Source: Candidatus Woesebacteria bacterium
GTDB taxonomy: Bacteria > Patescibacteriota > Microgenomatia > UBA1400 > MFAQ01
Length of the DNA: 64,000 nucleotides
Direction of reading: 5' to 3'
Assembly: GCA_035389185.1 (NCBI GenBank)
Contig: DAOORK010000001.1
Coordinates: forward strand, 631,415-695,414
Shown here: positions 1-64,000 of the stretch, one piece after another
How the letters are laid out: each line of letters starts with the position of its first letter
Numbering within the stretch: the first letter of the stretch is position 1
The notes under the pieces: model-generated
Databases searched by the model: none
Seen by the model: only the letters and a program-made list of their open reading frames with translations
Told to the model about the DNA's origin: nothing
Program-made: the position numbers and the translations under genes

Positions 1-1807
1 GTTGGCTATTTAGCCTGGTAGCAATTGCCTCCTGTTCATCATATAAAGGCTTGTCCTGATCGATCATCCTCTGTTCTGCAGCGCTTAACCACTGATTAGC
101 TTCCATCTTGGAAACGATTGCTGAAATATTAGCAATTCTTACTCCAATTATCTCATTGATTCTATCAACATCAGCTTTGTTTTTTTCGTAGAAATTTGAG
201 TTATTTTTCAGACTTGACCAGCTTGGCTGAATTTCCCGTAGCCTTGATAGGCTTGTTTTCCAAGACTCAATATCCTCTTTCTTGTAGCTTGGGGGAATAT
301 AGCCAGCAGCATGGACAACAATAAGCTGTGTAGGGCATCCGTTTAGGTTGCCTTGGACTTCTGCAACCCCCACATCGTCGAACTTTTTATCAAACCATAC
401 ATTTTTAGCATCCGTTGAATCTCTTTCGAGATAGTCCTCAATTAATTCGTCAGCAGTATAGTAACCCTCTAACGACCATTCCCACACATAGCTATTCCAA
501 TACCCAGCTTTTGACATTGCACTCGAAACGACATCGTAAGAAGCCTGTTGTTGGGTAGCGTTATTCTTTAACAGAGATTCTGCTCGTATTTTCGCAGATT
601 CATCAAGTTTAGGCTCGTATTTTACTGGCGTTGCACCATTTTCTTTGCGTTTTTCGTTAAGTAGCTCGACAAACCTGTTCCTGTCTATTGTCGGTTTTAC
701 CGTGTCTGATAAGTCATTGGTTGCATCGTGCCAGTTCTTATCGAGCTTTCCTTTCTGTTTTTCCAGAGGAAGGACTAGGCGGATGTCTTTTATTGGAGCA
801 AAGCCAATTTCTCTTGAGTCGGAACTACCTTTTCGATTGTCGCCCATAGCAAAAATTGTGTCTTGGGGGACGGTCACTGCCTGACATTCCTTTAGAAACT
901 TTTCTCCGAATGTCGAGCGGGGTTTGGCAATATAAGGCTCTTTTTGTGGTTCGTTATTAAGGTAAACAATACCATCTCTTAGTTCTATTGTGTCTCCAGG
1001 AAGCCCGATGATTCTTTTTAATAGTCCCGCAGGGTTTGCGCCATCTCTACTTGTGAGTTCTCTTGTCGCATCATTTTCCCAGGTGATAATGTCACCTCTA
1101 CCCAGAGTATGTCCTAGATATCTTTTCCCACCAATAACGATGCCATTTGGATAGGGCAAGAAGCCAGCAGTAGTAATAATCTCCTTGGCAAGATCCTTAT
1201 TGCTCTTGCCCTTTGTTCCTTTGTCCCAAGTCGGATACATGGAACCAGTTCCTACGATATTGATATCCTCCGTTATGTAACCGAGCTGGTTCGCAGCCAA
1301 AGCACCAACAGATACATATCCAACAACCCAGATGGGTAAAATAATTGCACAAACCAATACAAGTGCTACTAATTTCGCTAAAACTAGCTTTGGACGCAGG
1401 GATTTCAATAAACCTCTTAATTTCTCTTGTTTTAGCCTCTTTACGATTTCAAGTGGCTTGATGATAACGACCAATAAATAAAGGGGAAGAATGGCAAGGG
1501 CGAAGAATAGTTTGATTAAGAATGCTAGGATATTCTGCTTCTTTTGAGACCTCTTGGATATAAGCTGTGCTGTAAAACCTATCGCGGCGACCAAGAATGC
1601 AAGACAACCAAGTAGAATTAGCCCAAGCAGCGAAAAAGCAAAGACATCAGGTGCTTTATCAAAAAGTTCTTTCCTGATACCCACAACATAGCCCATAATC
1701 GCAAAGACGCCCACAATGCATGCTAACCAGATGAAAATAGAGATCTTGGTAATCCTGTTTAGAAGTTTTCCTTTGTCTAGTTTTAACGATAATTTCTTCG
1801 GCATACC
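1..1807 (-). CDS. lepB: signal peptidase I (LepB family) with long C-terminal extension; partial, C-terminus beyond window start
   Basis: Hand translation of the minus strand from ATG 1805-1807 gives N-terminal TM helices and SPase I boxes IVGTGSMYP (~1235-1260), GLPGDTIELRDG (~975-1010) and GDNRKGSSDSREIGF (~800-850). The frame then stays open to position 1. It is missing from the ORF track because it has no stop in the window; the only other ORF there (645..884 +) is antisense to it. Confidence 0.6.
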
Positions 1808-1920
1808 TCAACAAAAGTATACTAAAATCATTAGGAAAAAACACTATTGTGTTTGTCACGACTAGTTTGTCATGGCTAAAATCACGGCATTTTTGATAAA
1901 CTGAATATAAGAAAATTACT

Positions 1921-2874
1921 ATGATTATTCATGCATTTATCTATTTGCTCTCGTTTATTGGTATTTGGGTAGGCTCTGGCTTGGCTATTAAGTCTGTAGA
2001 AAGGCTCTCTCAATCATTAAGGTTATCCTCGTTTGCCGTTTCATTCTTGGTTCTGGGTCTATTTACCTCCATTAGCGAGCTGTCCGTTGGAATTAACTCT
2101 GTCTTAGAGAACGACCCCGAAGTCTATGTAGGAAACCTCATAGGTGCATCAATTGTGCTATTTATGCTAATTGTGCCGCTTCTGGCGATTGTGGGCAATT
2201 CTATTCGTATTACGCCTGAACTTCAGGGTTTTAACTTGCCCGCTTCACTTGTAGTTATTGCTCTTCCAGTGATCTTGGCAATGGATGGAAGGGTAGGAAG
2301 AACAGACAGCATTATTGCCATGGCATTGTTTGGTTTTCTAATGATTAGTATCCAATCAAAACGAGGTTTATTAGAAAAAATAAAAAACATCAACCCACGA
2401 AATGGCGTAAAGGTTGGAAAAGAGCTGTTAAAAATTCTTTTTGGTGTAGCGGTTATTTTTGTTGCCAGTAAATTTGTAGTTGAACAAACTGTTTATTTTT
2501 CCAATTTTTTACATGTTTCTCCGTTCCTCATTAGTTTATTGTTGATAGCTATTGGCACGAATGTGCCTGAATTGTCCCTCGTCATTCGATCTGCATTCGT
2601 GCGTAATCATCAGATTGCTTTTGGTGATTATGTGGGATCTGCCGCTTTCAATACGCTTCTTTTAGGATTATTGACATTCTTTTATGGGAAGCCAGTGCTT
2701 TTGAATAATAGTTATGTAGTCAGCCTACTTTTTCTTATTGTGGGTTTAGTAGCTTTTTATTACTTTGCTAGGACTAAAAATACTATTTCGCGCGTAGAAG
2801 GTTTAGTGTTGTTGGCTTTATATGCCGCTTTTCTATTAACTGAGATTGGTATCCATGGAGGATTGAATTTCTAG
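1921..2874 (+). CDS. CaCA-family cation/Ca2+ antiporter (YrbG-like), two alpha-repeats
   Basis: 10-TM hydrophobic protein with alpha-repeat motifs SELSVGINSV...GNLIGASIV and GTNVPELSLVI...GSAAFNTLLLG. Confidence 0.65.
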   Translation: MIIHAFIYLLSFIGIWVGSGLAIKSVERLSQSLRLSSFAVSFLVLGLFTSISELSVGINSVLENDPEVYVGNLIGASIVLFMLIVPLLAIVGNSIRITPELQGFNLPASLVVIALPVILAMDGRVGRTDSIIAMALFGFLMISIQSKRGLLEKIKNINPRNGVKVGKELLKILFGVAVIFVASKFVVEQTVYFSNFLHVSPFLISLLLIAIGTNVPELSLVIRSAFVRNHQIAFGDYVGSAAFNTLLLGLLTFFYGKPVLLNNSYVVSLLFLIVGLVAFYYFARTKNTISRVEGLVLLALYAAFLLTEIGIHGGLNF

Positions 2875-4424
2875 TTAAGATTTGACAAAAATCGGGTCAC
2901 CTCTTTGTTGGTTAACTCTGGATATTCCAGATAATTTATCCAGTCAGTTGTCCGAAATTGTATCCATTTCTCGAGCCAAGCTTGACGATTGGCATAATTT
3001 AAGATTGTGTCGAATGGTTTTATCGCATCATATCGGACTATTTTGTCTTCCACTCTAAGGTTCGATAGTACGAGCTTGATTAACTGCCTTCTTTCCTCAA
3101 CTTCTGAACTTTTGAACAGCTCATAAGCCCGATTTGACAGTTCTAGCAGGTATTTAGCCGTGATGTAGTAGTTATCTTCGGCTTCTTGAAGCATTCCTAA
3201 GCGAGTAGTTATATCAGCCTTTTGCTCGTGGAATGACTGAAAGAATTTGTCATACTCATCGTCAGTAATACGCCCTTTGAGTTTATCGAGATAAAGGTTA
3301 TCCATCATTTTTGTTAGCGTTTTGTTCTCTTCATTGAGTTTGTCGAGTTGTTTATTGTGAAAGTCCATTTTGTCTTGATGAAGATTGCTGAGATTTCCGA
3401 CTACTTTATCTAAGACCCAATCGGGGATTTGTAATTGCTTAAATACATCGCCTATTTGCTCGGTAATTGTTTCTTCTCTTAGCCAATCAGCCCCGTGTTT
3501 ACCGTTGTATTGGGTGCAATGGTAATAGACGTGTCCTTTGTGTTTTTCTGGGGTTACAGCCAGCCCACAATGACCGCAACGTAGTAATCCTCGATAGATA
3601 TACGGTTTACCTGCATACTTAAAGGGTTTTTTGTTAAAGCTAGCTTTTACCTGTTGAACTTGGTCAAAAAGTTCTTTGGTTATGATAGGTATGTACTTGT
3701 GTTTGTATTGCTTGTTTTTCCAAGTCATTATGCCGTAGTAGAAGTGGTCTTTTAGAATTTTGTCGGTCATTCCCTTTGACCAATCAACCCCGTACTCGGA
3801 TTTTATCTTTTGTCTTAGTAACTCCATTGAGAAGCTACTGGTTGCATACCATTCATAGGCTTTTTGTACTACCTTTGAGGCAAAATCATCGACTACTATT
3901 TCTGTTTTATCTTTACTAATCGGTTCTCGTTTATAACCATAAGAAGGTCGAGAAGGATAAGTACCCATTCGAAGCATCTGTTCTTGGGCTCGTTTTACGT
4001 TATCGCTGATTGCGTCAGAGTAGTATTTGGCTAGCCCGAGGCTAATACTAAAATTAAACTTTTCTACTGCTGATAACTGGCTATTGATGACTTGTCCGTC
4101 CGAAACAAAATGAAGTTCTACCTCGTCTTTTAATGCTTTGTCATAAAGCATACCGACCCGTTTATCAAAAACATTTCGTGATAATCGGTCTACCTTGTCA
4201 AAACATACAGCGATTTTTTCTTTCTGTTCAAGAACATAGTCGAGGATATTATCAAAGTCATTACGCTTAGTCTTGTATGCACTTTCATCAAAGCTAAACT
4301 TTTCTAGTATTGGAAAGCCTTTGTTATTGCAGTATTTCTCAAGCCTAACGATTTGAGCGGGAAGAGAATTGCCAGCATCTTTTTGTTCTTCTGTGCTTAC
4401 TCTGGCAATTATTACTGCTTTCAT
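2871..4424 (-). CDS. large serine recombinase (resolvase/invertase N-domain, recombinase domain, zinc ribbon, coiled-coil)
   Basis: N-terminal IIARVSTEEQ and DRLSRN catalytic motifs; zinc ribbon CGHCG...YYHC; long C-terminal coiled-coil; 517 aa, typical LSR size. Confidence 0.85.
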   Translation of the reverse strand: MKAVIIARVSTEEQKDAGNSLPAQIVRLEKYCNNKGFPILEKFSFDESAYKTKRNDFDNILDYVLEQKEKIAVCFDKVDRLSRNVFDKRVGMLYDKALKDEVELHFVSDGQVINSQLSAVEKFNFSISLGLAKYYSDAISDNVKRAQEQMLRMGTYPSRPSYGYKREPISKDKTEIVVDDFASKVVQKAYEWYATSSFSMELLRQKIKSEYGVDWSKGMTDKILKDHFYYGIMTWKNKQYKHKYIPIITKELFDQVQQVKASFNKKPFKYAGKPYIYRGLLRCGHCGLAVTPEKHKGHVYYHCTQYNGKHGADWLREETITEQIGDVFKQLQIPDWVLDKVVGNLSNLHQDKMDFHNKQLDKLNEENKTLTKMMDNLYLDKLKGRITDDEYDKFFQSFHEQKADITTRLGMLQEAEDNYYITAKYLLELSNRAYELFKSSEVEERRQLIKLVLSNLRVEDKIVRYDAIKPFDTILNYANRQAWLEKWIQFRTTDWINYLEYPELTNKEVTRFLSNLN

Positions 4425-4427
4425 AGC

Positions 4428-5174
4428 TCATTTCTTGACTGGGGCAATTTGTCTTAGGTATGCGTCAAGAATAGCTTGTTTTAAGTTATCCGACTTTGCC
4501 TCGTAACTTGTAAATTCACCTATATTTTCTCTGTTGAAATGAAGTTGTCCTTCACCAACATTGCCCCTGTGTTGACCCGCTGAATAGTATTTATTTGTCG
4601 CTACTTCGGTTGAAGAAAAGACCCAATATCTAATAACATCTCTCCAAACACCCATCCATACAAATACATCGCAACACTTGGGTTTAACTTGTTGGAAGTT
4701 CATATCAAAAGGCATATCCTCATCTTTTGAGAGAGCCTTTATGTATAAGGGTTCGTGACTATTAAAATCAACAGCCCTTGATGCTTTTACTTCGATTGTA
4801 ACGAACTTGTTATCATCTACGTTTAACATAAAGTCGTATTGACCTGCATAGTTGGGGTCGATTTTTTTGGTCGGTTTAACTAAGTCAGGCACTAACTCTT
4901 TCAAATGTCCTTGAGCCCACAATTCCCCAAAACCTCTTGGGGCACTTATCTCGAAGATATGGAGGTACATATTTCTAGCGATATATTCATCTCTCATCAA
5001 GTAATAATCATCAAGGTTAAGTTTCTTTAACCCCAAGAGAGTAGAAATGATAAATTCATACTCGTTAAAAGGATAAACGGACATTAAGTTATCCAGTTTT
5101 TGCCTCAAAACGGCTTCTTCATCCTTGGATAGCTGAGATATTAAGCTGTCTAATTGGTGTTTTAATGATTGCAT
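4428..5174 (-). CDS. candidate PD-(D/E)xK restriction endonuclease, cognate to the adjacent N6A methyltransferase
   Basis: Motif YDFML...VTIEVKASR fits a D...(E/D)xK nuclease core. The gene starts 2 nt after the upstream MTase gene ends, same strand. Confidence 0.4.
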   Translation of the reverse strand: MQSLKHQLDSLISQLSKDEEAVLRQKLDNLMSVYPFNEYEFIISTLLGLKKLNLDDYYLMRDEYIARNMYLHIFEISAPRGFGELWAQGHLKELVPDLVKPTKKIDPNYAGQYDFMLNVDDNKFVTIEVKASRAVDFNSHEPLYIKALSKDEDMPFDMNFQQVKPKCCDVFVWMGVWRDVIRYWVFSSTEVATNKYYSAGQHRGNVGEGQLHFNRENIGEFTSYEAKSDNLKQAILDAYLRQIAPVKK

Positions 5175-5176
5175 AA

Positions 5177-7126
5177 TTACTTTCTTATTGAATTTTTAAT
5201 ATATTGTTTTTCATCTGTTGTTAGACCAAAGGCATCAAAAACGAACTCATTTAGCTTATCTTCGAGTTTATCCTTTTGAGTACCAGATAACAAATTATCT
5301 ACATCCTTTTCGATTTCGGCAAGAGTTTTATCGTCTATTTGTGGAAAGGGTAATAGTTCAAGGTCGCCTCTTAATACTTTGACCGTATTGAATTTCTTTT
5401 TCCATAAGTATTGAAAGATATTTGAGTTAAGAAAAACCAATACTACTTTTGTCGGGATTTCTGGAATTTTCGGGATGAGTATATTTGCACTATTGAGGGT
5501 TAGAGTTTGCTTATAGTCATAAGCAAAGGCAAGCTCACTTGAAATGAATTTGTAAATCAGCTTCTCCTTCGCTCGATATTTCCATACTGGAGCAACTTGT
5601 TGAAATTCGTCAGGTGTAAATTTGATAAATGAAGTAGCGGGATTAAATGTATATTTCTGTATATCCGAGCCTTTTAGTACCCCCTCATTATTATCTGTTT
5701 TGGTAGTCGAAATAAATTTGCCATTATTACCTGTAACGATACCCAATGCCCAATCTGCATTATCTTTCAATGTAGTGAAACTGTGTTTGTAAATTTTAGC
5801 TATTAACAGTTCGTCTTTTTCAGTAATACTTGTATCAAATGCGAAATCTGAATTATTTATAAATCTGTTCTGCTTGATTTTTGACACAAGTCCATCTTTT
5901 TGCGTAACCTCAATTTCGTTCTGAGCGTCACTTCTTTTTTGAATGGTCAACGTTATTACTGGTGACAACACTTTGCTAAAAACGTTACCTAAATGTTTGA
6001 TGCTTTTTATAGCACTACCCCTTAACAGAAAATCTCTAACATCTCGATGCTGTTTTACCTTTGTAACCGCTTCTGGTAGCACGTAGCAAAGAGAGCCATT
6101 ATCGTTCAATAGACTTAAACCCCTTACTAAAAAGTATGAAAAGGCCTCGTTCGAAATGATATTTGGATAAACCTTTCTCAACATTTCACTTTCTTCTTTT
6201 GAGAAGTGGTAACCCCAAGGTGGATTTGTTGCAATGATGTCAAACCTACCATCAGGGTTTTCTGTGAGGCTGTTTGCTACAAACATATTTGGATAAAAAT
6301 CAATTTCTGGATAGGTTGTTATAAGGTTTATTTTTGCAATCTGTACTGCTATTGGGTCAATATCGTATCCCCATAAAAGTAGCGGGTCAGGGATATACCT
6401 AGAAAAAGCAACAAGAAACTGTCCCGTTCCACAACAGGGGTCGAGAACCTTTGAGCCCTTCTTTATCTGACTAGATAAGTCTTCAACGATACCATCAATT
6501 AGTGTTTTAGGGGTGTAATAAGAACCGCCTTGGGACTTTTTACCCTCGTCGAGCAAGGATTGATATAAAACACCAAGGCTGTCAAAGCTGAACACATCAT
6601 CTACGTTTAGTAATTCTTGAAGGTCAGAAAGATTTATCTTTCCTAGTTTTTCTTCCCATTCAAGTATTACCTTCTTTATATTATTGTTCTTGAATTTAAC
6701 TTCACTTAGGGTTGAAACAAATTTATCGAAGGTCGCTAATTTGGTTTTTTTTAGAACAGAAAGACTGTGAATGAGTAGGGCGGTTTGGAGTGGTACTTGG
6801 TTTTTATTTATCTGTTCGATATAAGACTGTAATAGAGGTAGTTTGTCTTTATGACTTAATTGTTCAATAGGGATAAAGGTAGATTTTGAATTTCTTTTAT
6901 TCGCTCTATTGTTTAGTCGTTCGGTTTTTCCATTATGAATGTCGGTTTTAAGTTGTTCAATTTGTTTCTTTTCTAATAATTTTCCGCTACCCATTGGGGA
7001 ATAAGCCAGTTGACCTGTTTTAATCCAATTCCTTACGGTAGCAGTGGATACACCCAACAGCTCACTAGCCCGAAGAATGTCGAGTAGGTCTGCTTGGTCA
7101 TTTTCAAAAAGGCTAACTTGCTTCAT
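5177..7126 (-). CDS. gamma-class N6-adenine DNA methyltransferase with N-terminal excisionase/MerR-like HTH and C-terminal target-recognition region
   Basis: HTH LLGVSTATVRNWIKTGQL; motif I VLDPCCGTGQF; motif IV IIATNPPWGY; about 300 aa of TRD-like C-terminus. Confidence 0.8.
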   Translation of the reverse strand: MKQVSLFENDQADLLDILRASELLGVSTATVRNWIKTGQLAYSPMGSGKLLEKKQIEQLKTDIHNGKTERLNNRANKRNSKSTFIPIEQLSHKDKLPLLQSYIEQINKNQVPLQTALLIHSLSVLKKTKLATFDKFVSTLSEVKFKNNNIKKVILEWEEKLGKINLSDLQELLNVDDVFSFDSLGVLYQSLLDEGKKSQGGSYYTPKTLIDGIVEDLSSQIKKGSKVLDPCCGTGQFLVAFSRYIPDPLLLWGYDIDPIAVQIAKINLITTYPEIDFYPNMFVANSLTENPDGRFDIIATNPPWGYHFSKEESEMLRKVYPNIISNEAFSYFLVRGLSLLNDNGSLCYVLPEAVTKVKQHRDVRDFLLRGSAIKSIKHLGNVFSKVLSPVITLTIQKRSDAQNEIEVTQKDGLVSKIKQNRFINNSDFAFDTSITEKDELLIAKIYKHSFTTLKDNADWALGIVTGNNGKFISTTKTDNNEGVLKGSDIQKYTFNPATSFIKFTPDEFQQVAPVWKYRAKEKLIYKFISSELAFAYDYKQTLTLNSANILIPKIPEIPTKVVLVFLNSNIFQYLWKKKFNTVKVLRGDLELLPFPQIDDKTLAEIEKDVDNLLSGTQKDKLEDKLNEFVFDAFGLTTDEKQYIKNSIRK

Positions 7127-7289
7127 ATTTCTTTAAGAATTGGGATAAATTATCCTTGCTTATTCTGTATTGTTTGCCAGCTTTGTATGCAATTAAGCGG
7201 TTGGCACGTATCCAACGGTATACGGTCAGATATGCAACTTTGAGGGTCTTGGCCACTTCCTCGATGGAAAAGTATTGCTCGTCAGTCAT
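7113..7289 (-). CDS. excisionase-family HTH DNA-binding protein (Xis-like)
   Basis: EEVAKTLKVAYLTVYRWI...GKQYRI matches the excisionase/MerR HTH pattern; start set at the internal Met. Confidence 0.55.
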   Translation of the reverse strand: MTDEQYFSIEEVAKTLKVAYLTVYRWIRANRLIAYKAGKQYRISKDNLSQFLKKYEAS

Positions 7290-8430
7290 ATAAGTTATAT
7301 TTATCATTATTTAACATTAACCCTTCAAAATCAACTAGTTTTAATGGTTCAAAACGGGTCAAATGTTCACGGATTACCCCGAGTGGGCTTTTAGTCGTTG
7401 GAAGTTTTATTGTTTTAGCTTCTGCAATCAACCTATACCAACTTCTTTGACCATATTTACCAAACATATTTCTAAGTTCACGAGGGGTTGTGCTATCAAA
7501 TGCCTGCTTTAATCCAAAGAGTTGCATTGTCTTCCGTATACCGATATGAGGATTATTGATTGCAAGGTCTGCTAACAATGAGTTGGAGGTCGTCGGTTTG
7601 TAATCAAATAGGAGTAGCCGCTTGCTCTCTAGCTCATCGAGGTGGTGAAGTAAAATCCGTTGAGCGATTGTTGGGTTAAATAGGTTTTTTAAGGTCAATT
7701 CGGACTGGATACCCAAAGTACGGAATAGCTGTCCTATCTTTTGGCGTTTGTTAAGTCGTACTTCCATTCTCAATACCTCTAGTCGCTTTCTTTCTTTGAA
7801 AGCTTCAAAAAGATTGAGTTGTATGGCGTTATCGCCCTCGATTGCTCGCTTTTCGCTTTTGTTAGCCATTTCAAGGTCTTTTAGCTTGTCATAAAAGGCA
7901 ACCTCGTATGAGTTGCTATGCCATTTGAAGCTATGACCGTCGTTGCGGTAGTCCGTTTGGTTTACATCTAATGCCAATGAGAAATTTGCTTGTTTAATCT
8001 TACCTATAAGCAAGTGAGGAGTTGTACCGTTAGTCAGGGGTATATTTTTGGAGTAATGAATTGCTGAAACAGGGGCATTTTCCAATATGCTCGTAAAGAC
8101 CCCGACACCCATTTCTTTTAGCCTTGACTGTAAAAGTGCGACAACTGGCGTAAAGTCTGTCTCGCCTAATTCGTCAAAGTTGTTTCCGTATAGTAGTTTG
8201 GGTGCTGAAAACTCTATGGCTAAGGTAGCTTCGTGCCTTCCCGTTGTATTAAATCTTTTGGTCATAGTCAATCTTGGTTTATAAATACCGTTTTTCAACT
8301 CTGATTTGGTAGGGTTTTGCACGAGCGTAAAATAACCCCTCAAAGCGTTTTGTGTTTCTTTTTGAAAGTATGTTTTATCCATAACCCAAAACATATCTTT
8401 ACTAAGTGTTAGTCTTATTGTGTCCAACAT
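7282..8430 (-). CDS. putative replication initiation protein of the element (Rep_trans-like)
   Basis: 382-aa protein in an operon with Xis and the recombinase; weak resemblance to rolling-circle/phage replication initiators; no motifs confidently assigned. Confidence 0.35.
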   Translation of the reverse strand: MLDTIRLTLSKDMFWVMDKTYFQKETQNALRGYFTLVQNPTKSELKNGIYKPRLTMTKRFNTTGRHEATLAIEFSAPKLLYGNNFDELGETDFTPVVALLQSRLKEMGVGVFTSILENAPVSAIHYSKNIPLTNGTTPHLLIGKIKQANFSLALDVNQTDYRNDGHSFKWHSNSYEVAFYDKLKDLEMANKSEKRAIEGDNAIQLNLFEAFKERKRLEVLRMEVRLNKRQKIGQLFRTLGIQSELTLKNLFNPTIAQRILLHHLDELESKRLLLFDYKPTTSNSLLADLAINNPHIGIRKTMQLFGLKQAFDSTTPRELRNMFGKYGQRSWYRLIAEAKTIKLPTTKSPLGVIREHLTRFEPLKLVDFEGLMLNNDKYNLYD

Positions 8431-8695
8431 ACATTTTTGTTACATCTTCAAACTTAGAAATGATTACTTTTTCGATTTCTTCCGCAACTTTTCGGTTAAT
8501 CGGATGAAAGATATTGAAATTACCATTTGCACCTTTGCGAGTGGGGTAGGTCAACCGATACCCGCCTTGCGGTCTGGTATAGATACCGATTGACCCCATA
8601 TAAAAGCTGTCGTTATAGACTAAGCTCGCAAAACCCACTAGACCATCCGTTGGTTTAACTGGCACTACTTGAATTTCGCTTATACGGTTTTGCAT
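8402..8695 (-). CDS. SpoVG-like nucleic-acid-binding protein
   Basis: Aligns with SpoVG: VVPVKPTDGLVGFASLVYNDSFYMGSIGIY...NIFHPINRKVAEEIEKVI versus the SpoVG ...GRMRAIASITLD...FVVHDIRV...ITHPINSSTR pattern. Confidence 0.55.
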   Translation of the reverse strand: MQNRISEIQVVPVKPTDGLVGFASLVYNDSFYMGSIGIYTRPQGGYRLTYPTRKGANGNFNIFHPINRKVAEEIEKVIISKFEDVTKMYVGHNKTNT

Positions 8696-8937
8696 ACTTT
8701 CTCGTTACGTTTTGACCGTCGGTCAATTTGGATAAGTAAGGAAAAGAAGTCGGTTAGTCGTTTTAGCTCATCGGCAGGCAGAATGGGACCTTGTACGGGC
8801 CGTGTTTGCTCTTGTGGTGTTGGTTTGACGACTTCACTCGTTTCCATTGAGCAAAGTCTAGAAAACACTCGGAGGATTGTCGTTGTGGTAGGGAGAACTA
8901 GGTACTCTTAGGTATAAAAAGGGACAAAAGGGGACGT

Positions 8938-9981
8938 TTAGTGAGGGAGTACTAGCTTACCCCCACCTTTTACAAGCTTGATAAGAGGTTTCTTCATTTC
9001 TTCTAAATCCTTCTTTGTTATCGGATTTCTGAACTCAATAGCATTCTTTGACACGCTAAAGAAAACCTCTTTTGTATCTCCTTCAAAGCCCAGGTTTTCA
9101 ACTATCTTGTGTAGTGATTTAGTTAGTTTTCCTCCTACAGTTTTTTCAATTTCATCTATACCTATTCTTCTATTCGGGTTCTCATATAAGAACGAAAAAA
9201 CTAGGTCATTTTCGCTGTTAAAATCTGGTCTGCCTATTTGGGCGTTATTCATTAAGATTTGCCTCTGTTTGGTATAGGTAATCTCATAAACAACGACAGT
9301 TTCATCAGGGGATTTGTTGGAGGTTTTGTCTTCTTGCTCTTCTTTATTGATATTTATGTTTTTTTGCCCAAAATTGTTTACTTGCTCCAATACCTCAAAA
9401 AATCTTGCTATATTCAGAGTTAAGCCTGACGATAATGTCATATAAGCGGTGGTAAAGTTTTTGACTACGCCTATATTCTTGAGATAAGTTAAGCTTCTTA
9501 TATAGGTATTGATTATGTCGTCTACGTCCTCAGGCTCATAGCCTTCAATTTCTCTGGCTGAAGAAATAAAGTCTATTGCAAGTTTTTCGGATTGGACTAA
9601 CTCTAGTTGTTCCTCAATCAAATGCATTATGTGGCTAATATTCTTAAAGTTTGTTTCCGATAGGTTTTCTATTGTACTTTTTTGCTGGATAAGATACTGA
9701 GCATACCAATCGTCAAATTTCGGATTTATATCAACGAGTAGATAGTCAAGATTTTTAGGCTGTGAGCTAGGTGATAGCAGTCTGTTGTAAATCGGGTTTA
9801 TGGTTAAAATCTTGTTTTCGTATTCGAGCTTAGAAAGTATGTCCTGAACCTCTTCTTTCCCGATTTTTTCTAAGAAATTATCCTCTTTAATATACAGTTT
9901 AGTTGAGTGTTCATTTCGTGAGGCTTTTTTTGCTTCAACTAATGCTTTGAGAATTAAACCAAGTTTTACTTCGTATTTCAT
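8938..9981 (-). CDS. hypothetical protein (347 aa, island-encoded)
   Basis: Long ORF with island-like A-rich codon usage; no recognised motifs. Confidence 0.5.
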   Translation of the reverse strand: MKYEVKLGLILKALVEAKKASRNEHSTKLYIKEDNFLEKIGKEEVQDILSKLEYENKILTINPIYNRLLSPSSQPKNLDYLLVDINPKFDDWYAQYLIQQKSTIENLSETNFKNISHIMHLIEEQLELVQSEKLAIDFISSAREIEGYEPEDVDDIINTYIRSLTYLKNIGVVKNFTTAYMTLSSGLTLNIARFFEVLEQVNNFGQKNININKEEQEDKTSNKSPDETVVVYEITYTKQRQILMNNAQIGRPDFNSENDLVFSFLYENPNRRIGIDEIEKTVGGKLTKSLHKIVENLGFEGDTKEVFFSVSKNAIEFRNPITKKDLEEMKKPLIKLVKGGGKLVLPH

Positions 9982-10027
9982 AGGTCATTACATCTTCAAA
10001 TTTATCTTTGATTATAATTGCTTAATA

Positions 10028-10813
10028 ATGAAAAAGTATCGGCTTTATATTGACGAGTCTGGTAGTCATGAATATTCGGATAAGGATTCTATAAAGAGTC
10101 GTTATTTGGGTCTGCTAGGTGTAGTGGTGGAGTCTGGCGAGTATGAAACCAATATCCAGCCTAGGGTTATTGAACTCAAAAAAATGTTTTCGAATGACGC
10201 AGATGATTTGGTAGTATTACACCGTGATGAAATTGCTAACTTACAAGGACCGTTTTCAAAGCTATCCGATGAGGAATTTAAGAATAACTTTGACAGTAAA
10301 TTAAAAAGTTTGTTTAAAGAAGGGGAGTACCTCTTGCTTGGTGTTGTCTTAGACAAGAAAACTCATTATGCTCGCTACAAAACATCTGCTCTACACCCTT
10401 ATCATTACTGTCTCAATGTTATTTTGGAAAGATATGTCTTTTATTTAGAAGAAGTGGGAGGAGTCGGGGATGTAATGTCAGAAGCTAGAGGTAAAAATGA
10501 AGATAGTGCTTTAAGGGGTGCGTATTCTAACTTTTTTAACAATGGAACGTATTTTTGTAAGGCTCCACGAGTTCAGGCAAAATTAACTTCGAAAGCGATT
10601 AAGCTGAGAACAAAAGAAAACACGACTCAAGGACTAGAAATGGCTGACTTGCTGGTCTTAGCAACTAAAATTCTCATTCTCTTCTTATATAAGAAGATTG
10701 GACCATTAACTGGTAATTTCAACAAACAGGTAATGAGATGGGTTTGGTCCAAGTTCAGGCGTGAGCTAATATCCAAGAGAGTTAAGGGCTATGGAATAAA
10801 GTTGATTGAGTAA
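10028..10813 (+). CDS. DUF3800-family protein
   Basis: Starts MKKYRLYIDESGSHEY, the characteristic DUF3800 N-terminal YxDESG motif; start set at the internal ATG at 10028. Confidence 0.55.
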   Translation: MKKYRLYIDESGSHEYSDKDSIKSRYLGLLGVVVESGEYETNIQPRVIELKKMFSNDADDLVVLHRDEIANLQGPFSKLSDEEFKNNFDSKLKSLFKEGEYLLLGVVLDKKTHYARYKTSALHPYHYCLNVILERYVFYLEEVGGVGDVMSEARGKNEDSALRGAYSNFFNNGTYFCKAPRVQAKLTSKAIKLRTKENTTQGLEMADLLVLATKILILFLYKKIGPLTGNFNKQVMRWVWSKFRRELISKRVKGYGIKLIE

Positions 10814-10922
10814 ATAATGAAAAAGCCGATTACTCGGCTCGTTCACGATGCTCTTGCGAGGCATCCCCCTCCGATGAACGGATTAAGTAAATAATAGCAT
10901 TTGTTTTAGAGTTTGTGTGCTA

Positions 10923-12614
10923 CTAGGCACAAATTGGTTGAATTTTGAAGGTTTCAAACACTGTTTGGATGTTCTGTAAGCTAAATCCAAACTTTATTTC
11001 TCGGTTCTTAAATGCGTTTACCAAGGGGAGCCAAGCTGGATTTGAAGGTATCAAAAGAGGATTATTGAGCTGTATATCGCGATATTCCTGAGATTCGATC
11101 CAATCTTCTTTTAATTCCGACCATTTTTCTTGATTTGCGAAGACTTTATAGCGTTCTTTCAGATCTATCCGTACTTTTTTGTTGTGTAAATAGAGGTTCG
11201 ATCCAACTTTGTTGAGGATGTAGCGTTTATCTTCAACCTCGCCATTCATAAATCTATCTCTGGCACGGTTGGCATAGTCAATGGTTGTGCGTATTGCCTT
11301 ATACTCATTTTGACTGTTATCGCTTAAGAGTAGAGCCTTGAGTTGCTCAATCTTCTTATTTAGCTCCCGTTTTTTGCTTTCATAGGTAGTTTCGTCAATG
11401 CTGTTGTTTAGGTAAACATCTAAAAGACGATCTAGACTTGTTTGTGCCTTATCAAGCGCTGACTTTTGAGATTTCTTGATATCGGTAGCCTCATCAGCTT
11501 TACTCTGCTCAAGATAGTCAATCCAGCGGTTTGCCCAGTCGATAAAATCTTGGGGTGGTTTTATTTTTTCAAGTTCTTGAGCAGTTTCAGCTTTTAGATC
11601 TATTTCTGTTATTGGATCTTCGTGACATTCAATCTTATGGTTTTTTCTGGTGCAGTGGTGGTAGGTGTAGGTAACAGTTCTATTTGTTCCTCTGTAATAC
11701 TTGGTTTTGACAGTTCCGGTTATGGAGCATCCACAGGTTTCGCATAGGTACAGCCCGTTTAAATCGAGCCTGTGGCTTCTACGTACAGGTCTTCCTTTTC
11801 TGCCGAGCATTTTTTGTATTTGGTCAAACTGTTCTGGTGTGACCATGGCTTGGTGTCTACCGTGATACCACTTCCCACTCCCTTTTGGCCATTCATAATC
11901 GCCGGAATAGAAAGGATTTGTTAATAAGTTGTAAAAAGTTGACCTTGGTATCGGTAGACCAGCCTTGTTTGTTAATTTCCACACGTCTGTTGCTGTTTTC
12001 CAAATGTCGATTACTTGCTCACCGTCAAGGACTTTGAGTAACGATTTTCTAATGAGGTCAAACCTTTTTTTGTCTGGTCTAATTGTTTTGTAGCCCTTTT
12101 TCCCTAGGGGATTGTTTTTATATCCAGTTGGCGCTGGGGCGGGGTACCAACCCTTTTCTGCTTTAGTACGCATACCACGTTGGGAGCTTATTCCCTTATT
12201 GTCGTTTTCTAGCTTTGCTTGACTGCAATCAAGATTGAAAAGGAATTTATCATAGGGGTTGTCTTTATAAACCCTTGAAGCAGTGGTTATTTGCAGGAGG
12301 AACTTTTGATCCATGAGATATATCAACGCTCCAGTATCAACCGAGTTTCGCGATAACCGATCAGCACTCCAAGCAAGGATGGCGTTTGCTTCACCGTTCT
12401 TAATTTTCTCGAGCATTGTATTGAAGGCTAATCTCCCGGGTTTCTTGGCTGATTTTGATTCTGAAAGTGTCTCGGTTGTTTTTAGCTTGTTATTTGATTT
12501 GATGCGATCAAGTTCTTTTGTTTGGGATTCAAGCGAAAGGGCTTGTCTCTCCTCTGATTCTGAAGACTTACGGCAATAGACTATGTGTTTAATTGTTTTT
12601 GTTTCTTCGTTCAT
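10923..12614 (-). CDS. large serine recombinase, second copy
   Basis: IVYCRKSSESEERQ...DRLSRN resolvase domain; recombinase domain; zinc ribbon CETCGC...YHHC; C-terminal coiled-coil. Confidence 0.85.
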   Translation of the reverse strand: MNEETKTIKHIVYCRKSSESEERQALSLESQTKELDRIKSNNKLKTTETLSESKSAKKPGRLAFNTMLEKIKNGEANAILAWSADRLSRNSVDTGALIYLMDQKFLLQITTASRVYKDNPYDKFLFNLDCSQAKLENDNKGISSQRGMRTKAEKGWYPAPAPTGYKNNPLGKKGYKTIRPDKKRFDLIRKSLLKVLDGEQVIDIWKTATDVWKLTNKAGLPIPRSTFYNLLTNPFYSGDYEWPKGSGKWYHGRHQAMVTPEQFDQIQKMLGRKGRPVRRSHRLDLNGLYLCETCGCSITGTVKTKYYRGTNRTVTYTYHHCTRKNHKIECHEDPITEIDLKAETAQELEKIKPPQDFIDWANRWIDYLEQSKADEATDIKKSQKSALDKAQTSLDRLLDVYLNNSIDETTYESKKRELNKKIEQLKALLLSDNSQNEYKAIRTTIDYANRARDRFMNGEVEDKRYILNKVGSNLYLHNKKVRIDLKERYKVFANQEKWSELKEDWIESQEYRDIQLNNPLLIPSNPAWLPLVNAFKNREIKFGFSLQNIQTVFETFKIQPICA

Positions 12615-13066
12615 ATGATTGTTTTACTAACAATTAATGCTCTCTTTTGCTCGTCAAGTCTAGTGAACAGCTTATTCTTTTTAGTCTTATTTATTTCTGT
12701 ATTATTAGCGGGAGTTACATTTCCACTATATGGAGGAAGTGGATTTCCTGTATTAAAAGAAGTCCAGTTCCTTAAAAACTTGTCAGGACTGAGGATTAAA
12801 TAAGTATTGTGTTTGTCGTTCGGATACTTGGTTATTTGGATTAAGTCATACTTTACGAGAATTTTTAGGTACTCTCTAATCATTCTGTCTGTTCGGTTCA
12901 TCTTTTTTGCCAATAACTTTTCGGTGGGGAAGCAGGAATATCGTTCTGGAAAACCGTAGCAGAAGCTTCTAATTATGATGTAAAGCGCCTTTATTTGTGG
13001 TTCAAGCAGGGGGGAATAGAGAATGAAATTCTCAACTTGTGTATAGCCTTCCTTTTTGTTTTTCAT
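12611..13066 (-). CDS. winged-helix/HTH DNA-binding protein (putative replication or transcription regulator)
   Basis: ...LAKKMNRTDRMIREYLKILVKYDLI... HTH-like segment; the gene starts at the recombinase gene's stop codon. Confidence 0.35.
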   Translation of the reverse strand: MKNKKEGYTQVENFILYSPLLEPQIKALYIIIRSFCYGFPERYSCFPTEKLLAKKMNRTDRMIREYLKILVKYDLIQITKYPNDKHNTYLILSPDKFLRNWTSFNTGNPLPPYSGNVTPANNTEINKTKKNKLFTRLDEQKRALIVSKTII

Positions 13067-13203
13067 TCTTATCTTTGGCTAAAAACTGGAATAGCTCTAA
13101 AAAATCCCAGCTCTCGATCTTTGCTTCTGCTTCGGCTAGCTTTCTTCCGAAGTGTTTAATTAATAACTGTCGATATTCAGCTACTGCCTGTAGGGGTAAG
13201 GAT

Positions 13204-13449
13204 CTAGACTCTTTCATACAAGCGTGCCTTGAGCTCCTTAATTGCCTCAACAAGGTCTTTGCTGGCTACTAATAGTGAACGATCCCAGTGTGATTGGATG
13301 GTGTTTTCAACATCTTCGGGTGAATGGTCAAAAATAAACTCAACAAGCTTGTTGTTAAGCCGATTGAGCTGTCTTAGTTTCAATCCAGCTGCCATTAGTG
13401 CAGTACTTAGATAGAAGTCTTTTGTGGTGAAATACTTATCTTTTTCCAT
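13204..13449 (-). CDS. small hypothetical protein (81 aa)
   Basis: ORF in the minus-strand island gene string. Confidence 0.35.
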   Translation of the reverse strand: MEKDKYFTTKDFYLSTALMAAGLKLRQLNRLNNKLVEFIFDHSPEDVENTIQSHWDRSLLVASKDLVEAIKELKARLYERV

Positions 13450-13513
13450 ATCTTGTGGCTATGATGCCTTGATATGGAAATCATCTCAGGGGAGTTTGGC
13501 TGGAAATTCCGAC

Positions 13514-14380
13514 TTAATCAGCAATAAGTCGGAAAATACCACTCCAGTATTTTGGGGTGGGTAGTTGGTATCTCTCAACGACGTCGTAATAATTTCGTTT
13601 TAGCTTAGCTTGAAGCTTTTCTGTCTGTTTAAGGTAAATTTCTTCTAGTTCGTCTTCTGGTAGGTTTCCATATTTTTCTTCAATGAGATTTCCGGTTGCA
13701 CGCTCAATTGCGGCAGATATTAGAGTGTTGTATTCACCACGGTTTTTATCATTATTGAGCATGATTAATGATTCTTCTACCCTGAGGAATGATTTGATTT
13801 TTGATCTATCTTGCGAGCTTATGTCATGACGTTTTCTTTTTAACACCCTGCTTATGCTCTTGTCTGGAGTTAAGTCGGATAAGAACTCTTGGGCATCGGT
13901 TAGTGCATTGAACACATCTTCTTTTGAGGTATTTATGCTTATTGGAATATATGTTCCTTGGGTTATTGGTGAAATGGCGGACGCTATGACGAAGTTTCTC
14001 TCAGCGATCAATCCGTTAGGTTTACGGTCAAACACAACGAAATCTACCAGTAGCTCGGGTGGAAGATTTAATTTAGTAGCCAATCTAATCTCGTCCTTTA
14101 GTAGTCTAGAGAGGATGAACCAGTTCATCATGGTAAAAACATGTGGGTCTAGCGGAGTGTTTTCTTTGTAGGTGGACTTCCAAGTATTGGCAAATTCATT
14201 TGCTAGGTCGAGATGGTTTTTCCCACTCCATTCGTATAGCGCTTTCTCATCAACAAATGGCCTTGTTATCCCAAGTTTCTCTCGGGCATTTATGGCTAGC
14301 TTGAAGGCAATATAGCTATTGAAAAACAACTGAACGCGAAGGGAGTAGTAATCTAACCCCTCAATTATTTTCATACTCAT
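13514..14380 (-). CDS. hypothetical protein, possibly Abi-like
   Basis: 288 aa; the N-terminal YYSLRVQLFF...Y segment loosely resembles the Abi_2 YYRLSxY motif; weak. Confidence 0.4.
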   Translation of the reverse strand: MSMKIIEGLDYYSLRVQLFFNSYIAFKLAINAREKLGITRPFVDEKALYEWSGKNHLDLANEFANTWKSTYKENTPLDPHVFTMMNWFILSRLLKDEIRLATKLNLPPELLVDFVVFDRKPNGLIAERNFVIASAISPITQGTYIPISINTSKEDVFNALTDAQEFLSDLTPDKSISRVLKRKRHDISSQDRSKIKSFLRVEESLIMLNNDKNRGEYNTLISAAIERATGNLIEEKYGNLPEDELEEIYLKQTEKLQAKLKRNYYDVVERYQLPTPKYWSGIFRLIAD

Positions 14381-14711
14381 CTGGCTGAATCTTACTCCAA
14401 GAGTAGGTGTCTAGGTGGGTTTTAGGTTGAAAATTTGTTACTTAAACACATAATCTTGTCGTTTCACCTAAATTAGATTGACTTTTAATACAGTTCTTGA
14501 TTTTTCAGCCTCAATGAAAGTCCAAAAAATACTGTAAAAAACTCTCAAAATTGTGTAGAAACACTATGCATATTAAGTATTTTGAGGCTAAAATAACAAA
14601 TAATTTTCGGAGAGTTTTGACAGTTCCAGTTTCTTGTGATGAAAGTGATTATGACGTTGAGGCTAAATATCTAGTTGGGCAGGTGTTCAGGATTAATGTC
14701 TGTGAAGGTTT

Positions 14712-14999
14712 TTATGGCCTCCAAAGTTTTTTGGCGATTAACCTTTTAAGCGCATTAAATAACCATTTGAACAGTAACACCAAGAGGAAGCATATTGCTA
14801 CAAGAATCCAGTAAATCCATCCTTGAGGATTGGGAGCAATATCAGCAATTAATCCACTGTCAGCCTCTAGAGTGAGGGCATAAAAGATGAACAAACCGAC
14901 CGTGGCGACGGGGATACAGACAGCTACTAATCCAATTCGGATTATTGTAAAAATTAGTTTAATGATTTTCCTTAGGAGTTCCTTTCTCTTTTTTGTCAT
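14712..14999 (-). CDS. small membrane protein (overlaps upstream membrane gene; possible frameshifted single gene)
   Basis: hydrophobic; 41-65 bp overlap with 14959..15447 in a different frame. Confidence 0.35.
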   Translation of the reverse strand: MTKKRKELLRKIIKLIFTIIRIGLVAVCIPVATVGLFIFYALTLEADSGLIADIAPNPQGWIYWILVAICFLLVLLFKWLFNALKRLIAKKLWRP

Positions 15000-15447
15000 T
15001 AAGTTTCTTATAGACAACACCAATTATTAGTAGCGTTATGACCATGGATAGGGCATAGATGATTGGTGATGCGATTTCATAAGATTGTATGAATACGCCT
15101 AAGATGAAAGTTACAGGAAGCTGAACGAGGAAGAAGAATGGTGCCCCAATTAAGAAGGTGGAAATTACAGCTCTTGTGTTTCTGAAAAATATTGCATCGA
15201 GGAAGCACTTTATTCCAACCAATAGGATATTTGATTCTTTCTGGCTGCTAGTATTTTCGAGTTGGTGATTTTTCCATTGGCTTATTAGGAAAATGGCAGC
15301 AGTTATGGCTATTGATACGACTGCAAGCTCTATAAGTCCAAGCAATACGTTGTTTGTTTCTTGGTAAAACATGGGGAGAAAAACAAGGAGAGTAATGGCT
15401 AGTAGCCACTTGTGTTTTTTAATGAAGGCTTTGTATTGGTCGATCAT
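14959..15447 (-). CDS. membrane protein (4 TM)
   Basis: hydrophobic helices. Confidence 0.45.
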   Translation of the reverse strand: MIDQYKAFIKKHKWLLAITLLVFLPMFYQETNNVLLGLIELAVVSIAITAAIFLISQWKNHQLENTSSQKESNILLVGIKCFLDAIFFRNTRAVISTFLIGAPFFFLVQLPVTFILGVFIQSYEIASPIIYALSMVITLLIIGVVYKKLNDKKEKGTPKENH

Positions 15448-15514
15448 ACTTTTCTCATTATAACGCTATGTTTACTGCGTTGTCGTCAAGGACGGATACT
15501 ACCACACTTATCTT

Positions 15515-15733
15515 GTGATATCCAAAGAAAAACTGAGCAAACTGATTGGGAAGCGAATTAGAGAGGAGAGGGAGAAAAGGGGGTTGTCGCAAGAAGCCTT
15601 AGCCGGTGACGCGGGTCTGTACAGGACTTATGTCGGTCACCTTGAAAATGGGAGGTATATGCCGACCATATTTACGATTTATCGTGTGGCTGAAGTGTTA
15701 AAGATCGATCCCCTGAGTTTGCTTAAGATTTAA
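15515..15733 (+). CDS. XRE-family HTH regulator, likely controller (C) protein of the downstream R-M module
   Basis: GLSQEALAGDAGLYRTYVGHLENG HTH; 72 aa; GTG start; lies just upstream of the C5-MTase gene. Confidence 0.65.
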   Translation: MISKEKLSKLIGKRIREEREKRGLSQEALAGDAGLYRTYVGHLENGRYMPTIFTIYRVAEVLKIDPLSLLKI

Positions 15734-15790
15734 ATTGTTGAGTTTGACGACCTGCTCGATTAAATCGTCATTGTTGGTTACAATGGGTGT

Positions 15791-16855
15791 ATGGCAAAGA
15801 AAATTAGGGTTGTAGACCTATTCTGTGGTATTGGTGGTCTAACCCATGGACTGATCAAGGAAGGTCTAGAGGTGGTGGCGGGAATAGACAACGATAATTC
15901 ATGCAAGTTTGGTTACGAGCATAACAATAGGGCAAAATTTATCGGTAAAGATATTCTTGAGGTTACGGCTGGTGAGGTAAGTAAGTTGTTTGGTAAAGGG
16001 GCGATCAGAGTCCTTGCGGGATGTGCTCCTTGTCAACCTTTCTCCAGATTGAATCTTAAAGAAATAACAAAAAAGCAACTTCAGCCACTTGAAAAATTTG
16101 CACAGTTGATTGAGGAGGTTAAGCCAGATATTGTTTCCATGGAAAATGTTAGTGAGTTGGCAAAAATGGACAAATATCCCATTTTTAAGACTTTCCTTGA
16201 TACCTTGGAAAGGAATGGTTACAGATATAAATATGAAGTTGTTGATGTTTCCGAATACGGCGTCCCCCAAAGCAGGAGGAGGCTTGTTTTGTTGGCTTCA
16301 AGATTTGGCGAGATTGAATTGGTGAAGCGGACACATAAAGACAACCGTGTGACTGTAAAAGACGTTATAAGAGATCTTGAGCCGATTCGGGATGGCGAAG
16401 TAAGTAGGAAAGACCCTCTCCATCGATCAAGAAAACTAAACGAGATTAATCTTAGGAGAGTAAAAGCTACTCCCCATGATGGTGGGGATTCGAGTGCGTG
16501 GAGTGAAGATCTTATTCTGAAATGTCACAGAAAAGAGTCTGGAAGTACTTATAAAAAAACTGTTTATGGTCGTATGCGATGGAATGAGCCAGCGCCTACA
16601 ATGACGACACAGTGTGTTGGGTTGGGAAATGGCCGTTTTGGTCACCCAGAGCAGGACAGGGCAATTAGCTTAAGGGAAGCGGCACGGTTTCAAACCTTTC
16701 CTGATAACTATCAGTTTTTTGATCCAAATACTCCATTTGTGACTGCTCATATAGCTAGGTTTATTGGTAATGCCGTGCCTGTGAGGCTAGGGTCTATAAT
16801 TGGGGCAAGTATAAAAATGCATATAAGTAGAAATGCCAAATCAATTCACATTTGA
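15791..16855 (+). CDS. dcm: DNA (cytosine-5)-methyltransferase
   Basis: Motif I LFCGIGG; motif IV GCAPCQPFS; motif VI MENV; motif X RFIGNAVPV. Confidence 0.9.
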   Translation: MAKKIRVVDLFCGIGGLTHGLIKEGLEVVAGIDNDNSCKFGYEHNNRAKFIGKDILEVTAGEVSKLFGKGAIRVLAGCAPCQPFSRLNLKEITKKQLQPLEKFAQLIEEVKPDIVSMENVSELAKMDKYPIFKTFLDTLERNGYRYKYEVVDVSEYGVPQSRRRLVLLASRFGEIELVKRTHKDNRVTVKDVIRDLEPIRDGEVSRKDPLHRSRKLNEINLRRVKATPHDGGDSSAWSEDLILKCHRKESGSTYKKTVYGRMRWNEPAPTMTTQCVGLGNGRFGHPEQDRAISLREAARFQTFPDNYQFFDPNTPFVTAHIARFIGNAVPVRLGSIIGASIKMHISRNAKSIHI

Positions 16856-18545
16856 GTTATCACTAAGTGTCCTAAATCATTTAGGCAGAAACCTTTATAG
16901 AAGCTTCGTCACAATATTGGGGGAGGCGATCTCAAATTCATGGGATGCAGATTCAAATAAGGTCAACATATACATTGATCGTGAACACAACAGCCTGTGT
17001 GTTAGAGATGATGGTGTGGGAATGACTGCTGATGAATTTCAGAACAAGTTTCTGAGAATTGGCTATTCAAAACGTAATTCTGAAGGTAGTAGCTCACCTG
17101 CTGGTAGACCTTATATAGGTAGAAAGGGTATCGGGAAGCTCGCTTTACTTTCATGCGCTGACAAGATTCATGTCATTAGCAAAAAAAGTGGTGGTGAATA
17201 TGTAGGAGGTGTGGTGGTTAACTCTGAGCTTGATGATGCAATCAGAGATGATTTATTGACTTCTCAATATCCACTGTCTGATATGGATATGAGCAAATTT
17301 GAGGACGTGATTGGTGGTCATGACCACGGGACAATAATATATTTTGAGAACATAAAAGATGGGGTTAAGAATAGTTTGACGTTTTTAAAGAAAGCTATTG
17401 CGTTGTATTTTCGTTTTTCGTTGATTGATCAATCGTTTAAGATTTTTTTAGGAGACGATGATGAAATTACTTACGCCGATCTCGAGGATTTATCGAGCAA
17501 AACAGAGTTTTTGTGGAAGGTAGGTGAATATGAGGATCCGTATGTAGAGAACTTAGAGGCTCGTTTTACTACAAAAGATAATGAGAAGAGGGGGATTGAA
17601 ATTGATGGAGCTTATGGTTTTGTTGCCTCTGTAAAAAAGCCGCGTGATCTAAAAATCTTGACCACTGATGAGCGGGTGGGGGTTGACTTGTTTGTAAACG
17701 GGCGTTTGAGAGAAAGAGATATTTTGAAGCACATCCCCACAGCAAGGTTGGCGGAAAACTATTTATATGGACAGATTCATCTTGACGATATGAATGACGA
17801 GCAAGATCGTTTCACAAGTAGTCGTGAAAGCGTTGTAGCGGATGACGATAAATATGAGCAATTCTTGGAAGTAATGCGAAGTAAAATATTGGAGATTGTT
17901 AACGACTGGGATAAATGGAGAATTAAGCACAGGGAAGATGGGGATCAGGAAAACGATAATATGCCTAAGGCAGAGAGAAAGTCGAGAGAGCTGTTTAATC
18001 AGATCGCTGGAGAATATGAATTGCCATCGGGAAATGCTAATGCTGGAAAAGTAGATGCATGGGTTGATTCATTGGCTGATGACGCTCAATACAACTTTCG
18101 TTCGTATGCAGAGTGCTTTGTATCCGAGAATTTGCTTCGTAAGCATATTGAAGATGGCGGTGTGGCACCTACGTCTTGTATGAACCCCGATTTGCAGGGA
18201 AATACATGTGAAGATAGATTTGATGAAGAAGCTGGTAATACCAGCTTGTGTAGTTTTTGTAAGGCTGAGAGAAGTAAACAGGGATTGCAAATTCAAAAGA
18301 ACGAAGCGGGAACGTCGATACAGATCAGAGAAGCAGAAGAGAATCCATTAATGTATATGGATTACATAGATCTAGCAAAGATAGCCGACGATGACATACT
18401 CAAAGAAGAAGATAAACCATATAAGCCATTGAGAAACTCGGTAATGCACACTTCGAGATTGACACAAGCTGCTAAGACGAAGTTGACCTCTGTTTTTGAT
18501 AATGTTGTTGCGACTGTAAAGCAGTTGGTCGGGTCTAACAGTTGA
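16833..18545 (+). CDS. GHKL (Bergerat-fold, MORC/MutL-like) ATPase, candidate restriction/defence component
   Basis: N-box EAISNSWDA; G1 DDGVGM; G2 GRKGIGKLA; Cys-rich C-terminus; the gene overlaps the dcm 3' end by 23 bp. Confidence 0.7.
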   Translation: MPNQFTFELSLSVLNHLGRNLYRSFVTILGEAISNSWDADSNKVNIYIDREHNSLCVRDDGVGMTADEFQNKFLRIGYSKRNSEGSSSPAGRPYIGRKGIGKLALLSCADKIHVISKKSGGEYVGGVVVNSELDDAIRDDLLTSQYPLSDMDMSKFEDVIGGHDHGTIIYFENIKDGVKNSLTFLKKAIALYFRFSLIDQSFKIFLGDDDEITYADLEDLSSKTEFLWKVGEYEDPYVENLEARFTTKDNEKRGIEIDGAYGFVASVKKPRDLKILTTDERVGVDLFVNGRLRERDILKHIPTARLAENYLYGQIHLDDMNDEQDRFTSSRESVVADDDKYEQFLEVMRSKILEIVNDWDKWRIKHREDGDQENDNMPKAERKSRELFNQIAGEYELPSGNANAGKVDAWVDSLADDAQYNFRSYAECFVSENLLRKHIEDGGVAPTSCMNPDLQGNTCEDRFDEEAGNTSLCSFCKAERSKQGLQIQKNEAGTSIQIREAEENPLMYMDYIDLAKIADDDILKEEDKPYKPLRNSVMHTSRLTQAAKTKLTSVFDNVVATVKQLVGSNS

Positions 18546-18741
18546 TATGACTCTAAAACGGGCTAGAAGAATCTTAGGGAAAAATGGGAAAGGGCTCACT
18601 GATGGAGAGCTTACAAAAGAGATTGAGATGGCAAGTTTTCTTGCGCAATTGGTTTTAAGTGTTGCGCGAACTAAAAAGCTGCCTTAGCCTTAATAAGCTA
18701 TAATTTCGGTTGGGAATACATATTCTTGATTGAAGAAAAGA

Positions 18742-19959
18742 ATGGCAAATAAGAATCTATCAAAAGCAAAAAACGCAAAGAACGATGAGTTTTATACTCA
18801 ATTTCTCGATATTCAAAAAGAAATTGAGGCGTATCTGGAGTATGACCCTAACACTTTCCGTAGCAAAGTGGTTTATAGCAATTGTGACGATCCGTTTGAA
18901 AGCAATTTTTTCAGATACTTTGTACTTAATTTCAATAAACTTGGGTTAAAACAGCTTATTACCACAAGTTATAAACCATCGCCGGTAGCCAATACGCAAC
19001 TACTGCTGTTTGGTGATGATATAACGCTTGCAAAATCTAAAGGACGTCCGAAAATAACGGCTAACAAATTTATTATCAACGAAGTTCGTGACCTAGATGG
19101 TGATGGTGAGTTTAATCTTAAGGATGTTGCTACCCAACTTAAATCAAATAAACACAACGAGTGGTGTCCTTTAGAGGGAGACGGTGACTTTCGTAGTGAT
19201 GAGTGTATAGAACTCCTAAAGCAATCGGACATTGTGGTAACCAATCCTCCATTTAGTCTCTTCCGAGAGTATGTTAGACAACTTGTGGACTACGACAAGA
19301 AATTTGTTGTTATTGGCAATATGAACGCAATTACTTATAAGGAAATTTTCCCACTAATTAAAACAAACAAATTGTGGCTGGGAGCAACCGGAAATGGTAG
19401 TGATATGGTTTTTGCAGTGCCAAATGGTACTGAAATAGCGGAGTCTGATAGGCAGAAGGCGGCCAGACTGGGGTATGTTGGGAATTATACGAGACTTGGC
19501 AATTCTTGCTGGTTCACAAACCTTGATCATGGGAGACGTCATAAACCGCTGCCATTAATGAAGGAAGCTGATGTAATAAAATTCAGCACAAAGAAGCCGT
19601 TTGAAAAATATGACAACTACGATGCAATTGAAGTTTCAATGGTTAAAAATATCCCCAGTGATTATGGTGGTGTTATGGGTGTGCCTATTAGTTTTCTGGA
19701 TAAATATAATCCTGATCAATTTGTGATTTTAGGAGCGACACAGAGAGGCTGTCACGACGAGGTTCCTGATACGAAAAAATACGATGATTATTGGGAAGTT
19801 AGACAAAACGGCGAAAGAACAGGATCATCTGGAGGAAAAACGAATGAAAACGCAAATTTGGTGGGTAACGATGGTAAGAAGAACTATTTTATAAATAATG
19901 AGGGTCGTATAATTCAGTCAGCCTATCAAAGAATCTTTATAAGGCGCAAAAATAAATAA
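18742..19959 (+). CDS. EcoRI-methylase-like adenine (NPPF) DNA methyltransferase
   Basis: N-terminal AKNDEFYTQ; catalytic motif [10 protein letters not shown]; ATG at 18742 chosen over the TTG at 18730. Confidence 0.65.
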
Positions 19960-19960
19960 T

Positions 19961-21130
19961 ATGCATACAACATTAAGGACTACTATTTCTGTAAAAGATA
20001 TATGTGATGGTTTTGTATACAACGAATTGGAAGGTAAAGGACTGTTCGGTTTATCTGGCAATCTGACTATCCAACCCGAATATCAACGAAATTATATTTA
20101 CGCTTCAGATGGTGGAAAAAGAGAGATAGCGGTCATTGATTCTATACTTAGAGATTATCCTATTGGCTTAATTTATTTTAATAAACTTTCCGACGATAAG
20201 TTAGAGGTTTTAGATGGTCAACAGCGTATCACTAGTATTGGACGTTTTGTCACAGATAAATTTGCAATTAAAGACGAGAATGGAATGGAACAGTATTTCA
20301 GCGGCTTGGCAAGTGATAAGAAAACCAAGATATTAGAGACAAAACTGCTGATCTATGAATGTGAAGGAGCAGAAAGTGAGATAAAAGAATGGTTCAAAAC
20401 AATCAACATTGCCGGTGTTCCGCTTAATGATCAAGAATTATTGAACGCGGTTTATTCTGGGCGTTTTGTAACTATGGCTAAAGAGGAGTTTAGTAATAGT
20501 CAAAATGCTAACATCCATAAATGGAGTGCTTACATAAAGGGGAGTGTTAACAGACAAGAGTTTTTGGAGCGAGCTCTTGAATGGGTGAGTAGGGGAAAGA
20601 TTGGTGATTATATGAGTCTTCATCGTAATGATGGTGACATTGATGAGCTAAAAACCTACTTTAATACTGTAATTGACTGGGTATCGAGTGTCTTTGTAGA
20701 TGTCGAGAGTGAAATGAGTGGATTAGAGTGGGGAAGAATGTACGAGCAATATCGTGAAAATACCTATAACCCCATCAAAATATCAGAAGATGTACATAGA
20801 CTTTACGGAGACCCTTATGTAAAAAATCGTAAAGGAATTTTTGAATATATACTTGGTCGTTCTAAAAACGCGAGATTGCTGGATGTCAGGGTTTTTGATG
20901 AAGTAACTAAGAAGTCGGTTTATACAAGACAGACTGATTTGGCAAGATCTAAGGGTGAATCGAACTGTCCCCTTTGTGCAATTGGTCATGACGCTGCTAA
21001 GTCTAAAGTTTGGGAGTTTGGAGAGATGGACGCTGACCATGTAGCAGCGTGGAGCAAGGGCGGGGCAACTAACCCCAGTAACTGCCAGATGCTCTGCAAA
21101 ACGCACAATCGAGCAAAAGGAAATCGATAA
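19961..21130 (+). CDS. DUF262 (ParB/Srx-like, DGQQR) N-domain fused to an HNH nuclease; candidate restriction endonuclease (GmrSD-like)
   Basis: [13 protein letters not shown]; C-terminal CPLC...[12 protein letters not shown]...[13 protein letters not shown]/Zn-finger; starts 1 nt after the MTase stop. Confidence 0.7.
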
Positions 21131-21213
21131 TGTATCTTTTAGTTGTGTATCGGGGTATCAACAGAGTTCCTTATTTGGTCTAGTACGGGGAGCATTTTTG
21201 TATACTTAATATT

Positions 21214-21519
21214 ATGTCCAAAAATCCTTTGATAAATGCGCTAAGCGCTTCAGCCTATATTATCCTTGTTGTCACTGTAATGACTTTTGTGACGCAACCC
21301 TTAAAAAACAAACCAGATACTTTTTTTGCTCCGATCACAATGTTATTTGTATTGACCCTTTCTGTTGCTGTAATGGCATACTTGTTTTTTTATCAACCAC
21401 TTCTACTTTTTATTGAAGGAAAGAAAAAAGATGCAGTAAATCTATTTGTGAAGACAGTAGGAATCTTCGCCGTTTTTACAACTGTAGTTTTGATATTACT
21501 TTTTTCGGGTTTGATTTAG
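21214..21519 (+). CDS. small membrane protein
   Basis: 3 TM helices. Confidence 0.4.
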   Translation: MSKNPLINALSASAYIILVVTVMTFVTQPLKNKPDTFFAPITMLFVLTLSVAVMAYLFFYQPLLLFIEGKKKDAVNLFVKTVGIFAVFTTVVLILLFSGLI

Positions 21520-21580
21520 GTTTTAGTTATTTATAATAGTGACTTTGTAAAGTAAATTACTTTTGTGTTAGGATGGTTTT

Positions 21581-22231
21581 ATGTTTAACAAGATAATCGT
21601 TGGATTTTTCTTTACGATATTGTTGTCAGGATGTAGTCTGCAGGAAACTGGTTCCCCAAATGTTGCAAATCAAAACGGGGAAAATGTAGATAAACAGGGA
21701 CAAGGGAGCGTTGGAAAATGTAAACAAGAGGCGGTGGCAATTGAAGGTTATGGAGATAAGGGAAAGAGATTGAGTAATTGTTTTGTGGAATATCCTGGAG
21801 AGCCGTCAAGACAGGATAAAAGTTATTATGTTTTAGAAGATGTCTGCGGACAGTTTACCAAGGAGTTTATTCAAAATGCTTTAGGAAAACCGATATTAAG
21901 GATTCAACCTCCTGAACATGACAGCCTGTTTAACTGTAGGTATTATTTTGATGATAAAGATAATCATGTGCTATTGGTATTTGAGTATTTGAAAATAGAA
22001 AACCAAAAAAAGGGTCAGGAAGAAATGGGTAGAAGAACGGAAGTGAGCGACAAAATTCCCATGAGAAATATGCTGGTGTGGCAACCAAATGGTTTGCTAA
22101 ACAATATTTATTTGGTACTAGGAGATGAGAAGTTTATCAGCATTGACCGATCTTCCGGATCCGGATTGACACCAGATGAGCTAATTAATTTTGCGGCAAA
22201 TATTGCAAAAGAGATTAAAGATTATAAATAA
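21581..22231 (+). CDS. lipoprotein (signal peptide plus lipobox LLSGCSL)
   Basis: N-terminal signal with Cys lipobox. Confidence 0.5.
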   Translation: MFNKIIVGFFFTILLSGCSLQETGSPNVANQNGENVDKQGQGSVGKCKQEAVAIEGYGDKGKRLSNCFVEYPGEPSRQDKSYYVLEDVCGQFTKEFIQNALGKPILRIQPPEHDSLFNCRYYFDDKDNHVLLVFEYLKIENQKKGQEEMGRRTEVSDKIPMRNMLVWQPNGLLNNIYLVLGDEKFISIDRSSGSGLTPDELINFAANIAKEIKDYK

Positions 22232-22245
22232 ATAAAGGAAATAAT

Positions 22246-22572
22246 ATGCAACCGGAAAAAATAATAGTTTTTGGACCAATAATTGTCTTTTTTGCCATTT
22301 TTGGTTTGATTGTGTTGGGTTTTGTTTTATTTATTGTCAAGATAATTAGGAAAACCAAAAACACTTACTGGAAGGGGAAGATAATTGATAAAAACTATCA
22401 TGAAACTGAGGATATGGAAGACCGAAAGACAGATCATTTTGTTTTGGTAGTTGATGTTGAGGGAAGCCGGGTACGGAATGTGGAGGTAAATAGAGCGCTC
22501 TACGATAGCTGTAAAGTGGGGGATGTATTGGAGAAACCGTTGGGTAAATTGAACCCTGTTAAGGTTAAATGA
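22246..22572 (+). CDS. small membrane protein
   Basis: single N-terminal TM. Confidence 0.4.
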   Translation: MQPEKIIVFGPIIVFFAIFGLIVLGFVLFIVKIIRKTKNTYWKGKIIDKNYHETEDMEDRKTDHFVLVVDVEGSRVRNVEVNRALYDSCKVGDVLEKPLGKLNPVKVK

Positions 22573-22856
22573 GAGGCTTGATTGGTTATATTTTTGCCCC
22601 CAGACTTAATCGTTTGGTGGTGTGGGGTGGTCTGTTGCTCTTGGTTGGGTTGATTTTGCTACCTATTTTGATTGGATTTCCTTTGCTGGTGGTTGGGAGT
22701 TGTTTGTTTACTGTGGGAGCAATGATCTCTGTGGTTGAGCGTTTTCCGGGAGGTAAAAAGATGGTTGGGTATTACAAGGAGATGTTTGTGCGGATGGGGA
22801 AGTTTTTAAAGATATTGATTAAGAAAGCCGTGGAATATATTGAGAGCGTGATTTGA
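22569..22856 (+). CDS. small membrane protein
   Basis: 2 TM; the 4-bp start/stop overlap with the upstream gene suggests translational coupling. Confidence 0.4.
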   Translation: MRGLIGYIFAPRLNRLVVWGGLLLLVGLILLPILIGFPLLVVGSCLFTVGAMISVVERFPGGKKMVGYYKEMFVRMGKFLKILIKKAVEYIESVI

Positions 22857-22918
22857 TGAAGTATGTTGGCTGAAAGATCTGTGATATCATTCGGGTAAGT
22901 TCTTTGAAAGGAGACCGA

Positions 22919-23233
22919 ATGAAAATAATTGCAGAGTACGCAATTATCCCAATGGGTACAGAGGTGAGCGTATCCAGGTATGTGAAGGAGTGTGAAAGGA
23001 TCATCTCGAGCATGGGGATAAAACACATGGTACATGCAAACGGAACTAACCTTGAGGGTGATTTTTGGTTGGTGATGGCGATAGTTTTCATTTGTACACT
23101 TCGAGTTCATGCGATGGGCGTTCCGAGGATGAAAACGCTTCTGTCTTTTGGAACGAGGACGGATCGGGATCAAACAATGGAAGAAAAGGTGAAGAGTGTA
23201 ATGGGGGATGAAAAGGATAATACCGAGGGATGA
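22919..23233 (+). CDS. MTH1187/YkoF-family (thiamine-binding-like) protein
   Basis: IIAEYAIIPMGTEVSVSRYVKECERIISSMGIKHMVHANGTNLEG matches the MTH1187 family pattern. Confidence 0.6.
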   Translation: MKIIAEYAIIPMGTEVSVSRYVKECERIISSMGIKHMVHANGTNLEGDFWLVMAIVFICTLRVHAMGVPRMKTLLSFGTRTDRDQTMEEKVKSVMGDEKDNTEG

Positions 23234-23247
23234 CCTCGGTATTTTTT
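23222..23247 (+). terminator. rho-independent terminator
   Basis: accgagg-gatga-cctcggt hairpin followed by attttttgg; overlaps the upstream gene's stop codon. Confidence 0.65.
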
Positions 23248-23253
23248 GGGGTC

Positions 23254-23291
23254 TTGACAAGTAATTAGCACTCGTACTATATTAGTGCTAA
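23254..23291 (+). promoter_or_regulatory. sigma70-like promoter (TTGACA -35) overlapping a CIRCE operator (HrcA site) upstream of hsp20
   Basis: TTGACA at 23254-23259; CIRCE TTAGCACTC (23265-73), 9-nt spacer, TAGTGCTAA (23283-91). This is 17/18 identity to the consensus TTAGCACTC-N9-GAGTGCTAA. Confidence 0.75.
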
Positions 23292-23318
23292 AGTTAGTAA
23301 TTTGGAGAAAGAAAGGGG

Positions 23319-23747
23319 GTGAGCCAAATGGCTTTTGATCTAGTACCAAGCAGACTTTTTTCGTTTCCTTCGATGCATATGCCTTCGATCTGGGACGATG
23401 AAGATGAGTGGTTGAAACCAGTTTCCTCAAACGGTTTGTCGATCTCAGAAGATGAAAAAAATGTTTATGTTGAAGCATCTTTGCCGGGTATTGACCCTAA
23501 AGATGTGGAGATGACCTTTCAAGATGGATACCTTTGGATAAGAGGTGAAGCCAAAGAAGAAGAAACTGACAAAAAGAAAAAATATTATCGTCAGTCTTCC
23601 AAAGCCTTTTCTTATCGAGTGGCAGTACCAGGAGATGTTGATGAAAAGGTAGAACCAATTGCTTCAAGTAAACACGGAGTAATGACGATAACTTTTTCCA
23701 AGTCTCCAAAGACTCAACCAAAGAAGATTCAGATTAAGATGAAATAA
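23319..23747 (+). CDS. Hsp20/alpha-crystallin small heat-shock protein
   Basis: alpha-crystallin domain; GTG start 6 nt after the aagggggtg RBS. Confidence 0.8.
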   Translation: MSQMAFDLVPSRLFSFPSMHMPSIWDDEDEWLKPVSSNGLSISEDEKNVYVEASLPGIDPKDVEMTFQDGYLWIRGEAKEEETDKKKKYYRQSSKAFSYRVAVPGDVDEKVEPIASSKHGVMTITFSKSPKTQPKKIQIKMK

Positions 23748-23760
23748 TTTTTGGTGAATA

Positions 23761-23790
23761 AACTCCGCTCTTCAGGGGCGGAGTTTTGGG
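23761..23790 (+). terminator. rho-independent terminator after hsp20
   Basis: aactccgc-tcttcaggg-gcggagtt followed by ttgg. Confidence 0.5.
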
Positions 23791-23806
23791 TTAAAATGGG
23801 GGACTT

Positions 23807-24613
23807 ATGAAGAAGTGGATTGCGGAAGAGTTGGCGGAAAAAAAGGGAAGAGTAACTCTTGTTCGAGTACTGTTAAGATTTTGGTTGCCTTTTAAAAAAT
23901 ATCCTAATAATGGTGTTTGGAGTTATATATTGCAGGTTGAAGATGGGGTGGTTGTATTTGATGTGGGGGCAGAGAAGGGTGTGAGGATTAAGAAAACAAA
24001 GAATGTGACGAAAGTAATGGAAGTTGTTGAGGAGTATTTTCCGGGTCAAAAAATTAGAGAGATATTGTTGTCTCATTATCATTATGATCATGCCGGAGGT
24101 GCACCACTATTGCAAAAAATGGCAAAGGAAAAATGGGGGTATAAACCGTTGATTAGGATACATAAAAATGATTGCCAAATAAAAAAGATTTGGAAAGTAA
24201 AAAAGTCATCACTGGTAAAATTATTTGAAAAATCGGGAGTGAAGGACTGGGAGATGGGAAGATGGCTAAGAGATGGGGAAAGGATAAGGAATAGTGATTG
24301 GACGATAAAACACACTCCTGGTCATACAAGCGGAACAATAAGTTTGGTTAATGGAAAAGAAAAAATTGTGATTGGCGGTTGGTTGAATGAGGAAATTGAA
24401 AATAGACTGATCGGATGGTTACAGGGAAAGTTTATTGATGAAGATAAGAGTAATTATTGCAATACAAGAAAGGTGGTTAATAGGCTGAAGTGTTTGGGGT
24501 ATCAAAGATACTATCTACACCCGATGATAAAAAAAGGAAGAATAAATCCACCGAGCTCTAAACTTTTTGTAGAGAAATACCGAGACCTCTCTCGCCGGTA
24601 TGGACGGCGATAG
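23807..24613 (+). CDS. MBL-fold metallo-hydrolase
   Basis: HYHYDHAGG metal-binding motif. Confidence 0.65.
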   Translation: MKKWIAEELAEKKGRVTLVRVLLRFWLPFKKYPNNGVWSYILQVEDGVVVFDVGAEKGVRIKKTKNVTKVMEVVEEYFPGQKIREILLSHYHYDHAGGAPLLQKMAKEKWGYKPLIRIHKNDCQIKKIWKVKKSSLVKLFEKSGVKDWEMGRWLRDGERIRNSDWTIKHTPGHTSGTISLVNGKEKIVIGGWLNEEIENRLIGWLQGKFIDEDKSNYCNTRKVVNRLKCLGYQRYYLHPMIKKGRINPPSSKLFVEKYRDLSRRYGRR

Positions 24614-25433
24614 TCGGGCCAGCATCGATGATGAGGATTTCTTTTGAATAAATGCGGGAGAGATTTTCTTTGAGTAAAGCGGCACCTTCGGGAAAGTTGG
24701 TATGAAGAATCGCCAGACGAGTGATATCTTCTTTGGTGTTTTCAACTCTTTTGATAATTTCTCGCTGAACGTGGCCATCAGTACGGACAAGATTTTGAAA
24801 CTTGATCTCTCCATTGACAATACCGGCGAAAGGTCGAAGTTGCAGTTTGGAGCCGAGATATCTGGCGACTTCAGGGAGCCGGCCTCCCTTGACGATGTTT
24901 TCGAAGGTGGAAAGAGAAGTAAAAGTTTCGATTTTGGGAATAGTTTCGAGGGTAATTTTCTTAATATCTTCTAAGGGATAACCTTCTTCGGCAAGGGTGG
25001 CTGCTTGCTGTGCTAGAAACCAAATACCGGCGGAGACCTGTCGGGAGTCAATCACTTCAAGGAGGAGATGAGGATTGTCTACTCGAACAATATTTGAAGC
25101 TAAAACAGCGGATTCCCAAGCGGTGGAGTGCTTGGAGGTGATGTGAATTGAAATAACCGGTTGATTTTCTTTGGCATTTGCTTCGTATAGAGGAACTAGC
25201 CTGCCAGTGATGACTCCTGAAGTTTGAGGTAGTTTGGCATTATTGCGCATTTTTTCGTAGAAGGAAGCAGGAGGAAGATCAGCATTATCTTGATAAGAAA
25301 CCCAGTGATTTTTTTCAAAAAACTTTACGTCTAGAGGAACAATGGAGAGATCGTGTTCGTTGGCCAAAGATGATTCTGGCCTTACGGAACAGCCTGAGTC
25401 AGTAATAACAGTAACTTTATTTTCGATACTCAT
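24558..25433 (-). CDS. DegV-family fatty-acid-binding protein
   Basis: VTVITDSGCSV N-terminus and DegV fold pattern. Confidence 0.7.
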   Translation of the reverse strand: MSIENKVTVITDSGCSVRPESSLANEHDLSIVPLDVKFFEKNHWVSYQDNADLPPASFYEKMRNNAKLPQTSGVITGRLVPLYEANAKENQPVISIHITSKHSTAWESAVLASNIVRVDNPHLLLEVIDSRQVSAGIWFLAQQAATLAEEGYPLEDIKKITLETIPKIETFTSLSTFENIVKGGRLPEVARYLGSKLQLRPFAGIVNGEIKFQNLVRTDGHVQREIIKRVENTKEDITRLAILHTNFPEGAALLKENLSRIYSKEILIIDAGPTIAVHTGERGLGISLQKV

Positions 25434-25473
25434 GCACTATTAACTTGAGCATATCATATAGAATGGATATTGG

Positions 25474-26970
25474 ATGAATGGTTTACCGTTGATTTTGTCT
25501 GCCTTACCCTTTGGCCTATTTTTATTTGGGCTGTTTTTTAAAAAACTGACTTTGCCAAAAATTTCGATGATCGTGTTGACGGTGGAAACGTTAATCCAGA
25601 TCTTTTATTGGAAGATTGTACCGGTATATTTATTAAACTCTTTGGTGAAAGGTTTCTTCGTAGCCTTTGATATATTTTTGATTGTGTTTGGAGCGGTGTT
25701 CTTTTTGGAAGTATTGAAGAATTTGAGAGTGATTGAGAATATTGGGTTTTATCTGGAGTCTGTGGCGAAGGATTTTCGGGTGCAGACGATTCTTTTGGCA
25801 TGGTTTTTTATTAATTTTATTGAAGGAATGGCGGGGTTTGGAACTCCTGGTGCGGTGGTAGCTCCAATATTAATTAGTTTGGGTTTGTCACCAATGGTAG
25901 CTGTTGTCATTTCGGTCTTAGGAAATAGCAGTGCGGGTGCTTTTGGGGCCGTAGGTACCCCGATAAGAGTAGGTTTTGCGGGTTTGGATACGACTGGTGT
26001 TCCGTGGAATACGGTTTGGCTAAATGCAGTAGGGATTTTGATACCAGTTTTTATGATTTTGGTTTTGGCGAGAGAAGAAAAGGAAAATAGAAGACAGTTC
26101 TTTTTTGAAATTTTACCGTTTGCTTTGTGGTCCGGATTTTTATTTGTTTTAAGTTCTGTTTTAACTGTTGGTTTTGGACAAGAGTTTGTATCGGTGATAG
26201 GATCGTTGGCGGCCATTATTTTGGTGGTTTTGACGACAAAAAAAGGCATATTTGTGCCTAAAAATGTACGAGTGTTGAGGAATAATAGAGCGATAAAAAT
26301 GACTCTACCTTTAAAGAAAGTGTTACTTCCTTACCTATTGGTTTTTGTTTTGTTACTGGTTGGAAAATTAACACTGAAATCAGTAGTGATTCATTTCCCT
26401 TGGGACTACCAGTACTCTTTAAATCTTTTTAATCCGGGAGTAATATTTTTTGTGGCTGGCCTCCCCCTTGTTTTTTTGTGGCATGGTCAGAGTTTTTTCA
26501 AAGCGAGTATGAAAACGGCACTAGTCAGAACGGTCGATCCATTTATTGTGATTTTGGGAATGTCAACAATGACACAGATGATCGTAAATTCGGGAAATAA
26601 TTATTCAGGACTGCCTTCGGTATTGTTTTTGATGGCAGAGAACTTGAGAAAAGATATTTTGCCATTTGTGGCACCATTTATCGGAGCGTTTGGGACAATG
26701 ATTTCCGGAAGTGTGACAATTTCCAATATTTTGTTTGGAAATATTTTGTTTTCGGCAAGTCGTTTGTTTGGAATTGAGAGCGCAAAGATATTATCTTTGG
26801 AAATTTCCGGTGCAGCGATGGGTAATACAATGGCAATTGCGGACATTATGGCGGCCGAAGCAGTAACGGGGATGGAAAACAAGACAAGGAATATTATGGC
26901 TAGAGTTGTGGGGCCTTGTATGGTTTGCCTGTTAATTTTGGGAGTTGTGGGGCTGTTTATTGTCAGGTGA
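25474..26970 (+). CDS. lctP: L-lactate permease (LctP family)
   Basis: FIEGMAGFGTPGAVVAPILISLGLSP...GAFGAVGTPI is close to LldP; polytopic. Confidence 0.7.
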   Translation: MNGLPLILSALPFGLFLFGLFFKKLTLPKISMIVLTVETLIQIFYWKIVPVYLLNSLVKGFFVAFDIFLIVFGAVFFLEVLKNLRVIENIGFYLESVAKDFRVQTILLAWFFINFIEGMAGFGTPGAVVAPILISLGLSPMVAVVISVLGNSSAGAFGAVGTPIRVGFAGLDTTGVPWNTVWLNAVGILIPVFMILVLAREEKENRRQFFFEILPFALWSGFLFVLSSVLTVGFGQEFVSVIGSLAAIILVVLTTKKGIFVPKNVRVLRNNRAIKMTLPLKKVLLPYLLVFVLLLVGKLTLKSVVIHFPWDYQYSLNLFNPGVIFFVAGLPLVFLWHGQSFFKASMKTALVRTVDPFIVILGMSTMTQMIVNSGNNYSGLPSVLFLMAENLRKDILPFVAPFIGAFGTMISGSVTISNILFGNILFSASRLFGIESAKILSLEISGAAMGNTMAIADIMAAEAVTGMENKTRNIMARVVGPCMVCLLILGVVGLFIVR

Positions 26971-26982
26971 TACCATTAAAGT

Positions 26983-27387
26983 ATGGCAATATATTGGGAA
27001 GATAAATTAAGTGTGGGGGTAGAAGTAATTGATACACAGCACAAGAAATTCATCGAACTTTTGAATGAGTTGTCTGAGGCAATTACCTCAATGAAAACTT
27101 CAGAAACGATAGAAAAGATATTAGATGGTCTAGATCAATATGCGGTGTACCACTTTGAAACAGAGGAAAAATATTTTAAAGAGTTTCATTTTGAAGGAGC
27201 TGAAGAACATATCAGAGAGCACAGAAATTTTGTAGAGAAGCTAGGGGAAATAAAAAAAGGTTACAACACAGATCGATTAAAAATGTCGATAAAGCTTGTC
27301 GAGTTTATGACTGATTGGTTGATAAATCATTTAGAGATGATGGATAGAAAATATGTGGAGTGCTTCAGTCAGCACGGTCTTCGATAA
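26983..27387 (+). CDS. hemerythrin-like (bacteriohemerythrin) protein
   Basis: W-x-D...VGVEVIDTQHKKF...HFETEE...H...H metal ligands. Confidence 0.7.
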   Translation: MAIYWEDKLSVGVEVIDTQHKKFIELLNELSEAITSMKTSETIEKILDGLDQYAVYHFETEEKYFKEFHFEGAEEHIREHRNFVEKLGEIKKGYNTDRLKMSIKLVEFMTDWLINHLEMMDRKYVECFSQHGLR

Positions 27388-27441
27388 AAATCCTGAGAAC
27401 GATTGAGTCTTGGTATGTAAGATTTGTTATAGTTTATGTAG

Positions 27442-28128
27442 ATGGATGTTGAAATTACGATACAAAATGTATCGCTTGTGGGAGATTGGGAACCAATAGA
27501 TGAAGCAAAAGGTGTAGTGCTTTTTGTACATGAAAGCAAAAATAACCAGCTATATCTGAGGAATACTTATGTGGCAAAAGAGTTGCAAAAGAAAGGGATA
27601 GCAACTTTGTTGTTTGGTTTGTTGACCGAAGAAGAAGACAAAACGAAAGAACTACGGTTTGATATTGATTTATTAACGGAGAGACTAATCGGGGTAACTA
27701 AGTGGTGCATGGAAAGCGAGAAGATTAATGGTATAAAAATTGGATATTTTGGATCAGGTACATGGACGGCAGCGGCCCTTTCTGGGGCGGCATATTGGGG
27801 AACAAAAATCGCAGCGGTAGTCTCTTGGGGAGGAAAACCGAATTTGGTTTTGAACGAACTGGATCTAATAGAGGCGCCAACATTATTGATAACTGGAGGT
27901 GAGGAGAAAGAGATAATCGACTTAAATAGAAAAGCATATATTAAGCTTGGTTGTATAAAAAAGATGGAAATTGTACCGGGGGCGACGCATTTGTTTGAGG
28001 AACCTGGTGCTTTTGAGAAAATAGTTGAGTTAGCGGGAAATTGGTTTGAGAGATGTTTTTTAGCGAATGGCGTTGAGAAGCGAATAGCCACCAATGGCCA
28101 AGAGAAGAGATCCAAGCAGATTGCTTAG
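27442..28128 (+). CDS. dienelactone-hydrolase-like alpha/beta hydrolase
   Basis: alpha/beta hydrolase-fold pattern with GSGTW nucleophile-elbow-like motif. Confidence 0.5.
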   Translation: MDVEITIQNVSLVGDWEPIDEAKGVVLFVHESKNNQLYLRNTYVAKELQKKGIATLLFGLLTEEEDKTKELRFDIDLLTERLIGVTKWCMESEKINGIKIGYFGSGTWTAAALSGAAYWGTKIAAVVSWGGKPNLVLNELDLIEAPTLLITGGEEKEIIDLNRKAYIKLGCIKKMEIVPGATHLFEEPGAFEKIVELAGNWFERCFLANGVEKRIATNGQEKRSKQIA

Positions 28129-28632
28129 AAAGGCGGTCCAGAGATATCTTCTTAGGGGAACTCGATAAAAACCTCCCATAAGTGAGACTATTTTGCCGCC
28201 AAACTGGGGAATAAGGCGACCGCCGAGTAGAAACCAAATAGAGTCGGCAGGAAATTTTCCGAGACCGAAGGGAAGATTTTTTTTGGTCTTTTCAAAATTG
28301 GCAACTTCTCCAAGACCTTTGCCAATGAAGTACTCAATAATGGAGGCAAGATTGTTCCCAAGCCAAGAAACAAGTACGCCAATAAAAGATCCAAAGAGAG
28401 CACCGTTTAGAATGACGATGGGATCGGTGGGAATTGGAGTAGCCGAGAGAATTCCCATAATGAGAATGGAAAATAGTGGGGCGTAAATACCTAGAGCAGG
28501 AATAATTTTCTCGATGGATTTTATTTCGCGGTTAAAGACGACAATGAGAACAATTGGTAAGGCAAAAATTACGATAGAAATTAGAATGTTACGAATTTTC
28601 TTGCGAGTGTCTGTTTTCATCGACTTTTTCAT
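28060..28632 (-). CDS. DedA/TVP38-family membrane protein
   Basis: ILNGALFGSFIGVLVSWLGNNLAS...YFIGKGLG DedA motif; start set at an internal Met. Confidence 0.6.
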   Translation of the reverse strand: MKKSMKTDTRKKIRNILISIVIFALPIVLIVVFNREIKSIEKIIPALGIYAPLFSILIMGILSATPIPTDPIVILNGALFGSFIGVLVSWLGNNLASIIEYFIGKGLGEVANFEKTKKNLPFGLGKFPADSIWFLLGGRLIPQFGGKIVSLMGGFYRVPLRRYLWTAFLSNLLGSLLLAIGGYSLLNAIR

Positions 28633-28743
28633 TATAGCTTTTGGAGAGATAAAAGGGGAGATTGGTATATAAGTCTTGACTTTGAAGCTGGTCATGTTAG
28701 GATAATTACATTAATAGTTTAAAGGGCTGGAGACCTAATACTT

Positions 28744-28947
28744 ATGGATAGATATTCCGTAAAGTGTCCTGTGCCCGGATGTCCAAAGGTGTATGTTTTA
28801 GAAGCGATAGATTGGGAAGAGGCGTTTAAGAAGGCGTATGAGAAAGGGAATCAGCATATATTGATGAAGCACCCAGATTTTCCTGATTCACCGATAAGAG
28901 AAGAAATGGCGCGGGAGTATGCGAAAGAGTACTTAAAGAAAATTTGA
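28744..28947 (+). CDS. small Cys-containing hypothetical protein (67 aa)
   Basis: CPVPGCPK motif. Confidence 0.35.
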   Translation: MDRYSVKCPVPGCPKVYVLEAIDWEEAFKKAYEKGNQHILMKHPDFPDSPIREEMAREYAKEYLKKI

Positions 28948-28988
28948 TAGGTTTTGTTTGGTGAAATAATGGGGCGATTTGTGCAATA

Positions 28989-29246
28989 ATGGTTATGTTA
29001 ACAATTGGGAAAGAAATGAAAAGTCCTGCCAAAAAAAAGAAAAAAGTTACCAAAGGTGTGTTGGGTGCTGTGATTGCCGGTGTTGCCGGAGTAGTTGCTG
29101 GTGCAGCTGCCGTGTTTTTGTCTGAGAAAAAAAATAGAGAAACGGTGAAGAGAGTGGTGAATAAAACCGTGAAACGTGGAAAGACGAGTATTGCCAAGGC
29201 AGAAAAAACTGTTGTAGCAGCAAAAAAGAAGTTAGTGAAGAAATAA
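28989..29246 (+). CDS. small Lys-rich membrane protein
   Basis: Gly/Ala-rich TM; followed by a strong terminator. Confidence 0.4.
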   Translation: MVMLTIGKEMKSPAKKKKKVTKGVLGAVIAGVAGVVAGAAAVFLSEKKNRETVKRVVNKTVKRGKTSIAKAEKTVVAAKKKLVKK

Positions 29247-29259
29247 TTCCTTTGGATGA

Positions 29260-29292
29260 TTGGGGCTCTTATTTGATGAGCCCCAATTTTTT
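29260..29292 (+). terminator. rho-independent terminator (inside the 3' end of convergent kbl)
   Basis: ttggggctc-N9-gagccccaa followed by tttttt. Confidence 0.65.
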
Positions 29293-30483
29293 GCCAACAA
29301 GAGCAAATTGTTTGAGACCGAAATCAAGATCTTTTTGGGTATGTGAAGCCGAAGGCATGACCCGAATTCTGGCTTTTCCCTTGGCAACCATGGGAAAGAG
29401 GATGGGTGTAGCAAAGACTCCCTTGTTGAACAGCTCGGTGCTGAAACTTCGAGCAAGATTTTCATCACCAATCATAACCGGAGTAATGGGAGTTTCTGAA
29501 TTGCCTGTGTTAAAGCCCAGTTTTTTAAACCCTTTTTGCAAATAAGCGGCATTTTTCCAGAGTTTTTTTACCAGGGATGGGTGTTTGGTAACAGTGTCGA
29601 TTGAGGCGATAAGGGCAGCCGTATCGGGAATAGAGAGACCTGTTGAGAAAGAAAATGGACGAGCCTTTTGCTTGTAGTACTCAATTAACTTCTGATTGCC
29701 GGCAAGACAACCGCCAAGCACACCAAAAGCCTTTGAAAGAGTACCGATCTCGATATCGACTTGACCATGAAGATTAAAATGGTCGACAATTCCCCGACCA
29801 TTTTTGCCGATAACACCTTCGCCGTGAGCATCGTCTACCATAGTAACAGCACCATATTTTTTGGCTAGTTTGACAATTCCGGGTAGGGGAGCAATATCGC
29901 CGTCCATGCTAAAAACACCATCGGTAACAATAAGAATGATTTTGTCGTGACCATCTTCTCTCTTTGTCTTTTGAACTTCTTTGGCTTCTTTTAATTTTTC
30001 TTCAAGACCTTGGAGATCGTTGTGGGGATAGATATACTTTGTCTGGACTTGTGAAAGACGAATGGCGTCAATAATTGAGGCATGATTGAGCTCATCACTG
30101 ATAACAATATCTTCTTTGTCAATAAGCGTTTGAATAGCGACAAGATTGGCAACGAAACCGCTTGGAACGATCATAACTGAGTCAACTTTTTTGAAGTGAG
30201 CCAGTTTCTTTTCTAGAAGTTCATGAAGAAAGGAATTCCCGGAGAGGGTTCTGACGGCACCAGCTCCGACGCCGTATTTTTTGATGGCGGAAATAGCAGC
30301 AGTTTTTACTTGAGGATGAGAGGCCAACCCTAGGTAGTTATTTGAACAGAGATTTAGTACTTTCTTTCCGTCTGCCTTGATCCATGGACCTTGAGGAGAA
30401 GATACAAGACGATATTTTTTGAGAGTGTGTGAAGCGGTGAGTTCATCTATGGTTTGATTAATCCTTTGGAGTGGGTCTTTCAT
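29269..30483 (-). CDS. kbl: 2-amino-3-ketobutyrate CoA ligase / glycine C-acetyltransferase (alpha-oxoamine synthase family)
   Basis: Collinear with E. coli Kbl: NNYLGLA, [16 protein letters not shown], TDGVFSMDG, MVDDxHxxGxxGxNGRG, GTLxKAxG, ARIRxxxSAxHT, ending xGKxLGxI. Confidence 0.8.
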
Positions 30484-30515
30484 GGGTTTAGTTTATCATG
30501 TTATGATAGTGATAT

Positions 30516-30719
30516 ATGGTACAAAATGAGAGTGAAACCGATCGAATCGTGCGTGTAGTTTTGGGAACAGTATCAATATTGATTGCCTACAGCACCCTGG
30601 AAGGTTTGTGGTTTTATGTGCTGGGTGTTTTGGGTTTGATATTAGTAATAACAGGGCTGACCGGATTTTGTGCAATCTACAAATTGTTGGGTATATCTAC
30701 AAAAAAAATAATATACTGA
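30516..30719 (+). CDS. DUF2892 (YgaP-like) small membrane protein
   Basis: two TM helices with the conserved GxCxxY pattern (GFCAIYKLLG). Confidence 0.5.
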   Translation: MVQNESETDRIVRVVLGTVSILIAYSTLEGLWFYVLGVLGLILVITGLTGFCAIYKLLGISTKKIIY

Positions 30720-30915
30720 GGATATGGATAAAACTCTTGAGTTGGTACTAATTATTATTTCGGCAGTCTTTGTGTTGTATACGGCAGCGGTAGACCCGGC
30801 GGCTTCATTGGTAGTAGCCTTGATAGCTTTGGTCTGTTTGATTGGATACAGATTAATGTTTAAAGAAATGGGAAGGAAGCCGGCGACAAAGAAAAAGATA
30901 AAGATGAGAAAATAA

Positions 30916-31338
30916 TTATTTTCTTTTTGAGTGTGAGGATTGTTTTGAAGAAGAGCTTATGGCAAATTTCTGACGAGAATGTTTGTCTTTCTGAAGAGTG
31001 GAATAGTCTGGGTGGACAAATGGTTGGGAGACGTAGACAGGATACTCGGCTTGATCAATGGAGCTTTGATCATAGTAAGCGAGACAGTTATCGCGAACTC
31101 TGATGCCGATTATCCAGGGACAGATCTCAGTTTCTCCAGTGGAACGAATTGGAACAGAAAGTTTAATGGGGTCACAGTAACCGACGATAAAAACTTCATC
31201 TCCCCAGCGATCAGTGGTTAGTCTGATCCGTGGGTCATCATCTTCATAAAAATGATCTCTACGACTTAAACCCTCAACATCTCGAGCAAAACGCTCACTA
31301 GTCCAATGATTAGAAATACTGTCCCTTTTTTCTGTCAT
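30916..31338 (-). CDS. hypothetical protein
   Basis: 140-aa ORF. Confidence 0.35.
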   Translation of the reverse strand: MTEKRDSISNHWTSERFARDVEGLSRRDHFYEDDDPRIRLTTDRWGDEVFIVGYCDPIKLSVPIRSTGETEICPWIIGIRVRDNCLAYYDQSSIDQAEYPVYVSQPFVHPDYSTLQKDKHSRQKFAISSSSKQSSHSKRK

Positions 31339-31410
31339 TAATTTCCATTGTAGTCAATGATTTGATTAATGATAGGGGGTATTTTATTACAGTTTTGTGC
31401 TTCCAGGAGA

Positions 31411-32181
31411 TCAGGTTAAAAGAACTACCCAAACGACGATGGCGAGAATAAGGCGGTAGATGGCAAAGATGGAGAAACTGTGTTTACTGACGAAGGAAGT
31501 AAAAGCCTTAACGGCCAACATGGCTGAAAGAAAAGAAAAGAGAGAACCGATGAGTAAAATGAGATATTCGTGAGACGAGAAGAGGATGCCCGTTTTTAGA
31601 AGATCATAACCACTGGCTGCAGCCATTGTAGGAATAGCCAAAAGAAAAGAAAATTCGACTGCTTCAGTTCGAGACAAACCATTTGCAAGACCACCTACGA
31701 TGGAAGCTGCCGATCTGGAGACGCCGGGGATCATGGAGAGAGATTGAAAAAGACCGATGGAGAAAGAATTGCCGATTTTTAACTGACTGATTTTTTTGGA
31801 TCCGGATTTTAGTTTGGGTAAACGATCAACAATAAGTAGGGCGATGCCTCCCAAAAAGAGTGCGGCACAGGTAATACTAACGTTATCTAGGAGAAAACCC
31901 TTAACAATTTTATATAAAGTGGCACCGAGAATACCTGTTGGAATAAAGGCAAAAATAATCGGTTTCCATAAGGAACGAGAAAGAAAAATCTTTTTCCAGT
32001 AGAGGACTACAACAGCAAGAATGGCAGAAAGTTGGATGATAATGTTAAAACTTTTGGTGAATTCGGAAGGCGCAATGTTTAAGAATTTTTCCGCAAGGAT
32101 AAGGTGGCCGGTACTGGAGATGGGGAGGAATTCAGTAAGTCCTTCGATAATAGCAAGAATGATAGTTTGAAAATAAGTCAT
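31411..32181 (-). CDS. uppP: undecaprenyl-diphosphatase
   Basis: N-terminal IIEGLTEFLPISSTGHL BacA motif; polytopic. Confidence 0.85.
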   Translation of the reverse strand: MTYFQTIILAIIEGLTEFLPISSTGHLILAEKFLNIAPSEFTKSFNIIIQLSAILAVVVLYWKKIFLSRSLWKPIIFAFIPTGILGATLYKIVKGFLLDNVSITCAALFLGGIALLIVDRLPKLKSGSKKISQLKIGNSFSIGLFQSLSMIPGVSRSAASIVGGLANGLSRTEAVEFSFLLAIPTMAAASGYDLLKTGILFSSHEYLILLIGSLFSFLSAMLAVKAFTSFVSKHSFSIFAIYRLILAIVVWVVLLT

Positions 32182-32208
32182 AGGTAATTATATGTCTCTT
32201 GGTGTAAC

Positions 32209-33018
32209 ATGAGAATAATGTTCTTTGGTAAAAAAAAGAAAATTGTTGGTTTAGCTTTGGGGAGTGGTGGAGCAAGGGGTTTGGCACATATTGGGGTAAT
32301 TCGAGCGTTGGTGAGAAACAAGATTCCAATTGATATGATTGCCGGTTCAAGTTCGGGAGCTTTGATTGGTGCGTGGTATGCGTGTTGGAAAGACTTGGAG
32401 AGAATGGAAAAAACAGTTCAGAAGGTAACCTACAAAGAGTTAGTAAAAGTATTGATTGATCCCGACTGGGGTGCAGGTTTGATTAAAGGTAAAAAAACTT
32501 TAGATTTTTTTGAGGAGATATTTGGAGGAAAGAAAATTGAAGATTTACTTGTTCCTTATCGAGCTGTAGCGACAGATTTACAGACGGCAGAAAATGTAAT
32601 TTTTGATAAAGGGGATTTGGCAGAAGCGGTGAGAGCTAGTATCTCAGTTCCCTTAGTGTATTCGCCGATAGAGATTGGTGATCAATTGCTGGTTGATGGT
32701 GGAGTATCGAGTCCTGTTCCAGTAGAGATACTAAAAGAAATGGGAGCAGACGTGGTGATTGCGGTTAACTTAGATAGTGTGTATTTTTATGAAGGAAAAA
32801 AGAAAAATGGTTCGTTTTCTACGGTAGATATTTTGAAAGATAGTTACTTTGCATTAAGGTATAACTTGGCCAAAAAAGAAGTAAGAATGTCAGACGTGGT
32901 GATTGAACCAAGAATGAAGTATGTGGCCGATTTTGATTTTGTTCAAGGAAAAGAAGCTGTTGAGGCAGGAGATCAAGAGACCGAGAGACAGATGGAAAAA
33001 ATTAAAAGACTAATTTGA
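32209..33018 (+). CDS. patatin-like phospholipase
   Basis: GGARG oxyanion motif and GSSSG nucleophile. Confidence 0.8.
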   Translation: MRIMFFGKKKKIVGLALGSGGARGLAHIGVIRALVRNKIPIDMIAGSSSGALIGAWYACWKDLERMEKTVQKVTYKELVKVLIDPDWGAGLIKGKKTLDFFEEIFGGKKIEDLLVPYRAVATDLQTAENVIFDKGDLAEAVRASISVPLVYSPIEIGDQLLVDGGVSSPVPVEILKEMGADVVIAVNLDSVYFYEGKKKNGSFSTVDILKDSYFALRYNLAKKEVRMSDVVIEPRMKYVADFDFVQGKEAVEAGDQETERQMEKIKRLI

Positions 33019-33660
33019 TTGTTCAGAGATCTTTTTAAGTTTTTCCAGGTCGTTGACGACAAACTGAGAACGTTTGGTGGTTACAGCACCGCTTTTTTGT
33101 AGTTTACTCATTTGGACACTTGTGGTTTCACGAGTAAGACCGACCAAGTTGGCGATGACGCGGTGAGTGGCAGGAAAGTTGACAATGAGCTTATCGTTCT
33201 TCATGGTCCCGTAGTCATGGGTAAGCTGAAGAAGAACGGAGGCGATTTTACTTAGGGCGTTGCCGTTGATAATGTTTCCTTGATTGACAAAGTAGTTTAG
33301 GAGAGAGCCGAAGAAAAAATCCATAACGTCGAGAGTAATCTGTTTGTCATTACCAATGAATTTTTTAAATTCGGAGTAGGGTGCAGCATAAACCTCAACT
33401 GGAGTCAGGGCTTGGAAATAGAAATCATTACGGTGATTGGAGACAAAGTGAATAACGGACATGGTAAAGAGAGGTCTAAAGAGATTGATGGTGCTTTCTC
33501 CTTTTGGAGTGATGGTGTAGGCGCGTCCAAAACCAGATTTGTTGAAGTAGACGTATTCAAACTTATCACCTGGTTTGAGGATAATTTGCCCCTTGGAATA
33601 TTTGTGAACGGGGAACTGAGAAAAGAACTTTTTTAATTTGATGTATTTTGCTTTGGTCAT
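33010..33660 (-). CDS. Crp/Fnr-family transcriptional regulator
   Basis: cNMP-binding domain; C-terminal HTH GLTRETTSVQMSKLQKSGAV; start at the internal ATG. Confidence 0.7.
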   Translation of the reverse strand: MTKAKYIKLKKFFSQFPVHKYSKGQIILKPGDKFEYVYFNKSGFGRAYTITPKGESTINLFRPLFTMSVIHFVSNHRNDFYFQALTPVEVYAAPYSEFKKFIGNDKQITLDVMDFFFGSLLNYFVNQGNIINGNALSKIASVLLQLTHDYGTMKNDKLIVNFPATHRVIANLVGLTRETTSVQMSKLQKSGAVTTKRSQFVVNDLEKLKKISEQSN

Positions 33661-33774
33661 ACGTAATTCGTTATTATATACTACAAAAAAATTGTAATGC
33701 TGTAGCTTTAGAAAAGGAAAAATTAACTTTGAGGATAGGGAAGACAAGAGAAAATAAAATGTGTAGAATAAAGT

Positions 33775-34230
33775 ATGTCAAAAAAGCAAAATGTAGGAGT
33801 TAATACTAAAGGTTGGGAGAAGAGTATGGAGGACTTATTTACGAAGAAATTACCGGCGTTGCCAAGTAACATAAAAGAGATTATTGTCCGTTACTGCCCT
33901 TGGGCTTCGGTGCTTTTGATTGTGATGTGCTTGCCAACTTTGTTTATGGCTTTAGGTCTATGGTCAATTTTGGCTCCGTTTGCCTATTTGGGTTATACCT
34001 ATCATTACGGATATGACATAACCTGGTGGATATCTATTGTGAGTACCGGTTTGTCAATTTGGGCTTTACCGGGATTGTTTAAGAGACGAATGATGTCTTG
34101 GAAATTGCTGTTTTACTCATCTTTGGTGATGGGACTTTATTACCTATTGTCGTTTAATTTGGGTGGATTGGTGATCGGTACAGGATTATCGCTTTATATC
34201 CTGTTTCAGGTGAAGAGTTACTATAAATAA
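33775..34230 (+). CDS. membrane protein (4 TM)
   Basis: hydrophobic. Confidence 0.4.
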   Translation: MSKKQNVGVNTKGWEKSMEDLFTKKLPALPSNIKEIIVRYCPWASVLLIVMCLPTLFMALGLWSILAPFAYLGYTYHYGYDITWWISIVSTGLSIWALPGLFKRRMMSWKLLFYSSLVMGLYYLLSFNLGGLVIGTGLSLYILFQVKSYYK

Positions 34231-34236
34231 AAACCT

Positions 34237-34977
34237 TTATAGAGTTACGATTAGGAAGCGAGGTTTATTAAAGGAGTCGTTTTCAATCCGACAAGAGAGA
34301 TTTTTGGGAATAGAAAAACTTTTTGGGGTGTGAGTATCGTCGATTTCTAAAATCGCCTGGCCATTTTTATTTAGGTACTGGGGGAGTTGATCAAGAAGAG
34401 CGTTGATAAAGAGATTGCCTTTGGGACCACCATCTAATGCGAGATGGGGTTCGAAATCTTTGACTGACGGATCGAGACTATTGATATTTTTGGAAGGAAT
34501 ATAGGGGAGATTGGCGAGAATAAGATCGAATTTGACAGGAGGAAAATCTCTTAGGAGGTTTGATTTTTGGAAAAAGATATTTTCGGGTGAGTGAAGAAGT
34601 TTTTGAACATTGAGATTGGCCACCTTGAGAGCTTCGGCGGAGATATCGGAAAGAAAAATAGTGTAGGGAATTTGGCGTTTTTTTAACGTGTAAGCGAGAG
34701 AGATACCGAGACACCCAGATCCGGTGCCAATATCAGCAATGACGGGATGAGCAAGCTCGTGATCATCTATGAATTGAAGTGCTTCGGCAACTATTTGTTC
34801 GGACTCGATTCGGGGGATAAGGGTAGCAGGAGTAACTAAAAAATCGAGACCGAGAAATTCGGCGTGGCCGGTGGCATACTCGACTGGCTGATCGCCGATT
34901 GAACTAGGATCAATTTGAGGAGCAAAACGACGAAGATGGTTTTGCTCGTAAGGTGAGAGATTTCTTTTGGTCACTCT
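34237..34977 (-). CDS. prmC: release-factor glutamine methyltransferase (PrmC/HemK-like)
   Basis: SAM motif DIGTGSG; catalytic LILANLPY (NPPY variant); GTG start chosen because the annotated N-terminus is implausible. Confidence 0.55.
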   Translation of the reverse strand, partial: RVTKRNLSPYEQNHLRRFAPQIDPSSIGDQPVEYATGHAEFLGLDFLVTPATLIPRIESEQIVAEALQFIDDHELAHPVIADIGTGSGCLGISLAYTLKKRQIPYTIFLSDISAEALKVANLNVQKLLHSPENIFFQKSNLLRDFPPVKFDLILANLPYIPSKNINSLDPSVKDFEPHLALDGGPKGNLFINALLDQLPQYLNKNGQAILEIDDTHTPKSFSIPKNLSCRIENDSFNKPRFLIVTL

Positions 34978-35087
34978 TTTATTATATCCTGATTTAACGG
35001 ATAAAAATACCCTATAATTTGACTTTTGAGGCAAAATGTGGTAATATATAGGTTGTAGGTTGAACACTAAAACTCTGAGGAGAAGAG

Positions 35088-35408
35088 ATGAAGAAAACAA
35101 TTTTTGTGTTGTTGGTGGTTGCGACTCTGCTGATTGTTGGTTGTTCAGCAGTAAAGGCTGACACTGGCAGTGATCCATTCTTGCTCTCCGATGATTCGGA
35201 GTACGTGGGAAAGGTAATATTCAGAACAAAAGTCTATGGAGATACAGTTACCTCTGATTCTCTTTATTGGACGGCTTGGGATTTGTTCTGGCCAGGAGAT
35301 GATTGCTTCGTGGACGGAGTGAATACGGTGAGTATCTCCGGGCTGTATTACATGTCCGGATATCACTGGGAAGTATCAGACAATACATATTGCATCGTCA
35401 AGGATTAG
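35088..35408 (+). CDS. small lipoprotein
   Basis: signal peptide plus Cys (LIVGCSA). Confidence 0.45.
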   Translation: MKKTIFVLLVVATLLIVGCSAVKADTGSDPFLLSDDSEYVGKVIFRTKVYGDTVTSDSLYWTAWDLFWPGDDCFVDGVNTVSISGLYYMSGYHWEVSDNTYCIVKD

Positions 35409-35416
35409 GTATTTAA

Positions 35417-35446
35417 GCCGCTTGGAAACAGGCGGCTTTTTTGCTG
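35417..35446 (+). terminator. rho-independent terminator
   Basis: aagccgc-ttggaaacag-gcggctt followed by ttttgctgtttt. Confidence 0.65.
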
Positions 35447-35448
35447 TT

Positions 35449-36216
35449 TTAGGGAGTGGCGAAGGTATATTCCTCTGTAGAAGTGGTCTTGCCATTAACG
35501 ACAATGGTAATGACATATTTGTAGAGAGTACCCGGTTGGAGGTTTTCGATATTGAGAAGATGATTTGTTTGAGCATTTGGAGAGATGTCAAAAATCTTGT
35601 TAAGGATTTCGGGATCTCCTTCGGTGAATTTCAAAGAGGTTTGGGCGGCATTTTTGGTAGAAAAAGAGATAAGGACCTGAGTGCCTGAGATTGGGGTGAT
35701 AAGGGGAGAGGTAAGAATGTCGCTGGCTTTGATACGAGACTCTTGAGTTGTGCCCAACTCTTTAATAATCGTGGGGAGAGCTGCGACAGCAGTAAAGACA
35801 ATAACAAGAGGGATGATAACGGCGAAAGCTGACTTTAGGGGAATACCCCAAAGTTTGTGATAATAAATTTTTGCCTGTTGAGCTTTTTTGAATTGAATAA
35901 GCTGATCTTTGGGGAAGAAATCACCGTGATTGTTGGGACAAGAAAAAACGGTAACAGTTTGAGGTACAGAGTCGTCTTTGATACTAGACATTGTCTGACC
36001 GCATTTGGGACAGACAGGGTGAGAAACGGGTACTGTTTTTGACTTTGGTAGAACAGAGTCGATGTTTTTGGCGGTTTCGGCTGTGATGAAATTAGCCAAG
36101 TATGGATCTAAGAAATGACCACCACAGTTTAGACACTCGGCAATGTTTTTTGATTGCCCATCTTGAGTATCAATATTGATATAAGAGAGATCTGAGCCAC
36201 AGTGAGGACAGGTCAT
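35449..36216 (-). CDS. zinc-ribbon membrane protein
   Basis: N-terminal CPHC...CLNC; second CPKC pair; one TM segment. Confidence 0.45.
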   Translation of the reverse strand: MTCPHCGSDLSYINIDTQDGQSKNIAECLNCGGHFLDPYLANFITAETAKNIDSVLPKSKTVPVSHPVCPKCGQTMSSIKDDSVPQTVTVFSCPNNHGDFFPKDQLIQFKKAQQAKIYYHKLWGIPLKSAFAVIIPLVIVFTAVAALPTIIKELGTTQESRIKASDILTSPLITPISGTQVLISFSTKNAAQTSLKFTEGDPEILNKIFDISPNAQTNHLLNIENLQPGTLYKYVITIVVNGKTTSTEEYTFATP

Positions 36217-36285
36217 GAGTTCATTTTAGCAAAGATAGAGATAATATTTTTCTGAGACATATCACCAATATTCTTTGTTGGCCAC

Positions 36286-36372
36286 CGGTAATCCGGACTC
36301 TCCTGCGGAGTCCGGTCACCTCGATTCTCGGTGTAAATTTCTCAGAGTACTGAGAACCAAGCAATTTACACC
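36286..36372 (+). promoter_or_regulatory. structured RNA element or leader upstream of the beta-CASP RNase gene
   Basis: Perfect 8-bp hairpin ccggactc-tcctgcg-gagtccgg (36293-36315). Second 10-bp stem ggtgtaaatt/aatttacacc (36330-36372) encloses an inner tctcag-agta-ctgaga hairpin. Confidence 0.3.
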
Positions 36373-36467
36373 TGCGAAACGTGTCACAAAGAACATTTGG
36401 TTCATGTTTTTAACTGAAAAATATAATAAAGGAACAAGTTATATTAGGTGTCTGATAAACTGGAAGA

Positions 36468-37811
36468 GTGAAAATAAAGTTTCTGGGAGCGGCTGGGACA
36501 GTAACGGGATCATGTTATTTTTTGACCGGAGAAAAGACCGGTTTGATGGTTGATTTTGGAATGTTTCAGGGGAAAGCAGAGGATGTGGGGCTGAATGAAA
36601 TTAAACCGGCAATAGATTATGACAAGCTTAGTGCTGTTTTGTTAACACATGCGCACCTGGACCACTGCGGAAGACTGCCTTTATTATTGAAATACAGTTT
36701 TGGGGGACCGATTTTTATGACCGAAGCTACAAAAGCATTGATGGAGTTAGTTTTATATGACTCAGCAAAAATAGCAAAAGAAGAAGAGACTAAGACAGTT
36801 CTCTATACCGATGAAGATGTGGAGAGGATGGTAGAACAAGTTCAAACGGTGGTCTATAACAAGCCCTTTGTGCTGGGTGATTTTGAAATTACTTTTTTGG
36901 ATGCTGGGCACATTTTGGGTTCGGCAACAGTGTTGATTAAAGAAATAAGTTCAGGGAAACTAGTCTCTTTTAGCGGTGATTTGGGAAATACACCGGAACC
37001 GTTGTTGGACCCGACTCATTGGGTAACAAAAGCTGATGTGTCGGTTGTGGAGTCAACATATGGAAATGAGGTACACGAACCCCGGGATGAAGTCGAGGAA
37101 TTAACCAAAATTGTGGCTCAAGCTGAAGAAACGAACGGAGTGGTAATGATTCCTTCATTTTCACTGCAGAGATCACAAGAACTGTTATATATTTTTGACC
37201 AGTTAAAAAAGCAGGGAAAAATGAAAGAAAAGACACCTGTATTTTTAGATAGTCCGATGGCAATCAAGGCCACCGAGGTGTTTCGAGATTTTCCGGAACT
37301 TTATAGTAGGAAACTAGAGGAACAAGTTAAAAAAGATGATCCATTTGATTTTCCGGGATTGGTTTTGTGCGATACGATTGAAAAAAGCCGTCAGATAAAA
37401 AATATTATTGGTCCGAGAATAATCGTGGCAGGAAGCGGAATGATGAGCGGAGGAAGAATTATTCATCATTCGATTTCTTTTTTGGGCGAGGAAAGCACAC
37501 AGTTGGTGTTTGTGGGATATCAAGCTGAAGGAACAATGGGCAGAGAGATTAAGGATGGGGCAGAAAGAGTAAATATTTGGGGAAATACAATCGAGATCAA
37601 GGCACAAAAAAAAGAGATAAAAACAATGAGTTCTCATGCCGACCAGCTGCAGATTTTGAATTGGCTACATAAAATGGATGGTTTGTCGAAAGTGATATTG
37701 ACACATGGGGAAGAGTTACCGAGGTTGGTGCTGGCTGAGAAAGTGAGACAGGAGTTACCAGGAGTTGAGGTATTTATGCCGGTATTAAATGACGAAATTA
37801 CTATCGAATGA
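36468..37811 (+). CDS. beta-CASP MBL-fold ribonuclease (CPSF73/TTHA0252-like, RNase J-related)
   Basis: KIKFLGAAGTVTGSCYFL; HAHLDHCG motif; GTG start. Confidence 0.7.
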   Translation: MKIKFLGAAGTVTGSCYFLTGEKTGLMVDFGMFQGKAEDVGLNEIKPAIDYDKLSAVLLTHAHLDHCGRLPLLLKYSFGGPIFMTEATKALMELVLYDSAKIAKEEETKTVLYTDEDVERMVEQVQTVVYNKPFVLGDFEITFLDAGHILGSATVLIKEISSGKLVSFSGDLGNTPEPLLDPTHWVTKADVSVVESTYGNEVHEPRDEVEELTKIVAQAEETNGVVMIPSFSLQRSQELLYIFDQLKKQGKMKEKTPVFLDSPMAIKATEVFRDFPELYSRKLEEQVKKDDPFDFPGLVLCDTIEKSRQIKNIIGPRIIVAGSGMMSGGRIIHHSISFLGEESTQLVFVGYQAEGTMGREIKDGAERVNIWGNTIEIKAQKKEIKTMSSHADQLQILNWLHKMDGLSKVILTHGEELPRLVLAEKVRQELPGVEVFMPVLNDEITIE

Positions 37812-38311
37812 GAAAACTGTTTTTGACTTTGCTACCAGTATTATTTTTGCAGATATTTTGTTCTCAGATTTTTGCTTATGATTTAACTTTGACAGCTGTT
37901 GGAAGTCAGTCAACATTGGGGGTAGATTACAGTTTGGTGAACTATACAGGGGGAGTTCCAACTCTAACCGGAACTGCATCTCCAAGTGCACAGATTGGGG
38001 TAAATATAAATACCTTGTTGCGATATACAGTTGCAAGCACAAGCGGAATTTGGCAGTTCGTGCCAAGTGCCTTGAGTGAAGGGGACAATACTGTCGTTTT
38101 GAGTTCGGGTAGTCAGACAATATCATTTATTTTAAGATTCAATTCGACTGAGTCCGGTGAGATTGCAACTCCGGCGGCGCTAATGGAGTCGGAGTTATTG
38201 GATAGTGGAGTGTGGGAGTACTATATACCAGCGGTATTTTTGGGTTTGTTGATTTTGGGAATGGGGAGATTTGGTAGAAGATGGATGCAAAAATGGGAGA
38301 AGGGTGATTAA
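37808..38311 (+). CDS. secreted, C-terminally membrane-anchored protein
   Basis: signal peptide and C-terminal TM with RFGRRW. Confidence 0.4.
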   Translation: MRKLFLTLLPVLFLQIFCSQIFAYDLTLTAVGSQSTLGVDYSLVNYTGGVPTLTGTASPSAQIGVNINTLLRYTVASTSGIWQFVPSALSEGDNTVVLSSGSQTISFILRFNSTESGEIATPAALMESELLDSGVWEYYIPAVFLGLLILGMGRFGRRWMQKWEKGD

Positions 38312-38322
38312 ATGTAACTCTT

Positions 38323-38955
38323 ATGAACAGTGATGGAAAACGAGTAGAAGTTATTTTTGATATCGAAACAAAGAAATTCTTTGATGACATAAATGCTCAT
38401 GATCCGGCCGCTTTGGGAATCTCAATCGTATCAGCATATCGAAGAGAATTAGATAATGACTTAAGTGAGATAAAAGGAGAGATGAAAAGTTTTTGGGAAG
38501 CAGACTTTGATCAGATGTGGAGTTGGTTTGAAGAGGCGGATCGGATTATTGGTTATAACAGTTTGGGCTTTGATGTACCGGCTGTGAATGGGGTATATAA
38601 GGGAGATTTTACAAAACTAAAACATTTTGACGTGCTGAAGATTATTAAAGATGTTTTTGGACATCGAGTAAAGTTGGATTCTGTGGCTAAGGAGTGTTTG
38701 GGTCAGGGAAAGAATGCTTCGGGAGCCGATGCGGTGATGTGGTGGGCCAAGGGGGATCCCGAAAGCTTGGCTAACTTGAAAAAATACTGTGAGATGGACG
38801 TGGAAGTGACGAAGGGAGTATATGACTATGGTTTGAAAAACAAGAAACTTAAATTCAAAGATCACTGGAATGAGTTGAGGGAGATTGAGGTTGATTTTTC
38901 CTATCCTCCTTCGGAGAAACCAAAGGTTGCAGAACAACAAATAAGTCTGTTTTGA
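38323..38955 (+). CDS. DnaQ-like 3'-5' exonuclease (DEDD family)
   Basis: Exo I FDIET; Exo II GYNSLGFDVP; Exo III YCEMDV. Confidence 0.55.
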   Translation: MNSDGKRVEVIFDIETKKFFDDINAHDPAALGISIVSAYRRELDNDLSEIKGEMKSFWEADFDQMWSWFEEADRIIGYNSLGFDVPAVNGVYKGDFTKLKHFDVLKIIKDVFGHRVKLDSVAKECLGQGKNASGADAVMWWAKGDPESLANLKKYCEMDVEVTKGVYDYGLKNKKLKFKDHWNELREIEVDFSYPPSEKPKVAEQQISLF

Positions 38956-38993
38956 GAGGTTGACAGGGATATTGTAGGTGTTACACTAATGAT

Positions 38994-39827
38994 ATGTACA
39001 AAATAGGAATTGTCGGATACGGGTTCGTTGGCAAAGCAGTTGAGTACGGTTTTAAAGAAGGGAATGAAATATTTATTTACGACAAGTTTTTGCCGAGTTT
39101 TCCTTTGGAGGAAGTGGTGAAAAAATCAGAAGTGATTTTTGTGGGAGTACCAACACCAATGACTAAGGAATATAAAAAGATTGATTTGTCGATAATTGAA
39201 GAAGTGACGGCGGATATAGTGAAGCTGGCCAAAAAAAATAAAGTTGAACCGATTATTGTTTTGAAATCGACAATAGTTCCCGGAACAACAAGAAGGCTTT
39301 CTAAAGAGAATAAATATCCAAGAATGGCCTTTAACCCCGAGTTTCTGACCGAGGCAAATTATCTGGAAGATTTTGTAAATGCCGATAGAGTGGTAGTCGG
39401 GGCTGACAATAATGAAGTCAAACAGTGGGTGGTAGATCTTTATCGAGCGACCTTTCCAAAGACACCAATTTTTGAAACTGATCCCACAACTGCTGAAGTA
39501 GTGAAATACATGGCTAATACTTATCTGGCGGTGAAGGTTATTTTTGCCAATGAGATGTTTGATCTGTGCGAGAAATTGGGTGTTAACTATGGAGAGATGA
39601 AAAAAATGGTGGTTGCTGACAAACGTATTTATGATTCTCACTTGGATATTACAACTCAAAGAGGGTTTGGAGGAAAGTGTTTTCCGAAAGATACGGTAGC
39701 TCTTTTAGGTTTGGCAAAAGAGCTTGGAGTTGAGTTGTCGGTAATTGAAACTGCTTGGAAAAAGAATCTAAAGACTCGTAAGGTGAGGGATTGGGAAAAA
39801 ATTGAAGGAGCGGTTTCGAAGAAATAG
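38994..39827 (+). CDS. UDP-glucose/GDP-mannose dehydrogenase-family protein, truncated (no C-terminal UDP-binding domain)
   Basis: N-terminal GIVGYGFVG Rossmann fold; catalytic GFGGKCFPKD; only 277 aa. Confidence 0.55.
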   Translation: MYKIGIVGYGFVGKAVEYGFKEGNEIFIYDKFLPSFPLEEVVKKSEVIFVGVPTPMTKEYKKIDLSIIEEVTADIVKLAKKNKVEPIIVLKSTIVPGTTRRLSKENKYPRMAFNPEFLTEANYLEDFVNADRVVVGADNNEVKQWVVDLYRATFPKTPIFETDPTTAEVVKYMANTYLAVKVIFANEMFDLCEKLGVNYGEMKKMVVADKRIYDSHLDITTQRGFGGKCFPKDTVALLGLAKELGVELSVIETAWKKNLKTRKVRDWEKIEGAVSKK

Positions 39828-39846
39828 AACCCTGGTAAAATTGGGT

Positions 39847-40164
39847 ATGTCTGAAAACGTAAACAATAGCGAACGAGAAGAAAATAATTTACTTAAAGAA
39901 GAAATTCTTGAGGTAATGAAGAAAATTGAAGATGAAGAAGTCAGTGAAGATGATCTAGATTTGGTATTAGCAGAAAAAGTATTGGAGTATTTGACTGAAA
40001 AAGGTCTTGGTTTCGAAATTGAAAACATTGCAGTTTTGCCTTTTGTGGAAGAGGACTTTGAAAATCGAGACATAAAATTTGATGACAATTTTCTGGCAGT
40101 AACACTTGACGATGATGACGAAGAAACCGGTGAAAAGACGTACGGTGTTTGGGTGAGGAGATAG
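39847..40164 (+). CDS. acidic small protein
   Basis: Glu/Asp-rich; start at an internal Met. Confidence 0.3.
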   Translation: MSENVNNSEREENNLLKEEILEVMKKIEDEEVSEDDLDLVLAEKVLEYLTEKGLGFEIENIAVLPFVEEDFENRDIKFDDNFLAVTLDDDDEETGEKTYGVWVRR

Positions 40165-40206
40165 TTGAGGAGAAACAGTACTTGGAGTATAATAGTCCAA
40201 GTTATG

Positions 40207-40590
40207 TTTACGTTAACCAAGAAAGCTGATTATGGTTTGTCGCTTCTTACAATCCTTGCCGGGCGAGGAAGGGATGGTCGGATTAGTATGAAAGAACTAT
40301 CAGACATGGGAATGCCGAGAGCTTTTATGGCTAAGATTGCGACATCTCTAGTGGAAGCAGGCATTCTTAACAGCAAAGAAGGAAAATATGGAGGTTATGG
40401 ACTGAACTATGAACCAAAAGAGATTCAGGTAAGAGAGGCCTTGGAAGCGATTGAAGGTGAGGTGGCACCAGTATCTTGCGGAAGTTGTCCAATGCAAGGA
40501 GATTGCGGACAAGAAGGTTTTATGGACAAACTGACTGAAGAGATGAATAAATTGCTGGAAAAATATACGTTAGCAGATTTAGCAAAATAA
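40207..40590 (+). CDS. Rrf2-family (IscR/SufR-like) transcriptional regulator
   Basis: MFTLTKKADYGLSLL N-terminus; Cys cluster VSCGSCPMQGDC. Confidence 0.7.
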   Translation, partial: FTLTKKADYGLSLLTILAGRGRDGRISMKELSDMGMPRAFMAKIATSLVEAGILNSKEGKYGGYGLNYEPKEIQVREALEAIEGEVAPVSCGSCPMQGDCGQEGFMDKLTEEMNKLLEKYTLADLAK

Positions 40591-40591
40591 A

Positions 40592-41314
40592 ATGTTAGAA
40601 ATAAAAAATTTGAAGGTATCGATTGAGAAAAAAGAGATTTTAAAAGGGGTTGATTTGGAGATCAAACAAGGAGAAGTACTGGCTTTGATGGGTCCAAACG
40701 GATCCGGAAAATCCAGTTTGGCAAATGTAATTGTGGGGAATCCGAAGTATCAAACTGAAGGGGAAATGTATTGGAATGGCAAAAGTATACTGAAAATGAG
40801 AACAGACGAAAGAGCCAGGAAAGGAATTTTGATGGCTTTTCAACAGCCGGTAGCTATTCCCGGAGTGTCGGTTCGAGAAATGCTTTTGGCGGCGATGAGA
40901 TCGGCCAAGAAAAGTATTTCGGCACTGGAGCTTAAGCAGATAGTGATAGCGGAAGCGAAGAAACTAAAAATTGACGAGAGTTTGTTAACGAGAGGAATTA
41001 ATGATGGTTTTTCCGGAGGAGAAAAGAAGAAATTGGAGATTTTGCAGATGAGAGTATTAAAACCCAGTCTTTTGATTTTGGATGAGATTGACTCTGGTTT
41101 GGATGTTGATGCTTTGAAATTATTGGCCGAAGCGGTTTTGGAGATGGTGAAAAAAGAAAAAATGAGTGTCTTAGTAATAACTCACTATCAAAAATTGTTG
41201 AAGTATCTGATACCGGATAGGGTGGTGGTTTTGAAAAAAGGAGAAGTCGTTGACAGCGGAAGTAAAGAAATTGTCGAAAAAATTGAAAATAAAGGATTTG
41301 CAATCTATGAGTGA
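40592..41314 (+). CDS. sufC: Fe-S cluster assembly ATPase SufC
   Basis: Walker [10 protein letters not shown]; ABC signature FSGGEKKK; Walker [10 protein letters not shown]. Confidence 0.9.
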
Positions 41315-42677
41315 TTTGTTGAAAAAAGACGAATTTAAGTATGTGTACAAAGCCAAGATGGGGTTATCGGCTAAGTTGGTTAAAGAGATTTCGGCAAGGA
41401 AAAATGAACCAGCTTGGATGTTGGAACGCCGACTAGAGGCACTAAAAGTATATCAATCGATGCCAATTCCGGTTTGGGGTGGAGATTTATCAGGAATAAA
41501 GTTTGAAGATATTTATTATTATCTGAAACCGATAGAGAAAGAGGAGAAAAATTGGAAGGAAGTTCCGGATCAGATAAAAAAGACTTTTGAAAAAATTGGA
41601 GTTCCAGAAGCTGAACGAGAAATGCTGGCCGGAGTAAAAAGTCAGTATGACTCAGAGGTAGTCTATGGCTCTTTGAAGAAAACGTTGGCGGACAAGGGCG
41701 TGATTTTCTTATCAATGGATGAGGGACTAGAAAAGTATCCGGAACTGGTCAAAAAATATTTGGGGAAAGTGGTCCCGTTGGCGGACAACAAATTGGCGGC
41801 TTTGAATAGTGCCGTGTGGAGTGGTGGGTCTTTTATTTACGTACCTAAAAATGTACAGGTATCACTTCCTTTACAGGCATATTTTAGAATTAATACAGAA
41901 AGAGCCGGACAGTTTGAAAGAACGCTCATTATTGCTGATGAGGGATCATCGGTACACTATATTGAAGGATGTTCGGCACCGGCATATTCTTCAGCATCAC
42001 TTCATGCTGCAGTGGTGGAAATATTTGTAGAGAAGGGGGCGAAAGTACAGTACAGTACGGTACAGAATTGGTATAAAAATATTTATAACTTGGTAACTAA
42101 GAGAGCTTGGGTAGAAGAGGATGGACAGATGTTGTGGGTGGATGGTAATTTAGGTTCAAAATTAACAATGAAGTACCCTGCTTGTGTTTTGGCAGGGAAA
42201 AGAGCTCATGGAGAGATGCTATCAATCGCTTGGGCGGGTGAAGGACAACATCAAGACACTGGGGCAAAGATGATTCATTTGGCACCGGAAACAACGTCAC
42301 AGATTGTGAGTAAATCGATCAGTAAAAATGGGGGAAGAACAAGCTATCGAGGACTAGTACAAATAAATAAAGGAGCAGTAGGGGCAAGATCAAAAGTGGT
42401 GTGTGATGCCTTGATTTTGGATGAAATAAGCAGAAGCGATACTTATCCGGTTAATAAGGTAATGGAAGAAGAAACGATTTTGGAACATGAGGCAACAGTT
42501 AGCCGAGTATCTGAAGATCAACTTTTGTATTTAATGGGCCGGGGTATTAGTGAAGATGAAGCCAATGCGATGGTAGTTAATGGCTTTATGGAACCGGTTG
42601 TTAAGGAAATTCCTATGGAGTACGCCATTGAGATGAATCGGTTAGTAAACATGGAAATGGAAGGATCGGTAGGTTAA
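41307..42677 (+). CDS. sufB: Fe-S cluster assembly protein SufB
   Basis: Conserved SufB core; 8-nt overlap with sufC; start at the internal ATG. Confidence 0.85.
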
Positions 42678-42682
42678 AGACT

Positions 42683-43141
42683 ATGGAAAAACAAGTATTT
42701 GATAAACCAGGAAAATATGAAATTAATCTTCAATTAAATGAAGAGGGGCAGTTGTTGGAATGGTTGGGAGTTGTGGAGGCGAGAAAAATAGGAGACTATG
42801 ATCTGGTATTGACGGTGGATCACCGGAGACCAAAGACGGTTGGAAAGGTGATAGTGAGGGGGGTGGCTGAGAATGGAGCAAGAATAAGAATATCCGGTTT
42901 GGTGAGAATCGAAAAAAAAGCAGAAGAAAGTGAGAGTTCGTTAGTGATGAAAGTACTATTGGTTGATAAAGAATCAAAAGCTGAGGTGGATCCGAAGATG
43001 GAGATTTTGACTAACAAAGTGAAGGCGAGTCACTCGGCCAGTGTGGGGAAGATAGATGAAGAACAGCTGTTTTTTTTGGAGTCACGGGGAATAGAGAGAG
43101 AATATGCTAAGAAAATGATTATTAATGGATTTTTAAATTAG
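42683..43141 (+). CDS. sufD: short SufD-like protein (C-terminal beta-helix only)
   Basis: 152 aa; SufBD-family pattern; position between sufB and sufS. Confidence 0.55.
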   Translation: MEKQVFDKPGKYEINLQLNEEGQLLEWLGVVEARKIGDYDLVLTVDHRRPKTVGKVIVRGVAENGARIRISGLVRIEKKAEESESSLVMKVLLVDKESKAEVDPKMEILTNKVKASHSASVGKIDEEQLFFLESRGIEREYAKKMIINGFLN

Positions 43142-43166
43142 TATTGTTATAAATTACAATTAAATA

Positions 43167-44447
43167 ATGTTTGACGTACAGAAAATTAGAAAAGACTTTC
43201 CTGTTCTTAATAGACAGATTCATGGTCAGCAGTTGGTGTACTTGGATTCGGGAGCAACTAGCCAAAAACCGGAAGTGGTGATCGAAGCTATGAACAAGTA
43301 TTACCGGGAGACCAATGCCAATATCAATCGAGGTGTTTATGAGATGTCGGTAGAGTCGACAGAGATGGTAGAAGAAACACGAAAGAAAGTGGCGGAGTTT
43401 ATTGGAGGCAGACAAGAAGAAGTTATTTTTACTAGAAATACAACCGAAAGTATTAACTTGGTGGCTTATGCATGGGGGGATGAAAATGTAAATGAGGGAG
43501 ATGCAGTAGTAATAACTAAGTTGGAACATCATTCAAATATGATTCCTTGGCAAGAGCTGTGTCGTAGAAAAAGTGCTGAACTAAGAGTGGTGGATTTTGA
43601 CAAGGATGGAGAGTTACTGGAAAGCAGAGAAAAACAAATAGTTGAAGAAAATGGTTTGAAAGTTATTTTGGGCGGATGGAAAGAATTGCTGGATGAAAAA
43701 GTAAAAATGGTGGCGATTACTGGGCAGTCGAATGTACTGGGAACAGAGTTGTCTGTGGTGGAGATCTCCAAAAGAGTGAAACGAGTGTCTCCATCAGCCA
43801 AGGTATTGATTGATGGAGCACAGATGGTGCCACATATGAAGGTGAATGTTCAGGCCTTGGATCTGGATTTCTTAGCTTTTTCTGGACATAAAATGCTTGG
43901 TCCAACTGGGGTGGGAGTTCTTTGGGGAAGAAAAGAAATACTAGAAAAGATGAGGCCATTTTTGTATGGAGGAGACATGATAGGTGAGGTAAAACTTACC
44001 GGTGCTTCTTGGGCATCTTTACCAAATAAGTTTGAGGCCGGGACTCCGGACATGGCAGGAATTGTGGGTTTGGGGGCGGCAGTGGATTATTTAAGCCGAT
44101 TGGGAATGGATGAGATTCATGCCTGGGAAAAAGAGTTGAGAAATTGTGCTTGGGAAAAAATGCAAATTTTAGAAAAAGAAGGAGTAGTAGAGATGTATGG
44201 AGGAAATCCGGAAAACAAAGGAGGATCTTTAGTTTTTAATGTAAAAGGAGTGCACGCACACGATACAGCACAAGTTCTGGACAATTTTGGTATTGCTGTT
44301 CGATCCGGACAACATTGTGCAGCGCCATTGGTGACCAGTCTGGGAGTGTCGGCAATGGTGAGAGTAAGTTTTTACTTTTATAATACAAAGGAGGAAATAA
44401 ATTATTTGGTAGAAAAGATAAGGGAAGTACCAAAGGTATTTGTGTAA
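43167..44447 (+). CDS. sufS: cysteine desulfurase SufS
   Basis: Class V aminotransferase; PLP lysine region FSGHKMLGPTGVGVL; catalytic RSGQHCA. Confidence 0.85.
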   Translation: MFDVQKIRKDFPVLNRQIHGQQLVYLDSGATSQKPEVVIEAMNKYYRETNANINRGVYEMSVESTEMVEETRKKVAEFIGGRQEEVIFTRNTTESINLVAYAWGDENVNEGDAVVITKLEHHSNMIPWQELCRRKSAELRVVDFDKDGELLESREKQIVEENGLKVILGGWKELLDEKVKMVAITGQSNVLGTELSVVEISKRVKRVSPSAKVLIDGAQMVPHMKVNVQALDLDFLAFSGHKMLGPTGVGVLWGRKEILEKMRPFLYGGDMIGEVKLTGASWASLPNKFEAGTPDMAGIVGLGAAVDYLSRLGMDEIHAWEKELRNCAWEKMQILEKEGVVEMYGGNPENKGGSLVFNVKGVHAHDTAQVLDNFGIAVRSGQHCAAPLVTSLGVSAMVRVSFYFYNTKEEINYLVEKIREVPKVFV

Positions 44448-44810
44448 ATGAACGAGTATAAAGAAATAATCATCGATCATTATAAGAACCCAAGGAATCA
44501 GGGAGAGTTGGCTGACGCCGATATGGTGATAGACGAAGCGAACGCCTCTTGTGGGGATATCATCAAGATTTTTGTGAAGATTAAAGATGGAATAATTATG
44601 GATATGAAGTGGCAGGGAGTCGGTTGTGCTATTTCGACAGCTGGAGCTTCGATGCTATCGGAAAAGATTATCGGAATGACAAAAGAAAAGGTGATTAATT
44701 TTGGAGAAAAAGGTGTAGTGGAAATGCTGGGAGGGGAGATCAATGCTGGGAGAATGAAGTGTGCTACACTCGCCTATCGTGGATTATTAAAAATGTTTGA
44801 AGACAAGTGA
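44448..44810 (+). CDS. sufU: SufU/IscU-like Fe-S scaffold / sulfur acceptor
   Basis: Three conserved Cys: CGD, GCAIS, KCATL. Confidence 0.75.
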   Translation: MNEYKEIIIDHYKNPRNQGELADADMVIDEANASCGDIIKIFVKIKDGIIMDMKWQGVGCAISTAGASMLSEKIIGMTKEKVINFGEKGVVEMLGGEINAGRMKCATLAYRGLLKMFEDK

Positions 44811-45430
44811 ACGATTGGAAAACAATCATAAAAATAGTGTTGGGATGTGCTGTTTTAATAATGGTGATGGTCTTTGGTTTGGCAAGAATGTCCGGTACAA
44901 ATACAGCGTTGACGGTTGAAGAGAAAAAGTTATTGACTGGAGCCAAACTAATAAAAGAGAATGGCGAAATAAAAGTAACAGTAGTTAATTTTTCGGATAT
45001 GGAGTGTCCAGCATGTCAGAGAGCTCATGAGTTGACAAATAGTTTGAGTGACATGCCCGGAGTAAGGGTGGTTTTTAGACATTTTCCCTTGAGTATTCAC
45101 AAGTATTCATCGATAACGGCAAGTGCCGTAGAAGCAGCTAGATTGATGGGAAAGGGATGGGAAATGATTGACCTTTTGTACAGTAAACAAGATGAATGGT
45201 CCGGAACAGCGAATATAAACGGTAAATTGATGGAGTATGCGGCGAGTTTAGGATTGGACACAAAGATATTTGATGGTTATTTAAATTCGGCGAGTGTATC
45301 AGCGACAGTTCGTGAAGACATTGCACTGGGAGATAACTTGGAACTGCCAGGAACACCGACAATTTTTGTCAATGGAGAACAAGTCGGGGCCGATTTTGTG
45401 GTCAGCAAAGTTAACGAATTAATTAAATAG
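44807..45430 (+). CDS. DsbA-like thioredoxin-fold oxidoreductase, membrane-anchored
   Basis: N-terminal TM; CPAC active site. Confidence 0.6.
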   Translation: MNDWKTIIKIVLGCAVLIMVMVFGLARMSGTNTALTVEEKKLLTGAKLIKENGEIKVTVVNFSDMECPACQRAHELTNSLSDMPGVRVVFRHFPLSIHKYSSITASAVEAARLMGKGWEMIDLLYSKQDEWSGTANINGKLMEYAASLGLDTKIFDGYLNSASVSATVREDIALGDNLELPGTPTIFVNGEQVGADFVVSKVNELIK

Positions 45431-45431
45431 A

Positions 45432-46121
45432 ATGATGCTAAGTATTCCTGCCCTTACAATTGCGGCATTAACAAATGGTTTGAACCCGTGTGGTATTGGA
45501 ATGATGATTACTTTTTTGGGGTATTTGTTAATGTTTGGGGCAAAAGAAAAAGATAAAAAATGGATCTTAAAGATAGGAATAGTCTATGTGATGAGTGTTT
45601 TTGTGACGTATTTGATTATGGGACTGCTGTTTTACGGAATGGCTTATTATTTACAACGATGGTGGTTAGCCGGAGTGTTTAAGTATATTGTTGGGGCAAT
45701 GCTGTGTTTGGCGGGATTGGTTCAAATTAAAGATGCCTTTTTCCCCAGTTTGCCGATTCATTTAAGAATGCCAATGAAAGGCTTTGAAAAATTGATAAAA
45801 ATGATGGCAAAGGCTAGTGTCGAGGTGACAATACTAATTGGTATCCTGACAACAGTATTTTCCTCACCTTGTATGTTGCCTTTGTATGTGGGAACGACGG
45901 CGGTGATTGCGAGGTCGGGACTGGCCATGGGAGGAGTCTTGGGTTATTTCCTCTATTACAATTTGATTTTTATTTTGCCCTTGATAGCGATTCTTGTAAT
46001 AATGGTTGGGGGAAAGAGAGTAGTAGAGATGAAGGAGTGGGAACATAAATACACAAAATGGATGAGGTTTTTACTAGGATTGATCTTATTGGCTGTCGGA
46101 ATTTGGATTGGCATAGGTTAA
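45432..46121 (+). CDS. CcdA/DsbD-like thiol-disulfide transporter
   Basis: Polytopic; conserved Cys in LNPCGIG and SSPCMLP (SPCxLP-like). Confidence 0.5.
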   Translation: MMLSIPALTIAALTNGLNPCGIGMMITFLGYLLMFGAKEKDKKWILKIGIVYVMSVFVTYLIMGLLFYGMAYYLQRWWLAGVFKYIVGAMLCLAGLVQIKDAFFPSLPIHLRMPMKGFEKLIKMMAKASVEVTILIGILTTVFSSPCMLPLYVGTTAVIARSGLAMGGVLGYFLYYNLIFILPLIAILVIMVGGKRVVEMKEWEHKYTKWMRFLLGLILLAVGIWIGIG

Positions 46122-46137
46122 TGGATTAAAATTAACT

Positions 46138-46845
46138 ATGGAAGTAAAGCGTTTGTTGGGCAGAGTGGCATATAAAGAGAATTTGGCTGGTGATAACTGG
46201 TTGATTAGAATTGACTTGGGAGAAATAGTTGATTTTATTCCGGGTCAGTATGTGAGTTTAAAGGTTAATGAAGAAGGTTTGAGGAGATCGTATTCTTTGG
46301 CGAGCATGCCAGGGGAAAATAGTATTGATCTGATGGTGGATACGACACCGATGGGAGTCGGCTCGAAGTATATTTTGGGATTAAAAGTGGGAGATTCTGT
46401 CGAGGTGCTGGGGTTTTTGGGAAAGTTTATCGTGAATGAAGATGATTTGACGGAAGAAAGACAGTTGGTTTTTGTGGGTACTGGAGCGGGAGTAGTTCCC
46501 TTGAGATCAATGGCTGAGGATTTGCTGGCGAATAAGGGCTTTAGAGGACAGACTTATTTTATCTGGGGAATGAGATATGAGGAAGACCTGTATTGGATGA
46601 AAGAGATTAACGTATTGCAACGTGATTTTGACAACTTTCATTTTGAAGTGGTCCTGTCAAAACCTAAAAATGACTGGCCAGGTTTGTCGGGACATGTGGG
46701 TGATATTGTGGACAAATTGGAGCTTGATTGGCAAAATACAAGTGTTTATCTGTGTGGAAATCCGGATATGATTTCGGAAATTGAGAAAACGGTGATAAAG
46801 AAGGGAGTGAAAAGCGATAGAGTCAGTTATGAGCGATATGCGTGA
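46138..46845 (+). CDS. FNR-like FAD/NAD(P)-binding oxidoreductase
   Basis: RSYSLAS FAD motif; GTGAGVVP NAD(P) motif; no Fe-S Cys cluster. Confidence 0.6.
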   Translation: MEVKRLLGRVAYKENLAGDNWLIRIDLGEIVDFIPGQYVSLKVNEEGLRRSYSLASMPGENSIDLMVDTTPMGVGSKYILGLKVGDSVEVLGFLGKFIVNEDDLTEERQLVFVGTGAGVVPLRSMAEDLLANKGFRGQTYFIWGMRYEEDLYWMKEINVLQRDFDNFHFEVVLSKPKNDWPGLSGHVGDIVDKLELDWQNTSVYLCGNPDMISEIEKTVIKKGVKSDRVSYERYA

Positions 46846-46919
46846 TAAACTGATGATAATAGGATCATTATTATTACGAGACAGAGAGGTCTCAAAATAA
46901 CAGAAAGGCAGGTGAGAAA

Positions 46920-47114
46920 ATGAGGAATAAAGATAAGTTAGCGATTGGGAAGACCTTGATCTATTTTTCAGCGGTTTGCGTTATTTTGGCCTTTGTTGGA
47001 GCTTTGGGGACTGATCTTTGGCTGGCAAGTACACAATGGATGTTGGTGGGTTTAACTGCTGCTATATGGGGAGTGTTTGTCTTGATTGAAGCAGAGTTTA
47101 AAATGAAAAAATGA
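46920..47114 (+). CDS. small membrane protein
   Basis: 2 TM. Confidence 0.35.
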   Translation: MRNKDKLAIGKTLIYFSAVCVILAFVGALGTDLWLASTQWMLVGLTAAIWGVFVLIEAEFKMKK

Positions 47115-47413
47115 CGACGATTGAAGAGAAGATATGGTCGGCACTTAAGAGTGTGATTGATCCTGAGTTGGGGGTATCGATTGTGGATTTGGGTTTGATT
47201 TATGATGTTCGCTATGAGGGTGGCGAAGCCGAGGTGGAGATGACTTTGACATCTCCCGGCTGTCCTTTGGCAAGTGTAATTGATACAAAGATAAGGGAAG
47301 TTTTGAGTGGTATTGAAGAAATAAAACATTTGACAGTAGAAATTGTTTGGGATCCACCTTGGACGAAAGATCTGATGTCTGAAGAACTTAGGGCCGAATT
47401 TGGTTTTGATTAA
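47111..47413 (+). CDS. sufT: SufT/MIP18-family (DUF59) Fe-S assembly protein
   Basis: DPELGVSIVDLGLIYDV...TSPGCPLA. Confidence 0.7.
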   Translation: MTTIEEKIWSALKSVIDPELGVSIVDLGLIYDVRYEGGEAEVEMTLTSPGCPLASVIDTKIREVLSGIEEIKHLTVEIVWDPPWTKDLMSEELRAEFGFD

Positions 47414-47448
47414 GAGGAAATTCAGAAGATATCTGCTACGATGTATTT

Positions 47449-47886
47449 ATGAGAGTAATTTTAGGTGCCGATCATGGCGGATTTGGTCTTAAGGAAGAGA
47501 CAAAAAAATGGTTAACAGACGAAGGCTTCGAAGTGTTTGATGTAGGAGCATGCTTTTTGGTTGAAGAAGATGACTTTGTGGAGTATGCCAAAAAAGCCGT
47601 GCAGGAGGCAAAAGATCGAGAAGATAGAATAATTCTATTTTGCAAAAATGGATTTGGAATGTGTATTGCGGCCAATAGATTCACAGGAGTACGTTGTGGT
47701 CTGGCTTTTGATCTGGAGGCTGTACGAAGAGGAAGAACAGACGATGATATTAACTGTTTATCTGTGCCGGCGGAGTATAAGCAGTTTGGTGAGGTGGTAA
47801 AAATGGTGGATATTTTTCTTCACGAAGATTTTTCTGAAGAAGAAAAATACAAAAGAAGAATTAATAAACTGGATAATTTACTTTAA
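47449..47886 (+). CDS. rpiB: ribose-5-phosphate isomerase B
   Basis: MRVILGADHGGFGLKE and the RpiB/LacAB fold pattern. Confidence 0.75.
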   Translation: MRVILGADHGGFGLKEETKKWLTDEGFEVFDVGACFLVEEDDFVEYAKKAVQEAKDREDRIILFCKNGFGMCIAANRFTGVRCGLAFDLEAVRRGRTDDDINCLSVPAEYKQFGEVVKMVDIFLHEDFSEEEKYKRRINKLDNLL

Positions 47887-48515
47887 TGAAGACTGTCGTA
47901 CCGGCAATATTGGCTAAAGATGTAAGCACTTTCGAAGAAGAAGTAAAAAAAGTGGAGAAGTTTGTGACGAAGGTGCAGGTGGATGTGATTGATGGGAAGT
48001 TTTTTCCGGTAGAAACGGTGACTCCAGAAGTTTTTCAGGAAATTGAGACACCAGTTGAGATAGAAACTCATCTGATGGTTGAAGAGCCAATAGAGTGGGT
48101 AGAAAGATGTGTTGCTGCGGGAGTGACTGCGATATATGGTCAGGTAGAAAAAATGACCGATAAACAAGCGTTTATTACAGCAGTTGTAGAGTCTGGATTG
48201 AGAGTGGGTTTGGCTTTTGACCTGGATACTTCATTAACCGGTCTGGATGAATGGATTAATCTGGTTGACGGGATATTGCTGATGAGTGTCCCAGCAGGAG
48301 CACAAGGTCAGGCGTTTGGTGAGGGGGTAATGGAAAAGATTAAAAAAGTTAGAGCGCTATCTCCTTCGGTGTTGATAGTTATAGATGGCGGATTGAATAT
48401 TGAGACTATTAAGAGATGTGTGGAAATAGGAGGAGAGAAGATGGAGTTTGCAGTAGGAAGTGAAATTTTGAAGGCAGAGGACGCAGAGCTTGCCTATCGA
48501 AAGTTGGAGCAATAA
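47886..48515 (+). CDS. rpe: ribulose-phosphate 3-epimerase-like
   Basis: VDVIDGKFFP...H...DG TIM-barrel motifs of Rpe. Confidence 0.6.
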   Translation: MKTVVPAILAKDVSTFEEEVKKVEKFVTKVQVDVIDGKFFPVETVTPEVFQEIETPVEIETHLMVEEPIEWVERCVAAGVTAIYGQVEKMTDKQAFITAVVESGLRVGLAFDLDTSLTGLDEWINLVDGILLMSVPAGAQGQAFGEGVMEKIKKVRALSPSVLIVIDGGLNIETIKRCVEIGGEKMEFAVGSEILKAEDAELAYRKLEQ

Positions 48516-48528
48516 GTTAGTATTAATT

Positions 48529-49158
48529 ATGGAATTTAGAAAAATTAAAGCAGTAACAATATTTGGTTTTGCGGATTGCCCACCGGAAAGCGCTTTGTAT
48601 CGAGAAGCGGTTGAAGTTTCAAGGTTATTGGCTGAGAATAAAGTGGAAATTGTGAATGGTGGCGGTCCAGGAGTGATGAAAGCGGCAACAGAAGGCGCTC
48701 ATGAGGGAGGCGGAACAGCAACAGTTGCGACTTTTTATCCAAAGTTTATTGAAAACTTTGAGGGAAAAGACCAACAAAACAAAGCTGACCGAGAAGTGAT
48801 TATGAATAATTATGTTGAGAGAACGATGAAACTGTTGGAGTTGGGAAATGCATATGTGATTTTTAATGGTGGAACAGGAACTTTGTCTGAGTTTGGTATG
48901 GCTTGGGGTTTGGCTTATCTTTATTTCGGACATCATAAACCCTTGATCCTTTATGGAGATTTTTGGTTTCCAATTATGGAGACCTTGGTAAAAAACATGA
49001 TGATCGGTACAAGACCCGGAGCGTTAAAGGTTTATAGAATTGCAACTACGCCGGAGATGGTTTTGCAGTATTTAAAAGAGTTTGACGAGTCTCAGGCCGA
49101 TCACGATAAAAGTTCTCTGCCAGATGACGGAAGCGGAGAGAAGGCATTTATTGATTGA
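48529..49158 (+). CDS. LOG-family (TIGR00730) nucleotide N-ribohydrolase
   Basis: VTIFGFADC...VNGGGPGVMKAATEGA...GGTGTLSE. Confidence 0.7.
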   Translation: MEFRKIKAVTIFGFADCPPESALYREAVEVSRLLAENKVEIVNGGGPGVMKAATEGAHEGGGTATVATFYPKFIENFEGKDQQNKADREVIMNNYVERTMKLLELGNAYVIFNGGTGTLSEFGMAWGLAYLYFGHHKPLILYGDFWFPIMETLVKNMMIGTRPGALKVYRIATTPEMVLQYLKEFDESQADHDKSSLPDDGSGEKAFID

Positions 49159-49254
49159 GTTGTATTTGAGAGAAATATTTCGCTGAAGGAGCAAAATGGA
49201 CAGTTAGTTTTTTTTCATTTATACTGAAGTGGCGGTTAACAATTATCGTTAAAA

Positions 49255-49935
49255 ATGAAAAAGATATCTGTTTTGATAACCTTGGTTGGAATGATGGTGT
49301 TATTTGTTCCTGGAGTGTGGGCGAAAAATGAAACGGCAGGAAGCGGTAGCGTGGCTGGGCAAACTAACGCTGTGTCACCGGCAAAGACTGCTGTGGTGAT
49401 GAATCAGAATCAGGTAAAAACACAAAATGCGGGTGATGAGTCTCAGTTGATGATCCAGACTTCTGAGCAGGAAGAGGCACTTGAGGGAACAAAAAGTGCT
49501 GCACCAAGAAGCGTGATGGCTTTGGAACACATGAGTTTGGTGGCTAAAGGAGTGGAGGAAATATTGACGACTAAAACACTGAAGGGGGGAATCGGAGACC
49601 AGGTACGAGTTTTGGCACAAGAGCAAAAACAGAGTCAAGATCAGATGCGACTACAAGTGGACAAGGTGGCCAGTAGAAGCGGTTTATTGAAATCTTTGAT
49701 CGGACCAGACTATCGAGGAATGAAGAGTATTGAGAGTTTGATGGCCCAGAATGAATTAAGAATTCAAAGATTGACGGAGTTAATGAATCAATTAACTAAT
49801 TCCGGAGATAAAACGATGGTAAAAGAAATGATTGAGACCCTGGTTCAACAGAATACAAGCTTGCAGACAATGATCAATGAAGAGAGTGTTGATGGAAGTT
49901 TGTTTGGCTGGCTGGTGAAATTATTTATTAAATAA
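49255..49935 (+). CDS. secreted coiled-coil protein
   Basis: signal peptide; Gln/Glu-rich heptads. Confidence 0.4.
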   Translation: MKKISVLITLVGMMVLFVPGVWAKNETAGSGSVAGQTNAVSPAKTAVVMNQNQVKTQNAGDESQLMIQTSEQEEALEGTKSAAPRSVMALEHMSLVAKGVEEILTTKTLKGGIGDQVRVLAQEQKQSQDQMRLQVDKVASRSGLLKSLIGPDYRGMKSIESLMAQNELRIQRLTELMNQLTNSGDKTMVKEMIETLVQQNTSLQTMINEESVDGSLFGWLVKLFIK

Positions 49936-49940
49936 ATAAT

Positions 49941-50543
49941 ATGAAAAAGGGAAAAAATATTGCGAACAAACTTGGTTTTTGGCCACTGTTGGTGGGTATA
50001 CTGGCGGTATTACTTTTTGGTATGGCCACGGTTTATGGAAGACAGGTAAGACAAGGATGGATGAATAGCAAGACAACAGTGACTCGGGGAAATTGTTTGG
50101 CCGATGAGTGTTTGTTGGTGGAAAACTTGGAGTATCCTGTGGGTGAGTTGTCTACTGCGGCAAAAACAGCGTTAAATGAGGCTATAAATGATGAATACAA
50201 GGCATTGGCTGTTTATCAAAAGATAACAGCTAAATTGGGAACGGTGAGGCCGTTTTCGATCATAAAAGGAGCAGAGGAACAACACATTGCTTCGTTGACA
50301 TCTTTATTCTCCAAATATGGACTTGCAGTGCCCCAAAACACTTGGACAAATAAAGTTACCTCTCCAAACACTCTGAAAGAAGCTTGCCAAGCTGGAGTTG
50401 ATGCAGAGGTTGCCAATGCAAGTTTGTATAAAGAAAAACTACTACCTGCTGTGAGTGATTATGAAGACATTACTTTGGTATTCACGAATTTGATGAATGC
50501 GTCAAAGGAAAAACATCTGCCGGCGTTTGAGAAGTGCAATTGA
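49941..50543 (+). CDS. ferritin-like (DUF2202-type) membrane-anchored protein
   Basis: N-terminal TM; NDEYKALAVYQKI...EEQHIASL ferritin-like pairs. Confidence 0.45.
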   Translation: MKKGKNIANKLGFWPLLVGILAVLLFGMATVYGRQVRQGWMNSKTTVTRGNCLADECLLVENLEYPVGELSTAAKTALNEAINDEYKALAVYQKITAKLGTVRPFSIIKGAEEQHIASLTSLFSKYGLAVPQNTWTNKVTSPNTLKEACQAGVDAEVANASLYKEKLLPAVSDYEDITLVFTNLMNASKEKHLPAFEKCN

Positions 50544-50569
50544 AGTTTGGGCTACTGTAGAATGAAAGT

Positions 50570-51403
50570 ATGGTAGATTTGGCAGAAAAAGCCAGAGAAA
50601 TTCGGGTGGAAATAATTAGGATGTTGAGGAAAGCTGAGTCAGGGCACTCGGCTGGAGCTTTGGGAGCGGCTGATCTTTTTGCCTGTTTGTATTTTGGAGA
50701 GTTACTTAATTTTAGATGCAAAGAACCGTACTGGGAAGAAAGAGACAGATTGGTTCTTTCATGCGGACATTATGCCCCAGTATGGTACGCTAGTTTGGCT
50801 TTAGCAGGATTTTTTCCCATGGAAGAATTAATGACACTGAGAAAACTTGGGTCGAGGTTGCAGGGACATCCGGTGAGAGTTGCCAGTACCTCTTATACGG
50901 CACACAAACAGTTACCTGGAGTGGAGAATACTGGTGGTCCTTTGGGGCAAGGTGTAAGCATTGCGGTGGGGATGGCTTTGGCGGCAAAAAGAGATAAAAA
51001 GAAGTGGAAAACGGTATGTATATGTTCGGATGCAGAACAACAAGAAGGGCAGACTTGGGAGGCATATCAGACTGCGAGTAAATATGACTTAGGCAACTTG
51101 TGGTTTGTGATTGATCGAAACGAGATACAAATTAGTGGAAATGTACACGAGGTAATGCCGATTGAGCCCTTGGTAGAAAAATTAAAGGCATTTGGGCTTA
51201 GAGTCATAGAAGTGGATGGAAATGATATTGATCAGATAATAATGGCCTTTGAAAAAGGAAAGTTGTTTCCTGATGAGCCGAAAGTAATTGTGATGAGAAC
51301 TGTGGCTGGGAAGGGTGTGAGTTTTATGGAGAGAGATTTTCGTTGGCATGGAAAAGCACCGACAGATGAAGAAAGTGAAAAAGCATTATGGGAATTGAAA
51401 TAG
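50570..51403 (+). CDS. tkt: transketolase, N-terminal (TPP-binding) subunit
   Basis: GHSAGALGAADL...; split-gene form. Confidence 0.75.
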   Translation: MVDLAEKAREIRVEIIRMLRKAESGHSAGALGAADLFACLYFGELLNFRCKEPYWEERDRLVLSCGHYAPVWYASLALAGFFPMEELMTLRKLGSRLQGHPVRVASTSYTAHKQLPGVENTGGPLGQGVSIAVGMALAAKRDKKKWKTVCICSDAEQQEGQTWEAYQTASKYDLGNLWFVIDRNEIQISGNVHEVMPIEPLVEKLKAFGLRVIEVDGNDIDQIIMAFEKGKLFPDEPKVIVMRTVAGKGVSFMERDFRWHGKAPTDEESEKALWELK

Positions 51404-51404
51404 T

Positions 51405-52364
51405 ATGAATATAGTAAATGACTTGATAAATATTGAACGAAAAGCAACCAGAGAAGGTTTTGGTGAGGCGATGTTGGAACTGGGAAAAAGAAACAAAAAG
51501 GTGATGGTGGTGACGGCCGATTTGGGGGAAAGTATGAAAGTGGATGAGTTTGAAAGAAATTATCCGGAACAGTTTGTGCAGGTAGGAGTAGCTGAACAGA
51601 ATATGATGGGGGTAGCGGCGGGCCTTTCTTTGTCGGGGAAGGTTCCTTTTGCGGTTTCCTATGCAGTTTTTAACCCGGGAAGAAATTGGGATCAACTGCG
51701 GGTATCGGTATGTTATACGGGAGCAAATGTAAAAATAGTCGGTGGACATGCAGGAATTACGGTAGGTCCGGATGGGGCGACACACCAGGCCTTAGAAGAT
51801 ATTGCCATAACTAGGGTTTTGCCGAACCTAATGGTCGTAGTGCCGGCTGATTTTGAACAAACAAAAAAAGCAACTTTGGCGATAGCAGCACATAATGGTC
51901 CGGTTTATTTGAGATTAACAAGACCAAAGACAGCCTGTTTTACGACAGCGACCACACCATTCCAGTTAGGGAAAGCACAGGTATTGAGAGAGGGGAAAGA
52001 TATTTCAATTTTTGCCTGTGGCAGTCTTGTTTATGAGGCTTTGCTGGCGGCAGAGGAATTAAAAGACGAGATAAATATTGAGGTGGTGAATGTACATACT
52101 ATTAAGCCGATTGATGAAGACACCTTGGTGAAAAGTGCAAAAAAAACAGGAAGAGTAATTACCCTGGAGGATCATCAGGTTAGCGGTGGATTGGGAGGAG
52201 CTGTGGCTGAAGTGTTGGGGGAAAAGTGCCCCACAAAAATGATTAGAATGGGAATGAGAGATGCTTTTGGTGAAAGTGGAGAGCCAGGCGAACTGTTGAC
52301 AAAGTATGGACTAGATAAAGAAGGTGTTATTAAAACAATCATAGAAATAATAAAAAATGGTTGA
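51405..52364 (+). CDS. tkt: transketolase, C-terminal (pyrimidine-binding) subunit
   Basis: Starts 2 nt after the N-subunit gene; Tkt Pyr/C domains. Confidence 0.75.
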   Translation: MNIVNDLINIERKATREGFGEAMLELGKRNKKVMVVTADLGESMKVDEFERNYPEQFVQVGVAEQNMMGVAAGLSLSGKVPFAVSYAVFNPGRNWDQLRVSVCYTGANVKIVGGHAGITVGPDGATHQALEDIAITRVLPNLMVVVPADFEQTKKATLAIAAHNGPVYLRLTRPKTACFTTATTPFQLGKAQVLREGKDISIFACGSLVYEALLAAEELKDEINIEVVNVHTIKPIDEDTLVKSAKKTGRVITLEDHQVSGGLGGAVAEVLGEKCPTKMIRMGMRDAFGESGEPGELLTKYGLDKEGVIKTIIEIIKNG

Positions 52365-53106
52365 TACTTCTCGAATAGAAATAAATGGCAAGGTGATGCT
52401 TTTGGCATACGATCAAGGGTTTGAACATGGACCGGTAGACTTCGATGAGAAATCCGTTGACCCAAACTATATTATGAAGATTGCTCAGAATGGCAATTTT
52501 ACCGGGGTTGTTTTTCAAGAAGGAATTGCGGCGAGGTATTACAAAAAAGAATCGGGAATTCCGTTAATTGTGAAATTAAATGGTAAGACATCTTTCCAAG
52601 GAGAAGAGCCATTGTCTTTACAGCTTTGTTCGGTGAAAAAGGCCGCTGAGATGGGGGCTATCGGGGTGGGTTACACCATTTATGTGGGGAGTGAGTTTGA
52701 AGAACAGATGCTAGTGGAGTTTTCGAAGATCGAAGACGAAGCCCATGAACTAGGAATGATTGTGATTGCTTGGATGTATCCGCGCGGAAAAAAAGTTTCC
52801 GGAAGAGAGACCGATAGGGATGTGGTAGCCTATGGAGCTAGATTGGGATTAGAGCTTAATGCGGATTATGTGAAGGTCCCGTATACCGGTGACCCGGAGA
52901 GTTTTAACTGGGTTGTAAGGGCGGCAGGAAGAACCGGAGTATTGGCTCAAGGAGGGAAGAAGATAGACTGGGAAAACTTGGAAGAAGAAATCAGTGGAGT
53001 AATGAAAGCCGGATCCGCCGGAATTGCAATTGGAAGAAATATCTGGCAGAACGAAAACCCAGATGAAGTGTCAAAAAAAATTGCGGAGATTGTCTACGGT
53101 TCTTAG
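52357..53106 (+). CDS. class I fructose-bisphosphate aldolase (archaeal DhnA/FbaB type)
   Basis: LLAYDQGFEHGP matches the archaeal class I aldolase LxxDHGxxxGP motif; TIM-barrel Schiff-base family. Confidence 0.65.
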   Translation: MVDTSRIEINGKVMLLAYDQGFEHGPVDFDEKSVDPNYIMKIAQNGNFTGVVFQEGIAARYYKKESGIPLIVKLNGKTSFQGEEPLSLQLCSVKKAAEMGAIGVGYTIYVGSEFEEQMLVEFSKIEDEAHELGMIVIAWMYPRGKKVSGRETDRDVVAYGARLGLELNADYVKVPYTGDPESFNWVVRAAGRTGVLAQGGKKIDWENLEEEISGVMKAGSAGIAIGRNIWQNENPDEVSKKIAEIVYGS

Positions 53107-53942
53107 CGGGATTTCCTTAAATACCTGAAGGAAAAAAATGTTTTAATATTTTTTTTGAAGTTTATGCGGAAGCCACCATTTTTAAGCCTTTTGAAAACAA
53201 GAATCAAACTTAGACCTGCAAGCAATGCAAAAGAGAGGAACATGGGTAGAAGAAGTTGGTATTCGGAAAAACCGATGTCGAATTTCTGGATTGTATAAAG
53301 AAGCAGAGAAAAAGCAACCCAGATGATACCAAAGACCAGCTTGAGATCACCCCAACGCCCACGATAGTTTTCAGAAGAGGCGCGAGTGTAGTAATAGATA
53401 AAGATTGCAAAACTGATACCGAGGAGAATGCCACGAAAGACACCCAGACTGATACTTGTTGGCAGATTATCCGGAATATGATTGATTTCCAGAAGAGTAA
53501 TTGCCAGAGCAGAGATAATAACTCCTGAGTAAATGAGATTGTGGGAGAATTTAAGATGGAAAAATCGATTTATTTCGGCAATTTCGCTATCTTTCTCTTT
53601 GAGAAAATCGGAGAACATTTTTGTAACAGCATGAATAGCTATACCGCCGTAAGAGTACATCATACAAAGAAGAATAATACTGACGAGAAGACCATCAGAG
53701 AAAAAAGTTGAGCTGCTTTTGGGTAAGCGAAGGGTAGACTGAAGATAAGAAAAGATCATCGGAAAGACTAGTCCGGGGATGAGGACTAAGTAGATAAGCT
53801 GTTGGATAGAGAGGTGCCAGATTTTTTTGGTGTGGAATGTTTGGATTCTGTAGATTAAAAGAAGAATTATAAAGATGACACCAAGGACGGTAGTAAGAGC
53901 TGAACTGTGCATGACAAGACGAATTATAACAAAGGCCGACAA
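53103..53942 (-). CDS. polytopic membrane protein
   Basis: about 7 TM. Confidence 0.45.
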   Translation of the reverse strand: MSAFVIIRLVMHSSALTTVLGVIFIILLLIYRIQTFHTKKIWHLSIQQLIYLVLIPGLVFPMIFSYLQSTLRLPKSSSTFFSDGLLVSIILLCMMYSYGGIAIHAVTKMFSDFLKEKDSEIAEINRFFHLKFSHNLIYSGVIISALAITLLEINHIPDNLPTSISLGVFRGILLGISFAIFIYYYTRASSENYRGRWGDLKLVFGIIWVAFSLLLYTIQKFDIGFSEYQLLLPMFLSFALLAGLSLILVFKRLKNGGFRINFKKNIKTFFSFRYLRKSR

Positions 53943-53963
53943 TCTTTAGTTTAGAATGGATGT

Positions 53964-54959
53964 ATGAAGAAGGTAATTGTTGTCGGGGCAGCTGTTATTG
54001 ATGTGCTCTTGAAGTCAAAAGATTTGCATGTATTAAAAAGTCATCAAATAGAGGGAGGAATGGCGATGTGTGAAGTGTTGGGAGGAAAGATCGAAGCAGA
54101 GGAAGGAGTTCTAGCCACAGGAGGGGGAGGTACAAATGTGGCCGTAGGTTTACACCGTTTGGGTGAAGCGGTTAAAGTTATCAGCAGAGTAGGAGACGAT
54201 GAGTTAAGTGGGGTGTTGATTGGTCAGTTGGAAGGTGAAGGAGTTGATTTGACAATGCTACAAAGAGCCAAGGGAAAGACAGGTTTTTCGGCGGTATTGG
54301 TGGCTCAAGATGGGGGACGTTCAATTATTACTTACAGAGGTGAGAGCGGAGAGATTGAAAAAAATGAGATTGATTGGCAGACTTTATCGACTGCCGATTG
54401 GCTGCAAATTTCTAGCTTGGGCGGAAAGATAGATTTGCTGGAGGATTTAGTGGCTTTTGCTCTAAATAAAGGGATAAGAATAGGAGTGAATCCGGGAAGG
54501 AAAGAATTACAAGAAAGAGAGCGAATAATAAAATTGTTGCCTAAAGTGGATTTGTTTAATGTGAATAGAATGGAAGCGGCGGAGTTGTGGGGAGCTGAAT
54601 TTGATAATGAAAAAGAAATAATGAAAAAATTTGTCGAAGCTGGTTGCCGACTGGCTGTAGTAACAGACGGGAAAAGAGGCGTGAGCGCTTATGAAAGAGG
54701 TAGGTGGATCAAAATGGAAGCTTTTCCAAACAAGTCAGTTGACGATACCGGTGCAGGGGATGCGTTTGCCTCGGGGGTGGTAACGGGGTTGTTACAAGGA
54801 AGGAAAATTGAGGAAGTACTTAAGATGGGCTTGGCAAATGGAGGATCGGTGGTGACAAAGTTGGGAGCGAAGGCAGGATTACTGCGGACAAAGGAGATGG
54901 AAAAATGGATGAAGAGGAGACTAAAAACGGTTGAAGAGAGCTTGCGTGTGGTTAAATGA
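53964..54959 (+). CDS. PfkB-family carbohydrate kinase
   Basis: DTGAGDAF motif; GG dipeptide. Confidence 0.65.
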   Translation: MKKVIVVGAAVIDVLLKSKDLHVLKSHQIEGGMAMCEVLGGKIEAEEGVLATGGGGTNVAVGLHRLGEAVKVISRVGDDELSGVLIGQLEGEGVDLTMLQRAKGKTGFSAVLVAQDGGRSIITYRGESGEIEKNEIDWQTLSTADWLQISSLGGKIDLLEDLVAFALNKGIRIGVNPGRKELQERERIIKLLPKVDLFNVNRMEAAELWGAEFDNEKEIMKKFVEAGCRLAVVTDGKRGVSAYERGRWIKMEAFPNKSVDDTGAGDAFASGVVTGLLQGRKIEEVLKMGLANGGSVVTKLGAKAGLLRTKEMEKWMKRRLKTVEESLRVVK

Positions 54960-54963
54960 AGGT

Positions 54964-55938
54964 ATGGGGAAGAAGATTTTTGTAACACATATCTTTTTGG
55001 ATAGGTATTTGAAAGAGTTAAAAGAAAAGTATGATGTGGTGGTATGGCCAAAAAAAGACATCAGCCGTGAAGATCTGTTAAGACAGGTAAAGGGAGTCTC
55101 GGGAATAGTGTCTTTATTAACGGAGAAAATCGATGGAGAAGTAATGGATGCGTCAGGAACGGAACTTGAGGTTGTAAGCAATTATGGCGTAGGTTTTGAC
55201 AATATTGATTTACAGGAGGCGACAAAAAGAGGAATCTGTGTGACAAATACGCCTGGAGTCTTGACCGAGTCAGTAGCCGAAGAAGCAATTGCTTTGATGC
55301 TGGCCGTTTTGAGAAGAATTGTTGAGGGTGATAGATTTGTGAGAACAGGTAAATATAAAGGTTGGGAACCAGATTTATTGTTGGGAACTGGGCTCAAAGA
55401 CAAAGAACTGGGAATTGTGGGTTTGGGCAGAATAGGCAGATGGACAGCGAGAATGGCCAGCGCCTTGGGTATGAAGATAATTTATTACAATCGTCATCGT
55501 GATGAAGAGTTTGAAGAGGAGTATGGTGTGACCTACCACACACTTGATCAATTACTGGAACAAGCAGATGTGGTTAGTTTGTCAGTACCTTTGACAGAGG
55601 AGACAAGACATATGATTGGAGAGAGGGAATTAAAAATGATGAAACCGACAGCAGTGCTGATAAATACGGCAAGGGGAGCAGTGGTGCATCAGGAGGCTTT
55701 GATAGAAGCTTTAAAAGAAAAGTGGATTGCCGGTGCGGGGCTGGATGTTTTTGAAGATGAATCGAGTATTCCAGAGTCATTAAGATCATTACCTAATACC
55801 GTACTGACACCACATATTGCTTCATCAACTGTTGAAGCAAGACTAGCGATGGCAAGGATTGTAGTAGAAAATATGAATGCAGGTTTGGAAGGCAGACAAC
55901 CAACTTGCTTGGTAAATACTGATGTCTGGAAAAAATAA
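54964..55938 (+). CDS. D-isomer-specific 2-hydroxyacid dehydrogenase (glyoxylate/hydroxypyruvate reductase-like)
   Basis: GIVGLGRIGRWTA NAD fold; catalytic R/E/H region; start at the internal ATG. Confidence 0.75.
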   Translation: MGKKIFVTHIFLDRYLKELKEKYDVVVWPKKDISREDLLRQVKGVSGIVSLLTEKIDGEVMDASGTELEVVSNYGVGFDNIDLQEATKRGICVTNTPGVLTESVAEEAIALMLAVLRRIVEGDRFVRTGKYKGWEPDLLLGTGLKDKELGIVGLGRIGRWTARMASALGMKIIYYNRHRDEEFEEEYGVTYHTLDQLLEQADVVSLSVPLTEETRHMIGERELKMMKPTAVLINTARGAVVHQEALIEALKEKWIAGAGLDVFEDESSIPESLRSLPNTVLTPHIASSTVEARLAMARIVVENMNAGLEGRQPTCLVNTDVWKK

Positions 55939-56254
55939 TATGAAAAATATTGAAGACGAAGAGAAAGACATTGAGATTCCCAGTGATGAGGATGAAAATG
56001 TTGGCGAGGATGGGTTAATAAAGAAAAAACATAAGAGGAAAAAGACAAAAGAGGAAAAGATAGCTGAGAGAAAGACTATTTTTTGGACTTTGTTGATTAT
56101 TTTGGTGGCAACCTTAATTTTTTGGTTGTTACCGATAATAAAGGGAACTAACAAGAAAAGTAGTGTTCCGGAATCACAGGCAAAAACTGAAGAGAAAAAA
56201 AATAGCCCAAGCGAAAAGAGCGAGCGTAAAAATTACGTGGAGATTACTCTTTAA
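55922..56254 (+). CDS. small Lys/Glu-rich membrane protein
   Basis: One TM flanked by charged low-complexity sequence. Confidence 0.35.
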   Translation: MSGKNNMKNIEDEEKDIEIPSDEDENVGEDGLIKKKHKRKKTKEEKIAERKTIFWTLLIILVATLIFWLLPIIKGTNKKSSVPESQAKTEEKKNSPSEKSERKNYVEITL

Positions 56255-58608
56255 AGGACTTGGGGTGTTGGGGATACGGTGATGGGGGTTGGGTTTAATA
56301 TCTCCTTAATTTTTTCCGGGTCGCAGTGCGTTTTTGGTTCAGTACCCTTGACAAAGTATTCATATTTTGTTGGACAGCCTTCACAGGGCAGTGTTCCAGT
56401 GAGAGTGCAAATGCCTATTTTGATAAGTTCTTGCGGAGTAGCTGATGAGGATGATGTGGGGTTTTCGATGAGAATAGTGTTGACTATTTTTGCCCAGATT
56501 GAAGAAGCCCCGGTAATACCTGACGCAATATGAGACATGGGTGAGTTATCGTTGTTGCCAACCCAGGTGGCAACCAAGAAATCGGTGGTGTAGCCAAAGG
56601 TCCAGTTGTCTCGAAGATCATTGCTAGTACCAGTTTTGACGGCGACTTTGGCCTTTTTGATATTAAGAATGGAGTTATAACCAAATGCCGGAGCTCGAGC
56701 AGTGTTGTCGCTTAAGATATCGGTAATAAGATAGGCAGTGGTTGGAGAGATGATTTGCTGTGGTGAACAGGTGTCTTCCTCTCTGGCAATAGCAGGTGTA
56801 TTAACTGAGGCGGTATCTAACTGCTGATCGCAACCAGAAACATATAATGATTTACCGTTGGATTTTTTTACATCAAGTATGGCTGTGAGAGGAGTAGATG
56901 TTCCTGAGTTTGCGAAAGTTGAGTAAACTGCGGCCATATCAGTCATGCGAACTTCCAAACTACCAAGCGCCATGGAAAGTCCAAAACGACTGGTGTCTGT
57001 CCAAGTGGTAATACCCATTTTGGTGGCTAGATTGGCCATGTTTTGAACACCGTTTTTTGAAAGCAGAATAACCGAGGGAATATTGTAGGAACTTCCAAGA
57101 GCTTGTCTTAAGGTGACAAAGCCATGGAATTTGCCGTCGTAATTTTTAGGTGTCCAAGGTTCTTGCCCCGGAAGATTAAAGGAAAGAGGTTTATCCTCAA
57201 CAACGCTGCCCGGTCCGTAACCATTTTCAAAGGCGAGAGAATAGTTTACAGGTTTTATTGAACTACCAGGTTGACGAAGGGCAAGGGTAAGATTTACCTG
57301 TCCACCCTCATTGAGATTGAAATAATCTTTTGAACCAACCATGGCGAGAATTTCCCCTGTTTGGGGTGAGGTAACGAGGGCGGCACCGTTGGTGACGTGA
57401 TATGACTGAAGAGAGTTAATTTCGTCAGTGACTATTCCTTGAACTTCTTCTTGAAGGTCAAGATCGAGAGTGGTGGTGACAATTAGACCTCCGTGATTAA
57501 CAACACCTTCACCAAGTTGTTTGGTAAGTATGTTTTTAACGTACATTACAAAGTGAGGAGCTTTTATTTCGGTTTTGGCAGAATTAAAAACTAGCTTTTG
57601 ATTGATGGCTTGTTGATACTCTTCCTCAGAAATAAAACGAGCCTTAATCATTTGATCCAGTACAAATTTTTGACGTGAAGAAGCCAGTTCTGGTTGGTTT
57701 CCAAAGGGAGAGTATTTGCTTGGTGCTTGGGGGAGACCAGCTAAAAAAGCGGCTTGAGAAAGGTCGAGGTCTTTGGCGTCAATATTAAAGTACTGTCTGG
57801 AAGCCTCTTGGATACCGTATGCTGTACCCCCAAAGCCAACTTGATTGAGATACATTTCAAATATTTGATCCTTGGTGTAAGTGAATTCAACTTCAACGGC
57901 AAGAATAAGCTCTTTTATTTTTCTGATGATTGTTTTTTCGTTGGTAAGAAGGGTGTTTTTTACGAGTTGCTGAGTGATGGTAGATCCACCCTCGTTTTTA
58001 TCATTGAAAATATTTTTATAGATGGCTCGAAGAACTCCGGTAATAGAAAATCCTTTGTGCCGATAGAAATCTCGATCTTCTGCGGCTAAGAAAGCATTTT
58101 TTACCTGTTGAGGAAGAGAATCCAAAGCAATAAGGGTGCGGTTTTCGTCTTCATAAACTTTGTAAAGAAGTTTTCCATTTCGATCTAAAATTTGAGTGGT
58201 CAATTTTGAGGGATATTGGTGGAGAGTTTTGGGACTGGGAAGATCATAGAAGAACTCAAGATAGAGAAAAGAAACAATCGCGATAACCCCAAGGGAGAGA
58301 AAGATGAACTGTCGAAGATACGAATGAGACAAGAAATCTTTTCTTTGACGTTGGGGATAGAGCCTTCGAAGATGAGATAAATGAAATGACGATTTTTGGA
58401 TGCGAATTTGAGGAAGACGTATCTTTGGGAGTTTAATTCGGGGCAAGTTGATTTTGGGGATACGAGGTAGAGGACGAGAAAATATTTTGCTGAAGAAAAA
58501 TGCAATATAACTGAAACCGAGAATTAGCCAGAGAAAAAATTTATAGACAGGAAGTCCAAGATAATATAAAAAATTCTTTGATTGATTAAAGTCTTTCTTC
58601 TTTGCCAT
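56251..58608 (-). CDS. class A penicillin-binding protein (PBP1A: transglycosylase plus transpeptidase), copy 1
   Basis: GT51 motifs EDRDFYRHKG, GGSTITQQLVKN, RKIKE; transpeptidase SSIKP, SYN, KTGTS; N-terminal basic LPRIxK repeats. Confidence 0.9.
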   Translation of the reverse strand: MAKKKDFNQSKNFLYYLGLPVYKFFLWLILGFSYIAFFFSKIFSRPLPRIPKINLPRIKLPKIRLPQIRIQKSSFHLSHLRRLYPQRQRKDFLSHSYLRQFIFLSLGVIAIVSFLYLEFFYDLPSPKTLHQYPSKLTTQILDRNGKLLYKVYEDENRTLIALDSLPQQVKNAFLAAEDRDFYRHKGFSITGVLRAIYKNIFNDKNEGGSTITQQLVKNTLLTNEKTIIRKIKELILAVEVEFTYTKDQIFEMYLNQVGFGGTAYGIQEASRQYFNIDAKDLDLSQAAFLAGLPQAPSKYSPFGNQPELASSRQKFVLDQMIKARFISEEEYQQAINQKLVFNSAKTEIKAPHFVMYVKNILTKQLGEGVVNHGGLIVTTTLDLDLQEEVQGIVTDEINSLQSYHVTNGAALVTSPQTGEILAMVGSKDYFNLNEGGQVNLTLALRQPGSSIKPVNYSLAFENGYGPGSVVEDKPLSFNLPGQEPWTPKNYDGKFHGFVTLRQALGSSYNIPSVILLSKNGVQNMANLATKMGITTWTDTSRFGLSMALGSLEVRMTDMAAVYSTFANSGTSTPLTAILDVKKSNGKSLYVSGCDQQLDTASVNTPAIAREEDTCSPQQIISPTTAYLITDILSDNTARAPAFGYNSILNIKKAKVAVKTGTSNDLRDNWTFGYTTDFLVATWVGNNDNSPMSHIASGITGASSIWAKIVNTILIENPTSSSSATPQELIKIGICTLTGTLPCEGCPTKYEYFVKGTEPKTHCDPEKIKEILNPTPITVSPTPQVL

Positions 58609-58679
58609 GATTGGGCGATAGGGTTCAAAGGGCAGGTCTGTACAACTGAGACTATTTTAAATGGACAGCGGGGAAAAGA

Positions 58680-59900
58680 CTAGGGGTTGATTAGAGTTTT
58701 AATTGGTGTCCAAAGATCCTGAGATTCACCTTCATACCCCAGGGCCCAGATAGCGATGCCCCCAAGATTTGCTGACTTGACCAGTTTAATTTTTTGTTCG
58801 AGTGATTGAGAATTTTCAAAGTGGACTTGATAAGTGTCACCATCTTTTTCATAAACAAGATAAGGACTAAGGGTAGTGTCGGACCATTTTGCTGAAATGG
58901 AAGAAATATCTGCGTTTTGGAAGAGAGTAAGAATGCGTTGATATGAAGCTAGCCGACCTGTTCCAGAATAAGTGTTTGCAAGAAAATCAGATGAGGCGGT
59001 TTGCCATTCATAGCCATAGAAAGGAATACCAAGAATTATTTTTTCTGAAGGAATGATTTTACTTAGAGCAGAGATATGGGAGATGATGTCTTCTTCAAGA
59101 CAATTTTGGGTGATGATGGTTGAACATTTTCCAGAGATAGGAGCAATCGGACCAGCTTGAGTTGACGTTGTGCGGTAGTAGTCGTATGACATGACGATAA
59201 ATTTATCGACAAAAGGTTCAAGGGATTTGAGATCCCAGAGTCGAGGCTTTTCGGCGACGCTACCAAAGACATCAATATCAATTTGGCAGTAAGACTTAAC
59301 TGTTGTACAAGCAGAACGGAGATCTTTAATAAATTGAACATAGTTGGCTCTGATTTCAAAGTTTCCGGCACTAACGTATTCAAAGTCAATGTTGATATCG
59401 TCAAATTTATAGGAATTATAGACAGACATTATGGAGTTTATAGCTGTTGATCTTGTGTCTGAGTTTTGAAGAATACCTTCAATAGTATCCGGATCCATAG
59501 CGGTGATGGTGATGATGGTTTTTTGACCTAATAGACGAGATTGATAGAGAAGTTTGCTGGTATCTTTGGATTTAAGTTTGTTCCAACCCGGTTCTGTTTC
59601 GACTGAGTTAATTTTTTTGTTGATTGAGCCATCAGCATTTAAATCAATGGCAAAATAAGCAAAATGAGTGAGATTTTGGATATTAAGAGTGTCAGAATAT
59701 TTAAGATTCCAGTAGGGGAAAAAACCGTAGATAATTTTTTCAGAACGAACGGCAGGTGAGTTGCCGATAAGGGTTTCGATGAGTGAAACAGGACTGACAA
59801 GGGGAAGGTTGTTTTGCCAAATGATAAAGGCAGTAACAGAAGAAGCTAAAATAGCTAATCCGAGAAAAAATAAACCAAGTTTACGGGACATTTGGCGCAC
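58680..59900 (-). CDS. GH18-family glycoside hydrolase (chitinase-like), secreted/membrane-anchored
   Basis: N-terminal TM; catalytic DDINIDFEY (DxxDxDxE); IIYGFFPYW start of the barrel. Confidence 0.7.
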   Translation of the reverse strand: MRQMSRKLGLFFLGLAILASSVTAFIIWQNNLPLVSPVSLIETLIGNSPAVRSEKIIYGFFPYWNLKYSDTLNIQNLTHFAYFAIDLNADGSINKKINSVETEPGWNKLKSKDTSKLLYQSRLLGQKTIITITAMDPDTIEGILQNSDTRSTAINSIMSVYNSYKFDDINIDFEYVSAGNFEIRANYVQFIKDLRSACTTVKSYCQIDIDVFGSVAEKPRLWDLKSLEPFVDKFIVMSYDYYRTTSTQAGPIAPISGKCSTIITQNCLEEDIISHISALSKIIPSEKIILGIPFYGYEWQTASSDFLANTYSGTGRLASYQRILTLFQNADISSISAKWSDTTLSPYLVYEKDGDTYQVHFENSQSLEQKIKLVKSANLGGIAIWALGYEGESQDLWTPIKTLINP

Positions 59901-62253
59901 TGATTGTATTTAGATAGTTCTGGGGAGTAATGTATTTTGATTGGAATTGGCCATAATCTATGACTGTTTGCGGCCAAGAAATATTTCCCTTTTCGTCAAC
60001 TGGGTAGACACAGTCAAGACAAAAGTTTTGAGTAAAAGGATCAGATATAACTGTGTGTTCTTCGAAATCGCGATCAACTGTTTCATCGCCGGTAAGAATG
60101 GGGTATTTATCGGAACGACGTACCCAGATCTGCTGTCTTTGCGAAACAGCATTTTGGCTCAGGGGCAGTATCCCTTCAATGAAATATTCTGAGTGAGATT
60201 CACACTGGTTTTCTTGTTGGGCAAGAAGACCAGTTAGATTGCAGACTTGATAATTAGTTACCTTTTCCGGTTTGACTAATGGCTGGTTCTTGGTCCCCTT
60301 AAGAAGACGTTTCATAATCGTGTTCCAGATAGGTGAGGCGCCGGTAACACCGGAAGCGACATAACTCATGGAGGAGTTGTCGTTGTTGCCAACCCAGGTA
60401 ACTGCAAGGTATTCTTGGGTGTAGCCAATTGTCCAGTTATCTTTTAAGTCGTTTGTGGTACCGGTTTTAACAGAGACAGTGTGATTTGGGATTACCAGCT
60501 GACTATTGGTACCAAAAGCGGCACTACGAGCTCCGTTGTCGGAAAGAATATCGGAGATGATAAAAGTGACTTCTTCGGGTAGGGTGACACGCGGGTCAGT
60601 GTTTTTGATTTCAGTTTGAGGTGTGGATTGATTTGTCCAAAAATCGGTCCAGTTTTCAGGCATAACCGAGACCACATCAGCAATTTGCTGAGTATCTATT
60701 TCTTCGAGAACTTTGCCGGTATAGTCTTCAACTTTGAGGACGGAAATCAAGGGAACAGTTACTCCTGAGTTGGCAAAAGTGCCAAACGTCTTAGCCATGT
60801 CGAGCATAGTTACTTCACCGCCCCCCAAAGTGAGAGAGAGACCATAGTTGGCTGGATCTGTCCAGGTGGAGATACCCATTGCTGAGGCTGTAGCGATGAA
60901 AGAATCAAGACCATTAAGGGCGAGCTGTTTGACAGCAGGAATATTAAGTGAGTTGGCCAAAGCGAGGCGCATAGAAACCGGACCGCGGAAGCTATTGTCA
61001 TAATTTTTGGGACAGTATTGTTTTTGGCCTGCAACATTAAAACAGGTTGGGACATCGAGAAAGACTAAACTGGTTGGCCAGCCTTTAAGAAGGCCAACGG
61101 CATAGTTCACAGGCTTTATGGAACTTCCAGGTTGGCGGAAGGCTGTGGTAACGTTTACTTGACCATCAATAGTGTCGTCGAAATAGTCTTTGGAGCCAAT
61201 AAGAGCGATGATCTCTCCGGTATTTGGTTTGGTGACAACGGCAGCGCCATTGCTAATTTTGAGTCGAGAGATCTTTTTCATTTCGGCGGCGAGAGAGGCT
61301 TCAAAGTATTGCTGAAGTTCAAGATCTAGAGAAGTGGTGACACGGAGCCCACCGATATTTACTTTGTCTTCACCATATTTTTGAACAAGTTCGTCTCGAA
61401 CCATGAGGGCGAAGTGTGGGGCGTTAATAATGATGTTTTTAGTAGTAAAGTTTAGTTTTTCAGCCTTGGCAGTGTCTGCTTGTTCTTGAGTGATATATCC
61501 GTCTTCGACCATACGGCGCAAAACTTCATGTTGACGATTGATGGCTAGTTCGGGGTGAGCACCGAATGGGGAGTAGGTTGTTGGTGATTGTGGTAATCCA
61601 ACTAGTAGGGCGGACTCGGCGAGATTTAGATCTTTGGCACTTTTACCAAAGTATGTTTGAGACGCGGCTTCGATACCGTAGGCAGTTCCACCATAGGGGG
61701 TGTAGTTGAGATATAACTCCAAGATCTGATCTTTGGAGTAGGTTAGCTCGGTAACAAGGGCGAGAACTGCCTCTTTGATTTTGCGGGTAATAGTGCGATT
61801 GGTGTCCGAAAGGAGCGAATTTTTTACAAGCTGTTGAGTAATTGTCGAACCGCCAGCGAGTCTTTTGCCTTTCGTAAGAGTATTAAAGGCGGCTCGGATA
61901 ATGCCGGTGATGTCGACACCATGATGGTGATAAAAGTTTTTGTCTTCTATGGCGATGGTTCCTTGTTTGACAAAGTTAGGAATATCGGCAAAGACAATGG
62001 GAGTACGTTTGTAATCAGAGTAAACTTCGTAGAGGAGCTTTCCGTTGCGATCTAGAATCTGGGTACTGATAGGAGCTGGTGTTCTGGTGAGTTTGGAAGG
62101 ATTGGGGACTCCTTTGAAAAGGAAAATAGAGGTAACAAAGATAACAATAAAAGAGGCAACAATGATGGAGATGGTGCGAGAACGTTTGGTTCGAGTACAT
62201 TTACGATAACTTTTTTCGATGGATCGTAGAAGTTGTTTCCTCGTTAAAGTCAT
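59881..62253 (-). CDS. class A penicillin-binding protein (PBP1A), copy 2 (paralog)
   Basis: Same GT51 and transpeptidase motifs as copy 1; shares the 20-nt stretch tcgttgttgccaacccaggt with copy 1. Confidence 0.9.
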   Translation of the reverse strand: MTLTRKQLLRSIEKSYRKCTRTKRSRTISIIVASFIVIFVTSIFLFKGVPNPSKLTRTPAPISTQILDRNGKLLYEVYSDYKRTPIVFADIPNFVKQGTIAIEDKNFYHHHGVDITGIIRAAFNTLTKGKRLAGGSTITQQLVKNSLLSDTNRTITRKIKEAVLALVTELTYSKDQILELYLNYTPYGGTAYGIEAASQTYFGKSAKDLNLAESALLVGLPQSPTTYSPFGAHPELAINRQHEVLRRMVEDGYITQEQADTAKAEKLNFTTKNIIINAPHFALMVRDELVQKYGEDKVNIGGLRVTTSLDLELQQYFEASLAAEMKKISRLKISNGAAVVTKPNTGEIIALIGSKDYFDDTIDGQVNVTTAFRQPGSSIKPVNYAVGLLKGWPTSLVFLDVPTCFNVAGQKQYCPKNYDNSFRGPVSMRLALANSLNIPAVKQLALNGLDSFIATASAMGISTWTDPANYGLSLTLGGGEVTMLDMAKTFGTFANSGVTVPLISVLKVEDYTGKVLEEIDTQQIADVVSVMPENWTDFWTNQSTPQTEIKNTDPRVTLPEEVTFIISDILSDNGARSAAFGTNSQLVIPNHTVSVKTGTTNDLKDNWTIGYTQEYLAVTWVGNNDNSSMSYVASGVTGASPIWNTIMKRLLKGTKNQPLVKPEKVTNYQVCNLTGLLAQQENQCESHSEYFIEGILPLSQNAVSQRQQIWVRRSDKYPILTGDETVDRDFEEHTVISDPFTQNFCLDCVYPVDEKGNISWPQTVIDYGQFQSKYITPQNYLNTISAPNVP

Positions 62254-62269
62254 AGTGACTACATTATAT

Positions 62270-62869
62270 ATGCTATGGTACGATGAAGGGGTGAAAAGAT
62301 TGTGGTTGTACTACTTGTATTTGATAGTGATTTGGGGAGCGTTTCGTTATTTTGTAGATCTGCCAGAGGTGATTGAAGAATTATGGTTTAAGCCGGTTTT
62401 GTGGTTAGTCCCTCTGTTTTGGTGGAATTTGGCTCTAAAAGAAAATGTAGAGATGTTTGGCAAAAAGTGGGGAAGGTCATTATTTTTGGGTTCGATAGTG
62501 TCGATTGCTTATTTTGTAGTTTTAAATCAAGGGAGTTGGAGTAGTTTTAGTGTGGATTGGAATGTAATAGGGGTAGTGTTGGTGACAGCGATGGTGGAAG
62601 AGATGACGTTTAGTGGTTTTGTGGCAGGTTATTTGGAGAGGGTACAAAAAGGGAGATGGATAAATTATCTTATTGTTGGTTTGATGGTAGCGGTAATTCG
62701 TTTGCCGATTTTAGTTTTTGTTCACGGAGCAACGAATAAGGAGATAATCGGGGTGATGTTGATCGCTTTTGCCAGCGGAGTGATTAATGCATGGATAAGA
62801 ATTAGGTCGGGGAATGTGGCAGGATCGATTTTGGCGAGACTGGGAATGAATCTGGCGGCATTGGGATAA
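62270..62869 (+). CDS. CPBP-family (CAAX-like) intramembrane metalloprotease
   Basis: EEMTFSGF motif 1; downstream His motifs; polytopic; start at the internal ATG to avoid the divergent PBP gene start. Confidence 0.55.
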   Translation: MLWYDEGVKRLWLYYLYLIVIWGAFRYFVDLPEVIEELWFKPVLWLVPLFWWNLALKENVEMFGKKWGRSLFLGSIVSIAYFVVLNQGSWSSFSVDWNVIGVVLVTAMVEEMTFSGFVAGYLERVQKGRWINYLIVGLMVAVIRLPILVFVHGATNKEIIGVMLIAFASGVINAWIRIRSGNVAGSILARLGMNLAALG

Positions 62870-62873
62870 GAAA

Positions 62874-62894
62874 AACCCCGCTTGAGGCGGGGTT
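62874..62894. terminator. bidirectional hairpin terminator between convergent genes
   Basis: aaccccgc-ttgag-gcggggtt; A5 upstream gives a T-run for the minus-strand transcript. Confidence 0.6.
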
Positions 62895-62903
62895 GATTGA
62901 GAA

Positions 62904-63500
62904 TCATTTGGTTGGGGTGATTGAACTGAGGTATTTGGAGGTAGTTTCCTTGAGCCATTTATCAAGTTCGTCAGAGAGGGGATTTACAACTGTGAAAGTG
63001 TCTTGACCGTCGTGCATGGTGATCTTCGTGAAAGAAATCTTAATAACAGGGGTAAATGTGAAGTTACTATCTCGGCAAAACAGGATAGCTATTATGACGG
63101 GGCAGACCTCCTTTTGATCTGAAAGCTTGATACTGGAATAAAAGTGATTTCCAGCACAATGGATATCGTCAGGGGTGTTACCGTCACCAGTCACCTTTCC
63201 TTCTTCTGTCCACGAATTGATAGTCCTTAAGTCAGGAACAACACTCGCCAATTCTTGCCAACCAATTTCGTAATCGATACCACTTTTGTCTTTGGTTGTT
63301 AGTACTTTTGTTGCGGTAGTATGATCCCCAAGGTCGTGAAAGAAACGAGCAATAGTTTCGTAGACGCCACTATCATGCATGTAAACTATGGCCGATCCTA
63401 TGAGGGCCTTTGTCGTATCATTTTTTATCTTGGAGTCTTTTAGCTCATTATCAAGCTGACACTGCATTCCAGAAAGTGCATTTTTTAGCCAATCGGCCAT
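62904..63500 (-). CDS. hypothetical protein (198 aa)
   Basis: ORF with a terminator downstream; no motif recognised. Confidence 0.4.
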   Translation of the reverse strand: MADWLKNALSGMQCQLDNELKDSKIKNDTTKALIGSAIVYMHDSGVYETIARFFHDLGDHTTATKVLTTKDKSGIDYEIGWQELASVVPDLRTINSWTEEGKVTGDGNTPDDIHCAGNHFYSSIKLSDQKEVCPVIIAILFCRDSNFTFTPVIKISFTKITMHDGQDTFTVVNPLSDELDKWLKETTSKYLSSITPTK

Positions 63501-63704
63501 GGATTCTCCTTTTAAAGTACGAGATTGAGTAAGTTTTGTTGGGGAGAGTTTAACATTTGATTCCTATAATGTCAAAATAATGGGATTTGAAGAAGATTTT
63601 GCGGAGATTGAACGTGATGAGCGAGTCTGATCTATTAAGTGATAGTTGCATTGCTAGGGGTAGTGTTACAAGATGATATCCAACACTAAATATTGTGTTT
63701 ATTT

Positions 63705-64000
63705 ATGAACTGTCCATACTGCAGTTATGAAGATACATCGGTTTTGGAAAGCCGCGGTTTGCCTGGTGAGGACGGGATCAGAAGAAGAAGAGAATGCAAA
63801 AAATGTGGCAAGAGATTTACAACACATGAGCGAGTAGTAAATATCGACCTGAAAGTAATAAAAAAGAATGGAAAAGTAGAACAATATGATAGAGAAAAGT
63901 TATTGAAAGGAATAAATAAAGCTTGTTACAAAAGAAAAGTTGATGAAACCGAGATTGAGAATCTGGTGGATGAGATAGAAACAAAGCTTTTAAACCGAAA
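63705..64000 (+). CDS. nrdR: transcriptional repressor NrdR (partial, runs off window end)
   Basis: MNCPYCSYEDTSVLESRGL...RRRRECKKCGKRFTTHERV zinc ribbon followed by an ATP-cone start. Confidence 0.85.
   Translation, partial: MNCPYCSYEDTSVLESRGLPGEDGIRRRRECKKCGKRFTTHERVVNIDLKVIKKNGKVEQYDREKLLKGINKACYKRKVDETEIENLVDEIETKLLNR

Follow-up and report, generated by a model that had tools for sequence, protein, structure and literature searches.

A cytosine methyltransferase gene overlapping a paraMORC-type ATPase gene in Candidatus Woesebacteria: a putative restriction-modification-like module with a predicted HEPN-like effector domain

Genes and features of the locus

The window (the whole 64,000 nt stretch of Candidatus Woesebacteria DNA that was analyzed) includes a complete C5-cytosine methyltransferase gene (dcm), with a GHKL ATPase gene downstream and a small XRE regulator gene upstream of dcm (Table 1). 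The dcm stop codon has its last base at 16855, and the ATG of the GHKL gene is 23 nt ahead of it, at 16833; the family profiles, whose first aligned residue is residue 1 to 5 of the protein, support this start. The overlap has the length given in the initial annotation, and translational coupling of the two genes through it is likely. A serine recombinase adjoins the module, which is located among defence genes. No tRNA gene marking an integration site was found between window positions 1 and 30000. The 46-aa ORF that follows the GHKL stop codon is conserved in no related locus, and a tblastn search detected no Vsr in the whole 64 kb.

Table 1. Coordinates of the genes, domains, motifs and candidate regulatory sites, counted from the first letter of the window
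Feature	Position	Strand	Evidence or remark
GTCGTCAA, candidate operator half-site	15482..15489	+	Sequence; 26 nt upstream of the HTH start
XRE-family HTH regulator, C-protein-like, 72 aa, GTG start	15515..15733	+	PF01381, E 7.2e-15
Inverted repeat TGACGA-N14-TCGTCA, candidate C-box-like operator	15745..15770	.	Ends 21 nt before the dcm ATG
dcm, C5-cytosine DNA methyltransferase, modification component, 354 aa	15791..16855	+	PF00145, E 8.4e-61
Overlap of dcm 3' end and GHKL gene 5' end, 23 nt	16833..16855	+	Read from sequence
GHKL ATPase gene, 570 aa	16833..18545	+	PF13589 HATPase_c_3, E 7.3e-22
GHKL ATPase and transducer (S5-like) module with linker helix, paraMORC-type, residues 1-371	16833..17945	+	Profile, AF2
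C-terminal all-helical domain, HEPN-like predicted effector, residues 372-570	17946..18542	+	Model
E432-N-L-L-R436, Ex3[KR] motif of HEPN helix 2	18126..18140	+	Conservation, model
Four-Cys insertion, probable Zn knuckle (C449, C459, C473, C476)	18177..18260	+	Alignment
R534-N-S-V-M-H539, predicted Rx4-6H HEPN catalytic motif	18432..18449	+	Conservation, model

The methyltransferase aligns to PF00145 over nearly the full profile (residues 5-342 against positions 1-323 of 324), scores 140.8 bits against TIGR00675 (cutoff 100.65) and has the PCQ and ENV motifs. Its closest solved relatives are DNMT1, M.HaeIII and M.HhaI, the match being confined to the catalytic core. The partner Dcm proteins of 68 related loci share 44-75% identity with it (median 50%), target-recognition region included, and overall Dcm is conserved to about the same extent as the ATPase (around 50-55% identity).

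The small regulator also matches the PADLOC Control_protein model (E 1.8e-12). The inverted repeat between its gene and dcm is the single match to this pattern in 64 kb, where shuffled sequences lead to an expectation of 0.01, and it may be the binding site of the HTH protein. The 8-mer GTCGTCAA upstream of the regulator is the reverse complement of positions 15744-15751 and has 6 occurrences in the window where 1.3 would be expected, which weakly suggests that it could act as an operator half-site. The controller gene precedes the modification gene here, not the gene in the restriction position.

Conservation of the gene pair across genomes

We examined the neighbourhoods of 80 related loci from different species and genomes of many phyla. 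Dcm is encoded directly upstream of the ATPase gene and on the same strand in 73 of the 80, and in 64 of these 73 loci the two genes overlap, by 4-32 nt. Because the order and the overlap recur so widely, the overlap in the window is not a chance arrangement. The pair is found in many bacterial phyla and in Woesearchaeota. In one locus (L003) it stands alone between housekeeping genes, and a conjugative Paracoccus plasmid carries it with an overlap that is also 23 nt long.

Other genes accompany the pair less regularly. Vsr is encoded alongside it in 46/80 loci and is absent from 34/80, so that many relatives have a three-gene module, compared with the two-gene one described here. Methylases of Type I and of Type III each occur nearby in 7/80 loci. 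The census detected no recurrent nuclease gene other than Vsr, and a conserved separate nuclease partner is thereby ruled out for the 80 loci. XRE HTH genes were found near the pair in only 4/80. The initial annotation had drawn a C-protein into a single regulated unit with the two genes; the regulator is present here, together with its unique inverted repeat, but it is a local accessory outside the family core.

The dcm/GHKL pair is a member of a large, horizontally spread family. At E<=1e-5 the family comprises 4,698 protein clusters, and two peptide patterns alone recovered it from 393 of about 185,000 species genomes. Its members are currently annotated only as "ATP-binding protein," and in the literature searched we found no experimental work on any of them.

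The N-terminal ATPase module

The N-terminal part of the GHKL protein matches the BbrUII/HgiDII restriction enzyme profile NF050001 (residues 5-374 against profile positions 1-372, E 1.4e-87), and two PADLOC models of Type II restriction enzymes (REase_II) match residues 1-376. None of 64 sequences departs from the Bergerat motifs (E31..N35, D59xG61xG63, G96xxG99xG101 and G166-T167). The AF2 model of the module has a pLDDT of 84.6, and its Foldseek matches are TRAP1/Hsp90, MORC2, MORC4 and SMCHD1, with E values of about 1e-11. A transducer follows the ATPase, as ~400 columns of the model align both with TRAP1/Hsp90 (N-terminal and middle domains) and with the ATPase modules of MORC2/4.

Of the features by which Iyer et al. 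(2008) described paraMORC proteins, Bergerat motifs I-IV and an S5-like transducer are present in the protein, and a methylase/Vsr neighbourhood is seen across the 80 loci. The MORC signature GhXhhpXXRhl fits GVDLFVNGRLR (residues 283-293) in part, at the G, the hydrophobic positions and the R, with V where a polar residue is called for and R in place of the final aliphatic residue. The Foldseek matches make "MORC-like," the label chosen in the initial annotation, a fair one, although paraMORC is more precise. The proposal that the ATPase takes the place of the restriction enzyme gene agrees both with the conserved adjacency and overlap of dcm and with the homology of residues 1-374 to BbrUII/HgiDII, and we consider it probable that the GHKL protein is the effector in the restriction position.

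The C-terminal domain

The C-terminal domain is modelled as all-helical, with a pLDDT of 92.4. HEPN domains carry an Ex3[KR] motif in helix 2 and an Rx4-6H motif that closes helix 3, the R being followed by a polar N, D or H (PMC3710099). Among 40 diverse members of the family, E432 and R436 never vary; both are located inside a model helix spanning residues 404-442. R534 and H539 are invariant throughout the family, the residue after the R is N or D, and T540 is nearly invariant; this motif ends helix 527-538, and H539 begins the loop to the last helix. In this domain a long helix thus carries Ex3R and is followed by an insert site, and the next core helix ends in R-N-x3-H, as in HEPN domains. 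Two distant members match Pfam PF18731 (HEPN_Swt1) across the motif, both below the gathering score (P0192, E 6.8e-4; P0204, E 0.29). On this basis we regard a HEPN fold as quite probable.

Searches beyond the family returned little. The query domain has no HEPN or other match in Pfam (E<=10), in PADLOC or among PDB sequences. A profile built from 40 C-terminal sequences retrieved no HEPN sequence from the PDB and no annotated HEPN protein; its matches were only shorter proteins of 98-362 aa, presumably fragments, with the same C-terminal domain. A phmmer search of 1.84 billion representatives with the domain yielded 128 matches, which have the 550-590-aa architecture or are fragment-like short sequences, and no other domain fusion was seen among them. 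Comparison with Ymh by hhalign gave a non-significant probability of 0.3% with a template of only four sequences, which is under-powered (the search for Ymh relatives had yielded only 3 sequences), yet the two RNxxxH motifs were in register. Foldseek found nothing significant in the PDB for the domain (best E about 1). The domain family is absent from domain libraries.

The initial annotation had proposed a search of this region for a nuclease fold; neither Pfam nor PADLOC gave a PD-(D/E)xK or HNH match. More broadly, we detected no PD-(D/E)xK, HNH, PLD, GIY-YIG or half-pipe fold in the GHKL protein, nor did we identify a DNA-sequence-reading domain that would match the specificity of Dcm. A MutL-type endonuclease C-terminus was rejected, as the domain is all-helical and does not have the MutL alpha/beta architecture. 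The earlier statement that the protein has no recognisable nuclease motif therefore holds for DNase folds but not in general, given the invariant Ex3R and R-N-x3-H in a helical fold.

RNA is the predicted substrate, since HEPN enzymes need no metal and act through the 2'-OH, a chemistry that the HEPN literature describes as incapable of cutting DNA (PMC3710099). For the domain itself, we consider a role against RNA rather than DNA to be an even prospect.

The Cys-rich stretch CMNPDLQGNTCEDRF...CSFC, which corresponds to residues 449-476, is an insertion of ~25-30 residues at the HEPN helix-2/helix-3 insert site. Of the 120 closest homologs, over half have an alignment gap in its place, and all four Cys are conserved wherever it is present, a pattern that suggests probable zinc binding. 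The initial annotation had described the C-terminal 150 aa as Cys-rich. The stretch exists, but it is a subfamily-specific insertion, neither part of the core nor a property of the C-terminal region generally.

Proposed mechanism and alternative explanations

The gene anatomy, the linkage and overlap of the two genes, the N-terminal homology, the ATPase motifs, and the C-terminal fold with its motifs are directly supported. From these we propose, with slightly more confidence than doubt, a restriction-modification-like module in which Dcm is paired with a paraMORC ATPase that carries a HEPN-like effector under the control of methylation. Dcm would methylate a specific cytosine-containing site on host DNA. 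The GHKL protein would act as an ATP-driven dimerising clamp with a transducer domain, in which the C-terminal domain of BbrUII/HgiDII appears to have been replaced by a HEPN-like four-helix domain with Ex3R and R-N-x3-H. The ATPase dimer may engage DNA and be kept inactive where the host DNA is methylated. Unmethylated target sites, on phage or plasmid DNA or on host DNA after loss of the module, would lead to ATP-dependent closure, which would bring the two HEPN domains together and form an active composite site. The predicted outcome is growth arrest or abortive infection and not classical DNA cutting. In this subfamily the four-Cys insertion, probably zinc-bound, may add a contact to nucleic acid or to a partner.

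The idea that the GHKL protein is a restriction component survives, with its predicted chemistry changed, because a HEPN signature was found and no DNase fold was. The complete scenario, an immune system in which methylation marks self and the clamp senses unmethylated DNA, switches on a dimeric HEPN RNase and shuts the cell down through RNA (as abortive infection or dormancy) while leaving the invader's DNA uncut, is put forward tentatively, as a possibility somewhat short of even.

The same protein could instead be an unusual DNA restriction enzyme that recognises an unmethylated Dcm site and cuts DNA, its helical C-terminus with the Zn insert being a new DNA-recognition or DNase module. HgiDII and BbrUII, to which residues 1-374 are homologous, are proven SalI-isoschizomer Type II enzymes; they are the only experimentally characterised relatives, and they cut DNA. 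The PADLOC REase_II matches point the same way. As is typical of an m5C Type II system, the genes stand in this order, one overlaps the methylase gene, and Vsr and, occasionally, a C-protein accompany them. The nearly equal conservation of Dcm and the ATPase would also fit a shared, fixed DNA specificity. However, the GHKL protein has no DNase fold or motif, and what it is missing relative to BbrUII/HgiDII is precisely their C-terminal domain (profile positions 373-659). Moreover, the invariant residues of the domain found in its place are the HEPN RNase set, whose chemistry is unable to cut DNA (PMC3710099). We consider a DNA-cutting enzyme rather unlikely.

Two further roles are less plausible. 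The protein may be a MutL-like helper of very-short-patch repair, which would load or stimulate Vsr at the T:G mismatches that arise from deamination of 5-methylcytosine. The presence of Vsr in the same cluster in 46/80 loci is consistent with this, and Iyer et al. pointed out the MutL-Vsr analogy; MutL-type GHKL proteins influence Vsr activity (PMC6116569). But Vsr is lacking in 34/80 loci and in the 64 kb window, and a repair helper would have no use for a HEPN catalytic motif that is invariant. The module, which is mobile, is located among defence genes (a serine recombinase adjoins it here, and elsewhere a conjugative plasmid carries it), and the nearest characterised homologs are restriction enzymes, all of which makes the repair role improbable. 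We give still less weight to a non-catalytic methylation reader or regulator, that is, a MORC-like clamp that might, for example, silence or compact unmethylated DNA and whose HEPN-like domain only binds nucleotide or nucleic acid. Eukaryotic MORCs clamp and compact DNA, and some HEPN domains are non-catalytic binding modules (PMC3710099). Such domains typically lose Rx4-6H (PMC3710099), however, whereas R534 and H539 are invariant here, and we regard this role as very improbable.

Significance

The presence of GHKL (paraMORC) proteins in restriction-modification loci was predicted in 2008 (Iyer et al.), and the link to HEPN domains in 2013 (PMC3710099). The paraMORC/restriction-modification connection is thus already known from computational work, and the C-terminal family described here is unannotated. 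As far as we found, the members with shown activity, HgiDII/BbrUII and the Shedu protein VcSduA, possess either a domain that cuts DNA or a pattern that hints at one. Since the ATPase ends in a domain that resembles an RNA-cutting HEPN module, this widespread pair may achieve "restriction" by some means other than the cutting of DNA.

If the HEPN reading is true, the pair offers a clean two-gene system in which to learn how a MORC-like ATPase reads methylation and signals to an effector, and this question of reading methylation and relaying it stands for eukaryotic MORCs as well. It would also mean that a system which recognises self by methylation can act through RNA cleavage. Should the complete scenario apply, many putative Type II "restriction enzymes" built as GHKL-HEPN proteins have been misclassified. 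If the protein cuts DNA instead, its C-terminal domain would add to Type II enzymes a new fold for DNA cleavage or DNA recognition.

Comparison with known systems

The closest characterised relatives are the BbrUII/HgiDII enzymes (NF050001), which have in common with the window protein the N-terminal GHKL ATPase, the transducer and the linker helix. Their genes, too, are located directly downstream of a C5-methylase gene and overlap it, as in Haloplanus (L092) and C. coli (L094) loci. The similarity ends at the C-terminus: the window protein scores 294.8 bits against an NF050001 cutoff of 550 and leaves positions 373-659 unmatched, whereas the Haloplanus protein, used as a positive control, scores 793.8 bits. 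The C-terminus of the latter, 290 aa long, shows an EHPWL...D...(D/E)xK pattern and lacks Rx4H, where the window protein has its 200-aa HEPN-like domain, and PADLOC PDLC03419 matches the C-terminal domain from Haloplanus (E 9.8e-22) but not that from the window. R.HgiDII was described as a GHKL N-terminus followed by an unassigned C-terminus (PMC2441816). By eye, the pattern suggests that the BbrUII/HgiDII C-terminus may be PD-(D/E)xK-like; sequence searches of Pfam, PADLOC and the PDB for such support matched only the family's own model.

In comparison with classical Type II systems, a methyltransferase gene is again linked to a gene in the restriction position, but neither the GHKL protein nor a conserved neighbour has a DNase-fold endonuclease. 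The paraMORC3/Shedu type I-D protein VcSduA, a GHKL ATPase with a DUF4263 PD-(D/E)xK domain, defends against phage, and this defence needs both its ATPase and its nuclease residues (PMC12137116). It similarly places a GHKL ATPase and a C-terminal effector in one polypeptide. Its effector is a PD-(D/E)xK DNase that acts with no methylase, whereas that of the window protein is HEPN-like and tied to Dcm, and no DUF4263 PD-(D/E)xK domain was detected in the latter with Pfam or PADLOC.

Eukaryotic MORC/SMCHD1 and Hsp90/TRAP1 proteins have ATPase and middle domains of the same fold, and MORC3 is also a weak sequence match. Identity is only 13-17%, however, and the window protein does not have CW or coiled-coil domains.

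A further likeness is to the anticodon nucleases PrrC/RloC (ABC ATPase plus HEPN) and to RNase L/Ire1 (kinase-type dimeriser plus KEN/HEPN), in which an NTP-driven, dimerising N-terminus controls a C-terminal HEPN RNase. These have an ABC or kinase fold where GHKL is found here. PrrC is functionally linked to a restriction-modification system (PMC3710099), but the system it guards is a complete Type I system, and here there is no separate restriction enzyme. The resemblance to PrrC, RloC, RNase L and Ire1 is one of analogy only, with any homology confined to the HEPN superfamily.

The architecture is shared with the paraMORC-Ymh(HEPN) fusions in restriction-modification neighbourhoods, which were likened to PrrC/RloC when they were described (Anantharaman et al. 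2013, PMC3710099) and which include proteins of the R.NmeAIP type (PMC2441816). A Neisseria gonorrhoeae locus (L011) encodes dcm, GHKL-Ymh and vsr in this order, and its Ymh domain matches PF09509 (E 2.9e-25) with the motif FRNPVQH. Unlike that domain, the window C-terminus has no PF09509 match, and the N-terminal regions share ~27% identity; if anything, the domain is nearer to the Swt1-like HEPN clade, which two distant members match weakly, than to Ymh. Nonetheless, both combine a GHKL ATPase with a C-terminal helical RNxxxH domain, and the gene order dcm, GHKL-HEPN, vsr is common to the two groups.

Organization and regulation of the dcm–GHKL module

The 23-bp overlap between dcm and the GHKL ATPase gene described in the initial annotation was borne out, as both ORFs and the overlap were confirmed in the window sequence (see table). 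As read from the sequence, 23 nt of the dcm 3′ end are shared with the GHKL ORF, whose ATG is at 16833. This is the right start because family profile alignments begin at residues 1-5. The protein is identical to a GHKL protein recorded in a Candidatus Woesebacteria (Patescibacteria) genome, where its sole name is "ATP-binding protein." A 46-aa ORF (MTLKRARRILGKNGKGLTDGELTKEIEMASFLAQLVLSVARTKKLP) begins 2 nt past the GHKL stop codon. It had zero tblastn matches among the related loci fetched, and is therefore probably not a member of the module.

Features of the module and its surroundings in the window
Feature	Position	Strand	Evidence
Large serine recombinase (Resolvase and Recombinase domains, 563 aa), HTH_36/DnaD_N-like protein and DUF5659 protein	10923-14380	-	
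XRE-type HTH ORF, 72 aa	15515-15733	+	PF01381, E 7.2e-15; PADLOC "control protein," E 1.8e-12
C5-cytosine methyltransferase (dcm), complete, 354 aa	15791-16855	+	PF00145, end-to-end match, E 8.4e-61
GHKL ATPase ORF, 570 aa	16833-18545	+	N-terminal HATPase_c_3 GHKL domain, E 7.3e-22
Four-Cys insert, C449...C459...C473-x2-C476	Insert site of the predicted HEPN domain		Conserved Cys in alignment
46-aa ORF	18547-18687	+	
Second R-M pair	18730-21130	+	
EcoRI-methylase-like N6-adenine MTase	Second R-M pair; likely true start ATG 18742	+	PF13651, E 1.6e-127
GmrSD_N(DUF262)+HNH protein	Second R-M pair	+	PADLOC Type II REase model, end-to-end, E 1.1e-81

The HTH gene had been taken as a C-protein within a single regulated unit. 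An HTH gene is near the pair in just 4 of 80 related loci and is not a feature of the Dcm-GHKL family. An inverted repeat (TGACGA-N14-TCGTCA) that occurs once in the 64 kb, versus 0.01 expected, lies ahead of dcm with its end 21 nt from the start codon, and a matching half-site was found upstream of the HTH gene. The HTH gene and this candidate operator fit a locally acquired C-protein-like controller.

The second R-M pair lies directly downstream of the GHKL gene. In the related loci L009/L010 and L064, all from Patescibacteria-type contigs, the MTase/GmrSD_N-HNH pair adjoins Dcm-GHKL on its upstream side, so the two modules may travel together in this lineage. The serine recombinase stretch just upstream of the R-M genes suggests that they belong to a mobile element that has integrated here. 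Window positions 1-30000 contained no tRNA gene that could mark an attachment site. GC skew is steadily and strongly positive (0.15-0.5 per kb window) from ~15 kb to the window end (15000-64000), which fits a long run of leading-strand co-oriented genes.

The pair is conserved across diverse hosts

We identified 4,698 relatives of the GHKL protein (E ≤ 1e-5). The best 120 of these align over the full length with 53-66% identity and derive from widely differing hosts, including Dojkabacteria, Manganitrophus and Abyssobacteria. Scanning one genome per species detected a relative in 393 genomes. The best 80 loci, used for a census, cover Patescibacteria, Planctomycetota, Nitrospirota, Bacteroidota, Chloroflexota, Proteobacteria, Woesearchaeota and others. 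Dcm is the adjoining same-strand upstream gene in 73 of these 80, and 64 of the 73 show an overlap between the two genes, of 4-32 nt (most commonly 11 nt). A Vsr gene is within the cluster at 46 of the 80 loci. No other neighbor family recurred at more than 7 of the 80; Type I and Type III methylases (7 loci each) are defence-island company. At one locus (L003) the pair stands alone with housekeeping genes on both sides, and in Paracoccus it is carried by a conjugative plasmid, again with an overlap of 23 nt.

The partner Dcm proteins share a median identity of 50% with the window Dcm, target-recognition region included. Given this and the linkage, the methylase and ATPase travel and evolve together. 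The pair is thus a conserved, mobile two-gene unit, accompanied by Vsr in many relatives and without a separate nuclease. Its conservation, along with homology to the BbrUII/HgiDII N-terminus, supports the proposal that the ATPase takes the place of the restriction enzyme. In Candidatus Manganitrophus (L001), a gene (8327-9430) whose product bears an NmeDI_C domain (PF27126) follows the Dcm-GHKL-Vsr cluster and is probably a further restriction enzyme of the same island.

An intact paraMORC-type ATPase

Residues 5-374 of the GHKL protein align with positions 1-372 of NF050001, the NCBIfam profile for BbrUII/HgiDII family restriction enzymes (E 1.4e-87). Because nothing aligns to profile positions 373-659, the overall score reaches 294.8 bits and misses the 550-bit cutoff. 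Matches to two PADLOC Type II REase models are likewise confined to residues 1-376. The Bergerat-fold ATP-binding motifs are invariant in 64 aligned sequences; the ATPase is intact. The AlphaFold model (pLDDT 84.6) matched the ATPase and middle domains of TRAP1/Hsp90, MORC2, MORC4 and SMCHD1 (E ~1e-11). The protein is of the paraMORC kind.

The C-terminal domain is probably a HEPN domain

Residues 372-570 had zero matches in Pfam, PADLOC and PDB sequences. When 1.84 billion representatives were searched exhaustively with phmmer, this domain appeared in no other architecture, apart from short fragment-like sequences. Six residues (Y425, E432, N433, R436, R534 and H539) do not vary in an alignment of 40 sequences with identities as low as 24%. 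E432-x3-R436 constitutes an "Ex3[KR]" motif inside a long helix (404-442), which is followed by a variable insert. R534-N-x3-H539 constitutes an "Rx4-6H" motif, with a polar residue following R, at the end of helix 527-538; H539 opens the loop toward the last helix. These residues and the insert site fit the published HEPN definition (Anantharaman et al., 2013; PMC3710099). Pfam HEPN_Swt1 matches two distant family members across R-N-x3-H (E 6.8e-4 and 0.29, both under the gathering score). Foldseek gave no significant match for the domain, hhalign against a Ymh alignment of just four sequences was not significant, and a profile of the family retrieved no annotated HEPN protein. Overall, we consider it likely that the C-terminal 200 residues are a HEPN domain. 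The initial annotation saw no nuclease motif; this holds for any DNase fold, but the HEPN RNase-type motif set (Ex3R, R-N-x3-H) is present.

The Cys-rich stretch suggested as a possible zinc-ribbon has four conserved Cys, but it is a subfamily insertion and does not make up the C-terminal core. More than half of the best 120 of 4,698 homologs lack the insert, and all four Cys are kept wherever it is present. Most simply, it would be a subfamily-specific zinc knuckle.

Proposed mechanism and alternatives

Dcm would mark host DNA by methylation, and the GHKL-HEPN protein would be the toxic or restricting partner, kept inactive by that mark. GHKL ATPases dimerize upon ATP binding and HEPN RNases build a composite active site from two domains, so an ATP clamp closing on unmethylated DNA could bring two HEPN domains together in an active dimer. 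This logic would be analogous to that of PrrC/RloC and RNase L/Ire1. HEPN chemistry uses the 2′-OH and needs no metal (PMC3710099), thus the predicted substrate is RNA, and cells would go into arrest or abortive infection.

The main alternative is that the protein cuts DNA as a genuine Type II enzyme, its helical domain serving as a novel DNase or recognition module. The N-terminal kinship is with restriction enzymes and the C-terminal motifs are of RNase type; we regard this reading as possible but doubtful. A MutL-like helper for Vsr repair would suit the clusters that include Vsr, but Vsr is absent from 34 of the 80 loci, the window included, which makes such a role improbable. With R534 and H539 invariant, a non-catalytic reader is very unlikely.

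Comparison with known GHKL enzymes

Iyer et al. (2008) placed paraMORC GHKL proteins in restriction-modification systems with Dcm and Vsr. R.HgiDII was described as a GHKL N-terminus with an unassigned C-terminus, the GHKL module being common to four other putative REase subfamilies with differing C-termini (Orlowski and Bujnicki; PMC2441816). A Haloplanus protein (L092), whose gene is downstream of and overlaps dcm, scores 793.8 bits against NF050001 and is a genuine member of that family. Its 290-residue C-terminus lacks an Rx4H motif, whereas the window protein has R-N-x3-H there. By eye, this C-terminus contains "EHPWLLDP...D...IDLKRP" (L092 3507-5492) and that of a C. coli relative "EHPWLINP...D...IVELKK" (L094 3501-5531). 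The pattern "EHPWL(L/I)(D/N)P ... D ... (D/E)xK" in true or near BbrUII/HgiDII members suggests a PD-(D/E)xK nuclease, and suggests the same for the R.HgiDII C-terminus left unassigned in 2008. Library searches with the BbrUII/HgiDII C-termini returned no match supporting PD-(D/E)xK. Given the N-terminal homology and differing C-terminus, the window family therefore retains the ATPase motor of a proven restriction enzyme but bears another effector domain.

Both the paraMORC/R-M link and the paraMORC-HEPN idea are already known from the computational literature. The window C-terminal family is in no domain library and is unnamed, its function being predicted only; our literature search found no experiment on it. 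A paraMORC-Ymh (HEPN, PF09509) architecture was reported in R-M neighborhoods and likened to PrrC and RloC (PMC3710099). It has the same architecture as the window protein but a different HEPN family. A Neisseria gonorrhoeae locus (L011) has the order dcm, GHKL-Ymh, vsr. There, dcm and GHKL-Ymh (3071-6036) are each split by frameshifts into two ORFs and the downstream vsr is intact; it is a decayed system with the repair gene retained. For a third paraMORC type, the Shedu protein VcSduA (GHKL + DUF4263), phage defence has been shown and requires both ATPase and nuclease residues (PMC12137116).

Follow-up and report, generated by a model that had tools for sequence, protein, structure and literature searches.

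A DUF262-HNH nuclease encoded beside an EcoRI-family methylase as a probable Type II-like restriction-modification module

Two adjacent genes of a Candidatus Woesebacteria bacterium, encoding an EcoRI-family DNA methyltransferase and a nuclease that joins a DUF262 domain to a zinc-finger HNH domain, probably constitute a two-gene Type II-like restriction-modification (R-M) module. The original prediction, made from the letters of the 64,000-nucleotide stretch analyzed here (the window), had proposed a candidate new Type II-like R-M pair. Comparative genomics supports the R-M pairing, and it is the newness that falls away, as the pair proved to be widespread and already catalogued.

Results

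Organization of the methylase-nuclease gene pair

The pair comprises a methylase gene (M) followed on the same strand by a nuclease gene (R) (Table 1), and the exact two proteins are present in GenBank as HOX96458.1 and HOX96459.1, encoded on a 905,580-bp contig of a Candidatus Woesebacteria metagenome-assembled genome. The methylase open reading frame can be read on the plus strand from 18730 or 18742 to 19959, ending in a TAA at 19957-19959. An in-frame TTG at 18730 lies ahead of the ATG at 18742, and the ATG was taken as the true start because homologues begin with MANxNL. Pfam model PF13651 (EcoRI_methylase) covers the full length of the protein (E = 1.5e-127) and the PADLOC model MTase_II PDLC03297 matches it with an E-value of 1e-107. 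N6-adenine methyltransferases typically carry an NPPF/NPPY motif, and the NPPF of the methylase sits within a sequence block common to M.EcoRI. With full-length PF13651 coverage, NPPF and 46.7% identity to M.EcoRI over 330 aa, the gene provides the SAM-dependent DNA methyltransferase that belongs to a Type II system.

Table 1 Features of the methylase-nuclease pair, in positions of the window.
Feature	Position	Strand	Basis
M gene, EcoRI-family (PF13651) N6-adenine DNA methyltransferase, 405 aa	18742..19959	+	Pfam, PADLOC, M.EcoRI identity, GenBank HOX96458.1
Catalytic motif IV NPPF, methylase residues 168-171	19243..19254	+	Read from translation
Junction TAA-t-ATG: methylase stop, 1-nt spacer (T, 19960), nuclease start	19957..19963	+	ORF coordinates
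R gene, DUF262(ParB/Srx)-helical linker-HNH nuclease, 389 aa	19961..21130	+	ORF, Pfam, GenBank HOX96459.1
DUF262/GmrSD_N (ParB/Srx-fold) domain, nuclease residues 36-165	20066..20455	+	Pfam PF03235 E 4e-21, invariant motifs, Foldseek
YQR motif, nuclease residues 41-43	Within DUF262 domain	+	Invariant in alignment
DGQQR motif, nuclease residues 85-89	20213-20227	+	Read from translation
Zinc-finger HNH nuclease domain, residues 336-389 (C336, C339, D359, H360, N374, C379, H382, N383)	20966..21127	+	

Originally, a single nucleotide had been placed between the methylase stop and the nuclease ATG at 19961, and this spacing had been read as a sign of translational coupling within a cognate pair. 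The coordinates and the spacing were confirmed; M and R are thus separate but genetically linked genes in the Type II manner, being adjacent, on the same strand and 1 nt apart. The coupling in turn gained support from related loci, where the TAAtATG junction recurs in 40 of the 77 homologous loci with a readable junction (consensus AAATAAtATG) and a 4-nt ATGA overlap is found in a further 20 of the 77. Judged across these loci, the spacing is meaningful and goes beyond chance. Because the nuclease start has no GGAGG-type Shine-Dalgarno (ribosome-binding) site upstream, termination-reinitiation is the likeliest form in which translation of the nuclease would be coupled to that of the methylase. 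A scan for promoters and terminators found no signal above chance flanking the pair.

The nuclease combines a ParB/Srx-type domain with a zinc-finger HNH site

Beyond the N-terminal DUF262 match, the Pfam scan (E ≤ 0.01) placed PF01844 HNH at nuclease residues 355-389 (E = 9e-7); PF01844 and PF14279 (HNH_5) were the only models to match the C-terminus, and DUF1524 (PF07510) was absent at the same threshold. Across 40 aligned sequences, with identities down to 38%, Y41 Q42 R43, E82 and D85 G86 Q87 Q88 R89 were invariant, as were C336, C339, D359 H360, N374, C379 and N383. By their motifs, these residues are those of the DUF262 nucleotide pocket and of the zinc-finger HNH active site.

The AlphaFold2 model of the nuclease reached a mean pLDDT of 81 and a pTM of 0.50, and in it the individual domains are predicted well while their relative placement is uncertain. 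A Foldseek search with this model returned BrxU as the top match (probability 0.97), followed by ParB CTPase domains, the Gme HNH and EcoKMcrA. Single-sequence searches of the PDB sequences gave nothing meaningful, and a profile search of the same sequences matched 4h9d and 7p9k. Together, Pfam, the profile search and the structure comparison confirmed the ParB-like and HNH folds for which structure prediction had been proposed as a check.

When the nuclease was compared with 80 relatives, synonymous sites were saturated (pS ~0.83) and non-synonymous differences were few (pN ~0.13), and for this reason the protein is judged from its substitution pattern to be under strong purifying selection. 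Although synonymous sites are saturated, the protein is still 75-80% identical among relatives that extend from CPR bacteria to DPANN archaea.

The nuclease is linked to an EcoRI-family methylase across phyla

Of 84 related loci, which range from CPR bacteria to DPANN archaea and include plasmids and a phage, 77 encode an EcoRI-family methylase upstream of the nuclease on the same strand. The other seven loci either have no more than 1.1 kb of sequence ahead of the nuclease or, in the case of locus L012, carry a cargo insertion, with genes of the kind that in locus L038 put 3.2 kb between methylase and nuclease. A nuclease without a methylase was found at none of the 84 loci where the upstream sequence sufficed. 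Searches of plasmid and phage collections (tblastn) recovered full-length nuclease relatives in 44 plasmids and in the Flavobacterium phage laban6-1. Four annotated regions were inspected (Enterococcus faecium pBN83-1, a 9-kb Pediococcus plasmid, the Flavobacterium phage and an 11-kb Lactiplantibacillus pentosus plasmid), and in all four an "adenine-specific methyltransferase EcoRI family protein" is encoded directly upstream of the nuclease on the same strand; on the L. pentosus plasmid the pair is kept even at 40% nuclease identity. Cultured carriers include E. faecium (pBN83-1), Pediococcus pentosaceus XY62 (9-kb plasmid), L. pentosus (pBGM48-4) and Moraxella osloensis (AP031478).

A scan with one genome per species identified a close nuclease relative in at least 588 species-representative genomes; the 80 that were retrieved are from Patescibacteria/CPR, Chloroflexota, Bacteroidota, Proteobacteria, Omnitrophota, Planctomycetota and DPANN archaea. 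Among 35 viral contigs recovered by a search with the methylase, 21 encode the nuclease downstream (nuclease identity down to 36%), and at least 8 have 3 kb or more of sequence past the methylase but lack the nuclease. The co-occurrence is therefore asymmetric, as in Type II systems: the methylase can stand alone and the nuclease is not seen alone, which would be expected if the nuclease were dangerous without its methylase. In addition, one cluster representative of 688 aa (P0282, known from the protein alone) unites EcoRI_methylase, GmrSD_N and HNH within one polypeptide.

Since the flanking genes vary between loci, methylase and nuclease move as a unit. A functional link to the neighboring GHKL protein was rejected, again because the flanks of the pair differ from locus to locus. 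No tRNA genes or composition break were found to mark an island border.

Comparison with modification-sensing DUF262 nucleases

Every characterized DUF262 nuclease (GmrSD, BrxU and SspE) senses modified DNA and not the absence of modification, which counts against the R-M reading, and the reviews and surveys consulted name DUF262 only in GmrSD, BrxU, SspE, Menshen, Dazbog and PD-T4-2. Two alternatives to the R-M reading follow the logic of such enzymes. The better of the two, though unlikely, borrows from SspE: the nuclease would read the host m6A through its DUF262 domain and helical part, and this would stimulate its NTPase and license nicking or cleavage of invaders lacking the mark, so that the methylase would be needed for activity as well as for protection. 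The similarity to SspE is restricted to the DUF262 fold, however, and both SspE and DndI carry DUF1524, which the Pfam scan did not find in the window nuclease. SspE and DndI are also larger and respond to phosphorothioate produced by a multi-gene pathway, whereas the mark here would be m6A set by a single methylase and the nuclease is a much smaller HNH protein. Moreover, a leading methylase gene coupled stop-to-start to the nuclease gene, the fusion of methylase and nuclease, and carriage on small plasmids follow the classical Type II pattern.

Less probable still is a GmrSD-like Type IV nuclease, dependent on modification, that attacks otherwise-modified phage DNA, with the methylase travelling along as an independent orphan or as a counter-measure. 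It draws on the closest structural relative being BrxU, a GmrSD-family Type IV enzyme, on the Pfam name of the N-terminal domain (GmrSD_N) and on the label "McrA" given by JGI to some homologues. The likeness is indeed found in the PF03235 N-terminal domain with its DGQQR motif, but it ends there. As originally predicted, the window nuclease at 389 aa is shorter than its relatives (about 580 aa for GmrSD/BrxU and 560 aa for SspE), and a PF01844 zinc-finger HNH stands in place of DUF1524, the defining nuclease domain of GmrSD. Enzymes of the GmrSD/BrxU group attack modified cytosines, have no cognate methylase and are typically encoded by solitary genes, whereas the window nuclease belongs to a methylase-paired family. 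An independent enzyme would need neither a specific methylase family linked across phyla in 77 of 84 loci nor a conserved coupling junction, and the existence of the fusion argues against independence as well. Lacking DUF1524 and paired with a cognate methylase, the nuclease is, by its domain content and gene context, not a member of the GmrSD family.

Finally, a selfish homing-type HNH endonuclease or a general DNA-damage nuclease that came to lie beside a solitary methyltransferase by chance is very improbable: HNH genes are common mobile elements and relatives of the nuclease are found in phages, but the carrier genomes (at least 588) retain both the full-length architecture and the methylase partner amid differing flanks, purifying selection is strong, and there is no intron or intein context.

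The Type II-like R-M pair that is favored over these alternatives also differs from HNH-type Type II restriction enzymes and McrA (KpnI, Hpy99I, PacI; EcoKMcrA): the surveys of 2008 and 2014 ascribe a ParB/Srx NTP-binding domain to none of the HNH Type II families that they list. "ParB" and "DUF262" occur zero times in a survey of HNH Type II families.

Relation to EcoRI and the recognition site

The window pair resembles the EcoRI system in its two-gene Type II arrangement, in the shared NPPF block and in the methylase identity given above. Authentic M.EcoRI adjoins the "type-2 restriction enzyme EcoRI" on E. coli plasmid pU90-3, where the order is R then M, whereas in the window it is M then R. 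The nucleases are unrelated, R.EcoRI being a PD-(D/E)XK enzyme and the window nuclease a DUF262 and HNH protein. The two methylases also differ in their variable segments, and that of the window has a C-terminal extension of roughly 70 aa; for these two reasons GAATTC cannot be assumed as its site.

Oligonucleotide avoidance was analyzed with Markov models of order 1-4 on the window and with per-locus models on 404 kb of flanking sequence from 78 carrier genomes. In the window, AAATTT and TTTAAA were low in a model-dependent manner, and GAATTC occurred 8 times against 12.5-31.8 expected, a depletion that likewise depends on the model. In the pooled 404-kb flanks of the 78 genomes GAATTC was not avoided (observed/expected 0.83-0.93), and no site could be called from avoidance of GAATTC or of other palindromes. 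Transfer of GAATTC from M.EcoRI was rejected as evidence: in addition to the differing variable segments, the invariant columns fit a solitary Campylobacter (C. coli) methylase equally (60/68, against 59/68 for M.EcoRI), so that this test does not discriminate. The two main methylase subtypes that partner the nuclease are 42-47% identical to each other, their nucleases being ~77% identical, and M.EcoRI is 40-48% identical to every partnering subtype. These identities make an EcoRI-like site with an AATT core a reasonable lead, but no more.

The family is catalogued but appears uncharacterized

The newness proposed in the original prediction could not be upheld, given an end-to-end PADLOC match, at least 588 carrier genomes and GenBank annotation. 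Residues 8-388 of the nuclease align to positions 7-371 of the 372 in the PADLOC model REase_II PDLC03418 (E = 1.1e-81, 272.8 bits), which is a match over the full length; PADLOC cites REBASE for its R-M content. The length of this model equals that of members of a second nuclease subfamily (372-378 aa) common in gut Firmicutes, whereas the window nuclease belongs to a 389-aa subfamily about 41% identical to it. NCBIfam holds no model for either the methylase or the nuclease. Clustering divides the nuclease family into more than 8000 groups at 90% identity and, with E ≤ 1e-30, into 426 at 50% identity. The pair is thus already both catalogued, in PADLOC, and annotated, in GenBank. Full-text literature searches found no paper that places a DUF262 nuclease within a classical R-M pair, and the searched literature held no biochemical or genetic test of any family member; the nuclease appears never to have been characterized biochemically. 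ClaI (41.6 kDa) was considered as the family prototype and found no support.

Discussion

In the mechanism that we propose for this Type II-like module, the methylase would use SAM to set an N6-adenine mark (m6A) on the host copies of a short target sequence, and the nuclease would be translated in step with it through the stop-1nt-start junction. The C-terminal HNH site, a zinc-stabilized beta-beta-alpha-metal fold, would then cut DNA that lacks the protecting mark. The helical middle part of the nuclease most likely helps to read sequence and methylation state. Carried as a unit among chromosomes, small plasmids and phages, the module probably doubles as an addiction cassette on small plasmids.

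The N-terminal ParB/Srx-type DUF262 domain, which keeps the QR and DGQQR motifs, is most likely an NTP-driven switch that gates the HNH site; by analogy to BrxU and SspE, it probably binds and hydrolyzes NTP for this purpose. The original prediction had suggested that the nuclease could be nucleotide-dependent, and such dependence is plausible because both motifs are invariant. Type II enzymes are expected to require only a divalent metal and no NTP, and given the invariant DGQQR and QR the window nuclease may not conform to this; if NTP is needed, it would therefore be an NTP-dependent Type II-like enzyme. Taken to its full extent, this reading makes the protein a true restriction enzyme for unmethylated DNA with an NTP-driven ParB/Srx switch, or a variant that senses host m6A as SspE senses phosphorothioate, and it might also use a fold unrelated to that of EcoRI to recognize an EcoRI-like site (AATT core). 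We hold this fuller account only tentatively, as the less likely side of the matter.

DUF262 is treated in reviews as a hallmark of modified-DNA sensors, and here it is found inside an apparently ordinary, methylase-protected restriction system. An annotation that reads "DUF262 domain-containing protein" beside "EcoRI family methyltransferase" would accordingly denote an R-M pair and not a Type IV enzyme. From a single characterized member one would learn whether an NTP switch of the ParB type is able to control a Type II-like nuclease, which site the family recognizes and whether it can serve as a reagent. Were the NTP-switched restriction nuclease borne out, it would be the first classical methylase-partnered R-M nuclease on a DUF262 scaffold and would link ordinary R-M systems in evolutionary terms to GmrSD, BrxU and SspE, the enzymes that sense modification.

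A two-system restriction-modification islet

Gene content and model matches indicate that the segment from 15.5 to 21.1 kb of the window is a two-system restriction-modification (R-M) islet, in which a three-gene Type II operon built around a C5-cytosine methylase adjoins the pair formed by the EcoRI-family methylase and the DUF262-HNH nuclease. The first 374 residues of the GHKL-ATPase protein resembled the BbrUII/HgiDII restriction-enzyme family (NF050001, E 1e-87, with a score under the cutoff) and also matched PADLOC REase_II PDLC03419, and its C-terminal 200 aa had no match in searches of Pfam, PADLOC and NCBIfam models. No composition break was found at the islet borders, and the 64-kb window held no tRNA genes.

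Features of the R-M islet and its flanks
Feature	Position	Strand	Match or remark
288-aa ORF beside islet	13514-14380	-	no Pfam match
162-aa membrane-like ORF beside islet	14959-15447	-	no Pfam match
Second Type II R-M operon, three genes	15515-18545	+	adjoins methylase-nuclease pair
C (control) protein with HTH	15515-15733	+	PADLOC Control_protein, E 2e-12
C5-cytosine methylase	15791-16855	+	PF00145, E 8e-61
GHKL-ATPase protein, 570 aa	16833-18545	+	23-nt overlap with C5-cytosine methylase gene
Intergenic stretch, 196 nt	18546-18741		ahead of EcoRI-family methylase gene
TTGCGC(A/G)A, two copies	18639-18668		14 nt apart
EcoRI-family methylase	18742-19959	+	PF13651
DUF262-HNH nuclease	19961-21130	+	
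Series of small hydrophobic ORFs	21214-22856	+	downstream of islet

Besides the TTGCGC(A/G)A copies, a TATAAT lies in the 196-nt intergenic stretch, roughly 30 nt 5' of the ATG of the EcoRI-family methylase; a consensus promoter scan of the + strand of this stretch gave no signal above chance. Among palindromic hexamers, AAATTT and TTTAAA were the most depleted in the window (O/E 0.4-0.7). GGCC was the GC tetramer with the strongest depletion (O/E 0.56; 0.64 in the pooled flanks of other carriers), which could be linked to the neighbouring C5-methylase system.

Conservation and arrangement of the methylase-nuclease pair

When the window nuclease was compared with its relatives at 80 fetched loci (L005-L084), protein identity was 75-79% across bacterial phyla and DPANN archaea, even with synonymous sites of the gene saturated (pS 0.83, pN 0.13). 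Partner methylases were much more variable (42-86% identity). Judged from these alignments, conservation of the nuclease is unusually high for a restriction enzyme.

In roughly one-fifth of the related loci (L007, L008, L012, L013, L020, L024, L036, L038, L046, L055, L057, L066 and L079), one to three additional genes lie between methylase and nuclease, including those for Bro-N, RhuM, an AAA_15 ATPase with DUF2130, PIN_8, Shedu SduA_C, Schlafen/AlbA_2 and a Dam-class methylase. The final inserted gene usually retains the TAAtATG junction (stop codon, 1-nt spacer and start codon) to the nuclease, and the methylase-nuclease interval resembles a landing pad at which other defence genes insert. 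P0282, a 688-aa representative of a 50%-identity cluster of the nuclease family, carries EcoRI_methylase, GmrSD_N and HNH on one polypeptide, a putative methylase-nuclease fusion that may be real or may be an assembly or frameshift artefact.

The methylase also occurs with no nuclease close behind it: in at least eight viral contigs retrieved with it as query (L085, L090, L095, L097, L099, L100, L107 and L111), no nuclease was present within 3 kb downstream. These genes may represent phage-borne orphan methylases that serve in counter-defence.

Follow-up and report, generated by a model that had tools for sequence, protein, structure and literature searches.

Two genes for class A PBPs and a gene for a GH18 protein situated between them were identified in the window, i.e. 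the whole 64,000-nucleotide stretch of Candidatus Woesebacteria DNA that was analysed. On balance, we favour the view that the three genes constitute one operon for the extracytoplasmic building of peptidoglycan, and that the anchored GH18 protein cleaves the glycan of the cell's own peptidoglycan alongside the PBPs. The data that bear on this proposal are the layout of the locus, the active site and membrane anchor of the GH18 protein and the conservation of gene order across Microgenomates. The synthases encoded upstream and downstream of the GH18 gene are designated PBP-up and PBP-down, respectively.

Gene layout

Coordinates of the genes and of features within them are listed in Table 1. 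The three genes are all transcribed from the minus strand, in the order PBP-up, GH18, PBP-down. The stop codon of PBP-up and the start codon of the GH18 gene overlap by 11 nt, an arrangement that suggests translational coupling, and 71 nt separate the GH18 stop codon from the start of PBP-down. The first-pass annotation had begun the GH18 protein at a GTG codon, giving a product of 406 aa (58680–59900). That start is superseded by the ATG of the public gene call, whose 403-aa product matches P0001 with 100% identity; a look-up of the 406-aa product gave no record. Scans of the operon for promoters and terminators returned counts not above those in shuffled sequences, and Rfam and tRNA scans of the whole window gave no matches. 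A description of this operon was not found in the literature on GH18/YaaH proteins and PBPs in CPR, Patescibacteria or Microgenomates.

Table 1. Position of the operon genes, their notable features and the divergent neighbouring gene in the window
Feature	Position	Strand	Description	Basis
PBP-up	59881–62253	−	790-aa class A PBP (GT51 + transpeptidase), operon gene 1	PF00912 + PF00905
GH18 protein	58680–59891	−	403 aa, ATG start; ORF reaches GTG at 59900	PF00704, AlphaFold2, Foldseek, P0001, public gene call
PBP-down	56251–58608	−	785-aa class A PBP, operon gene 3	PF00912 + PF00905
GH18 active-site motif DDINIDFE	59379–59402	−	D167-x-x-N170-x-D172-F-E174	Translation, alignment to chitinase
GH18 N-terminal transmembrane anchor	59817–59879	−	Residues 8–28 of the 406-aa ORF	Sequence, AlphaFold2
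PBP-up stop/GH18 start overlap, 11 nt, ATGTCCCGTAA	59881–59891	−		Sequence
20-nt identical stretch, PBP-down copy	56549–56568	−	Encodes T-W-V-G-N-N-D	
20-nt identical stretch, PBP-up copy	60380–60399	−	Encodes T-W-V-G-N-N-D	
CPBP/Rce1-like (CAAX-protease-like) polytopic membrane protein	62270–62869	+	199 aa	PF02517, public gene call

The GH18 protein

The first-pass description of a membrane-anchored GH18 enzyme between the two PBPs is borne out by a Pfam match, a hydrophobic anchor and a helix in the AlphaFold2 model. The protein matches PF00704 with 132.6 bits (gathering score 29.6), covering positions 4–316 of 317, and consists of an N-terminal signal-anchor helix followed by one TIM-barrel with an insertion domain. 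The AlphaFold2 model (pLDDT 83.7, pTM 0.83) contains a (beta/alpha)8 barrel. In that model the anchor, LGLFFLGLAILASSVTAFIIW, which is preceded by basic R/K residues, is a helix comprising residues 2–31, and approximately 25 residues separate the transmembrane helix from the barrel. A juxtamembrane 'pL.sp' motif is kept in the 81 orthologs. Judged from the sequence and the model, the signal is predicted to be an anchor and not a cleavable secretion signal. PF00704 was the only Pfam domain detected in the protein, LysM and carbohydrate-binding modules being absent. The family comprises 814 representatives (50% identity clusters, E≤1e–30); when its longer members were searched for domain fusions, GH18 was the sole domain present, in one case duplicated in tandem, and LysM, carbohydrate-binding modules and PBP domains were absent.

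When the motif D167-x-x-N170-x-D172-x-E174 was aligned with chitinases (DGIDLDWE), D172 and E174 matched the D-x-E pair of ChiW. These two residues, together with M237, Y239, D240 and W385, are 100% conserved among the 81 sequences. Substrate-assisted catalysis by GH18 enzymes needs the MxYD motif and a Trp in the −1 subsite. The middle Asp of DxxDxDxE (equivalent to D140 of ChiB) is replaced, by Asn170 in 78 of the 81 sequences, by Gln in two and by Val in one. In chitinases, substitution of that Asp by Asn reduces activity. The motif in the first-pass annotation thus stands as far as the encoded DDINIDFE and the invariant D172 and E174 are concerned, but it is NxDxE rather than DxDxE. Loss of DxDxE had been put forward there as evidence against a function shared with the PBPs. 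One of the three residues is indeed lost, literally speaking, yet the objection does not hold in substance: the position of N170 is occupied by Thr in YdhD and by Val in 4WIW, so that these proteins also lack that Asp. The invariance of the active site argues for an active enzyme.

Nearest relatives of the GH18 protein

Among PDB profiles, the best match was to YdhD, a peptidoglycan hydrolase of B. subtilis sporulation (3cz8, 90 bits), with ChiW at 85 bits and YaaH at 71.5 bits. A Foldseek search of the PDB with the model gave 311 matches at E≤0.001; the best 50 of the 311 were all of the GH18 fold, with probability 1.00. The top matches include SleL (4s3k and 4s3j), 5jh8 and 4wiw, and E values were all approximately 1e–21 among the GH18 matches listed. 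Identity to the Bacillus SleL/YaaH/YdhD enzymes is approximately 17–21%, and family members bear the JGI label 'spore germination protein YaaH'. By these comparisons YdhD and SleL appear marginally closer to the GH18 protein than true chitinases do, the difference being slim.

PMC10653849 cites Lambert & Popham 2008 for the experimental finding that SleL is an N-acetylglucosaminidase acting on peptidoglycan. A related UBA1400 genome is reported to have only five glycoside hydrolases, among which the name peptidoglycan hydrolase is given to the GH18 member (PMC7143001); the phrase 'GH18 family peptidoglycan hydrolase' appears in that genome paper without context.

The two class A PBPs

It is apparent from the ORFs, the Pfam matches and a reading of the motifs that the first-pass annotation was correct as to two class A PBPs of 785 and 790 aa, in the same orientation and with all of the GT51 and transpeptidase motifs. 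Both carry Transgly PF00912 (E values of 1e–63 and 4e–62) and Transpeptidase PF00905, and on direct reading EDxxF, GGSTITQQ, RKxxE, S-S-I-K, SxN (SLN or SYN) and KTGT are intact in both. Against the NCBIfam model PBP_1a_fam (TIGR02074; cutoff 508.75 bits), PBP-down scored just above the cutoff (510.4) and PBP-up just below it (500.1), and the PBP_1c model (cutoff 494) gave 458 and 474 bits with the two proteins. The closest solved relatives of PBP-up are the PBP1a structures 4oon, 5u2g and 3udf.

In the orthologs, the GT51 residues E103 and E161 (catalytic Glu), as well as G134 and Q140 of GGSTITQQ, are kept in all full-length sequences of both paralogs. The Lys of SxxK, the Ser and Asn of SxN, and KTG are present in 100% of the 73 upstream and 52 downstream orthologs; the nucleophilic Ser of SxxK was read in the two window PBPs, the tabulation of orthologs having scored the neighbouring Ser. 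PBP-up has a C-terminal tail motif, D738-P739...C745-x-D747-C748, which is conserved at no less than 90% in the 73 upstream orthologs and is absent from the PBP-down paralog. The N-terminal region of PBP-down is long and basic, with the repeat LPRIPKINLPRIKLPKIRLPQIRI.

A pairwise comparison and a phylogeny of the PBPs had been suggested as checks. PBP-up and PBP-down are 46% identical over 671 aa. Across loci, the upstream PBP is always nearer to PBP-up and the downstream PBP always nearer to PBP-down, and a neighbour-joining tree separates clades of 73+1 and 51 sequences. Read from these sequences, the duplication is ancient, older than the split of these Microgenomates lineages. PBP-up and PBP-down are paralogs of long standing and are non-redundant, and their retention as distinct orthologs means that even very small genomes hold two non-redundant class A synthases.

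The 20-nt stretch identical in the two PBP genes, TCGTTGTTGCCAACCCAGGT, was recovered as described earlier: it occurs exactly twice, with no occurrence expected from shuffled sequences. It is the sole exact match of at least 12 nt between the genes and encodes the conserved TWVGNND, and codon identity at residues identical in PBP-up and PBP-down is 0.41, compared with 0.39 expected from codon usage. The identity is therefore attributed to conservation of the motif. On the same evidence, gene conversion and recent duplication were ruled out as its source.

Conservation of gene order across Microgenomates

The neighbourhood was compared at 80 loci from species-level genomes, each locus having a GH18 ortholog (31–76% identity) and each genome being labelled as one of Collier-, Woese- and Pacebacteria and other Patescibacteria. 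A PBP-up ortholog is situated directly upstream of the GH18 gene, on the same strand, at 74 of the 80 loci, and a class A PBP gene lies within 2.5 kb at two more. The distance from the PBP-up stop codon to the GH18 start codon is between −38 and +45 nt at most of 76 related loci, overlap being usual. A PBP-down ortholog follows the GH18 gene at 54 of the 73 loci with enough downstream sequence; about one-quarter of the loci do not have it, and bracketing by two PBPs is therefore not obligatory. The three-gene arrangement is thus not a peculiarity of one genome. Its conservation, the short or overlapping spacing and the invariant Asp-x-Glu support the earlier suggestion of a functional tie between the GH18 protein and both synthases.

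The link between PBP-up and GH18 is the best-kept adjacency of the neighbourhood (compare RNR at 57/80, NrdR at 56/80 and downstream genes at no more than 27/80), and it is still the best kept at GH18 identities of 31–38%. Genes for RNR, NrdR and a cytidylate-kinase-like protein are found near GH18 at 42–57 of the 80 loci, all on the opposite strand. Since the whole neighbourhood, including the unrelated RNR and NrdR genes, is fairly syntenic, part of the conservation is owed to common descent and to genomes that are small and stable. Where PBP-up is missing, the GH18 gene adjoins either MurJ, a peptidoglycan gene, or PBP-down. MurJ is the neighbour at locus L063.

A divergent gene for a CAAX-protease-like protein

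The gene adjacent to PBP-up encodes a protein that matches Pfam PF02517 with 38.2 bits (cutoff 22.4). It is divergent from PBP-up, the two start codons being 16 nt apart. Homologs of this CPBP-like gene are present no more than 2.4 kb upstream of PBP-up at approximately 60 of the 80 loci, and at approximately 20 they are the immediate divergent neighbour. The window protein has EEMTFS, in which the Arg of EExxxR is replaced by Ser, and Arg at both His positions of FxxxH and HxxxN. A comparison of 26 orthologs left a single Glu as the invariant position, with no conservation of the His motifs. When the PDB was searched by sequence and by profile, no significant match emerged that would tie the protein to SpdC or Rce1, leaving the Pfam match as the basis of its assignment. 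The protein is a candidate scaffold partner of the GH18/PBP system.

Proposed function and alternative explanations

According to the proposal made here, each PBP would polymerise lipid II with its GT51 domain and cross-link the product with its transpeptidase domain. The N-terminal helix of the GH18 protein would reside in the same membrane, placing the barrel near the outer face. Catalysis would be substrate-assisted, with E174 as the acid, D172, Y239 and D240 positioning the N-acetyl group, and W385 in the −1 subsite. The enzyme would cut GlcNAc-containing strands in the peptidoglycan of the cell itself, its most probable activity being that of an N-acetylglucosaminidase, as in SleL/YaaH. 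Positioned beside the synthases, it could shorten or free strands as they are made, or loosen the wall already in place so that new material can be inserted. Because many Microgenomates share this layout, the GH18 protein is most likely to trim newly made wall of its own cell and not chitin. As to the substrate, the bond cleaved and the cooperation of the GH18 protein with the PBPs, we infer coordinated synthesis and remodelling of the wall, as the first-pass annotation had also proposed. We suggest, more speculatively, that the GH18 protein and the degenerate CPBP-like protein might form a complex cutting the nascent lipid-linked strands of both PBPs, a convergent, GH18-based analogue of SagB-SpdC hard-wired in the synthase operon of Microgenomates; this extension is itself rather unlikely to be correct.

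The same neighbourhood might simply have been inherited in a clade with small, stable genomes, the GH18 protein having a job unrelated to the PBPs. The presence of the unrelated ribonucleotide reductase, NrdR and cytidylate-kinase-like genes is in keeping with this; however, they are on the other strand, while PBP-up and GH18 share a strand and overlap or nearly so, and the persistence of that link at the lowest GH18 identities, with MurJ or PBP-down as the neighbour where PBP-up is missing, makes synteny without functional coupling improbable. It is also unlikely that the GH18 protein is a surface enzyme for salvage or turnover, which would degrade chito-oligosaccharides or fragments of peptidoglycan, whether exogenous or shed, and provide the cell with GlcNAc for synthesis of its wall, the link of the GH18 gene to the PBPs reflecting a shared 'wall economy' and not physical cooperation. 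Biosynthesis in CPR is very limited, the related genome has only five glycoside hydrolases (PMC7143001), the catalytic residues are intact, and characterised SleL favours small cortical fragments ('Cleaves small fragments', PMC10653849). However, neither the operon nor the genes flanking it include a conserved sugar transporter, kinase or deacetylase, and the suggested translational coupling to a synthase that works outside the cytoplasm is more readily explained by a stoichiometric partner than by an enzyme of nutrient supply.

Two further explanations concern the chemistry of the protein itself. The equivalent of ChiB D140 is Asn, many dead GH18 lectins are known, and Ym1 and RobpsCRA are among the Foldseek matches listed. 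A non-catalytic regulator or lectin that binds glycan strands and either stimulates the PBPs or directs them into place, on the model of Lpo-type activators or chitinase-like lectins, is nevertheless very improbable, for none of the 81 orthologs departs from the acid E174 or from D172, Y239 and D240. Pseudo-enzymes of the GH18 fold typically lack the Glu. A true chitinase, or a hydrolase for the wall or glycans of a host or prey, would agree with the sequence and fold, which are almost as near to ChiW and to nematode and plant class V enzymes, and with surveys of Patescibacteria that score GH18 as 'chitin' (PMC9868632). It is, however, quite unlikely: chitin-binding and other carbohydrate-binding domains are absent, the SxGG and DxDWE signatures have become TxTA and NxDFE, and a PBP adjoins the gene in 74 of the 80 genomes. 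Attack on a host wall, which the first-pass annotation had raised, is disfavoured because the protein is signal-anchored with a linker of only about 25 residues, which would hold it beneath the cell's own wall, and because its gene shares an operon with those for the synthases of the same cell.

Metagenome surveys of CPR/Patescibacteria routinely score GH18 as chitin degradation (PMC9868632), and if the family is instead an accessory enzyme of wall synthesis, such metabolic inferences fail for an entire class of bacteria. If the complex with the CPBP-like protein is real, this would be the first case of a GH18 enzyme serving vegetative wall synthesis in a housekeeping capacity. The locus also represents a compact, conserved four-gene module from uncultured organisms that is open to in vitro reconstitution.

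Comparison with known systems

E. coli PBP1A and PBP1B, like PBP-up and PBP-down, are two long-lived bifunctional GT51-transpeptidase paralogs with paralog-specific accessory regions. Here, in contrast, the two are encoded in one operon with a hydrolase gene between them. UB2H and ODD domains and Lpo partners were not detected for PBP-up or PBP-down, and the paralog-specific parts are instead the Cys-containing C-terminal tail of PBP-up and the basic N-terminal extension of PBP-down.

With classical chitinases (Serratia ChiB and Paenibacillus ChiW), the GH18 protein has in common PF00704, the fold, the D-x-E pair, MxYD and the Trp of the −1 subsite. It differs from them in having TxTA and DxxNxDFE for SxGG and DxxDxDWE, no chitin-binding module, a membrane anchor and a place in a peptidoglycan-synthesis operon. 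Bacillus SleL/YaaH and YdhD (4s3j, 4s3k and 3cz8) likewise possess both a GH18 barrel and an insertion domain, and the active site of YdhD, GGVTIDFE, is of the same 'IDFE' type, without the conserved Asp before D-x-E. Their substrate is the glycan of peptidoglycan, as is predicted for this GH18 protein. The Bacillus enzymes, however, have LysM, are specific to sporulation and use fragments of the cortex as substrate, whereas the present protein, from bacteria labelled Microgenomates, has no LysM but a membrane anchor, and its gene lies between those of two class A PBPs. Spore cortex fragments, the substrate of SleL, should be absent from this organism, a point against the proposed function.

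A functional parallel may be drawn with S. aureus SagB-SpdC, in which, as here, a single-pass anchored glucosaminidase-type hydrolase is accompanied by a CAAX-protease-like polytopic protein (bioRxiv 10.1101/2020.05.21.109470). The protease residues of SpdC are dispensable (same source), and the equivalent residues are degenerate in the CPBP-like protein described here. The job proposed for SagB-SpdC, cutting of nascent strands beside synthases, is the same as that proposed for the GH18 protein. SagB, however, belongs to GH73 and the hydrolase here to GH18, with no match to PF01832; the likeness is one of function and not of homology. To our knowledge, the sagB and spdC genes of S. aureus do not form an operon with PBP genes.

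The putative role also resembles that of MltG and MpgA-MpgB, which are tethered to the membrane, work together with synthases and cleave nascent peptidoglycan at a fixed distance from the lipid anchor (bioRxiv 10.1101/2021.03.06.434200). MltG/MpgA is a YceG-like lytic transglycosylase or muramidase, and its fold, its chemistry and the bond cleaved differ from those of GH18. If the role proposed here is true, GH18 would be a third fold among the membrane-bound glycan cutters that finish peptidoglycan synthesis, beside GH73 SagB and the YceG-like MltG/MpgA.

Organization of the PBP-GH18 operon

Translation of positions 56251-62253 yields three consecutive minus-strand ORFs, in which the gene for a GH18 protein is situated between two class A PBP genes, referred to here as PBP-up and PBP-down from their positions relative to it (see the table). 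The version of the GH18 protein that begins at ATG is 100% identical to the protein-database entry P0001; a sequence look-up found no database record for the 406-aa product of the GTG start. The end of PBP-up (its final codons and stop) and the beginning of GH18 at its start codon overlap by 11 nt (ATGTCCCGTAA), and the GH18 stop codon is separated from the PBP-down start by 71 nt. Since the genes flanking the operon on both sides lie on the opposite strand, the three genes would constitute a self-contained transcription unit. Scans of the operon for consensus promoters and terminators gave nothing above background.

Two small ORFs without a Pfam match, both public gene calls, lie on either side of the module. 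Another wall-precursor gene, for BacA/UppP, is present in the window, unlinked to the operon.

Each gene family involved is already well known and is labelled by automatic annotation. Literature searches found neither the conserved operon (aPBP-GH18-aPBP) nor its CPBP neighbour described.

Features of the window and of two relatives' loci (L025 and L063, each carrying a GH18 ortholog)
Feature	Location	Strand	Description
PBP-up	59881-62253	-	790 aa; Transgly and Transpeptidase (Pfam)
PBP-up tail	59881-60330	-	residues ~700-790
GH18 protein	58680-59900	-	from GTG; public gene call from ATG 59891, 403 aa; Glyco_hydro_18 (Pfam)
PBP-down	56251-58608	-	785 aa; Transgly and Transpeptidase (Pfam)
PBP-down N-terminal extension	58400-58608	-	residues 1-120
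20-nt identical stretch	56549 and 60380		one copy in each PBP gene
CPBP/Rce1-like membrane protein	62270-62869	+	flank, one side
Flank, other side		+	transketolase halves, DeoC aldolase, PfkB kinase, 2-hydroxyacid dehydrogenase, small unknown ORF
Small ORF	62904-63500	-	198 aa
Small ORF	55922-56254	+	110 aa
BacA/UppP	31411-32181	-	undecaprenyl-diphosphate phosphatase (PF02673, E 1e-68)
Mobile or defence island	2871-21130		
Large serine recombinases	2871-4424 and 10923-12614		island
Other island genes			N6-methylase with TaqI_C, C5 DNA methylase, HATPase_c_3 protein, EcoRI-type methylase, GmrSD_N and HNH nuclease
MurJ, L063	5902-7572	-	lipid II flippase (PF03023, E 2e-71)
Insertion, L025	5567-7860		~2.3 kb

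Topology, active site and relatives of the GH18 protein

In the GH18 protein, basic residues at the N-terminus precede a hydrophobic helix of 21 residues. In the AlphaFold2 model (pLDDT 83.7, pTM 0.83; confident except for loop 243-269) a helix extends over residues 2-31, and the barrel starts about 25 residues later. The protein is thus predicted to be a signal-anchored, outward-facing enzyme kept near the membrane. In a related lineage a 'GH18 family peptidoglycan hydrolase', one of five glycoside hydrolases, was deemed intracellular for want of a signal peptide (PMC7143001); the anchor seen here speaks against such a location.

Alignment to chitinases pairs FDDINIDFEY with (Y)NLDGIDLDWEY, giving D167-x-x-N170-x-D172-F-E174. 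The first-pass annotation had tied its idea of shared function to the DxDxE residues; of this textbook motif D172 and E174 are present and conserved, but the first Asp is replaced by Asn170. D167, N170, D172, F173 and E174 are invariant in 22 close homologs, and N170 is kept in 78 of 81 GH18 orthologs (31-100% identity), among which D172, E174, M237, Y239, D240, Y295, Y297, W299, W385 and W64 are 100% conserved. Substrate-assisted catalysis in GH18 enzymes is carried out by residues of this set, the full conservation of which argues for an active enzyme. The SxGG signature of chitinases corresponds to TxTA in the window protein.

Among solved structures, the family profile scored best against Bacillus subtilis YdhD (90 bits), whose motif, GGVTIDFE, also does without that Asp; 4WIW (DGVVIDFE) and YaaH/SleL scored well too. 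SleL was in the top four Foldseek matches, yet all GH18 structures scored about equally. Family members bear the JGI label 'spore germination protein YaaH', and SleL has been shown by experiment to be an N-acetylglucosaminidase of peptidoglycan (Lambert & Popham 2008, cited in PMC10653849). SleL and YaaH carry LysM domains, whereas Pfam found none in the window protein. The family comprises 814 representatives at 50% identity with E<=1e-30, mostly of 380-430 aa, and no additional informative domain was found in the longer members. One of the proteins from the representative search (P0238, 915 aa) has two GH18 domains in tandem.

Duplication of the PBPs

Both PBPs lie at the threshold of the NCBIfam PBP1A model (510 bits for PBP-down and 500 for PBP-up; cutoff 508.75), and PBP1a proteins are their nearest solved structures. 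Their pairwise identity is 46% over 671 residues. The GT51 and transpeptidase positions checked are kept in both paralog groups; the SxxK nucleophile Ser was seen in both window proteins, the ortholog tabulation covering other positions.

The 20-nt stretch of identity noticed in the first-pass annotation is real, zero such matches being expected by chance. It encodes the conserved TWVGNND and is the sole exact match of at least 12 nt between genes with an overall nucleotide identity of 54.6%; at positions where the residues are the same, codon identity is 0.41, versus a codon-usage expectation of 0.39. On this lone match and background codon identity, the stretch is attributed to motif conservation within an old duplication and not to a recent event.

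By tblastn, the upstream PBP is closer to PBP-up, and the downstream PBP to PBP-down, at every locus. Mean identity is 0.60 and 0.55 within the two groups and 0.47 between them. A neighbour-joining tree of 125 PBPs, which is midpoint-rooted without bootstrap and hence indicative only, splits them into a clade of 51 downstream copies and a clade that unites 73 upstream copies with a single downstream one (from locus L077). From these data the duplication appears to be older than the divergence of the lineages sampled, each copy having a fixed place in the operon.

The C-terminal tail of PBP-up has no Pfam match and contains a D-P...C-x-D-C motif (SDPFTQNFCLDC) that is common to its orthologs and missing from the paralog: D738, P739, C745, D747 and C748 show at least 90% conservation across the 73 upstream orthologs, and the downstream paralog lacks them. 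The tail could serve as an interaction or disulfide module. The N-terminus of PBP-down is extended by a long region, alignable only among Collierbacteria-like relatives, in which two hydrophobic segments surround a very basic Pro-rich repeat (LPRIPKINLPRIKLPKIRLPQIRI).

Conservation of the gene arrangement

A scan of one genome per species gave at least 570 relatives, and the best 80 were analysed by tblastn with the three window proteins. All those with meaningful labels are Microgenomates or Patescibacteria (Collierbacteria, Woesebacteria, Pacebacteria, 'Microgenomatus' and CP011212, the last belonging to order UBA1400 according to PMC7143001). It is apparent that the arrangement is not unique to this genome. 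At 74 of the 80 loci, the gap between GH18 and the end of a same-strand class A PBP upstream is below 1.5 kb. Two more (L025 and L077) have it 2.2-2.5 kb away with inserted genes between, two (L043 and L064) have less than 1 kb of contig there, and it is truly missing only from L059 and L063. Of the 73 loci whose sequence continues for more than 1.5 kb downstream, 54 carry a second PBP there, and in two others it lies 1.9 and 4.7 kb away; both PBPs are present in 49 loci. In most loci the first in-frame GH18 start is at about -38 to +45 nt from the PBP-up stop codon.

At L063 the MurJ gene is upstream of and divergent from GH18, PBP-down still follows, and the GH18 motif is FDGLQLDFE, in which Gln takes the place of N170. 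The L025 insertion, which splits one of only two separated PBP-up/GH18 pairs, holds the gene for a multi-pass membrane protein of 226 aa and, in the opposite orientation, that for a protein of 450 aa with a Tat signal.

Composition of the surrounding DNA

Beyond about 15 kb, the plus strand keeps an extreme GC skew (+0.2 to +0.47) until the window ends, even through the PBP operon, which is encoded on the minus strand with coding-strand values of -0.21 to -0.24. This agrees with the whole-chromosome G/C strand disparity published for order UBA1400, including Collierbacteria, Beckwithbacteria and Ch65 (PMC7143001). The initial stretch of about 15 kb, which takes in part of the mobile or defence island, differs from the remainder in having a skew near zero, suggesting recently acquired DNA that has yet to take on the strand bias of its host.

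Function of the GH18 protein

On the observed genes, motifs, anchor, operon structure and deep conservation, the somewhat favoured interpretation is that the GH18 protein would be a membrane-anchored enzyme that hydrolyses the glycan strands of the cell's own peptidoglycan. We infer that it is probably an N-acetylglucosaminidase that would work beside, and cooperate with, the two synthases. A role in salvage or turnover is unlikely. GH18 genes of Patescibacteria are usually scored as chitin degradation in surveys (PMC9868632), and the first-pass annotation had raised action on a host wall; a true chitinase or host-directed enzyme is nevertheless rather improbable, being disfavoured by the membrane anchor, the absence of binding modules and the operon context.

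Unrelated opposite-strand genes are also kept upstream, as clustering of ORFs from the 80 loci revealed (ribonucleotide reductase in 57, NrdR in 56 and a cytidylate-kinase-like gene in 42). The region is thus a deep syntenic block, with shared ancestry accounting for part of the signal. The best-conserved link in the block is the same-strand, overlapping PBP-up/GH18 pair, and synteny devoid of functional coupling is, like salvage, not a likely explanation. That the GH18 protein is a non-catalytic regulator is very improbable in view of its invariant catalytic residues.

The CPBP-like neighbour and comparison with known systems

The protein encoded divergently from PBP-up matches the Rce1-like/CPBP family (38.2 bits; cutoff 22.4). 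Only 16 nt separate the two start codons, so each promoter must lie within the other gene. About 60 of the 80 loci have a CPBP homolog within 2.4 kb upstream of PBP-up, and in about 20 it is the gene directly adjacent and divergent. The protease motifs of the window protein are degenerate (EEMTFS for EExxxR, and Arg at both motif His positions), and one Glu alone is invariant across 26 orthologs. More distant orthologs retain one or both motif His residues.

An anchored GH18 enzyme beside a degenerate CPBP-like protein recalls SagB-SpdC of Staphylococcus aureus, in which a single-pass membrane glucosaminidase, of family GH73 rather than GH18, has as its scaffold a CAAX-protease-like protein that can do without its protease residues. 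SagB-SpdC cuts nascent lipid-linked glycan strands, thereby setting strand length and releasing them from the membrane, and the authors of that study predicted a scaffolding role for other bacterial CAAX homologs, with envelope enzymes as their clients (bioRxiv 10.1101/2020.05.21.109470). PDB searches found no sequence-level link between the CPBP-like protein and SpdC, and a GH18/CAAX-like complex analogous to SagB-SpdC is a tentative suggestion, rather doubtful at present. Further membrane-bound cutters of nascent strands are MltG, MpgA and MpgB (bioRxiv 10.1101/2021.03.06.434200); the known kind of system to be compared with this operon is a membrane-bound glycan cutter paired with synthases.
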